36,873 nt of DNA from the NCBI GenBank assembly GCA_049586115.1, contig JBAVBF010000154.1, positions 1 to 36,873 on the forward strand. The letters are read 5' to 3'. This stretch comes from Thermoanaerobaculia bacterium (GTDB taxonomy: Bacteria; Acidobacteriota; Thermoanaerobaculia; Gp7-AA8). Position numbers and translations under genes: made by a program. Each line of letters starts with the position of its first letter. The stretch's first letter is position 1. Under the pieces are notes generated by a model. That model was not told the DNA's origin, did not search any database, and saw nothing but the letters and a program-made list of their open reading frames with translations. Positions 1-36,873 of the stretch are shown piece by piece.

Positions 1-80
1 GCCAGCAGGGTCACCAGCGATGTTTGTCCGACGCCGAGCGGCCCTTCGACGGCGATATGACGGAACGGCAGCGGCGGCAC
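1..80 (-). CDS. partial (N-terminus only) P-loop protein, deoxynucleoside-kinase-like; continues off the left edge
   Basis: Reverse-strand translation from GTG at 80 gives VPPLPFRHIAVEGPLGVGQTSLVTLLA. IAVEGPxGxGxTS resembles a dNK-type Walker A, but the Lys codon is CAA (Gln). Absent from the ORF track because it is open at the window edge. Confidence 0.3.
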   Translation of the reverse strand, partial: MPPLPFRHIAVEGPLGVGQTSLVTLL

Positions 81-100
81 GGTGGGAAAGGATAACTGAA

Positions 101-180
101 GGGTGAAGAGTGAAGGGTGAAGAGTGAAGGTAAGACCGAAGTTCTCTCGTCTTTCACTCTTCACCCTTCACTCTCCACCC
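101..180. repeat. inverted repeat with 30-nt arms (28/30 complementary) and a 20-nt loop; the left arm is two tandem 14-nt GGGTGAAGAGTGAA units
   Basis: 101-130 is gggtgaagagtgaagggtgaagagtgaagg. The reverse complement of 151-180 is gggtggagagtgaagggtgaagagtgaaag. Lies between divergent genes. Confidence 0.85.
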
Positions 181-201
181 TTGTGATATGTACCCGCCCC
201 C

Positions 202-1458
202 ATGCTCGCCCTCGAAGATTACCGTTTGGATAATGGACTCCGCGTCGTTCTCAACGAAGACCATTCCGCGCCTCTCGTCGCCGTCAACCTCTGGTACCAC
301 GTCGGTTCGAAGAATGAACGCCCCGGCCGCACCGGATTCGCGCATCTTTTCGAGCACATGCTCTTCTCCGGATCGGAGCACGTCGGCAACAACGAGCACT
401 TTCGCTACGTGCAGTCGGTCGGCGGCAACCTGAACGGGACGACGTTTTTCGACCGGACGAATTACTTCGAGACGCTGCCGTCGAACTACCTCGCGCTCGG
501 TCTCTGGCTGGAGTCCGATCGCATGGGCTATTTCCTTCCCGCGCTGACGCAGGAGAAGCTCGACATCCAGCGCGAGGTCGTGAAGGAAGAGCGCCGCCAG
601 CGATACGACAACGTTCCGTACGGCACCGCCTTCGAGCGGCTGCTCAATCTCGGCTACGACCCCGATTACTCGTACCACTGGCCCACCATCGGCTCGATGG
701 AAGACCTCGGCGCGGCGTCGCTCGACGACATCCGCGAGTTCTTCGCCACCTGGTATCGCCCCGACAACGCAACGCTGACGCTCATCGGCGATTTCGCGCC
801 GGATGAAGCGAAGCGTCTGGTCGACGAGTACTTTTCGCCGATTCCTGCAGGCGGTTCCTTTCCGCACTTCGACCTGGAGCGCCGTCCGCTGAACGGCGAA
901 CGGCGCGAGGTTTTTCCGTCGCCGGTCCAGCTTCCGCGCGTCTATCGTCTCTATCATTTCCCGAAGATGGGCCATCCCGACTGGATCGCCGCCGATCTGC
1001 TCAGCTCCGTCCTCAGCGGCGACAAAGCAAGCCGGCTTGAAAAAGCGCTCGTACTCGAGCAGCAGATCGCGACGGATGTTGCCGCCTACGTGTTGCCGAC
1101 GGAAGCTACCGGGATTTTCATGATGCAGGCGACGGCCAATGAAGGCGTTGCCATCGAAGACGTCGAGCGCGCGATCGACGCCGAGGTCGCACGTGTCGTC
1201 AGCGACGGCGTCACCGCGGACGAGCTCACGCGCGCGAAGAATCGCGCCGAGGTCGAGTACGCACACCAGATCGAAAACTACGACGCGCGCGCAGATCTCA
1301 TCGGCATGATGTCGACCTACTTCAACGATCCGAGCCTGGTGCACACCTGGCTCGATCCCTACCGCGCCGCGACGAGCGACGACCTGCAGCGCGTGGCGCG
1401 GCAATACCTCGTCGCCGACAATCGCGTGACGAGCACGTTCGTCCCGGAGAACGCATGA
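202..1458 (+). CDS. M16 (pitrilysin/insulinase) family zinc peptidase, catalytic-type subunit
   Basis: 418-aa ORF. Carries the HxxEH inverted zincin motif (FAHLFEHMLFSGSEH) and typical M16 N- and C-domains. ATGA overlap with the next gene. Confidence 0.9.
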   Translation: MLALEDYRLDNGLRVVLNEDHSAPLVAVNLWYHVGSKNERPGRTGFAHLFEHMLFSGSEHVGNNEHFRYVQSVGGNLNGTTFFDRTNYFETLPSNYLALGLWLESDRMGYFLPALTQEKLDIQREVVKEERRQRYDNVPYGTAFERLLNLGYDPDYSYHWPTIGSMEDLGAASLDDIREFFATWYRPDNATLTLIGDFAPDEAKRLVDEYFSPIPAGGSFPHFDLERRPLNGERREVFPSPVQLPRVYRLYHFPKMGHPDWIAADLLSSVLSGDKASRLEKALVLEQQIATDVAAYVLPTEATGIFMMQATANEGVAIEDVERAIDAEVARVVSDGVTADELTRAKNRAEVEYAHQIENYDARADLIGMMSTYFNDPSLVHTWLDPYRAATSDDLQRVARQYLVADNRVTSTFVPENA

Positions 1459-2822
1459 GCATCGATAGAAACGTCGCTCCGCAGCCGGGACCGCCGCGGC
1501 CGTATCACTTCCCGCGCGTTGCCCGCCGCACGCTCGACAACGGCCTGCGCGTGCTTGTCGCCGAAAATCACAATGCGCCGCTCGTTTCCGTGCGCACGCT
1601 GATCCGCTCCGGCGCCGACTACGACACGCCGGAACTTGCCGGCCTCGCGTCGCTCACCGGCGAGTTGCTCGATGAAGGCGCCGGCACGCGCGATGCCGTT
1701 CGCCTGGCCGAGGATCTCGGCCTCCTCGGCGCATCGCTCGGCAGCGGCGCCGACTGGGATGCGTCTTACATCTCCGTCGACACGCTCTCGCGCACGTTCG
1801 CCGAGGCCTTCGCCATCTTCGCGGACGTGAATCGCAAGCCGATGCTCCCCGAGGCGTCGCTGGAACGCGTTCGCGCTGAGCGCCTGATGGAGCTCCTGCA
1901 GCAACGCGACGAGGCGGGCGCCATCGCCGCCAAACGCTTTTCGAATCTGATTTACGGTAGCGGCGCGTACGGCAACACGGTCATCGGCAATCCCGAATCG
2001 GTTGCGCGCATCGGCATCGAGGACGTACGCCGCTATTACGCCGAACACTACGTGCCCAATAACGGCACGATCGTGATCGCCGGCGACGTCGATGCCGATC
2101 TCGCTCTCGATTCGGCCTCGCGCCTCTTCACCGATTGGCCTGCCGCCGAACTTCCGACACGCCCGCAGATCACCCCGAACGCTCTCGACTCGAGCCGCAT
2201 CTACCTGATCGACCGCCCCACCGCCGTGCAGTCTGAAATCCGCATCGGCCACCTCGGCATCGCGCGCAGCACGGAGGACTACTTCGCACTCTCCGTGATG
2301 AACGCGCTCCTCGGCGGCGTCTTCAACTCGCGCATCAACCTCAACCTGCGCGAAAAACACGGCTACACGTACGGCGCGCGATCGATGTTCGCGTTCCGCC
2401 GCCAGGCTGGCCCGTTCGTCGTCAGCGCGCCGGTTCGCAACGAAGTCACCCGCGAGTCGGTGACCGAGGTGCTCGCCGAACTGCGGCGAATCCGCACCGG
2501 CGACGTCGAAACGATGGAGCTCGAAGACACGAAGAACTACCTGATGGGCTCCTTCCCCTCGACCGTTCAAACCGCCAGCGACATCGCCGGCCGTCTGGTC
2601 GACATGGAGCTTTACGACCTGCCGACGAACTACTTCGACCGCTACCGCGAAAACATCGGCGCGATCTCGAAACACGATGTCGAGCACGTCGCGGAGAAGT
2701 ACATCGATCCCGACAAAGTCATCATCGTCATCGTCGGCAACGCCTCCCAAATCCGCGAACCCCTCGGCACCCTCGGCATGCCGATCCACGAGTTGGACAT
2801 CGAGGGGATGGCGATCGCGTAG
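1455..2822 (+). CDS. M16 family peptidase-like protein, non-catalytic partner (no HxxEH)
   Basis: 455-aa ORF with M16 fold signatures (RVLVAENHNAPLVSVR...LTGELLDEGAG) but no HxxEH motif. Translationally coupled to the upstream M16 gene. Confidence 0.85.
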   Translation: MSIDRNVAPQPGPPRPYHFPRVARRTLDNGLRVLVAENHNAPLVSVRTLIRSGADYDTPELAGLASLTGELLDEGAGTRDAVRLAEDLGLLGASLGSGADWDASYISVDTLSRTFAEAFAIFADVNRKPMLPEASLERVRAERLMELLQQRDEAGAIAAKRFSNLIYGSGAYGNTVIGNPESVARIGIEDVRRYYAEHYVPNNGTIVIAGDVDADLALDSASRLFTDWPAAELPTRPQITPNALDSSRIYLIDRPTAVQSEIRIGHLGIARSTEDYFALSVMNALLGGVFNSRINLNLREKHGYTYGARSMFAFRRQAGPFVVSAPVRNEVTRESVTEVLAELRRIRTGDVETMELEDTKNYLMGSFPSTVQTASDIAGRLVDMELYDLPTNYFDRYRENIGAISKHDVEHVAEKYIDPDKVIIVIVGNASQIREPLGTLGMPIHELDIEGMAIA

Positions 2823-2828
2823 GCACGC

Positions 2829-2951
2829 CTGTCATCCTGAGCCGTCGAAGAACGGTCGAAGGACCCCCCGGTTAATAACATTTTCGATGGGTTAGCAGGA
2901 AAGGGGTCCTTCGACCGTCCTCCGCTTCGCTCCGGCGGCTCAGGATGACAG
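2829..2951. repeat. nested palindromic REP-like element (possible bidirectional terminator)
   Basis: Outer arms are 16 bp and perfect: ctgtcatcctgagccg (2829-2844) pairs with cggctcaggatgacag (2936-2951). Inner arms are 16 bp and perfect: acggtcgaaggacccc (2852-2867) pairs with ggggtccttcgaccgt (2903-2918). The 35-nt loop is AT-rich. Confidence 0.8.
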
Positions 2952-2973
2952 CGCAGCTATAATCGCCGCCTCG

Positions 2974-4638
2974 ATGGAGCAGCTCCAACTTCACTACGTC
3001 GATCTGGGCGTGCCGCGGGTCATGGACCTGAAGCATGAGCTGTCGGTGGGGCGCACCGAGGGGAATGACCTGATCCTCAACCATCCGTCGGTGTCGCGGA
3101 AGCATGCGCGGTTCGAGCTGCGCGGCGACAACTGGTGGATCGTCGATCTGAAATCGACGAACGGCGTGAAGTTGAACGGCAATCTCGTCACCGAGGCGCA
3201 GGTGGCGGCTGGGGATAAGTTGTCGGTCGGCTCCGTGCTGATGGACGCGCGGGCCATGCCGTCGGTCGATTTCAACGCCGACTCGATGTTCGACAACCCC
3301 TCGGGCACGGTCATCCGCCGCATCTCCGATTTCAATTCCGAGTTCGGGCTCGACCTCAACGAAGTCCTCGACAACAAAGCGCCGATCACGCGTCCGCCGT
3401 CGCAGCCGGGTTTTCGCGAGCCGGCTGTGTCGCGCGAGAAGATTTTCCAGGTCCTCGTGCAGGTGGCGAAAGCGCTGCTGGCGTCGGAAGAGCTGCAGGT
3501 CGTACTGACGACGGTGATGGACATCATCTTCCGCTACCTGCCGGTCGAGCGCGGTCTGATCATCCTCTTCGACGAAGAAGGCAATCCGGTTCCGAAGCTG
3601 ACCAAGTTCATCGACGGCGCCGAGCAACAGGACATCCCCATCTCGCGGACGATTTTGAAGATGGTCGCGCAGCAGCAGGTTGCGCTGATGACCTCGAACG
3701 CCCTCGAAGACGCGCGGCTGCTCGGCGGAAAGTCGATCGCCATTCACGGCATCCGCTCGGCGATGTGCGTGCCGCTGTGGAACCGGCAGCGCGTCATCGG
3801 CGCGGTGCAGGTCGATTCACCGATCCACATCGGCAGTTTCACGGAAGAGGATCTCGATCTGCTCACGGCGCTGGCAAACTTTGCGGCGGTTGCCATCGAA
3901 CGTGCGCAACTCGCGGAGAAGATCGAGGAAGAAAAGAAGATCCGCTCGCGCATGGAGCGCTACCACTCGCCCGCCGTCGTCGACGAAATCGTGAAGGGCT
4001 TGATCTCGACGGAATCGGAAGTGCGCAGCACCGACCTTTCGATCCTCTTCGCCGACATCAGCGGTTTTACGCCGATGTCGGAGTCGAAGAAGCCGGAGGA
4101 AGTGGCCGAGTTCCTGTCCCACTTCTTCTCGTGCGCGGTGGAATCGATCTTCGCGTACGGCGGCACGCTCGACAAATTCATCGGCGATGCGGTGATGGCC
4201 TTCTTCGGCGCGCCGCTGCCGCAGGACGATCACGCGGATCGCGCCGTGCTGACGGGACTAATGCTGCAGCGCATGGTGAACGAGTGGAACGTGGAGCGCG
4301 CAAAGACGAATCTGCCGCCGGTGATGGTGCGCGTAGGCATCAACAGCGGACTCGCAGTGGTCGGCAACGTCGGCACCGAGAAGCGCGTCGACTACACGGT
4401 CCTCGGATCGTCGGTCAACATCGCCTCGCGCCTCGAAAGCGGCGTAGCCAAACCGGGCCAGGTCGTGATCTCGCAGAACACGATGGACCGCATCATGGGC
4501 AGCTTCGAAACCGAATCGCTCGGCGAGTTCGCGTTGAAAGGTTTGCAACAGAAGATGCCGGTCTTCGCCGTGACCGGAACCGTCGGTGTCGGCGCCACTC
4601 CCGCGCCGGCGTTGCAGTCAACCTCGACGACGCGGTAA
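2974..4638 (+). CDS. FHA domain - GAF domain - class III adenylate/guanylate cyclase
   Basis: N-terminal FHA domain (LSVGRTEGNDLILNHPSVSRKHARFELRGDNWWIVDLKSTNGVKLNG). Central GAF-like region. C-terminal cyclase motifs (LSILFADISGFTPMSE, FIGDAVMAFFGAP, GINSGLAVVGNVG). Confidence 0.9.
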   Translation: MEQLQLHYVDLGVPRVMDLKHELSVGRTEGNDLILNHPSVSRKHARFELRGDNWWIVDLKSTNGVKLNGNLVTEAQVAAGDKLSVGSVLMDARAMPSVDFNADSMFDNPSGTVIRRISDFNSEFGLDLNEVLDNKAPITRPPSQPGFREPAVSREKIFQVLVQVAKALLASEELQVVLTTVMDIIFRYLPVERGLIILFDEEGNPVPKLTKFIDGAEQQDIPISRTILKMVAQQQVALMTSNALEDARLLGGKSIAIHGIRSAMCVPLWNRQRVIGAVQVDSPIHIGSFTEEDLDLLTALANFAAVAIERAQLAEKIEEEKKIRSRMERYHSPAVVDEIVKGLISTESEVRSTDLSILFADISGFTPMSESKKPEEVAEFLSHFFSCAVESIFAYGGTLDKFIGDAVMAFFGAPLPQDDHADRAVLTGLMLQRMVNEWNVERAKTNLPPVMVRVGINSGLAVVGNVGTEKRVDYTVLGSSVNIASRLESGVAKPGQVVISQNTMDRIMGSFETESLGEFALKGLQQKMPVFAVTGTVGVGATPAPALQSTSTTR

Positions 4639-4676
4639 ACCCGTATCCGCAGAGGTCCGCAGATTAAGATGACGGC

Positions 4677-5348
<672 letters not shown>

Positions 5349-5364
5349 ACTACGTCCAACGCCC

Positions 5365-7791
5365 ATGTTCGAAAAATACAACGAGAAAGCACGACGCGCT
5401 CTTTTCTTCGCCCGATATGAAGCTTCGAAGCTCGGCTCTCGCGTCATCGAGTCCGAACACATCCTCCTCGGCGTCCTGCGCGAGGGGGAGGAAATCATCA
5501 AAGAGATTTTCTCGCGTTTCAACGTGAAGCCCGAACAGATCCGTCGTGAAGTGGAAGGCGACCGGCTCTTCGTCGACCGCATCTCGTCGTCGGCGGAATT
5601 GCCGCTTTCCGAGGAGTCGAAAAAGATCCTCGCGTACGCTGCTCACGAAGCGGAGTCGATGCTGCATCAGTACGTCGGCACCGAGCACCTCCTGATCGGA
5701 ATCCTGCGCGTCGAGTCGTCCACGGCCGCACGCATCCTCACCTCCAAGGGCCTCAACGTCTACGGAGTGCGCGAGGAGACGATCTCGATTCTCAAAGAGC
5801 GCGAGGCCGACAAGCAGAAGAAAGAGCTGCCGTTCCTGGCCGAGTACGCGCGTGACCTCACGGCGATGGCGCACTCCGCGCAGTTCGATCCGCTCATCGG
5901 ACGCGAAAAAGAAGTCGAGCGCATCATCCAGATCCTTTCGCGGCGCACGAAGAACAATCCGATCCTTCTCGGCGAGCCCGGCGTCGGCAAGACCGCCATC
6001 GTCGAAGGGCTGGCTCAGCGCATCGTCGACGGCAACGTCCCGCTGTTCATCGCCAACAAACGCATCCTCTCGCTCGACCTCTCGCTCATCGTCGCCGGCA
6101 CCAAGTATCGCGGCCAGTTCGAGGAGCGGCTCAAAGGCATCATCAAAGAGCTGAAGGAAAACACCGACATCATCATCTTCATCGATGAGATCCACTCGCT
6201 CATCGGCGCCGGCCCGGCGGAAGGTTCGCTCGACGCCGCGAACATCCTCAAGCCGGCGTTGTCGCGCGGCGAGATCTCCTGCGTCGGCGCGACGACGATC
6301 CGAGAATATCGCCGCTACATCGAAAAGGACCGCTCGCTGCTGCGCCGCTTCCAGGCCATCAACGTCGCGCCGCCGAATGAGCTCGAGACGCTGCAGATCC
6401 TTGAAGGCGTCAAAGAGCGCTACGAGAACTTCCACAAGGTGAAGTACAGCGACACGGCCATTCGCAGCGCCGTCTATCAATCGAACCGCTACATCACCGA
6501 CCGCTTCTTTCCCGACAAAGCGATCGACATCATCGACGAGGCCGGCGCGAAGGTGAAGCTGCGCCGCGTGGCCGACACCCAGAACCTGCGGCGCCTGGAG
6601 TCGGAGATCCGCTCGATCGTCAAGGAGATGAAGAAGGCCATCTCCGACAAGGATTTCGAGAAAGCCGTCTTCCTGCGCGAGCGCGAAATCGAGTTGAAAG
6701 AAGAAGTCGAGCGCTTCAAGCAGGAGCGCGAGGCCGTCGGCGAAGAGCTGATGGAAGTGACCAAGAAGGACATCGAGGAGATCATCAGCTCCTGGACCGA
6801 CATCCCGGTCACCTCGATCGAAGCCGACGAAGCCGCGAAGCTCATCAACATGGAAGACTCGCTGATGCGGCGCGTGGTCGGTCAGGACAAAGCGATCCGC
6901 GCCATCTCGCGCGCCATCCGCCGTTCGCGCCTCGGCGTCGCCTCTCCGAATCGTCCGATGGGATCGTTCATCTTCCTCGGCTCGTCCGGCGTTGGTAAAA
7001 CGGAAGTAGCGCGGCGCCTGGCCGAGTTTCTCTTCGGATCGCAGCGCCACCTCATCCGCTTCGACATGTCCGAGTACATGGAGAAGCACGCGGTGTCGAA
7101 GCTCATCGGATCGCCTCCCGGCTACGTCGGCCACGAAGAAGGCGGACAACTCACCGAGCGCGTTCGCCGCAATCCGTACTCGGTCGTGCTGCTCGACGAG
7201 ATCGAGAAGGCGCATCCCGACATCGCCAACATCCTGCTGCAGATTCTCGAAGACGGCATTCTCACCGACTCGCTCGGCAACCAGGTCGACTTCCGCAACA
7301 CGCTGATCATCATGACCAGCAACCTCGGCACGCGCTTCCTGACCACGAAGGGCCACATGGGCTTCCGCGAGAAGTCGAGCGAGGCCGATCAGAAGTCCGC
7401 CGAGGCGATGATCCATCAGGAGCTGAAGAAAGAGTTCAGCCCCGAGTTCATCAATCGGATCGACGACATCATCATCTTCAATCCGCTGACGCAAAACGAG
7501 CTCCGCGCGATCTGCCGGCTGCTGGTCGACGACGTCAACATCGCGCTCGTCCAGAAGGGCGTCCAGATCGCCATCGACGACTCCGTCATCGACTGGCTGC
7601 TCTCGCGCGCTGAGGAAGAGTCGAACTCGGGAGCGCGTCCGCTGCGGCGAGCGATCCAGCGTTACATCGAAGACGAGTTGTCGGAGTTCCTCATCCGCCA
7701 CAAGGAGTCGATGCCGGAATGGATCGACTTCACGATGAATGCGAACGAAGTGCTGCTGATGCCGAGGAGCAGCGAGGCGTTGACGCCGTAG
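5365..7791 (+). CDS. clpC: ATP-dependent Clp protease ATP-binding subunit ClpC
   Basis: 808 aa. Clp_N repeats ([30 protein letters not shown]). Two AAA+ modules (GEPGVGKTA and GSSGVGKTE). UVR-like middle motif ([15 protein letters not shown]). Confidence 0.92.
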
Positions 7792-7800
7792 AGAGGTTTT

Positions 7801-7914
7801 GTGGCCCCGCCACGCATCTATCTCGAAACGAGCCTGATCAGCTATGTAGTTGGTCGACGAAGCCGCGATCTGATTACGCTCGCGAATCAGGAGCTCACTC
7901 GTGAGTGGTGGGAC
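7801..7914 (+). pseudogene. 5' remnant (~38 codons) of a PIN-like (VapC-type) gene
   Basis: The GTG-start frame reads VAPPRIYLETSLISYVVGRRSRDLITLANQELTREWWD. From memory, this matches the N-terminus of a PIN-like family (xVYVETSIxSxxxxRxSxDxxxxxxxxxTxxWWD ... WNCxHxAN). After WWD the frame degenerates into Arg/Ser-rich nonsense. Confidence 0.45.
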
Positions 7915-8807
7915 GTTCGAGGCCTCGCTTGCTGCACACGAGACGGCGCCGGCGATCCTGCTCGTCGGCCCAGGGATGCGGCAAGACGACGCTCGCACGT
8001 GGTCTCGCCGAGCACTACAAGGGGAAGTTCAAGACGATCGTCGCCGCGAAAGATGTCACGCCGGTCATCCTCTGCGGATGGCTCGCGGGGATCGAGTACG
8101 GCGACACGCTTTTTATCGATGAGGTGCACGGCCTCCCCGGCGGTACGCAGGAGCTGCTCTATCCGGTGCTCGATCAGCTGAAGCGACCGGTCATCAAGGA
8201 CAGAAAGCTCGATCGCAGCGAGCGCGCAAGCGTTGCTCCCTTCAATTTTCTTTGCGCTACGACGGAGCCAGGCCAGTTGCTCGCACCGTTCCGTTCGCGC
8301 ATGGAGATCATTTTTTTCGATCCGAATTCGCGGTCCGAGTTGCGCGCCATCGCGATCAATGCCGCCGCTGAGGCCGGACGGAAACTTTCGCCCCAAGGCG
8401 GGGGCGAACTCGCGGATCGGTGCCAGGAAAGCCCCCGGCTCTTGACAAAGATGGTGCAGCAGCTCGTCCGCCTTACACCGAGCATTTCCGAGCTGACGCA
8501 GGATCACGTTCGAAGCTTTCTTCGGAAGAAGGGGATCAGCTCCCACGGCCTCGATCCGCTCCAGCAGCAGTACCTCCTCGCGCTCTCGCGGTTACCCGGA
8601 CATCGGTCCATGTTCGAGCGGCTGGTGTCTCACCTTCAGATCGCCGACGCCGGATTCTTCCGGCAGGAAGCCGAATCGTTCCTCGTCGCGACGGGTGCCA
8701 TCGTCATCGAGGCGCGCTACCGGCTGCTGACCAAGCGTGGACAGGAAGTCGTGGAGCAGCTGAAGGCGGAATTCGGCATCGAGGACGAGGAGGACGCCGA
8801 TGTTTGA
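7905..8807 (+). CDS. divergent RuvB-like AAA+ ATPase; apparent frameshift at the P-loop, with N-terminal codons in another frame from 7901
   Basis: GCGKTTLARGLAEHY...DTLFIDEVHGLPGGTQELLYPVLDQ...FNFLCATTEPGQLLAPFRSRMEI...GLDPLQQQYLLAL parallels RuvB (GKTTLA, LFIDEIHRL, LYPAMED, ATTR..L..PLRDRF, and the winged-helix GLD..D..YL region). The +2 frame from 7901 reads SGGTFEASLAAHETAPAILLVGPG and abuts GCGKTT. Confidence 0.7.
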   Translation: MVGRSRPRLLHTRRRRRSCSSAQGCGKTTLARGLAEHYKGKFKTIVAAKDVTPVILCGWLAGIEYGDTLFIDEVHGLPGGTQELLYPVLDQLKRPVIKDRKLDRSERASVAPFNFLCATTEPGQLLAPFRSRMEIIFFDPNSRSELRAIAINAAAEAGRKLSPQGGGELADRCQESPRLLTKMVQQLVRLTPSISELTQDHVRSFLRKKGISSHGLDPLQQQYLLALSRLPGHRSMFERLVSHLQIADAGFFRQEAESFLVATGAIVIEARYRLLTKRGQEVVEQLKAEFGIEDEEDADV

Positions 8808-9825
8808 GGTCATCGTCGGTCCTGAACTCGAAGAATTCTGCACCTGGGCGTACCGCGCCAACATGCCGGTTCTTCTGAATGGCAATCACGGTGTCGGCAA
8901 GAGTGAGTCGCTGCGAGCCGTCGCGGAGAAGCTCGGGATCGGGTTCATCACACTGAACCTCTCTGCGCTTGAAGCCGTGGACCTGCAGGGGATGCCCGTC
9001 GTCGTCGGCGACCGAGTGGAATACGTAGCCCCGCTCTGGTTCCCGACGACGGGCAATGGCCTGCTCTTTCTCGATGAAGTGAGCCGCGCCCCGCGCCATC
9101 TTCGCGCACCGCTCTTTCAGCTGCTCACGGAGCGGGGGATCAATGGCCGCCAGCTCGGGGCCGGCTGGGTTCCCGTCGCCGCCGCGAATGACGGCGCAGC
9201 CTATGACGTCGATGATCTGGACCCCGCATTCACGAGCCGTTTCATCTCCGTTCGGGTGAGGTCGTCGGTCTACCAGTGGCTGGACTGGGCTCGTGGTGCA
9301 GGCGTTCATGAGCGCGTGCTTGATTTCGCCGTCATCCATCCGGACCTCTTCGATGATCCCGCATCGAATCCTCGCGCCTGGGAGGGGGTGAGCAAATTGC
9401 TCCACGCAGGGGAAGACGGACAGCTCGCCCCTTCACGGGGTACGGTACTCCCGACCCTCCTCCAGAAAATGATCGCCGGTCTCGTCGGCGAAACCTGGAG
9501 CGCCGCCTTCTGGCAGCACTACATCGGCGCTGCGCGGCCCATCAATCCGACATCGATCATCACGCAGTACGCCGCGGAGCGGCCGACCGTTGCGCAGTGG
9601 ATCGCCCAAAAGCGCGTGGATCTCCTCCATCAGACGATGAAGATGCTGCAGGGGTTGCTGCAGTCGCAGGCCGTCCACGACGAGGTCGTTGCCCACGACG
9701 TGCAACGCTTGAACGTCATCGCTTTCGCCGGCGACCTTCCGGCCGAGCTCCGCAGGAAGTGGTCGGCGTGGGTCGTCGATCGGGAATTCCCGAGGCTCGC
9801 GATCTCGAAAAAGAGGCGGTCATGA
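8800..9825 (+). CDS. AAA_5 / MoxR-like ATPase
   Basis: Walker A LLNGNHGVGKSE, Walker B LLFLDEVSRAP, then LFQLLTER...VAAAN, typical of MoxR/CbbQ-type ATPases. 8-nt overlap with the upstream gene and ATGA overlap with the downstream gene. Confidence 0.8.
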   Translation: MFEVIVGPELEEFCTWAYRANMPVLLNGNHGVGKSESLRAVAEKLGIGFITLNLSALEAVDLQGMPVVVGDRVEYVAPLWFPTTGNGLLFLDEVSRAPRHLRAPLFQLLTERGINGRQLGAGWVPVAAANDGAAYDVDDLDPAFTSRFISVRVRSSVYQWLDWARGAGVHERVLDFAVIHPDLFDDPASNPRAWEGVSKLLHAGEDGQLAPSRGTVLPTLLQKMIAGLVGETWSAAFWQHYIGAARPINPTSIITQYAAERPTVAQWIAQKRVDLLHQTMKMLQGLLQSQAVHDEVVAHDVQRLNVIAFAGDLPAELRRKWSAWVVDREFPRLAISKKRRS

Positions 9826-11081
9826 TCGATCTCGCCGCGGCCGCCGGCAAGATGCACATCACCACGCAACGCATGGTGGCGAAGCATCCGTTTCACGCGA
9901 ACCTCGTGGCCACCGGCGTCTTTGTTCCCGAACCGGTCAGAACGATGGCGGTCACCGTTCGCGACGGCCTGCTCACCTTTCTCTATGATCCGGCCTTCGT
10001 CCTCGCGACCGAGTTGGATGTCCTCATCGGATCGCTTCTCCACGAAACCGGGCACGTGCTCGCGGATCATCTCACCGCAAATCCGGCGAACTATCCGGAT
10101 CGTCGCGCACGCACCATTGCCGAAGAAGTGACAGTGAACGAGTGGATCATCGAACCGCTGCCGCCCGGCGTCCTGCGTATCGACCAGTTCGGGCTCGTGC
10201 CCGATGAGGACACCGACACCCGATATGAGCGCCTGCGGGACCCGAAATCGGGATCGGTACCGAATTCGGGCCGGCGCGTACCGAAAAAGGGGACGCGCGG
10301 GAACAAAAAGACGGGCCGCGGTCGCGATTCCACACCGCCGATCGAAACCTTTGATGATCACTCGTTCTGGGATGCGACGCGGAACGATCCGATTCGGACC
10401 CGTCAGGTTATCGACCAGGTGGTGGTCGCTGCGGCCGACCGGCTCGGCCCGGATGAGGGACGTTCGATGTCCAAGGGAGAGCATCAGCGCGTGCGGGACG
10501 CGCGCGGACGCATACCGCGATGCGCCGCGAGTGACGAGATCGACGGCGGCGTCGGCCGCGTGCGCTGGCAGCCGATCCTCGAGCGTCTTGTCGGCCGGCG
10601 GCGTGAGGCTGTGGCCAACTTCCGGCGGCCGTCGCGCCGCTTTCCGTCGTTCGTCGGCATCGTCCCGGCCTTCTTCCATCGGACCGCGCGGCTCCGAGTA
10701 TGCGCCGTCGTCGATACGAGCGGGTCGATGGACGCGCGTACCCTAGCCGTTATCAATGGCGAGCTCGCCGTGCTTGCCCGGCTGCATGACGTGACGGTCG
10801 TGCAGTGCGACGACCGTGTCCGCTCCGTCGCACCCTTCACCGGGCAGATCGCGCGGATCATCGGGCGGGGCAACACGGATTTCCGGCCACCGCTGGAACG
10901 GGTCTTCCTCGCCGATCAGGGCGCCGAGGTCGTCGTCTACTTCTGCGACGGCCAGGGTCCTGCGCCAGTGCGGGCGCCGCGCGTTCCGGTCATTTGGGCG
11001 ATCACCGCCGCCGGCCGGCGGCCGGCCGCGTGGGGCCACATGATCAGTCTTCCGGCGGCGTCTGCAGCGCGTGCCAGCTAA
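9822..11081 (+). CDS. putative HExxH metallopeptidase domain + VWA-like domain protein (DUF2201/COG3864-type partner of MoxR ATPases)
   Basis: HExxH motif in SLLHETGHVLADHL. C-terminal MIDAS-type VCAVVDTSGSMD ... VVQCDDRV ... GRGNTDFRPPL ... VVYFCDGQG. The start is taken at ATG 9822 (ATGA overlap) rather than the track's 9597, which overlaps the upstream gene. Confidence 0.8.
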   Translation: MIDLAAAAGKMHITTQRMVAKHPFHANLVATGVFVPEPVRTMAVTVRDGLLTFLYDPAFVLATELDVLIGSLLHETGHVLADHLTANPANYPDRRARTIAEEVTVNEWIIEPLPPGVLRIDQFGLVPDEDTDTRYERLRDPKSGSVPNSGRRVPKKGTRGNKKTGRGRDSTPPIETFDDHSFWDATRNDPIRTRQVIDQVVVAAADRLGPDEGRSMSKGEHQRVRDARGRIPRCAASDEIDGGVGRVRWQPILERLVGRRREAVANFRRPSRRFPSFVGIVPAFFHRTARLRVCAVVDTSGSMDARTLAVINGELAVLARLHDVTVVQCDDRVRSVAPFTGQIARIIGRGNTDFRPPLERVFLADQGAEVVVYFCDGQGPAPVRAPRVPVIWAITAAGRRPAAWGHMISLPAASAARAS

Positions 11082-12301
11082 TCGAAACTGTCATCGAGTT
11101 GCTGCCGTGCCGCGCTCGATCCCGGCAGGAAGTGCGCGTAGTAGTTGGCCGTCGTGTAGACGCTTCCGTGACCGAGGAGCTTCGACACGTACGTGATCTC
11201 CAGCCCCCGCTGGAGAAGATGCGAGGCAAACAAGTGACGGAGCGAATGCGGGGTGCAGCGGGGCACGTCTGCCCGTGCCACGGCGGGATCCCAGTGGCGC
11301 TGCTGAAAGTTCCGGTCGTTCATCGGGCGACCGGCGGCATCCTCGGACTTTGCGGGAAACACCCACGGGTCATGCCGGTGTACGTCGCCGCGTTCTTGCG
11401 CTGCGCGATAGTCGCGGAGCTGCGAGACGAGCGCGCGGGGCATGTCGACCAAACGGACCGCAGACGTCTTCGTCGTGACGATGCGCCCGGTCACCTGATC
11501 GATCGACTGCTGGATGCGCACCTTCTTCCGCACGAGATCAACGCACGACCACTCGAGCGCGAGCGCTTCATTCAGTCGCGCACCGCTTTGGCGCAGAAAC
11601 TCCGCGACCATGTGGGCGATCGGGTGATGCACTTCCGCGATGATCTTCTTCGCGTGCTCCAACTCCGGAACGACGACCGGAACACGATTCCGCTTCGGTA
11701 ACCGGACGAGGGCCGCCGGATTCGCGGACGCGAGGCCGCGCAGCATAGCCTCCTCGAGGACTTGTCGAAGAAGGAGCAGGCACTCGCGTCGGGTCTGGCC
11801 GGCGATCCCGTCGTTCTCAAGAAGTTCGGTGCGGAGTGCCATGCAGCTCTCGTAGGCGAGATCCGAAACGCGCACGTCGCCGAGGAGCGGTCGTATATGA
11901 CAGTTGAATCGTGATTGCGCGGCGCGGGCCGTCGAGTCCTTCAACCCATTGCCCCGCATGATGTCGGGGACGTACACCTCGTCGAAGAACGCGCCGAGCT
12001 CGATCTTCTGATTCGCGCGCGCCACGAGCTTGATGCCACGCTTGCCTGAACGAATGAGGTCGGAACGGACGTCACGCGCCTCCGTCAGTGTCTCGGCCAT
12101 GCGGAACACTTGTTCTCCTCGTCGATACACGAAGACGCCATAGCGTCCGGAGCGCGGATACTTCCAGATTCCACGCTCCACGCGTACGGGCTTCTCGTCC
12201 GGCGCGCCGACGAGTCGCAGAGGAACGCGCTTCGAAACCGGTGTCGATGCCATGGAGAGAGCGTAGGCACGACGCGCCAGAATCCACACGCCGTGGCTCA
12301 A
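11078..12301 (-). CDS. tyrosine recombinase / phage-type integrase
   Basis: C-terminal catalytic region TPHSLRHLFASHLLQRGLEITYVSKLLGHGSVYTTANYYAHF (R...HxxR...Y). Its stop codon overlaps the stop of the convergent VWA gene. Confidence 0.9.
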   Translation of the reverse strand: MSHGVWILARRAYALSMASTPVSKRVPLRLVGAPDEKPVRVERGIWKYPRSGRYGVFVYRRGEQVFRMAETLTEARDVRSDLIRSGKRGIKLVARANQKIELGAFFDEVYVPDIMRGNGLKDSTARAAQSRFNCHIRPLLGDVRVSDLAYESCMALRTELLENDGIAGQTRRECLLLLRQVLEEAMLRGLASANPAALVRLPKRNRVPVVVPELEHAKKIIAEVHHPIAHMVAEFLRQSGARLNEALALEWSCVDLVRKKVRIQQSIDQVTGRIVTTKTSAVRLVDMPRALVSQLRDYRAAQERGDVHRHDPWVFPAKSEDAAGRPMNDRNFQQRHWDPAVARADVPRCTPHSLRHLFASHLLQRGLEITYVSKLLGHGSVYTTANYYAHFLPGSSAARQQLDDSFD

Positions 12302-12372
12302 TCCCGCGTTGTGGGCTGGTGTGGGCGGGTGATCGGTCGCCCGAGTCGTGGCTTCGGCGCTCGGTTACGCTG

Positions 12373-12730
12373 CTAATGCCACGCGTTCTTCAGGTGAAGC
12401 TGCATCCACCGTCCGTAGACCCGTCGAATCCGCGCGAACTCACGGCGAACGATCGGAGCACTCAGCGTCGCAGCGTCGGCATTCGCTGCGTTCAAGTAAA
12501 TCTTCTGGATGCTCCTGGTCAGCTCATACTTTCTCTTAGGCGGAGGCGCGCGGAGGTTCTGCTGCCTCTCGATGGCTCTTCGATTTGCGGTGGTGCGGAC
12601 GTGAGCTCGGACGCCACGTCGTTCACCTTCTGCTGCGCAATCTCTTCCGTCAGTCCGCGCTCATCGATCTCCGGATGCCCGTCGATCGTCCCATGCCAAA
12701 TCCCCCCACCTTCTCGACGCGTATGCTCAT
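12373..12730 (-). pseudogene. small gene just upstream of the integrase (repeat copy 1), disrupted by a 1-nt deletion; coding signal changes frame
   Basis: From ATG 12730 the frame reads MSIRVEKVGG, then a G6 run where copy 2 has GGGCGGG, which causes a stop after 26 codons. After correcting the frame it parallels the copy-2 protein. The 3' part reads ...PPPKRKYELTRSIQKIYLNAANADAATLSAPIVRREFARIRRVYGRWMQLHLKNAWH in a third frame and ends at 12373. Confidence 0.35.
12465..12730. repeat. diverged direct repeat, copy 1 (pairs with 13876-14142)
   Basis: Collinear alignment by eye with copy 2 is roughly four-fifths identical over ~266 nt with a single 1-nt indel. Confidence 0.8.
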
Positions 12731-12876
12731 CCCGAAAGGCTGCGCGGCAGTGTGCAGCTTTAACGGCAGGTCAACCGCACAGCGATAATGTAACCGTGGA
12801 AACGGCGCAGGTCACCTCATCCTACGTTCATGTTCAACGGTCTCTCGATCTTATCGGGCGATCGTACGGTGGTCTC

Positions 12877-13830
12877 ATGGTGCCGCCGGATGAGTCGATT
12901 CAAAAGGGCTTCTTTTTTCATCGAATCACGGATGCTGTTGTGCAGTGGCTAATCGCCGCTCAGACACCCACGCTCGGTGCATTGCTTGCGAAGGATGAAG
13001 TCGCAGTCGGAACCATTTTTTGCCACACTGGTTTGTTCTTTTGTCGTGGCATGTCGGCATACCTTCAAGGAAAGAGGAAGGCTTTGCCAGATGTCTACGC
13101 AAAGCTAGAGGATTTCTCTCCCGGACTGACGCTCATCGCGACTGCGAATCCAGACCATCTGACGAGTGTCTCGGCCTCGGACCATCTTGCGGGCCAACGA
13201 CGGCTGTTCTTCGCCGGCGTCATCAGCGGTGTTTCCAATCGGGAGATTGAGGCGAGGCCGATCATCATAGGCATGGTCGTACAGGGCTCGTGCTCGGATG
13301 CAGTGGATCTTGGGTTCCCTGCTGCATATTCGAACGGAGAACTCTACGTGTCGCAAATTGACGCCTTCTCCGCCCTCGCAGACGTGTCGCCGCCCTCGCT
13401 CGAGAAGGTAGGGCGACTTAAAGAAGTTCCCGAAGAATCCGTCAAGAATGCCTTCGCTGAAATCATCGGCGAGCCTTTTGTCCCTAAAGATTGGGGAGGC
13501 GAGATGTCGGATTTGGTCTCAACGAACGTCTCAGTGGATGGAAGGCGAATGTCGTCTGCATTTGCTTTCAAGGGTCCAGCAAAGTTCCATCCGCTCACGG
13601 TCGCCGACATGGGAAAAAACGGCGATCAAATTTTTCGACTCTTTAATGAGCCCGCTGAGCTCGTGGTTGTCCAGCACTGCCATCAGATCACATCACCTGT
13701 TCGCGCTCACATGCGCGCTTTCGCTCAGTGGCCAGGTCGGGCGCGAATGTTCTGCCTGATAAATGGTAGCGACACGGTCAAAATTTTGAGCGCGTACGGG
13801 AAGCTCGGGTTCGGACACCAAGCCAGCTAG
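12877..13830 (+). CDS. hypothetical protein, lower-GC cargo gene; the C-terminal region looks restriction-endonuclease-like (unverified)
   Basis: Start taken at ATG 12877, because the track ORF from 12088 overlaps the integrase and repeat copy 1. C-terminal block: PKDWGGEMSDLVSTNVSVDGRRMSSAFAFKGPAKFHPLTVADMGKNGDQIFRLFNEPAELVVVQHCHQI. Visibly more AT-rich than its neighbours. Confidence 0.55.
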   Translation: MVPPDESIQKGFFFHRITDAVVQWLIAAQTPTLGALLAKDEVAVGTIFCHTGLFFCRGMSAYLQGKRKALPDVYAKLEDFSPGLTLIATANPDHLTSVSASDHLAGQRRLFFAGVISGVSNREIEARPIIIGMVVQGSCSDAVDLGFPAAYSNGELYVSQIDAFSALADVSPPSLEKVGRLKEVPEESVKNAFAEIIGEPFVPKDWGGEMSDLVSTNVSVDGRRMSSAFAFKGPAKFHPLTVADMGKNGDQIFRLFNEPAELVVVQHCHQITSPVRAHMRAFAQWPGRARMFCLINGSDTVKILSAYGKLGFGHQAS

Positions 13831-13875
13831 CTCGCCGCAGAAGTTGGCCCCGCCTTCAAAGTCAAAACTATCATG

Positions 13876-14142
13876 GCATCGCAGCGTCGGCATTCACTGC
13901 GTTCAAGTGAGTTTTTCGGATCTGCCTGGTCAGCTCATCCTTCTTTTTCGGCGCAGTCCCGCGGAGGTTCCAATGCCCTCTTGATGGTTCTCCGATTTCG
14001 GCGGTGCGGACGTGTGCCTGAACGCCACGTCGTTCACCTTCCGCCGCGCAATCTCTTCCGTCAGGCTGCGCTCATCGATCTCCGGATGCTCGTAGATCGT
14101 CCCATGCCAAATCCCGCCCACCTTCTCCACGCGTATGTTCAT
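13876..14142. repeat. diverged direct repeat, copy 2 (pairs with 12465-12730)
   Basis: See copy 1. Homology stops abruptly at 13876, about 45 nt after the end of the low-GC ORF. Confidence 0.8.
13930..14142 (-). CDS. small hypothetical protein (70 aa), intact-frame paralogue of the copy-1 gene
   Basis: MNIRVEKVGGIWHGTIYEHPEIDERSLTEEIARRKVNDVAF... The first ~40 aa are conserved with frame-corrected copy 1. No clear Shine-Dalgarno sequence. Confidence 0.4.
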   Translation of the reverse strand: MNIRVEKVGGIWHGTIYEHPEIDERSLTEEIARRKVNDVAFRHTSAPPKSENHQEGIGTSAGLRRKRRMS

Positions 14143-14233
14143 GGTGGGAGGTTACGACGCAACGCCGTGTTCTACACGGTGTGACCTTTCGTTGAGGAGT
14201 CGACGGCGATCATGAGGTCGCGTTCTACCTTGT

Positions 14234-14695
14234 GTGTCGCCGGACGCATCGCCGGAGCGTCCACGACGCGTGGACAAATTTCGCGTGTTGCTAGCCTCGC
14301 TCCGTGGACAACGAAGAGAACAGTCGTTCCCGTGGCAGCTTCTTTCTTCCGGCCGGAACGGCGGCGGGCACCGCGCTCATCGTGCGGCCGACCGAGGCAC
14401 TCACCCCCGCAGAACCGATCCTCGAGCGGAGATCATCGAGGAGGAGACGCTTCCTGATCTCTATGACGCATCGGTCCGGCGCTCGACGCGCCTCGAAGCC
14501 TTCCTAAAGGGCCACGGGATCAAGCCCGCGCATCTTGCCCGGGAATGCGGCTACTCGCGCCAGCACCTCCTCCGCATCCGGCTCGGGTGCATGGAACCGA
14601 CGCGTCGTTGCATGGCGGCCATCGTCGTGGCATGTCGCCGTCTCACCCGCAGGCGCGTGCGGGCCTCCGCGCTGTTCGACTTGGGGGACACCTAA
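14234..14695 (+). CDS. XRE/Cro-like helix-turn-helix protein; start uncertain, only the C-terminal ~80 aa look genuine
   Basis: STRLEAFLKGHGIKPAHLARECGYSRQHLLRIRLGCMEPTRRCMAAIVVACRRL is HTH-like. The N-terminal half is Arg/Pro-rich and may not be translated. Confidence 0.55.
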   Translation: MSPDASPERPRRVDKFRVLLASLRGQRREQSFPWQLLSSGRNGGGHRAHRAADRGTHPRRTDPRAEIIEEETLPDLYDASVRRSTRLEAFLKGHGIKPAHLARECGYSRQHLLRIRLGCMEPTRRCMAAIVVACRRLTRRRVRASALFDLGDT

Positions 14696-14697
14696 CG

Positions 14698-14943
14698 ATG
14701 CAGTGGCCGAAGAACACCGTTTGCACGTGCGGAGACGGGAGGGCACGCGGAGACGGGAGGGCACGACACTGGTTCGCGACGAGCAGCCCGAACGGCCCAT
14801 GCCGCGAGTGCGGATGCACAGCGTTCGTCCTCGCGCCGGCGTCCGAATGCGGCCACGGCAAGGCGGCGCACGCAAAGGGCTTCTGCAATCAGAGGTACAT
14901 CGACGGATGCCGGGCCTTCCGCGAGCGGGGGACAGTCTCGTGA
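14698..14943 (+). CDS. small Cys/His-rich (zinc-ribbon-like) protein, 81 aa
   Basis: MQWPKNTVCTCGDGRARGDGRARHWFATSSPNGPCRECGCTAFVLAPASECGHGKAAHAKGFCNQRYIDGC. Starts 2 nt after the upstream TAA. Its TGA overlaps the next ATG. Contains a perfect 18-bp tandem duplication. Confidence 0.5.
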   Translation: MQWPKNTVCTCGDGRARGDGRARHWFATSSPNGPCRECGCTAFVLAPASECGHGKAAHAKGFCNQRYIDGCRAFRERGTVS

Positions 14944-15309
14944 TGGCCCGGACAACAGCCACCTTGCACATCGCGGGCGACGTCACGCAAGGCGCGCCGC
15001 TCCGGGCTTCGGATGAGACGGTAATCCTTCCCGCCGCGATCCTTGAGGAGGACGAGCAGGTCTACCGCGTCGCCGGTTCTTCCCTCGCCAGTTCTGACAT
15101 CTTCGAAGGTGATCTCCTCATCGTCGAGCCGAGGCGGAAGGCGCAGACCGGAGAGCTCGTGATCGCGCGCCTCGATGCGCAGCTCTTCGTCGGCAGATGG
15201 TGGGCGAAGCACGGCCGGGCGCGACATCCTCGACGCCGATGGCCAGACGGTCATCGTGCGCGGGGCAACCGTCATCGGCTCCATCAACCTCATCGTGCGC
15301 CCGCAATGA
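14943..15309 (+). pseudogene. S24/LexA-fold peptidase-like protein without an HTH domain; apparent +1 frameshift near 15210-15220
   Basis: Frame 0 reads MARTT...YRVAGSSLASSDIFEGDLLIVEPRRKAQTGELVIARLDAQLFVGRWWAKH. The +1 frame continues GRDILDADGQTVIVRGATVIGSINLIVRPQ* and ends in an ATGA overlap with the next gene. Confidence 0.55.
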
Positions 15310-15512
15310 TCGACGACGAGGCATGGGACACCTCTCCGGTCGCGCAAGCGATCGACTGTCTCGCGGAGATCGCGATCGCCGCCGAAGAACTGGCCGCGAT
15401 TGATGAGATGGCCCCGAGTCTCCGCGGGTTCGCCACAGCAACACACCGCGTTGCCATGGCCTATCGAGAACAACTGCTGAAGGAAAACGAGGACACCACA
15501 TGCCCAGGATGA
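15306..15512 (+). CDS. hypothetical helical protein, 68 aa
   Basis: MIDDEAWDTSPVAQAIDCLAEIAIAAEELAAIDEMAPSLRGF... ATGA overlaps at both ends. Confidence 0.45.
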   Translation: MIDDEAWDTSPVAQAIDCLAEIAIAAEELAAIDEMAPSLRGFATATHRVAMAYREQLLKENEDTTCPG

Positions 15513-15976
15513 ATAGCGACATGGTGTACGCATGGAAGACGCCGAACGCGCGCGTCTGGCCACCCCCAACGCGGACGATTCCCTGGAAGGGCTTCATGCA
15601 GGAGAAGCACTTCGTCCGCTTTGGATCAGCGCAGGCAAATGCGATCGTGTTGCTTGAGATCGGAGCTGTGAAGAAGGTGTCGAGCTTCGACATCGAGTGG
15701 TTCGAGGGGCTCTTCCTTCGCCGATTGCGCGCGCGGTTGTTCGCAGAACCGGGATACGAGAAGCCCTATCGGGATTGCTACGACCACGTCGCAAACACGT
15801 ACCAATACGACTGGATCGACCTCGAAGCAGCGATGACGATCGGGAAGCGCCGCTACTACACCCTCCTCGTCGCCGTGATGAAGGAGCTTGTGATGGAGGA
15901 AGGGGCGACCGGGACGATCGCGAGGGTGGCACTGAAAGCGTTTCGCTTCCCGGAGTCCGCGTGGGAGGAGTCGTGA
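15509..15976 (+). CDS. hypothetical protein, 155 aa
   Basis: MNSDMVYAWKTPNARVW...YDHVANTYQYDWIDLEAAMTIGKRRYYTLLVAVMKEL. Non-repetitive protein-like composition. Stop/start overlaps with both neighbours. Confidence 0.55.
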   Translation: MNSDMVYAWKTPNARVWPPPTRTIPWKGFMQEKHFVRFGSAQANAIVLLEIGAVKKVSSFDIEWFEGLFLRRLRARLFAEPGYEKPYRDCYDHVANTYQYDWIDLEAAMTIGKRRYYTLLVAVMKELVMEEGATGTIARVALKAFRFPESAWEES

Positions 15977-16416
15977 ACGACTTCGATTGGCCTCCCGTCC
16001 CGTATGCCGACTACCTCCAGAAGGAACTGGATCGACAAACGCAGTTCGCGTATCTCAATCCGGAATTGGATCGGCGCTACGACCCGGTGGTGGTCGGCGG
16101 CACAGCGATGTCCCCCGTCATTCAGTCGGGCGATGTCGTCCTTGTGGACACCGGGAACACGCGCCTGGAGGATGGCCGCGTCGTCGCGGTTCGGGTCACG
16201 GGTGGAAGAACCCTCATCGGCTACTGGCATCGGCGGGACGGTAGTCCCGTGCTCCAACAAGAACGAACCGACGCAGTGATCGACCTCGCGCAATGTCTGA
16301 ACTGGTCGATCTACGGCATCATTACGAAGGTCATTGGGCGAGACGTTCAGCCTCGTCCCGCATCACCGGATGTAGCATTAGAAGCGGAGGACGTACGAAT
16401 GGATGTCACGCCATGA
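15973..16416 (+). CDS. second S24/LexA-fold peptidase-like protein (GTG start), catalytic Ser position apparently Ala
   Basis: VVGGTAMSPVIQSGDVVLVDTGNTRLEDGRVVAVRVTGGRTLIGYWHRRDGSPVLQQE...IYGIITKVIGR matches the S24 pattern (xGDSMxPxIxxGDxVLVD...DGxxVxxxxxGxxxxKR). GGAGGAG lies 2 nt upstream of the GTG start. GTGA overlap with the upstream gene. Confidence 0.6.
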   Translation: MNDFDWPPVPYADYLQKELDRQTQFAYLNPELDRRYDPVVVGGTAMSPVIQSGDVVLVDTGNTRLEDGRVVAVRVTGGRTLIGYWHRRDGSPVLQQERTDAVIDLAQCLNWSIYGIITKVIGRDVQPRPASPDVALEAEDVRMDVTP

Positions 16417-16473
16417 CAGGCGCAGTGGGTCATAGAACGGCTTCTTGCAGACCGTCGTATCTCTGCAAGGGAC

Positions 16474-16806
16474 GTGAACCAGTATCTCGCAGGCATGCAG
16501 GGGGAGATCCGGGATATCGAACAACGCCTTTCCGACCTTCGTGGGGCCGCCGGACCCCCCGCGGTGGTCGCACCTTCTGTCCGTACAGCGGTCGCGCCAG
16601 CGAAGACGCGGAAGCGGCGCGCCGGCGGAAAGAAAGGTCATCCGCGCGGTGTCGCGGGAACGCTCGCCGTCCTCCTCCGCTCGATCCCGGCCGCAGAACA
16701 CGCCGCCATTGCTGCCATCCGTGCCGACAAAGGCATCAAGGCCGCGATTAGCGCTGCGAGGGCTGCGTCAAAAGGTAGAAGCGGTCGACGAAAGGCGCGG
16801 CCGTGA
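16474..16806 (+). CDS. hypothetical basic, Ala-rich protein with an N-terminal coiled-coil-like segment
   Basis: VNQYLAGMQGEIRDIEQRLSDLRG...KTRKRRAGGKKGHPRG...AEHAAIAAIRADKGIKAAISAARAA. Same reading frame as the upstream gene, separated from it by one TGA codon. Confidence 0.45.
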   Translation: MNQYLAGMQGEIRDIEQRLSDLRGAAGPPAVVAPSVRTAVAPAKTRKRRAGGKKGHPRGVAGTLAVLLRSIPAAEHAAIAAIRADKGIKAAISAARAASKGRSGRRKARP

Positions 16807-17242
16807 AGAGTCAGTTCAGTACTTCGGGATCTCTCTGGCTTGCGGGTAGGAATTGGGCTCCAGAATCACTCCTACATATGAGTCCTTCCCGGCGAAAGAG
16901 AAGAGGTCTGGAACGAGCGTTCTGTTATTGCTACTCTGGCCCATCATGTCTAGCGCGGCTACGCGTGTGGTCGTACCCTTCGCTAGCGCGAAATTAAGGA
17001 CCGCATCTAAGCCACCACGATCGCGCTGAAGAACGCGAACCGCATCCTGGTTTTCTTGGAACAGCGAAACGGTGAGGTAGTGATTCCCTGAAGATTAAGT
17101 CAAGACGTGGTCTGCTGACGAATAGGAAAGTGAGCGCGTGAAGTTCGATTGGTTGCGGGGGCGGGGACCTTTCGGTTTGTGGGTCCCACGAGCGAACCTG
17201 CGGAGCCTCAGGCCGGTCCTCGATGTGGTGTGGCGCCGTGTC

Positions 17243-18439
17243 TCAGAGAGTCTTTCGCAACTCGTCGGGGTCAGTGGCGCGGGTAAGCGCCTCGTCACGT
17301 GAAATCAGTCCAGCGCTTACGAGATCACGGAGCGAATCGTCGAAGCTTAGCATTCCCTGACGTCTTCCGAGGGTGATCTCATTGTGGAGTCCTTCCAGCT
17401 TTCCGAGGCGGATCTGGTGTCGAACCGCGATGTTTGCGAGCAAGAGCTCAGCAGCGGGGACGACGCCACGGCCGTCAGCGCGGGGAATGAGCTTCTGATG
17501 CAAGACGGCGTTGAGGCTCAGCGCGATCTGTTTGTAGATTTGCGTCTGTTGGTTCGATGGATACACGTCCACGATACGGTTGATCGACTGCGCCGGACTA
17601 CTCGTGTGCAGCGTTGAAAAGATGAGATGCCCGGTCTCCGCGGCCGTCAGTGCAATCGATATGGTCTCCAAGTCACGCATCTCTCCCACGAGTATGACGT
17701 CCGGGTCCTGCCTCAGCGCGGAACGGAGAGCTCCCGCGAATGTCGCGGCGTCTTTGCCGATCTCGATCTGCTCGACCAGCGACTTGCTGTTCCTGTGTTC
17801 GTATTCGAGAGGATCTTCGATCGTGATGATGTGCTTCGCATGGGTCCTGTTGATCTCACCAACCAGCGCAGCGAGTGTTGTGCTCTTGCCGGAGCCGGTC
17901 GGGCCGCACACCAGAACCAAACCACGGGATGGTTTTGTCAGTTCTGCCAGGGAAGGTGGAAGATTCAGTTGCGCTAGCGTGGGAATGTGTACCGGCAGCC
18001 GACGAATCGAGGCAGCAGTATGCCCGCGCTCCTGGTGCACATTGATCCGGAAGCGGAATCCCCCCGTTTCGCTGCTGACCGCGGCGACGGCAAAGTCGAC
18101 CGCACCGCGCTGCTTGAGCTCCTCGTACATTCGTGCAGGAACCATGGCTCGCAATTCTTCATTCGTCAGGACAGTCTCGGTGGCGAAACGGATATCTCCA
18201 TTGATACGAAACGCGGCCGGTACGCCGGTGACCAGATGGAGGTCGGTCGCGTTGTGATCGACCATCTGTCGCAGCAGTGTTTCGAGCCTGGCTCGGGAGT
18301 CAATCTTGAGATCGGAAGACGATACGAAAGGTTCGGCAATCGGTGCGTCGTCTCTCTCAAACGGCTGGGCCTCGGACTCGACGCGGTTCAAGTCACGAAC
18401 AAGGCGGCTCAGGTCGGGGTCGGGAACGAACGAAGGCAT
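17243..18439 (-). CDS. pilT: type IV pilus retraction ATPase PilT (PilT/PilU family)
   Basis: Walker A GPTGSGKST, ITIEDPLEY, Asp box DPDVILVGEMRD, His box TGHLIFSTLHT. Has a ~50-aa N-terminal extension. No other pil genes in the window. Confidence 0.9.
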   Translation of the reverse strand: MPSFVPDPDLSRLVRDLNRVESEAQPFERDDAPIAEPFVSSSDLKIDSRARLETLLRQMVDHNATDLHLVTGVPAAFRINGDIRFATETVLTNEELRAMVPARMYEELKQRGAVDFAVAAVSSETGGFRFRINVHQERGHTAASIRRLPVHIPTLAQLNLPPSLAELTKPSRGLVLVCGPTGSGKSTTLAALVGEINRTHAKHIITIEDPLEYEHRNSKSLVEQIEIGKDAATFAGALRSALRQDPDVILVGEMRDLETISIALTAAETGHLIFSTLHTSSPAQSINRIVDVYPSNQQTQIYKQIALSLNAVLHQKLIPRADGRGVVPAAELLLANIAVRHQIRLGKLEGLHNEITLGRRQGMLSFDDSLRDLVSAGLISRDEALTRATDPDELRKTL

Positions 18440-18628
18440 GGTGAAAAATCTCCTCCTTGAGATCGCATCTCTTGCCGCATATTAATCTTCTGGACCCGTG
18501 TCGATCGAAAACCCGATCCGTGATTTCTGATCCCTGAGAGCCCTGCGGCGCGCTAACCGCGCAGAGATTGAACAGCAAGGGGGGGGACTCAGATTGCGAT
18601 GACAAAATGTCAAGAGAGAAGAACAACG

Positions 18629-18657
18629 TTGACATTGACCTAAGCCACAACTAGCAT
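18629..18657 (+). promoter_or_regulatory. sigma70-like promoter for lanA: TTGACA, 17-nt spacer, TAGCAT
   Basis: TTGACA at 18629-18634, a 17-nt spacer, then TAGCAT at 18652-18657, about 65 nt upstream of ATG 18722. A 7-bp inverted repeat (atgtcaa, 14-nt spacer, ttgacat) overlaps the -35 box. AGGGAG Shine-Dalgarno sequence at 18714-18719. Confidence 0.4.
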
Positions 18658-18721
18658 CGCGTCACTAATCCCCCACACGTCCGCACCCCGTCTCGAAAAT
18701 TGAATCGTTAGAGAGGGAGCT

Positions 18722-19060
18722 ATGAAAAAGAACCGCAAGATTGTGCGTGCATGGACTGATCCCGCTTTTCGTGCCAACCTGAGCGCTGAAGACCGCGCGA
18801 AGATACCGGCGAATCCTGCTGGAGATGATCTCGATCGCGATCTCGAGAATGTAGTCGGCGGTTTTACGTTCGGCGATGGCTGTGGTACGTCCGGATGTAC
18901 GGTTTTCATTTGCACCGATCCGTGCGGCACTTACGGTGCGAGTTGCAATACCAATGTAACCACCTGCCCGAAGACGACGAGGGTGGGCGATCCCGACTGC
19001 GGCGGCGGCGCCCTCAGCGCTGATGCGGGAATGTGTCACCCGATTGAAAATCCACAGTAA
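18722..19060 (+). CDS. lanA: class II lanthipeptide precursor (mersacidin/lichenicidin-type leader, double-glycine cleavage site), 47-aa leader + 65-aa core
   Basis: The leader MKKNRKIVRAWTDPAFRANLSAEDRAKIPANPAGDDLDRDLENVVGG matches the xIRAWKDPxxRxxLSxxExxxLPxxPAG...GG pattern. The core FTFGDGCGTSGCTVFICTDPCGTYGASCNTNVTTCPKTTRVGDPDCGGGALSADAGMCHPIENPQ has 8 Cys and 13 Ser/Thr. Confidence 0.85.
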   Translation: MKKNRKIVRAWTDPAFRANLSAEDRAKIPANPAGDDLDRDLENVVGGFTFGDGCGTSGCTVFICTDPCGTYGASCNTNVTTCPKTTRVGDPDCGGGALSADAGMCHPIENPQ

Positions 19061-19071
19061 TTCACCATTTC

Positions 19072-19122
19072 TGAGCGGGTAGGGTCGCCGGCGTGGAAGC
19101 GCCGGCAAGCTCATTGTTTTTT
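19072..19122 (+). terminator. putative intrinsic terminator after lanA
   Basis: Inner stem gccggcg (19087-19093) pairs with cgccggc (19100-19106). Outer stem tgagc (19072-19076) pairs with gctca (19109-19113). Followed by ttgTTTTTT (19117-19122). Confidence 0.4.
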
Positions 19123-19303
19123 AGATGAGCAGCGCGATAGCCGCTGGGCTTGCCCCTGCAATGAATAGGGGTGCTTCAGCGCGGCGGCTGCTCGAGGCGA
19201 CATCCTTACTTGGCCGGCTCCGGGAGCCACCGCGAAGCTCAAGCAGCGGAGGTTCGCAGAAGTGAGTCTCTCCTGGAATCCGCGCGGGCTTGTCCCCGCA
19301 TAG

Positions 19304-22300
19304 TTAGTTCATCGGCGGTCCGTCAAGAGCCAGCACGGAGGGGACCTGTTTCGGCCTTGACACACGCAGAAACCCGAAGCCTACACCGGCTAAACCGGTC
19401 ATGAGTCCGGGCATCAGCTCCGCTCGGGCTCGAAGCCTCCACGCTCCGCCTTTTGTTGTCGCGAGGATAGCTTGTGCGCGACGCCTAGCGTGATCCAAAA
19501 GTTCCGGTCGTTCAAGTTTCTCTGCGGCCACAATAAGCGTCTCTATATTGCCAAGCTCGCCGTGGCACAGACAATCCTGAGGCATGATCGGCTTGTCCCG
19601 TAATTGTGACAGGACGACATCCACCTCGGCTAGGGTCGCCTGATCCGGATGCTGTTGCGCTTTCAGACGACCAAGTGCAATGCCCGGGCCGCCATGGCAC
19701 CAAGCAAAGGCAGCCCGTATTGAATTAGGTGCTGAAGCCATCGCCGCCGTCGGCGTACGGAAGTCGGGCCAATTGCCCATGGTCGGGATGTACACAGCCC
19801 GCTCATAGTCAATGCCGGCCAACGCGGCTCGATCGAAGTCGTTATTGCCGGTCGCCTGCGCTAGACGCCTCAGCGCATAAGAGATGCCGGCAGCGCCGTG
19901 CGCAAACCCAGTCAAGGGAGCGTCCGCAGGGATAGTGCGCCATGCGGCTCCGCCACGTTCATTAGCCGCCTGCCTTGTGACGATGTGTTCTCCCATCGCC
20001 TGTGCGATCGTCAGAGCACGGTCATCGTCGGTGGTGTTGTAGAGATTTAAGGCAATGAGCAACAGTCCCGCTGAGCCGGCGATGATATCTAGAATGTTGT
20101 CGTTCGCGATAGATTCCGCCTGAGTGACGAGGCAGTCGACGAAACGCGATACAGGCGACGGCTCGCCGATCAAGGCAGCATAGTGGTGAAGAAAATAGAT
20201 TGCGGAACCGAGGCCGGAGAACCCTCCATTAATGGGCATCGATTCAAGGCCCATCCCGACGTGGTCGGCAATCGTCTTAGCGCAATCCGCGTAGCGCTGA
20301 TCTCTCGTGATTTCGAATAGGTATATAAAAAAGAGACCAACACCCGAACTGCCTGAGTAGAGATCTCTGCCGGTGGGGACAAAGTGCGTCTGACCGCGCG
20401 AGCGCTCTTCGAGGCCTAGCCACTCGATCTCGTCGCTGCTGTGTACGGCGAGGGCGATCAAGTCGTCGCCAATCTGGGCGGCGGCCGCGATCATCTCTCG
20501 TTCGTCGTAGGGCACTTCTCGAAGGTTACGAGCGGCACCTATGTCGTCGCGTAGCAGAATCGCGAGCGACCCTCGTATAATCCGCGCCTGTCGTAGCACC
20601 TCGCCTTCATCAAAAGACCTCAGTCGCTCGGAGCACTCCTCAATCGCTGTATCTTCGAAGAAATTCTCGAACTCTCCCTCGCGTGCGTGCAGGAGCACCC
20701 GACTGCCCGGACGCGAGGCAAACCGAGGAACATCTCCCGCGCGCAGATCGCGCATTTCCGAAGCCACCACTGTTCTCATCGCCGGAACATGTCGGATGAT
20801 GTTGCAGGCCCGTGCGAAGAGAGACTCCTGAGACAGGGCATCGCGGAGGTAGTCCGGGTGTAGTCCGGCGTTAGCAAGCTTAAGATAAATGAACGTTGGG
20901 CGAATAACCTCGCGTACCTCGCATGCCGAAAACGCCTCGATCTGTTCACTCCATTCATCGCGATGCTGGATGATCACGGATGCAGCGTCTCGAAACCCCT
21001 GGACAAGATCCTCTTCATAGCGAACGAGGTCGATCGAATCGGTGCCGAGCGACGGCCGATTGGAGCGGACGGGAACCGCAACCTTGCGCCGTACCAACCG
21101 GGAATCATCAACATCTCCTCCCTCCCAAATCTCGACATCGTGCGGATAGAACTGCCCTTCCCGGCCACCCAAACCGCTGATGTCGACGCCGTCCCGGTTT
21201 GCATCCGCCAACGACCACCCCGGCAGCAGTCCGGTGTTCATCACGGAGCGATCGAGCACCCATTGTCCGACGCTGCGGTAATGATCGAGTATCTTCAGGC
21301 GACGATGGAAGAGTGCCTCCAAGTCGATCATGACGGGGAACTCTCCGAAGGCGATCAGGTTTTCGGAATGGAAATCAGTGCCTCCAAGAATCCATAGAAG
21401 GGCAAGATAGGCGCCTTGGCGACGGTAGAACTGACGGATGGCCTGTTCATCGTTCACGGTGCGGTGTTCGATGAACTCGGTCCAGCCGTGATCACCGTCG
21501 ACAACAACTGAAACGCATTTCAGGCGAGGTTCGAATCCCTGACGATTCAAGCGGTCGGCCGATGCGAGAAAAAGCGCATCGGCGGTCAACTCCCGCGGCT
21601 TGTACATGAGCTTCGCGCCGTTTTCGAAGTGAAAGCGCAAAACCTCACGGCCTCCGGCGTGACGGTCGCCAAGAGATCCATCGATACGGACCAGCAAGCC
21701 CGGATCAATTGTCCGGAAAATTGTCGAGACGATTTCGCTACGTGATTGCTGAAAGCTGCGAAGGGTCGTTTCCAAGTTTCGCAGCCAATGCGCGGAGTAG
21801 GTGGCCAAAAGCCGCGCCAGGACGGGATAGCGATAAAAGAAGTTCTGCCAAAGCCGCGGACGCTCACATAGGAGATTCGCAAACGAGCGAAAGCGCTCCC
21901 GGCCTGTCTCGCCAGAGATGTCGCCGAGCAACTTGCGAACATGCAGTTCGAGGGTAATCGCGCGGCTGGAGTAATCGATCAACCGCCTCTGCAGAATGAC
22001 CCTCGCGGAATCAACGACCTTCGCGCGATCTGCTGCCAGATCGCCGATCGCGGCCAACGTCTCTTCCGCACGTACCACTCCCCAACTGATAAACGGCTGC
22101 AACAGGTCGCCGTAGGTACCCGACCCGGTAGTCTCGCGAGCAGCCTGCTCGAGCGACCGGACTGAAAGAATCTCAGCGAGGAGACCTTGCCACTCGGCCG
22201 GCTCTTCACCTGAAAGAATTTGTTCTGATGGCGTTTGCAGCGCAGTGGCTAGCTCTTCGTAAGAACAGCGTGACGCGTCGAGCCACGCGTCGAGCGTCAC

Positions 22301-22483
22301 TGCAGCCCCGGAAGGTAATTGCAGGCGGACGAATTCATCGGCTTTCACTATTGCGCCGTCCGGCGGTAGCAGCTTCCGTTTTCGCACGATGGCCACGCGT
22401 TCGGCGAGGTCCAGAGCGGCCCATCGAAAGGCTTTGGGAATGGCGAGGGTACGAACCCGTCGCCTCACGGCCGGGTGACTCAC
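19304..22483 (-). CDS. lanM: class II lanthipeptide synthetase LanM (dehydratase + LanC-like cyclase), 1059 aa from GTG 22483
   Basis: DUF4135-type region (LGGTDFHSENLIAFGEFPVMIDLEALFH). C-terminal LanC-like motifs WCHGGPGIALG and CLCHGELGNIE. The track ORF extends to 22876 but overlaps the upstream permease gene. GTG 22483 overlaps that gene's TAG by 1 nt and gives a typical LanM length. Confidence 0.92.
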   Translation of the reverse strand: MSHPAVRRRVRTLAIPKAFRWAALDLAERVAIVRKRKLLPPDGAIVKADEFVRLQLPSGAAVTLDAWLDASRCSYEELATALQTPSEQILSGEEPAEWQGLLAEILSVRSLEQAARETTGSGTYGDLLQPFISWGVVRAEETLAAIGDLAADRAKVVDSARVILQRRLIDYSSRAITLELHVRKLLGDISGETGRERFRSFANLLCERPRLWQNFFYRYPVLARLLATYSAHWLRNLETTLRSFQQSRSEIVSTIFRTIDPGLLVRIDGSLGDRHAGGREVLRFHFENGAKLMYKPRELTADALFLASADRLNRQGFEPRLKCVSVVVDGDHGWTEFIEHRTVNDEQAIRQFYRRQGAYLALLWILGGTDFHSENLIAFGEFPVMIDLEALFHRRLKILDHYRSVGQWVLDRSVMNTGLLPGWSLADANRDGVDISGLGGREGQFYPHDVEIWEGGDVDDSRLVRRKVAVPVRSNRPSLGTDSIDLVRYEEDLVQGFRDAASVIIQHRDEWSEQIEAFSACEVREVIRPTFIYLKLANAGLHPDYLRDALSQESLFARACNIIRHVPAMRTVVASEMRDLRAGDVPRFASRPGSRVLLHAREGEFENFFEDTAIEECSERLRSFDEGEVLRQARIIRGSLAILLRDDIGAARNLREVPYDEREMIAAAAQIGDDLIALAVHSSDEIEWLGLEERSRGQTHFVPTGRDLYSGSSGVGLFFIYLFEITRDQRYADCAKTIADHVGMGLESMPINGGFSGLGSAIYFLHHYAALIGEPSPVSRFVDCLVTQAESIANDNILDIIAGSAGLLLIALNLYNTTDDDRALTIAQAMGEHIVTRQAANERGGAAWRTIPADAPLTGFAHGAAGISYALRRLAQATGNNDFDRAALAGIDYERAVYIPTMGNWPDFRTPTAAMASAPNSIRAAFAWCHGGPGIALGRLKAQQHPDQATLAEVDVVLSQLRDKPIMPQDCLCHGELGNIETLIVAAEKLERPELLDHARRRAQAILATTKGGAWRLRARAELMPGLMTGLAGVGFGFLRVSRPKQVPSVLALDGPPMN

Positions 22484-23742
22484 TATTCGACGCGTAGCGC
22501 CTCCGAGGGATCCATTGCGCTCGCAGCCTTGGCAGGATAAGTACCGAAGACTATTCCGACCACCGAGGCGGTGGCAAGGGCGATGAGCATGAGAGCAGGG
22601 TTGAGTGATGGATGCAGTTGAAACTTTGGCCCGGAACTCTGTCCGAGGGTCATCAGTTGATTGACCAGGAGGCCGAGAACGAGGCCGATGGCATATCCAG
22701 CACCAATTCCGATGATGCCACCGACAGATGTCAGGCAGAGAGATTCGATTAGAAACTGCACGAAGATGTCTTTGGAGCGCGCCCCGACCGCGCGGCGAAC
22801 ACCTATTTCCCGAGTTCGCTCCGAAACGGAACTGAGGAGGACGTTCATTACGCCGATGCCTCCGGTCAAAAGACAAAGCGAGGCGATCAAGGCAAAAATC
22901 AGTGAGATGAAATAGAGCGCCTTAGAGGCATCCTGCCGCCCGGCATCCGGCGTCAGAAAATCATAGCTCGCCGCCTCCGTAGCAGGGTGGCGTGTGAGGA
23001 GTACCTGAAGAATCGTGCTCTTGAGCTGATTGAAGTCGGTCTCCGGTTTCGCTTGGATGTGCAGCATGGTGTCGGGAGAACGACGGTTTCTCAATGGAAA
23101 CCGCAGCCTTGCCGTCGTGACTGGAATGTAGAGATCCACTTTCTCTTCTCCGCCGAGACTGAGGTCGTCCACGACACCGACTACGCGGAGTCGGAGGGTG
23201 TTCATGCGCACTTCCTCACCGAGGCCGCGACCGTCGACGAATAGTTTCCTGCGAGCAGTGGACGATACGACGGTGACCAGCGCCGCGCGTGCAAGCTCGT
23301 CCTGGTCGAAGAACCGCCCTTCTTGAATCTGACGATTGTAGATGGTGAAGAATGCGGGCTCGACGCCGGTTACCGACAGATGTTGCTCGCCGTCGCGCAG
23401 AAGGACCTGAGCTTGCGTATTGATGCGTGCGGAGGTTGCGGTGATGGCATCGGGGAACAAGGACTTGATGACGTGTCCGTCCTCTTCATTCAGAGGGTTG
23501 CCGACACGCGACGGAAGGAATTGACCGCGCACTTCGCGGAATTCTTTGTACATGACGTGGAGGTTGTTGAGCCCCCCCGTCGATTCCATGGTTGTCTGCA
23601 CAAGAGTCTGGACAGACGTCATCAACGAGCCTACGCCGATCACCGACGCGATGGCGATGATGATACCGGTCAGAGTCAAAAGCGTGCGGAGGGGGTGAGC
23701 GCGCATTTGCGCAAACGCAACAATGGCAGCCTCGAGGATCAT
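22483..23742 (-). CDS. MacB/FtsX-type ABC transporter permease (periplasmic core domain + FtsX), no ATPase domain
   Basis: 419 aa. N-terminal TM (LRTLLTLTGIIIAIASVIGV), a large periplasmic domain, and a C-terminal FtsX 3-TM block with ERTREIGVRRAVGARSKDIFVQFLIES. Confidence 0.85.
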   Translation of the reverse strand: MILEAAIVAFAQMRAHPLRTLLTLTGIIIAIASVIGVGSLMTSVQTLVQTTMESTGGLNNLHVMYKEFREVRGQFLPSRVGNPLNEEDGHVIKSLFPDAITATSARINTQAQVLLRDGEQHLSVTGVEPAFFTIYNRQIQEGRFFDQDELARAALVTVVSSTARRKLFVDGRGLGEEVRMNTLRLRVVGVVDDLSLGGEEKVDLYIPVTTARLRFPLRNRRSPDTMLHIQAKPETDFNQLKSTILQVLLTRHPATEAASYDFLTPDAGRQDASKALYFISLIFALIASLCLLTGGIGVMNVLLSSVSERTREIGVRRAVGARSKDIFVQFLIESLCLTSVGGIIGIGAGYAIGLVLGLLVNQLMTLGQSSGPKFQLHPSLNPALMLIALATASVVGIVFGTYPAKAASAMDPSEALRVE

Positions 23743-24845
23743 CGCTGTTCCGCCGGTGCCGGAACCCCCGGGACGATCGCGACTACGTCGCCCGGCGCAA
23801 TGCCGGAGAGGATCTCCGAACGGTCGTCGCCGGACAGACCGACTGTGATTCGAACAAGTTGCTGCTTGTTTTCGTGTCCCAACCGCCGCACGTAGGTTCC
23901 AGTGGCTGTCTTCACCAGCGAGAGATTCGGTAGCGCAACGACATTGTGACGCTCATCGACGATGAGATTCACGTCACAGCTCATTTCCGGAATCAGACGC
24001 GCGCCAGGCTCGACGAGGACGTCAACGGCGTAGGTCGTGGTGGCCTGTGCGGACGTACCGTCGAGCGATTTCGACGTGACGACTCCGGAGTACTTGAGCC
24101 GCCGATTTCCGGACGGGATGATCTCCACCTTCATACCAGTGCGGACGTCCAGGATGTCCGCTTCTCCAACATCGAGTCGAACGGTGAAGCGCGAGAGGTC
24201 CGCCACCTTGGCCACGACGGTACCGCCCTGCGAAAAGCCGTTAATGCCAGCGATGAGCGTCTCTCCGACTTCAAGGTTGCCGCTGAGCAGGGTGCCGTCA
24301 ATGGGCGAGAGCAAACGAAAGTCTGCTTGGCGGTGACCGGAAACCTGATGTGCCTGTCGCTCCAGAATGGCGAGCTGACGTTTGGAAAGTGCGGCGTGAT
24401 CGGCCGCGATTTTGTGCGCGTCGCGCGCGATCTCCCAGTCCCGCTTCGGAATCAAGCCAGAGCGATAGAGCGCCTCCGTTCTCTCCGCTTCCCGGTGACG
24501 AAACTCCAATTCAGCGAACGTGTCGGAGACGGTGATGCGTCCTCCCTCGAGATCGCGGGCCAGCGTCGGATCAGGATCGATCAGCGCAATAGGCTGTCCG
24601 GCATGGACCGGGTCACCGGGCGCGACAAGGTAGTTGCGCAACACACCGGAGACTGTCGCTTTGACTGCCACTGTGCGAAGCGGTTTGACCCGCCCCGAAA
24701 GACGGATACTTCGTACAACGTCGCCGCGCACCACGCGCGCGGAGAGCGGCCTGGCCACAGACCGGATCGTTGGCCGAAAGATCGCCGCGGCGAGAACGAC
24801 GATAATGACTACGAGCAGCAGTGTGATGGCAATGATCTTCTTCAT
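23739..24845 (-). CDS. HlyD/MacA-type periplasmic adaptor (membrane fusion protein)
   Basis: 368 aa. N-terminal TM (KKIIAITLLLVVIIVVLAAAIF), lipoyl/hairpin/beta-barrel pattern (VHAGQPIALIDPDP...). ATGA overlap with the permease gene. Confidence 0.85.
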   Translation of the reverse strand: MKKIIAITLLLVVIIVVLAAAIFRPTIRSVARPLSARVVRGDVVRSIRLSGRVKPLRTVAVKATVSGVLRNYLVAPGDPVHAGQPIALIDPDPTLARDLEGGRITVSDTFAELEFRHREAERTEALYRSGLIPKRDWEIARDAHKIAADHAALSKRQLAILERQAHQVSGHRQADFRLLSPIDGTLLSGNLEVGETLIAGINGFSQGGTVVAKVADLSRFTVRLDVGEADILDVRTGMKVEIIPSGNRRLKYSGVVTSKSLDGTSAQATTTYAVDVLVEPGARLIPEMSCDVNLIVDERHNVVALPNLSLVKTATGTYVRRLGHENKQQLVRITVGLSGDDRSEILSGIAPGDVVAIVPGVPAPAEQR

Positions 24846-24874
24846 ATGGTGTGTCTTCGACGGGCCGAGGGGCG

Positions 24875-27052
24875 TCAGCGTTGCGCGCCGAGCAGGTCAC
24901 GATAGATGCCTGGCTTCGCGAGAAGCTCATGATGCGCGCCATACTGAACGATCCGCCCCTCACGAAGAACGAGGATCAGTCCGGCTCGTCGGACGGTGCT
25001 GAGTCTATGGGCGATGATGATGCGTGTAGCCGACATGGAGGCTATGTTAGTGTAGATCTCATCCTCGGTGAGCTTGTCTAGAGCGCTGGTCGCTTCGTCG
25101 AAGAGGAGCAGCGCCGGCCTAGGCAGGACGGCGCGAGCGATCGCGATCCGCTGCCGCTGCCCGCCCGAGTAATTCGCGCCCCCTTCCGCGACAACGGTTT
25201 CGTATTGCAGAGGCAATTTCTCGATGTCGGCCGCGATCGCTGCGAACTGTGCCGCAGCGATGACCTGCTCAATGGGCGTACCACTGTCGCGAGCGATGTT
25301 CTCGCGGATCGTTCCGGCAAAGATCCGAGGATCCTGGACCACGTTCCCGATCTGCCCTCTCAACGACGGCAGATCGACTTCGAAAAGTAAGCGTCCGTCG
25401 TACAGGACGTCTCCTTCCGTCGGACGATAGAGTCCAAGGAGAAGCTTCGCAAGCGTGCTTTTGCCGCAACCGGACGGCCCTACGATGGCGACGTAGTCGC
25501 CCGGTGCAATCGAAAGGGTTATGTTTTCGAGTACGAAGGGCGACTCTGCTCCGTAGCGAAACGACACATTGCGCAATTCGATCTTTCCGGTCAGCGGTTT
25601 GAGGATCGGAAGCGATGACACCTGTTCCGGCTCGGCGTCGAGTACTTCCACGAGACGCTCGACATGGCGCGAGGCGAGTTGCCATGAGCCCCATGCCGAG
25701 GAAAGCGACCAGACCGGGGCCATGAACGCGCCGGCGACAGCGGCGAAGGCAATCACCTGGCCGATGGTCATACGATGACCAATGACCTCCGCACAGCCCA
25801 CGAAGAGAATGAGCGCTGGAGAGATCATTGACAGCGCTCCCATCAAGGTATCCACCGTGAGTTGAAACTTCGTAAGTCTGATGCCGATACTGAGTTGACG
25901 CGCAAACAGGTTGTTCCACTTCTTCATAACGCCCGGCTCGCCGCCCGCCGCTTTGATCGAAAGGATGCTGCCGAAGGCCTCGACGGCGAACGACTGCAGA
26001 CGAGCCTGCGTGATAATCGTCTGATGCATCATCTCTCGCTGGCGCGACTGCGTTACTGCGACGATGGCCAAACGCAGCAGCGCAGGGAGCAGCGCCACCG
26101 CCGCCAGACGAGGAGCGAGAAAGAAAAGAACGCTTCCGGTGCCTAGGAGAAGCGTTGCGTCGAGCGCGACGGCCAGCACGCGATCTGACAAGAGATCGCG
26201 GATGACCTGGTTGCTGCCGATGCGCATCAACAGATCGCCTGTGCTCCGTTGCTCGAAGAATCCGAACGGAAGCTTCAAAAGATGGCTTACGAAGGAACGG
26301 TTCAGATCCAGGTCGATCTTGTTTCGAAGGTAGAGAAGAAGCCGCCCCCGCAGAAAGCCGACGCTCGTCTGCGACGCGGCGAGTGATGCCGCGAGCATTC
26401 CGATAACTTCAAGCAACGACAGGTCGCCGGTCGGGACCGCGTCGTCCAGAACGACCTGGGACAGCTTGGCCATCGCGAGAGCGGCAGCCTGGAGCAGCAG
26501 CGTGATGACGAAGGCCGACGTCAGGAGCGGTCGGAAATCGGCAAGCGTCCGAAGGTATCGACTTATGCCGGCGCTGAGGTTCGCGCGAGGTTCGAAGGCT
26601 TCCGATGGCTCGAAAAGAAGAACGACGCCGGTGAAGTTCGCGGAGAGCTCGTTGGCGGACATCCGGAGGCGGCCGACTGCCGGATCAAGGATCGTATATT
26701 CGTCGCGCCGGCACCGTTCCAGAACGACGAAGTGGCTCATGTTCCAGTGAAGAATCGCAGGCCGTGGAACGGAAGCGAGGACCGAGGGTTCTTGCTGCGT
26801 AAGATAGCTGGTACGCAAGCCGTGCGCGCGAGCGACGCGCAGCATCGTTTGCGCGCTCGTTCCGCTCCGATCGATGCCGCATTCTTCGCGCAACTGCTGC
26901 GCCGAAATGAAGCGTCTCCAGTAGCCGAGTACCATGCGCAAGCAGACAGCGCCGCACTCAGCGGCATTCATCTGTTGGTAGACAGGAACTTGTTCGCGGA
27001 GAAGCAAACGACCGAGCCGGCTGGACCGGAGGCGAGCCAGAAACCGCGTCAT
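24875..27052 (-). CDS. lanT: LanT/SunT/CvaB-type bacteriocin ABC transporter with N-terminal C39 double-glycine peptidase domain
   Basis: C39 motifs QMNAAECGAVCL (Cys), MSHFVVL (His) and ILDPA. ABC TMD present. Walker A GPSGCGKST, signature YSGGQRQRIAIARA, Walker B LLLFDEATSALD. Start chosen at ATG 27052 (ATGA overlap) rather than 27091. Confidence 0.9.
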   Translation of the reverse strand: MTRFLARLRSSRLGRLLLREQVPVYQQMNAAECGAVCLRMVLGYWRRFISAQQLREECGIDRSGTSAQTMLRVARAHGLRTSYLTQQEPSVLASVPRPAILHWNMSHFVVLERCRRDEYTILDPAVGRLRMSANELSANFTGVVLLFEPSEAFEPRANLSAGISRYLRTLADFRPLLTSAFVITLLLQAAALAMAKLSQVVLDDAVPTGDLSLLEVIGMLAASLAASQTSVGFLRGRLLLYLRNKIDLDLNRSFVSHLLKLPFGFFEQRSTGDLLMRIGSNQVIRDLLSDRVLAVALDATLLLGTGSVLFFLAPRLAAVALLPALLRLAIVAVTQSRQREMMHQTIITQARLQSFAVEAFGSILSIKAAGGEPGVMKKWNNLFARQLSIGIRLTKFQLTVDTLMGALSMISPALILFVGCAEVIGHRMTIGQVIAFAAVAGAFMAPVWSLSSAWGSWQLASRHVERLVEVLDAEPEQVSSLPILKPLTGKIELRNVSFRYGAESPFVLENITLSIAPGDYVAIVGPSGCGKSTLAKLLLGLYRPTEGDVLYDGRLLFEVDLPSLRGQIGNVVQDPRIFAGTIRENIARDSGTPIEQVIAAAQFAAIAADIEKLPLQYETVVAEGGANYSGGQRQRIAIARAVLPRPALLLFDEATSALDKLTEDEIYTNIASMSATRIIIAHRLSTVRRAGLILVLREGRIVQYGAHHELLAKPGIYRDLLGAQR

Positions 27053-27534
27053 CCTCTGGGCTCGGGGATGCGACGAGAAACACGTCGCCACGGCACGATC
27101 GTTGCGGCGCCATCTACAATCCGCAACCAGCCTACGGCAGGCGATGCGGGCAGAATACGTTCATCCTCGGTGCGTATCCGCACCTCCCACTCATTCCCTC
27201 CCGGGGCCTCGCGCCACGAGATGATCACGCAGCGCAGTGCGGGCAACTCCCTTCGCAGCCACCAGGCACTGCGCCGATCCACGAAACGCTCATCAGTTCG
27301 TTGCCGATCGACGTGAACTACTGCCGATCCATCCGGGGAGGTCGAGACAATCCTGGCCGGAATGTCAATGCGCTGCCGATATGTAAACCCGAATAGGAGA
27401 TAGCCGAGTTGTGCGACCACGAGTGGAACGGCCATCAGAGTCCACCACACGCTCGGCGGCTTCAAGGCGATGACGTCACCCAGAGGCTCCGGACTGATCC
27501 GGGCCACAAACCCTTGACGGAATGGCGATGTCAT
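27049..27534 (-). CDS. miniature CvaA/HlyD-family secretion protein (161 aa; N-terminal TM and C-terminal barrel-like parts only)
   Basis: The N-terminus FRQGFVARISPEPLGDVIALKPPSVWWTLMAVPLVVAQLGYLLFGFTYRQRIDIPARIV parallels CvaA/HlyD N-termini (FRQxAL...G.v.l..P + TM + tyr..v.v.G.i). It is about 250-300 aa shorter than normal MFPs. Confidence 0.5.
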   Translation of the reverse strand: MTSPFRQGFVARISPEPLGDVIALKPPSVWWTLMAVPLVVAQLGYLLFGFTYRQRIDIPARIVSTSPDGSAVVHVDRQRTDERFVDRRSAWWLRRELPALRCVIISWREAPGGNEWEVRIRTEDERILPASPAVGWLRIVDGAATIVPWRRVSRRIPEPRG

Positions 27535-27623
27535 GAGAATTGGAGCTTAGATCCCCTCAGTTGATGATCAGTTTACGATGGATATTCTCATCTGTGGCCA
27601 TCTGCTCGGATCCGCCGCGACGG

Positions 27624-28190
27624 TCAACAACCGCAGAAAGCGGCGTGCGGATTCGCCGGATCGAGCGCGGATACGATGCCGCGCGTAGCGGAGATTGCGC
27701 TGTACTCCGGTGTTACGGAATCCGGGGACGTTCGCTTGCTCCGCTTGGAAGGATCGACGAGCGAATCGAGGTCGCCTCCTTCGACCGCGGTCCCGGCTAT
27801 GACGTGGTTAAAGGTCGTGCCGTCGTAAAAATGGCCGCCCGCCAACCGTGCGAACGCCATGACGTGTTCTGGAGCGGCGTCCGGGTAGAAACGTATTACA
27901 ACGACGCCGCGCGTCGTATACAGTTCGGCCACTTGGTGGCGGTACAACCGCGTGAGCCGCTCGCGGGTATCTTCAGCGTCCGGGATGACGTCAACATCAG
28001 GGACCAACCACCACCATAACGCCTTCAACATCTTCCGCCACGTCCACGGCTTCGGCCTATGCGGCTTCGGCGGCAGTTGAGCTTCGAGCCTGTCGACGCG
28101 ATTCCGCGCGGCGCTAGCTGTTTGGACGTCCTTTGACGCTAGGGCTGCTGATGATGTTTGCGAGGGCGATGTTGAAGTCACCGCGCTCAC
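27624..28190 (-). CDS. cyclophilin-type PPIase-like protein, C-terminally truncated, with a Ser/Thr/Ala-rich N-terminus and a Trp-rich hydrophobic patch
   Basis: VVVIRFYPDAAPEHVMAFARLAGGHFYDGTTFNHVIAGTAVEGGD...ATRGIVSALDPANPHAAF aligns by eye with PpiB ([43 protein letters not shown]...NTRGTLAMARTQAPHSATAQFFI). The ORF stops exactly there. Confidence 0.5.
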   Translation of the reverse strand: MSAVTSTSPSQTSSAALASKDVQTASAARNRVDRLEAQLPPKPHRPKPWTWRKMLKALWWWLVPDVDVIPDAEDTRERLTRLYRHQVAELYTTRGVVVIRFYPDAAPEHVMAFARLAGGHFYDGTTFNHVIAGTAVEGGDLDSLVDPSKRSKRTSPDSVTPEYSAISATRGIVSALDPANPHAAFCGC

Positions 28191-28262
28191 GAAATCTTGT
28201 TCAGGCGCATTAGCTCTGCGTTCCCCGCCGCAGTTGCCACACGTCCTTACCGTTGATGAGAG

Positions 28263-28823
28263 TCAGTAGCGAATTCCGTTGATCTCTGGCGTCTGGCTGT
28301 CAAAGCACGCATTGGCATACTTGCCGCGGCTGCGGACATAATGCAGCGTCATCTGTCGGTACCACTGGCCGGGATATTCATCGCGCCAGTGGGTCACCTC
28401 GCAGCCTAGGTAGAGGACGGCTTCGCCGGGCTGGAGCGACACGGACGAGGTGCCTGTTGATGGATGCGCGAAATGGATCGGCCACGCAAGGTCAGAGTCA
28501 AGATGGACGGTGACACTGATCTCGCCCGCGGGACGATCACGATGCGGCGCCAGACGTTCGCCGTGTGCGTACGAGCGCGCATAACAGAATGTCGGCAGCA
28601 GAGTCGTGCCCGTTTGTTCGGAGACGACCGGCAGTTTCTCCAACAATAATTCCACCACGGGAAGGAAGTTGTACACTGCGGGCGAATTTGGACACTGTCC
28701 GTCGGCCATGGGCGGCACAGACTCGAAGTAGGCGCGCAGATTCTCTGAATAGTGACGCGTACGGCCTGCATCGAGAAAATCGTTCAGGACCAACATCCGA
28801 TTCGCCTTGAGCTCAAGATTCAT
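28263..28823 (-). CDS. small Fe(II)/2-oxoglutarate-dependent oxygenase (prolyl-4-hydroxylase-like 2OG-FeII_Oxy type)
   Basis: HxD in LAPHRDRPAGEISVTVHL. Distal His in GCEVTHWRDEY. Basic residue downstream (WYRQM). 186 aa. Confidence 0.75.
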   Translation of the reverse strand: MNLELKANRMLVLNDFLDAGRTRHYSENLRAYFESVPPMADGQCPNSPAVYNFLPVVELLLEKLPVVSEQTGTTLLPTFCYARSYAHGERLAPHRDRPAGEISVTVHLDSDLAWPIHFAHPSTGTSSVSLQPGEAVLYLGCEVTHWRDEYPGQWYRQMTLHYVRSRGKYANACFDSQTPEINGIRY

Positions 28824-29182
28824 GGCGGACGCAGTCTATCTTAGGCGATTTTCCGCTGACAGCAGCAGTCCGCGATCCTGAAGACTCATCAGGTCGTGCC
28901 GCGGTTCGGTCGTAGAGTGTCAGCGACTCGCAAACAAGGACACTCACTGATTTGAGCCGGTGCCGTCGCCTGGTACGCGCAGGCAGGCTCGCATGGCCCA
29001 TGTGCTCGCAGGCATATATTACGCCCTCGTGCACGCCGGCGGCTGCGCGAGCGGACAGCGGTCGATGCGCCGACGGCCTTCACCGCGGGCAATCCATGCG
29101 TTCTCTCTCGGCATCGAATTCCTCGACAGCGTCACTCCGAACATCGTCGCGCGCTTAAGCGCTCACTAGCTCGCCTCATGCG

Positions 29183-29211
29183 TTGCTCGTCCGAAAGGCG
29201 CAGTTTATTAT
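29183..29211 (+). promoter_or_regulatory. possible sigma70-like promoter giving a near-leaderless PhyH/NRPS transcript: TTGCTC, 17-nt spacer, TATTAT
   Basis: TTGCTC at 29183-29188, a 17-nt spacer, then TATTAT at 29206-29211. The ATG at 29222 is only 10 nt after the -10 box and there is no Shine-Dalgarno sequence. Confidence 0.3.
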
Positions 29212-29221
29212 ACGTCTTTCC

Positions 29222-30061
29222 ATGAGTCCCGAAACGCGAAACTGGCCCGAGTCGATCGATATCGCTCATTTCAGCGAATACGGCTGGGTTGCTTCTCCAC
29301 CGTTTCTTCCCCACGATCTCCTGAACGAAGCCGCTGAGGCGATCGAGGCCTACTATCTCGGCGAACGAGATCACGTGCTTCCGGTTCGCGGCTTCCTCGA
29401 CTGGCGTGCAGAAGATGGCGAGGCGCTGCGGATGAACGACTACGTCTCGCTGCAATCGGACGCGCTGCGCAGAGTGGTCTGCTGGCCGGGGATCGCCAGA
29501 GCCGCAGCGAAGCTAATCGCCGCCGATCGCGTGCGCCTGTTCCACGATCAACTCATTTCCAAACCTCCCGCGTCGTCTGGCGTGAACACTGCCGTGGGCT
29601 GGCACACTGACAAGTCGTATTGGAAGACTTGCTCCTCGGAACGGATGCTCACCGCCTGGATACCCCTGCAGGATTGCTCCGAGGCGTGCGGCCCACTGGC
29701 AGTCGTCGACGGGAGCCACCAGTGGCACGACACCGACTGGATGTCAACGTTCGTCGTGCAGGACTTCGGCACGATCGAGTCACGCCTCGGTCGCCCAATC
29801 GAGGCGCGGTCGATGTTGCTCCAGCGCGGGCAGATCAGCTTCCATCATGCACGGACGATCCACGGCAGCCTGCCGAACTGCACCGATCAATTCCGCACTG
29901 CGCTTGCCATTCACTTCCAAGATGGCGATAACGTCTACCGCCGACACACGGCGAGCGACGGCACTGTCGCGGTGCATATCAACGACATCCTCTGCCGTCG
30001 TTTGCCGGACGGCGACCCCGATTACGCCGATCCGATCGTTTGTCCAACGCTATGGCCATGA
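29222..30061 (+). CDS. PhyH (phytanoyl-CoA dioxygenase) family Fe(II)/2OG dioxygenase, copy 1
   Basis: GWHTDKSYW (HxD), TAWIPLQD, VVDGSHQW, and distal His in FHHARTIHGSLPN. Start at ATG 29222 preferred over the TTG at 29183. Confidence 0.85.
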   Translation: MSPETRNWPESIDIAHFSEYGWVASPPFLPHDLLNEAAEAIEAYYLGERDHVLPVRGFLDWRAEDGEALRMNDYVSLQSDALRRVVCWPGIARAAAKLIAADRVRLFHDQLISKPPASSGVNTAVGWHTDKSYWKTCSSERMLTAWIPLQDCSEACGPLAVVDGSHQWHDTDWMSTFVVQDFGTIESRLGRPIEARSMLLQRGQISFHHARTIHGSLPNCTDQFRTALAIHFQDGDNVYRRHTASDGTVAVHINDILCRRLPDGDPDYADPIVCPTLWP

Positions 30062-33000
30062 CGAAACTGCTCGTCGCGCTCCCCAATCGTGGACTGCCGC
30101 TTTCGCGGCAACGGTCGGGTGTATTCTCGCCACGGCGTGATCGGACGCAGATAGCAGGCGCCGCGCCCGCAGCGGACATCGCCGCAGCCGTCGCCCTAGT
30201 ACTCTTCCGCTACCACGGCATCGCGCCCGTACCTTTGGGAATGGGTGCATCAGCCCCGCACCTCGTTGAGGCCGCGATCGATCCTCGCGAGCGTCTAGGC
30301 GATCTTCGCCGTCGCGTCCGGACCCAACTCGCGATTCCGCGTGGCGACGTGCACTCCGTCGATGGAAGCCGCAATCCTGATTTCGACGTCGCGATCCTTG
30401 AAGGCGCGCCCGCGGTCGATGGTCGCGAGGACGTAGTCCTATATCCGGCCGGCGGCGGTATCGAAGCGCTTTGGCGTTCGCGGCTGCTCGATGAGCTGAC
30501 CGTTCGACGATTTCTATTTCACGTTCACGCCGTGCTGGCGGCCGACGACAGCGAGGCATCCGAGGATGTGGAACTGCTTTCAGCCGAGGAGCTAAGCGCG
30601 ATTGCTGCGTTCGAAACCGGCGGAGCAGCTATTGGTTCGAGACAGGCGGTTCACAAGCAGTTTGTGGAGCAGGCGCGACGAACGCCCGACGCTGCGGCGC
30701 TGCAGGTGGACGACGAGACTGTGACGTTCGCGCAGCTCCAGCGGAGCTCGGCCACGGTGGCAAGCGCTCTTATCGAACGCGGTGTCCGCGCAGGTGACGC
30801 GGTTGGGGTCGCAGTCGCGCCGCGTTACGGCGTTGTTGGGGCACTAGGTGTTTTGCGCAGCGGCGCCACGCTCGTGCCGATCGACGTCACGCTTCCGCAG
30901 GCACGCCTCGCCTCTCATGTCGAGCAGGCGGAGGTACGCTACGCGATCGTAGACGAGCCGCGGCGCGACTTGGTGCCGGTCGAGAACCTGATCGCGATCG
31001 AGCAGCTTCACTTCGATAGCGGCGACGATTTCACCGATGTGGCCGTGTCCGACGATTCCATTGCGTACGTGCTGTTCACTTCAGGATCGACCGGCGTGCC
31101 GAAGGGAATCCAGATGCCGCATCGCGGTCTGACGAACGTCGTCGGCTGGCAGGTTGCGCGTAGCGCTCAAGCACCGCGAACGCTGCAGCGGACGTCGCTC
31201 GCGTTCGATGTAGGAATGCAGGAGATCTTTTCGACACTCTGCGCGGGGGGGTGTCTCGTCATCGCAGATGAGGAGACACGCGCCGATCCGTCGAAGCTAC
31301 CGGACTTCATCGCCGAGCATGCGATCGAGCGCCTCTTCGTGCCGCCGGTGTCGCTCTACCAGATGGCTGCAGCCATCGATGCTCATCCCCGGATGCTGCC
31401 TTCGCTGCGCGAAGTGTACGCGGCCGGTGAGACGCTCCAGCTCGATGCGCCGGTCGTACGCTTCTTCCGTAGCGTCGATGCACGACTGGAGAACCAGTAC
31501 GGGCCGACCGAGACGCATGTCGCAACGACATTCCGCCTCGATGACTCGCCGCTGCGATGGCCGCCGCGTCCCCTAATTGGCCGACCGGTACCCGGGACGG
31601 AAGTGCGCATTGTCGACGAGCGGGGTCGCCGCGTCCCGATCGGGATCGCGGGCGAAATCATCGTCCGCGGCGACCAAGTGTCGCACAGCTACCTCGGCGC
31701 TCCTCCGTTCCAGCACACCGACGGCACTCCCGCCTACGCAACCGGCGACATCGGATGGTGGACGGCGAGCGGCGACATCGAGTTCCTCGGCCGCAAGGAT
31801 CGACAGGCAAAGGTGCGCGGCTATCGCATCGAGCTGGGCGAAATCGAGACGGCGCTGCTTGCGCAGCCCGGCGTACGCGCGGCCATAGCAGCGACGCTCG
31901 AGGACGACGCAACATCAACGCGCGTTGTCGCGTGGATCGTGCCTGACGTCGGTTTCCAGGGTACGAGCATGACTCGCAAGCGACTACTGGACGTGCTCCC
32001 TGAATACATGGTTCCGGCGCTCAACGGATTGGCTATCCTCGATCGACTGCCTCTAACGCGCACCGGTAAGATCGACCTCTCGGCGCTCCAGCCGCCTGGG
32101 AAAGACGAACTTTCTCCGGACTCGTACTACGTTCCGTCGCGAAACGAGATCGAATCGATCGTCGCTGATATCTGGCGCACTGAACTCGGGATCGAACGTG
32201 TCGGCGTTCACGATAACTTCGTCGAGATCGGCGGCCACTCGCTCGTCGGAATCCGTATCGTGTCGAAGCTTAACGACCGCTTCGGCGTCAGTCTGCCGCT
32301 TCGCCTCCTATTGCGCGGCGGCACGGTCGCAGCCGTCGCAATGCGGCTCGCGGATGTCACTGCCGCGGAGCCGCCAGAAAGCGACTTGGTGCGGACGCCG
32401 CTGCCCGACGGCCGTGTCGTTGTGGCACCGTCGGCCGGCGAAGCGCAGTACCTCTGGGAGGACGTCTTCGCACAGCATAGTTACGGCGCGCCGGTGCTCT
32501 ATCCGCGCGACGGCGTCATTGTGGATGTCGGCGCGCACATCGGCCTGTTCACGCTGTACGCGCTTGCCGCTGCGCCGTGCGGACGAGTGGTGGCCATCGA
32601 GCCGGTGCCGGTACTCTTCGACGCGCTGCAGCAAAACACCGCGGCGTACGCTCAGCGCGTCGCGTACTACGCTGCTGCCGCGGGAAATTGTGACGGCGCT
32701 GCGTCGATGACGTACTACCCGAAGCTGTCCGGCATGAGCTCGCTGACCGCCGACCCGGAAGCGGACGCCTCGCTTCTGCGGCGGATAATGCGGAACCTGC
32801 TCGAAGCGCGCGTGGAGATGGGCGGTCTGCTCAGCGAGCTCGAAGAAATCGTCTCCGAGCGGCTCGTGTCTCGCGACGTCCACTGCACAGTGCGTCGTCT
32901 GGAGTCCATCCTCGACGAGGCCGCACCCAAGCGTATCGACGTACTCAAAGTGGACGTCCAGCGATCCGAAGAGTCCGTGCTGCACAGTGTCGGTAACGCT

Positions 33001-33159
33001 TGGCCGCGAGTGAAGCAGGTCGTCGTCGAGGTGCATGACGAGAACGGCGCATTGAAACGAATCGAGGATTTTCTCCAAGCGAGGGGCTTCACGACTTCGG
33101 CGCGGCAGCAGTCGATCCACACCGGAACTTCGGTTCGTTTCATTGTCGGAGCAAGGTGA
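30058..33159 (+). CDS. NRPS-like protein: truncated C-domain remnant, adenylation domain, PCP, FkbM-family methyltransferase domain
   Basis: A-domain cores IAYVLFTSGSTGVPKG, FDVGMQE, NQYGPTE, GEIIVRGDQVSHSYLG, YATGDIG, GRKDRQAKVRGYRIELGEIE, TRTGKID. PCP motif FVEIGGHSLVG. FkbM-like IVDVGAHIGLFTLYA...VLKVDVQRSEESVL. The N-terminal ~190 aa resemble only the C-terminal lobe of a C domain, with no HHxxxDG. Start could be 30040, 30052 or 30058 (ATGA overlap). Confidence 0.9.
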   Translation: MTKLLVALPNRGLPLSRQRSGVFSPRRDRTQIAGAAPAADIAAAVALVLFRYHGIAPVPLGMGASAPHLVEAAIDPRERLGDLRRRVRTQLAIPRGDVHSVDGSRNPDFDVAILEGAPAVDGREDVVLYPAGGGIEALWRSRLLDELTVRRFLFHVHAVLAADDSEASEDVELLSAEELSAIAAFETGGAAIGSRQAVHKQFVEQARRTPDAAALQVDDETVTFAQLQRSSATVASALIERGVRAGDAVGVAVAPRYGVVGALGVLRSGATLVPIDVTLPQARLASHVEQAEVRYAIVDEPRRDLVPVENLIAIEQLHFDSGDDFTDVAVSDDSIAYVLFTSGSTGVPKGIQMPHRGLTNVVGWQVARSAQAPRTLQRTSLAFDVGMQEIFSTLCAGGCLVIADEETRADPSKLPDFIAEHAIERLFVPPVSLYQMAAAIDAHPRMLPSLREVYAAGETLQLDAPVVRFFRSVDARLENQYGPTETHVATTFRLDDSPLRWPPRPLIGRPVPGTEVRIVDERGRRVPIGIAGEIIVRGDQVSHSYLGAPPFQHTDGTPAYATGDIGWWTASGDIEFLGRKDRQAKVRGYRIELGEIETALLAQPGVRAAIAATLEDDATSTRVVAWIVPDVGFQGTSMTRKRLLDVLPEYMVPALNGLAILDRLPLTRTGKIDLSALQPPGKDELSPDSYYVPSRNEIESIVADIWRTELGIERVGVHDNFVEIGGHSLVGIRIVSKLNDRFGVSLPLRLLLRGGTVAAVAMRLADVTAAEPPESDLVRTPLPDGRVVVAPSAGEAQYLWEDVFAQHSYGAPVLYPRDGVIVDVGAHIGLFTLYALAAAPCGRVVAIEPVPVLFDALQQNTAAYAQRVAYYAAAAGNCDGAASMTYYPKLSGMSSLTADPEADASLLRRIMRNLLEARVEMGGLLSELEEIVSERLVSRDVHCTVRRLESILDEAAPKRIDVLKVDVQRSEESVLHSVGNAWPRVKQVVVEVHDENGALKRIEDFLQARGFTTSARQQSIHTGTSVRFIVGAR

Positions 33160-34475
33160 GCACCGAATCCGCAATCGCACTCTCTGCACTCGCCGACGTG
33201 CTTCCGCCGTGTGATGCGATGAACCTCGGCTATGCGATGAAGGTCGACGGTGCGTTCTCGGCGGAGGATATGCACCGGGCTCTCGGCGCGGTGTTGCGCG
33301 CCGATCCCCTGCTCGACCGACCGTGGCAATGGCAGGCTGGGGGGGTGGAATCGGAGTCGTTTGCAACGCTCGCGGCGCAGCACTTGGCCGCGCCTCTCTC
33401 TCGCGAGTTTCCGACCCGGGCCGCGCTCTGGTCGAGCAGCGCGACGCATCACCTCTTTCTGTTCGCCGTCCACCACGCTTTCGCCGACGGCGTGGTCCTC
33501 GGGCGGCTGGCAAACGATCTATCGCGGACACTCGTGAGGAACACGATCGAGCCGGTCACCGTCGCGAGCGGACGTGCGCTTCGGCCGGCAGACTTCTCCG
33601 CCACGCTGGACCATCTCGTCTCGGCGAGGCCGAGCGTACGTGCGAGTTGCCGCAACATGACGCTCCCCGCCGATCTCACCGAGCGCTTCCGGAGGATGAT
33701 GCGGAGCTGGCGCACGACGCCATTCGCGGGCGCGGTCGCATGCGTCGCTGCCGCAGTCGCGGCGGTCACGGAACGCACTCAAGTCACGATAGGAATCCAG
33801 ATGGCGGCCCGCAAATCCGTTCAATCGCTCCGCGCTGCCGGGCCATGGTACGACCACGCAAGCCTGCAGGTCGACGTCGAGCCTTTCGAGCCGTTGCGAG
33901 CGATCCTCTTGGAGGTCAGCGAGCGGGTCGTGGGGACGCTCGCCACCGCCGGGGTGTGGGAGTCCGGGCGCAGCGAGGAGGCGCTGCCGGACGTGCTCGT
34001 CGCATTCGATGAACATCCGCTCGCCGCGCTGAGTATCGAGGGCTGCCGAGTAACGCCGGTCGGGGTCGACCGTCATCCGCGACGTGCCGACGGGACGCGC
34101 GAGTACCTTGTGGCGACAGAGGCTGACATCGTCGTGGTATTTCGTGACGATGCTGGAGCGATCGGCATATCCGTGTTCACGAAAACGGCCTGCATCGCCA
34201 GCGGCACGACGCAGTTGTTACTCGACGCCATTGCCGGCGCGGTCCGGGCGATGTGCTATGAAGGCGAACGGCCGCTAGATCCGTTTGAGCTCACGGATGG
34301 CAACAGCGGTGACGCGACAGTAGTCTGGCCGCAGCCACAGCTGTTGCACGAACCGCTGGTCGATGCAGTGTCGCCTGTCTTTCATGTCCGCCGCGACACG
34401 CTTGACGCGTTCGCTAATGACGCACGACAGACGCTCGCCTCCTGGGGGAAACCACCATGGCTCGCCGCGAAGTGA
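33156..34475 (+). CDS. stand-alone condensation (C) domain protein
   Basis: HHxxxDG motif in FAVHHAFADGVVLG. 439 aa. GTGA overlap with the NRPS gene. Confidence 0.8.
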   Translation: MSTESAIALSALADVLPPCDAMNLGYAMKVDGAFSAEDMHRALGAVLRADPLLDRPWQWQAGGVESESFATLAAQHLAAPLSREFPTRAALWSSSATHHLFLFAVHHAFADGVVLGRLANDLSRTLVRNTIEPVTVASGRALRPADFSATLDHLVSARPSVRASCRNMTLPADLTERFRRMMRSWRTTPFAGAVACVAAAVAAVTERTQVTIGIQMAARKSVQSLRAAGPWYDHASLQVDVEPFEPLRAILLEVSERVVGTLATAGVWESGRSEEALPDVLVAFDEHPLAALSIEGCRVTPVGVDRHPRRADGTREYLVATEADIVVVFRDDAGAIGISVFTKTACIASGTTQLLLDAIAGAVRAMCYEGERPLDPFELTDGNSGDATVVWPQPQLLHEPLVDAVSPVFHVRRDTLDAFANDARQTLASWGKPPWLAAK

Positions 34476-35338
34476 CAAGCGCGCTGTTCCTGCCGACGGC
34501 CAACGACGTTGCGCACTACGAATCGCACGGTTGGTGGATCTCGCCGCCCGTACTCGACGACGAAGCACTCGACGAGTTGAGGTTCGGCATCGACCGCTAC
34601 TACTCTGGAGAACGTGACTGGCGCCTGCCGATCGCGACGGTCTCCGACTGGACGCCTGCCGATGGCGATATCGTGCGTCAGAACGATTTCGCCTCCCTTC
34701 AGGTGCAAGAGCTTCGCGCGTTCCTGCGGCGACCACAGATCGCCATGATCGCGGCCCGTCTCGCGCGGACGCACTCGATCCGCCTCTTCCACGATCAGAT
34801 CATCTATAAGCCACCGCATCGGCCGCTGCACGATACTGGCATCGGCTGGCATACGGACCGCGCCTACTGGAGAACCTGCACGTCGATGCGGATGCTCACG
34901 GCGTGGATCCCCTTATATGATGTCGACGAGTCGCTCGGCACGATGATCGTCATCGACGGCAGTCACTGCTGGCCGGACGTCGAGCGGCTGCGCCGCTTCC
35001 ACGAGCGAGACGTCGATGCCGTCCGACGCGAGGTCGAATCTTCAAGGGAATGGGTTGAGGTGCCGTACCGGATGCGTGCCGGTCAGGTAGCGTTCCACCA
35101 TTGCATGACCATACACGGCAGCCGCGAAAACGCGTCGGACGTGCCGCGCATCGCGTGGACGGTACACTTACAGGACGAGACGAACGCGTGGCAGCCGGCA
35201 CAAAACCCGGATGGCACGACGACACCGCACACGAACGACCTGCTTTGCCGCTCGACGCACGGGGGAATACCGGATTACAAGGACCCGGAGGTATGTCCGG
35301 AGCTATGGCGGGACGATGACCAAGAATCTGACATTTGA
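34457..35338 (+). CDS. PhyH family Fe(II)/2OG dioxygenase, copy 2 (paralogue of 29222-30061)
   Basis: GWHTDRAYW, TAWIPLYD, VIDGSHCW, FHHCMTIHGSREN. The N-terminal block YYSGERDWRLP parallels YYLGERDHVLP in copy 1. Confidence 0.85.
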   Translation: MARREVTSALFLPTANDVAHYESHGWWISPPVLDDEALDELRFGIDRYYSGERDWRLPIATVSDWTPADGDIVRQNDFASLQVQELRAFLRRPQIAMIAARLARTHSIRLFHDQIIYKPPHRPLHDTGIGWHTDRAYWRTCTSMRMLTAWIPLYDVDESLGTMIVIDGSHCWPDVERLRRFHERDVDAVRREVESSREWVEVPYRMRAGQVAFHHCMTIHGSRENASDVPRIAWTVHLQDETNAWQPAQNPDGTTTPHTNDLLCRSTHGGIPDYKDPEVCPELWRDDDQESDI

Positions 35339-35606
35339 AGCTGCGGAATTGGCGCTTTACTCTGGAGTTGTCGATGTGCTGCAGATCGACGCCGCACGTC
35401 CGAAGGACAATTTCATCGAGCTTGGCGGTAATTCGCTGCTCGCCACTATCCTCGCCAACCGCATCGAGGACGAGTATCGCGTCCGCCTGGACGTGAGGGA
35501 TATCTTCAGTCTGGATCTCGATCAGCTTGCGTGGCTCTTCCACGCAGCCGTATCGAACGGTACATCGACATGTTCGTCTATGCGCGGTGATTTTGCGGGT
35601 GATTGA
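35316..35606 (+). CDS. stand-alone peptidyl carrier protein (PCP)
   Basis: MTKNLTFEAAELALYSGVVDVLQIDAARPKDNFIELGGNSLLATILANRIEDEY, with the GGxS phosphopantetheine site. The ATG at 35316 overlaps the 3' end of PhyH-2. Confidence 0.8.
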   Translation: MTKNLTFEAAELALYSGVVDVLQIDAARPKDNFIELGGNSLLATILANRIEDEYRVRLDVRDIFSLDLDQLAWLFHAAVSNGTSTCSSMRGDFAGD

Positions 35607-35663
35607 ATTGACTGCATTTTGGTGTCATTATCTTCGCTTCCAATAATCAACATAGAAGGCAAC

Positions 35664-36873
35664 TTGAACGGTATTCGCAGAGTTTTACCGCGATCCGCCG
35701 CGGCAGAGGGAGTCAACCCGGCGCCCGCGGCAAAGCTGTGCTGGACTGCAACGCAGGAGCGGCTGCTGCGCGAGCGCGCGGAGGGCTTCGGCGTGGTCCC
35801 CCTCGTCGCGGCGATGGAACTCGACGGCGTCGTCGATACGGACCGCCTCGATCGTGCGTGGCAGGAGCTTCAGCGGCGACACGCGTTTCTGCGCTCCCGA
35901 GTCGGAGCGGAAGGCCCGCTTCTCTCAGATGACGTCCGGCCGCTGCTCCGGGCGAACATTCCGGGAAGCAGTCCGGCGTTCGCCAAGGATGTAGCACAGA
36001 TCCTCGCCGCAGCCGCGCGACCCCGCGACCTCGGGATGGAAGCGCCGGCAGAAGCGGTCCTGATCCGTACAGGCCCCGAGGCATATCTGTTGATCTGCGT
36101 GATCGACCACTTGGTGAGCGATGGCTGGTCATTCGGAATCGTCGCGCGCGAGTGGTGCGCGCTGTACACGACGCCACGCTCTGCACCCGTACTCGACCCG
36201 AGCGCGATTGTGGCGAGCTACAGGGATCCCCATCGCATATGCACTCATCGTGATTTAATCGCTGACCTCGTCTCGGAGTTCCAAGACGCGCGCGGCGTGG
36301 AACTCCAGGAGTCGTTCGGCGGATGGGCGATTCAGGGAATCGACCTGCCACTCAGCATCGCGCGAGACCTTCGCGCGCGCGCGGCGCGCGAACGCACTAC
36401 ACAATTCGCGCTTGGGCTCGCAGCGCTCGGCAGAGCGTTGTCGATCGAGCACGACGCGAAGGACCTCATCGTATCAACACACGTGGCGAACCGCTCCGTG
36501 CCGCGCAGCGAACAGATCGTCTGTGCCACGTATAACACCGTGCCGATTCATATCGCACCGCGGGGCGATGATCTCGATGCGTGGGTCGCGGCGTCGAAGT
36601 CTGCCGCAGTGCGTGCGCTGCGACGTCAGTCGCTGCCATTCTCGATGGCGCGTCAGGCACTGGCGGAGATCCTGCCGCCCGGCATGCTGCTGCGCGTCAT
36701 GATCGACTTCGACGCGCATCCGTTCCTCGCATTCGTGATCCCTGGCATCGAAATCCACGAGGCTTTCACTTGGAGCCGGAAGCGCATCGCCGAAAGCGTT
36801 TACGCGCCTACGTACGCGACCTCATCGGTTCCGTGGCCTGCGGCGATCACGCTGTCATTCCGCGAAACATGGG
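35664..36873 (+). CDS. second stand-alone condensation-domain protein, partial (runs off the right edge); start uncertain (TTG 35664, GTG 35622 or TTG 35619)
   Basis: Open frame with no stop from 35607 to the window end, so it is missing from the ORF track. Reads ...KLCWTATQERLLRERAEGFGVVPLVAAMELDGVVDTDRLDRAWQELQRRHAFLRSRV...LLICVIDHLVSDGWSFGIV. This is a DHxxxDG variant of HHxxxDG. Confidence 0.75.
   Translation, partial: MNGIRRVLPRSAAAEGVNPAPAAKLCWTATQERLLRERAEGFGVVPLVAAMELDGVVDTDRLDRAWQELQRRHAFLRSRVGAEGPLLSDDVRPLLRANIPGSSPAFAKDVAQILAAAARPRDLGMEAPAEAVLIRTGPEAYLLICVIDHLVSDGWSFGIVAREWCALYTTPRSAPVLDPSAIVASYRDPHRICTHRDLIADLVSEFQDARGVELQESFGGWAIQGIDLPLSIARDLRARAARERTTQFALGLAALGRALSIEHDAKDLIVSTHVANRSVPRSEQIVCATYNTVPIHIAPRGDDLDAWVAASKSAAVRALRRQSLPFSMARQALAEILPPGMLLRVMIDFDAHPFLAFVIPGIEIHEAFTWSRKRIAESVYAPTYATSSVPWPAAITLSFRETW

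Follow-up and report, generated by a model that had tools for sequence, protein, structure and literature searches.

MoxR-type ATPases paired with VWA proteins act as chaperone or adaptor machines for a few enzymes and also form the cores of predicted conflict systems. Ternary MoxR-vWA conflict systems of the VMAP, iSTAND, FtsH and beta-propeller types, whose MoxR and vWA come from a specific CoxD/CoxE-derived clade, have been described (Kaur, Burroughs, Iyer and Aravind 2020, PMC7159879), and a pair composed of PHROG 1297 and PHROG 1314 occurs in N4-like, rV5-like and group 2.2 jumbo phages (PMC7824862). The genes gp35/gp36 of Klebsiella phage KpCHEMY26 are an N4-like example of this pair. 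The window analysed here, a stretch of 36,873 nucleotides from a Thermoanaerobaculia bacterium, carries a MoxR/peptidase-VWA pair together with a RuvB-like ATPase gene, a trio for which a literature search found no describing paper. With a probability of about one half, we interpret the region as a decayed copy of a horizontally mobile cassette that would encode a DNA-linked, ATP-driven proteolytic module serving its carrier element; the anatomy, conservation, mobility and decay of the cassette were observed in the loci, and its whole biochemical function is inferred.

Table 1. Features of the window around the trio; positions are those of the whole window.
Feature	Position	Strand	Description
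PIN-domain gene 5' stub, ~38 codons	7801-7914	+	left junction of cassette remnant
Gene 1 ORF	7905-8807	+	RuvB-like; pseudogene span by homology 7913-8807
Gene 2	8800-9825	+	MoxR-type (AAA_5) ATPase, 341 aa, intact
Gene 3	9822-11081	+	DUF2201_N HExxH peptidase + DUF2201 MIDAS VWA, 419 aa, intact
Tyrosine integrase	11078-12301	-	Phage_integrase 3.8e-24; convergent with gene 3
~285-nt direct repeat, copy 1	12465-12749	.	repeat search; carries small minus-strand ORF
~285-nt direct repeat, copy 2	13876-14161	.	intact small ORF 13930-14142, minus strand
Homologue of ~128-aa protein	16399-16734	+	tblastn 70% identity to L004:16877-17263

The gene layout (Table 1) agrees with the sequence-only reading, which had described three overlapping plus-strand genes convergent with, and abutting, a tyrosine integrase. 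Genes 1 and 2 overlap in ATGTTTGA (8 nt), genes 2 and 3 in ATGA (4 nt), and the TAA stop of gene 3 (11079-11081) overlaps the minus-strand integrase stop (11078-11080). The two direct repeats, 79-89% identical to each other, bracket a different gene and not the cassette. Their small ORF is kept just past the integrase in related loci (tblastn with the 61-aa ORF of L004; blastn with L004, L005 and L008), and downstream of the integrase the same cluster of three loci also encodes the ~128-aa protein, whose homologue in the window probably belongs to the same backbone of the island. Phage structural genes were not seen in the window, and Pfam gave no match for the small repeat ORF, the divergent ~600-aa proteins or the small protein g0 described below.

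The earlier assignment of gene 2 to the AAA_5/MoxR-type ATPases, and of gene 3 to proteins that combine an HExxH peptidase with a MIDAS VWA domain, was upheld by profile searches. Gene 2 matched AAA_5 in Pfam (7.6e-7) and phrog_1297 (2.8e-45), its PDB matches were NorQ (2e-6) and also midasin, and it was 75% identical to its L004 orthologue over the full length. Gene 3 matched DUF2201_N (8e-7) and DUF2201 (1.8e-15) in Pfam as well as phrog_1314 (6.9e-29), and the residues of both the HExxH (H74, E75, H78) and the MIDAS DxSxS motif (D298, S300, S302) were invariant in 19 relatives. In the AlphaFold model of gene 3 (pLDDT 80), the C-terminal half matched VWA folds, with NorD as a weak match among them, and the fold search returned only VWA folds, with no structural neighbour for the peptidase half. 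The search thus gave no tie of this peptidase to SprT/Wss1-like or ImmA-like peptidases; an analogy with DNA-protein-crosslink proteases would be pure speculation.

Judged from their sequences, the RuvB-like proteins of the trio are a lineage apart from housekeeping RuvB in which the ATPase motifs are retained. Phylogenetic analysis grouped canonical RuvB proteins in a fully supported (100%) clade on a stem of length 2.18, and every trio-linked copy fell outside it, on the long branches of fast-evolving proteins. Gene 1 matched RuvB_N (Pfam, 1.4e-14) and, weakly, RuvB_C, and it reached 108.5 bits against the NCBIfam RuvB model NF000868 (cut-off 282) and 95.9 bits against TIGR00635 (cut-off 299). 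An intact 321-aa relative aligned with a PDB RuvB over residues 11-299 (E 7e-27) and with other RuvB chains from residue 7; the alignment of the trio-linked proteins revealed that Walker A, Walker B, sensor 1, the Arg finger, sensor 2 and the RxR of the head domain are kept. The housekeeping RuvB of this genome sits on another contig (C503), and neither ruvA-like nor ruvC-like neighbours were seen in any of the 27 trio loci.

Locus comparison, a check that the sequence-only reading had asked for, revealed that the trio recurs as a conserved unit in other genomes: RuvB-like, MoxR-like and DUF2201 peptidase-VWA genes stand side by side and in the same direction at 27 retrieved loci. These represent about six phyla (Acidobacteriota, Planctomycetota, Myxococcota, Verrucomicrobiota, Lentisphaerota and Pseudomonadota), and one virus-like contig carries the trio as well. 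The window and 26 further trio loci are cellular contigs, and L088 alone comes from a viral collection. The trees of gene 1 and gene 3 share subclades, cross-phylum ones included, which indicates that the trio genes travel together, and on the gene 3 tree all trio VWA proteins are confined to a single clade of the broader MoxR/peptidase-VWA pair. The two genes of this pair are neighbours at 78 of 80 genome loci and at most viral loci. A RuvB-like partner accompanies them at only 1 of 80 viral loci, and in an N4-like phage they are located within the early/DNA-metabolism region. Searches of annotated phages by tblastn returned one weak match for gene 3; with an intact relative of gene 1 as the query, they yielded nothing but RuvB-like genes from phage records or contaminated ones. 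In the Thermoanaerobaculia lineage, the translational coupling of the trio extends to a fourth gene, that of a small Cys-motif protein (g0), for which no conserved analogue was found upstream of the trio in other phyla. The upstream genes in those phyla appeared, by eye, to encode assorted small DNA-binding proteins (ribbon-helix-helix-, XRE-, AlpA- and sigma-like). Broken copies of the trio are frequent (the window, L012 and L039).

The proposal that the trio lies on a mobile island was borne out in that its DNA is strain-specific or mobile, as gene 3 was found in none of 15 other genomes of the same genus and in 2 of 100 other genomes of the same family. The integrase adjoins gene 3 in L004, L005, L007, L008, L168 and L183; it is orthologous and stands beside the cassette in every locus of the Thermoanaerobaculia clade that reaches past gene 3, with 84% identity between the copies of the window and L004. 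The block of DNA homology extends from g0 to just after the integrase, and the flanks vary. As an integrase-linked block that is absent from the close relatives searched and recurs in unrelated genomes, it behaves in this respect like an integrative mobile element. The orientation of the integrase was flipped between orthologous loci, and no convincing pair of inverted repeats flanked it in five loci. Five same-genus genomes showed no DNA homology downstream of clpC, and same-genus genomes offered no clean empty site, the DNA after clpC being different in each; likewise, nothing from positions 17000-36873 of the window recurred in the same-genus genomes compared. The neighbours in other phyla comprise integrases, a serine recombinase, IS1595 and IS4 transposases and a D5 primase-helicase, with restriction-modification-type genes in some trio loci (L014, L022). 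Homologues in phage morphogenesis or replication modules, which in the sequence-only reading would count against its proposal, were seen in part: the trio lies between helicase and primase/DnaB genes in L088 and adjoins a D5-type primase-helicase in L017, and the pair alone occurs in lytic phages. These two are the only trio loci that adjoin replication genes.

In the window, the left end of this island has been destroyed by a deletion, and gene 1 is, by alignment, a truncated and frameshifted pseudogene. Intact relatives encode 321 amino acids and start MARPPFSKYGLIGQ...; compared with L168, L008 and L007, the window copy is without codons 1 to ~24, and DNA homology to the intact relatives begins only at ~7913. 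At ~7910-7914, gene 1 is joined to the first ~38 codons of the PIN-domain gene that follows clpC. DNA homology of this stub with the same-genus genome G012 extends through window position 7914, and in G012 the full-length PIN gene (L174:1137-1628, minus strand; Pfam PIN 3.7e-6) lies directly after clpC. Because positions 7801-7914 are the PIN gene stub, GTG at 7901/7905 is not the true start of gene 1, and the loss of its N-terminus is read from these alignments as a deletion junction and not a trait of the family. In addition, a 2-nt deletion at ~7966-7973 (GGCC--CAGGG) falls inside the Walker A codons (GPQGCGKT), and g0 was absent from the entire window by tblastn. Thus the description of gene 1 as a diverged RuvB-type ATPase stands, but not that of a whole gene which merely lacks the usual N-terminus. 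Programmed frameshifting was rejected, as the relatives read straight through. Since dN/dS against L168 was 0.15-0.17 in all three genes, the inactivation of gene 1 appears to be recent. The equally low value for gene 1, and the draft state of the genome (842 contigs, 86.5% completeness), would also suit lesions that are assembly artefacts of a fragmented MAG in a cassette that is really intact and functional. This is unlikely, given two independent lesions together, a junction microhomology of only a few bases, far under the assembler word size, a stub exactly at the place of the full gene in a same-genus genome, and the loss of g0 from the whole window. One deletion would have taken g0 and the 5' end of gene 1, fusing the remainder to the PIN stub, and the further 2-nt deletion would have broken the P-loop; at most the MoxR/VWA-peptidase pair survives in the window, and its trio cannot act as a trio.

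Two other functions were weighed against service to the carrier element. The trio could defend against phages or plasmids as cargo of islands. The RuvB-like motor would then sense invading or replicating foreign DNA, and a peptidase effector would be gated by MoxR/VWA. Its patchy, horizontally transferred distribution with cross-phylum clades, its fast-evolving branches and the parallel of its three-part MoxR-vWA architecture with ternary conflict systems (PMC7159879) are consistent with this, as are some of the neighbours, which include a few methylases, an SNF2-NOV_C helicase-nuclease and Ser/Thr kinases. However, known defence genes are few among the 117 neighbours, the homologous pair is regularly present in strictly lytic phages, and the trio itself is the constant part next to the integrase and does not occupy a variable slot for cargo. 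PADLOC-DB 2.0 contained no family at a meaningful E-value for the three proteins; the best matches, RtcR_PspF1 for gene 1 (5.4e-5) and PDC-S01 for gene 2 (2.8e-4), are both generic AAA, and gene 3 and the integrase had none. This result and the literature search agree with the earlier view that the trio is no named defence system. The nucleic-acid-sensing defence role that the sequence-only reading had suggested found no direct support: the neighbours are mainly integrases, recombinases, transposases and primase-helicases, and we regard defence as possible but somewhat less probable than service to the element. A far more doubtful alternative is a cellular maturation system for a housekeeping enzyme, of the NorQ/NorD or CbbQ/CbbO kind and with no link to DNA or mobile elements, in which the RuvB-like protein would contribute a second ring with chaperone function, comparable to double AAA+ assemblies of the BchI/BchD type. 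The resemblance of gene 2 to NorQ, the NorD match of the gene 3 VWA fold and some pair-only relatives in Pirellulaceae, which adjoin a conserved divergent gene of ~400-470 aa in chromosomal-looking surroundings, point in that direction. This neighbour resembles a sugar-binding regulator by eye only. Against maturation, none of the phyla showed a conserved gene for a substrate enzyme alongside the trio, mobile-element genes dominate the neighbours, gene 1 relatives retain the RuvB winged-helix head with its basic motif, and the peptidase active site, which a pure chaperone would not need, is invariant.

In the preferred reading of a module serving its carrier, pairs of the NorQ/NorD type serve as the analogy: the MoxR ATPase and the VWA adaptor would capture a target protein and remodel it, the fused zinc (HExxH) peptidase would cleave it, and the RuvB-like hexameric ring would tie remodelling and cleavage to DNA. 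The carrying element could thereby process replication or recombination complexes after excision, which we consider slightly more likely than host defence. Since no replication initiator or relaxase was recognisable among the conserved neighbours of the Thermoanaerobaculia element, a role in the element life cycle is reached by elimination only. The patchy distribution, long branches and broken copies suit element service and defence alike, and the restriction-modification-type neighbours fit defence cargo equally well. A more specific idea, tentative and rather unlikely, is that the trio is a DNA-coupled proteolytic switch representing an unrecognised class of mobile-element conflict system for defence or counter-defence, present in at least six bacterial phyla. 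The RuvB-family ring would load on a particular DNA structure, for example a replicating or recombining foreign or element genome, and via MoxR/VWA would license the zinc peptidase to cleave a bound protein. More generally, a MoxR-VWA pair joined to a RuvB-family DNA motor and an active zinc peptidase would link DNA sensing or translocation to targeted proteolysis, which is not known from bacteria so far. The cassette is rare and moves between bacterial phyla, and at ~3.3 kb, self-contained and present in several phyla, it is directly testable by cloning. The window copy, a relic, is mostly a pointer to it and documents rapid gain and loss of the cassette.

Compared with canonical RuvB, the Holliday-junction branch-migration motor of RuvAB, the trio protein has the same architecture of RuvB_N ATPase, lid and winged-helix head and the same AAA+ motifs, truncated in the window copy, but the identity is ~27-33%. 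In addition, the segment of the presensor-1 beta-hairpin, which in RuvB is the RuvA-binding hairpin, has another, charged sequence. The phage pair has the same adjacency, order and HExxH plus MIDAS fusion and belongs to a common wider gene 3 family, whereas it lacks the RuvB-like partner, its members are the outgroup on the gene 3 tree, and the trio lies in cellular genomes by integrases and transposases; a virion-assembly role of the phage pair is a proposal only. The cellular systems NorQ/NorD, CbbQ/CbbO and RavA/ViaA are likewise built from a MoxR AAA+ ATPase and a VWA adaptor with MIDAS encoded next to it; in the trio, by contrast, there is no client enzyme gene, the adaptor carries a peptidase, an extra RuvB-like ATPase is present and the setting is a mobile element. 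Like the trio, the ternary conflict systems join a MoxR ATPase to a vWA co-chaperone and add a third part for specificity or sensing; they include occasional peptidase-vWA fusions and are frequent in Myxococcota and Planctomycetota (PMC7159879). In the trio, however, the third part is a RuvB-family ATPase (RuvB has 0 occurrences in PMC7159879), and neither VMAP, iSTAND or effector-array genes nor domains of the FtsH, beta-propeller or effector-associated kinds were found among the neighbours. The vWA proteins of the ternary systems carry mostly inactive trypsin or caspase domains, whereas that of the trio carries a zincin domain predicted to be active.

Analysis of the open reading frames revealed that the trio, formed by a RuvB-like AAA+ gene (gene 1), a MoxR-like ATPase gene (gene 2) and an HExxH peptidase-VWA gene (gene 3), has overlapping ends, the junction of genes 1 and 2 being ATGTTTGA, with an 8-nt overlap, and that of genes 2 and 3 being ATGA. 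The sequence-only reading was correct in describing three coupled forward-strand genes, and likewise in placing a convergent tyrosine integrase against them, the stop codons of gene 3 and the integrase gene overlapping. Gene 1 reached 96-108 bits against the NCBIfam RuvB models, whose cut-offs are 282-299, and the PHROG family matched by gene 3 carries a wrong label, HNH endonuclease. A PADLOC run returned generic AAA noise only, in line with the earlier view that the trio is not a named system.

Features of the window and of loci fetched from other genomes and phages (L-numbers)
Locus	Coordinates	Strand	Feature	Remarks
Window	5365-7791		ClpC-type gene	upstream of the trio ORFs
Window	7792-36873		stretch right of clpC	holds LanM lanthipeptide synthetase, C39-ABC exporter, MacB/HlyD genes, NRPS-like/PhyH array
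Window	7801-7914		start of another gene	114 nt
Window	7905-8807	+	gene 1	Pfam RuvB_N 1.4e-14, AAA, weak RuvB_C
Window	8800-9825	+	gene 2	Pfam AAA_5 7.6e-7; phrog_1297 "ATPase" 2.8e-45
Window	9822-11081	+	gene 3	Pfam DUF2201_N and DUF2201; phrog_1314 6.9e-29
Window	11078-12301	-	integrase	Pfam Phage_integrase 3.8e-24; convergent with gene 3
L004	4724-5590	-	second, truncated DUF2201-type gene	36-38% identical to gene 3
L004	13538-14713		integrase	co-directional with gene 3
L005	181-1410		~390-410-aa protein
L005	5968-6201		77-aa ORF	between g0 and gene 1
L005	9481-10653		integrase	convergent with gene 3
L007	181-1344		~390-410-aa protein
L008	2571-3959		~390-410-aa protein
L008	10405-11583		integrase	co-directional with gene 3
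L009	1086-6724		1518-aa and 360-aa proteins	Planctomycetaceae; immediately upstream of the trio; no Pfam match
L012	2515-3579		gene 2	broken into two
L039	6921-10277		trio	Planctomycetaceae; all three genes in pieces, beside an IS4 transposase
L168	3632-4654		integrase	convergent with gene 3
L185	8842-11328		MoxR/peptidase-VWA pair	Klebsiella phage KpCHEMY26; AAA+ protein (annotated Clp ATP-binding subunit) and FtsH-like metalloprotease <2 kb past the pair

The trio was shown to be a self-contained cassette of three genes that moves horizontally; its conservation as a unit, on which its earlier interpretation depended, was confirmed. In every contig bearing a close relative of gene 1, the three genes follow one another in this order and overlap at their ends, and in these contigs they are preceded by a coupled gene, g0, encoding a small Cys-motif protein of 135-158 aa (CPICxF...HRRFYNY...TWASLTN) that had no Pfam match. 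A tyrosine integrase orthologous to that of the window comes after gene 3 wherever such a contig extends that far (L006 stops at gene 3). DNA homology among these loci forms one block from g0 through the end of gene 3 and a second one at the integrase, in either orientation, while the flanks vary between loci. A profile scan for gene 3 in one genome per species detected 323 relatives; among the best 80 loci of these, analyzed with custom HMMs of g0, the three genes and the integrase, the trio was adjacent and co-directional in at least 27, distributed over six phyla (Acidobacteriota, Planctomycetota, Myxococcota, Verrucomicrobiota, Lentisphaerota, and Pseudomonadota). Remoter relatives, chiefly from Myxococcota, carry the gene 2/gene 3 pair alone, with a longer gene 2. 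Gene 3 was present in two of 100 other genomes of the window's family, both with the full trio; the 15 same-genus genomes all lacked it. Five same-genus genomes contained no close DNA match to the stretch right of clpC, while their clpC genes are 86-96% identical.

When trio-linked gene 1 copies and canonical RuvBs were placed in one tree, the latter formed one clade with 100% support and a long stem (2.18), which contains the genome's own RuvB from another contig (27% identical) and no trio-linked copy. A Gemmataceae locus (L071) has a RuvB-like gene of the same kind, but after gene 3. In the tree built for gene 3, each of the 28 trio rows belonged to a single 40-row clade (support 87), outside of which were a 43-row pair-only clade and the viral outgroup. 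The subclades common to both trees (for instance L035+L058, L018+L019+L031, L022+L025, L009+L010, L015+L034, and L016 with the window's clade) indicate co-inheritance and cross-phylum transfer.

The window's copy of the cassette was shown to be recently inactivated, and the description of its gene 1 as diverged but whole had to be abandoned. The closest relatives, at 70-90% identity, have a uniform length of 321 aa and start with MARPPFSKYGLIGQ...LLVGPQGCGKT, whereas DNA alignment with three intact loci revealed that homology in the window begins at about 7913, the N-terminus being deleted, and that 2 nt are missing from the GPQGCGKT (Walker A) codons (GGCC--CAGGG). The 114 nt up to this break are the start of another gene: in a same-genus genome, the DNA past clpC runs into a protein of ~155 aa (VPLRIYLETSLISYLVGRPSRDLITLANQEITREWWD...) with a Pfam PIN match (3.7e-6). 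The break and this gene start therefore indicate a deletion that fused PIN codon ~38 to gene 1 codon ~25, and the same deletion took out the upstream partner g0, which is absent from the entire window. The dN/dS values against the closest locus, L168, were 0.158, 0.152, and 0.171 for genes 1, 2, and 3, respectively, showing that most of the divergence arose under selection and thus that the damage to gene 1 is recent. An assembly artefact is improbable, given that the lesions are two and independent and that the PIN/gene 1 junction has almost no microhomology.

Other trio copies, in L039 and L012, are decaying too. The short ORF of L005 matches the RuvB-like N-terminus (~40% identity over 43 residues) and is apparently a partial-duplication remnant.

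Comparison of the trio loci revealed no further gene conserved across phyla. Phage_integrase was the Pfam family met most often (4) among 117 neighbours, taken three per side from 22 loci that lie outside the clade of the window, and resolvase/recombinase, IS1595, DNA methylase, ResIII/helicase, and protein kinase families were also found; PADLOC tallied mainly generic kinase and methylase models. Integrases neighbour the trio in L010, L015, L024, and L034, a serine recombinase and a methylase in L014, IS1595 in L018 and L019, an SNF2-NOV_C protein and a C5 methylase in L022, and Ser/Thr kinases in L025 and L058. L017 has a D5_N/DUF5906 primase-helicase and, upstream, a putative ParB-like protein recognized by eye.

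The orthologous integrase flips relative to gene 3 between lineages, being also co-directional in L007 and L183, and a small ORF past it keeps its position; no convincing pair of flanking inverted repeats was found in five loci. In L004, one 150-kb contig bears both the intact cassette and, ~4.5 kb upstream, the truncated DUF2201-type gene, which has a RelA_SpoT-domain gene and a gene for a very large protein with Tc-toxin-type Pfam domains in its vicinity. This arrangement suggests that such cassettes repeatedly arrived at one island. The ~390-410-aa protein (MADK.AY.GREQTLVKHIILRQY...), which presumably resembles the TcmP partner family, is conserved at 4-5 kb upstream of the cassette in three loci with differing intervening genes, and could be a sign that these loci share a longer island backbone. 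The 360-aa protein of L009 has a putatively Toprim-like (JetD-type) C-terminus, as judged by eye.

Alignment showed that nearly all trio gene 1 copies retain Walker A (GxxGxGK[TS]), Walker B (hhhDE), sensor 1, sensor 2 (PR), an arginine finger in xSR[MLF], and the basic RxR/GR motif of the winged-helix head, residues of which contact DNA in RuvB structures. On these motifs, the proteins are predicted to be active ATPases with a DNA-binding head. An intact relative matched solved RuvB structures (E 7e-27), the best stretches covering residues 7-299 of 321, while gene 2 matched NorQ (2e-6) and midasin AAA modules. Gene 3 had no PDB sequence match; in its AlphaFold model (pLDDT 80.4), the N-terminal half is helical and bears the HExxH motif, and the C-terminal half is Rossmann-like and matches VWA domains, including NorD of the NorQD complex. 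The MoxR ATPase and VWA adaptor would form a remodelling pair handing a protein to the fused peptidase, and the RuvB-like ring could link this activity to DNA.

In the viral collection, the pair was common and the trio occurred once, on the virus-like contig L088, flanked by a large helicase (phrog_62) and by a primase (phrog_47) and DnaB-like helicase (phrog_19). A tblastn search with gene 2 matched 591 phage records, of the N4-like, rV5-like, and jumbo types. Phage KpCHEMY26, which is N4-like, carries the pair as gp35/gp36, amid RNA polymerase subunits, a dUTPase, and an annotated replication initiation protein; given the AAA+ and FtsH-like genes nearby, extra ATPase/protease partners may be a recurring theme. 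A jumbo-phage survey reports the MoxR and metallopeptidase-vWA pair and proposes a role in virion assembly (PMC7824862). The alternative raised earlier, that homologues lie in phage or replication modules, held for the trios of L017 and L088 and for the phage pairs, whereas the other loci mostly adjoin integrases, recombinases, and transposases.

Slightly more likely than the alternatives, with a probability of about 0.4, is a role of the trio in the element's own life cycle, because it is the conserved core beside the integrase and not a variable cargo slot, because two copies adjoin replication genes, and because phages regularly carry the related pair. Patchy distribution, fast evolution, and some restriction-modification-type neighbours speak for defence or counter-defence, which we consider only a little less likely; other roles take the remaining odds.

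No description of a RuvB-like/MoxR/peptidase-VWA operon was found in the literature searched, and a 2020 paper on MoxR-vWA ternary systems nowhere mentions RuvB (PMC7159879). Compared with the known MoxR-vWA pair, the window-type cassette adds a new third component, the RuvB-like ATPase.
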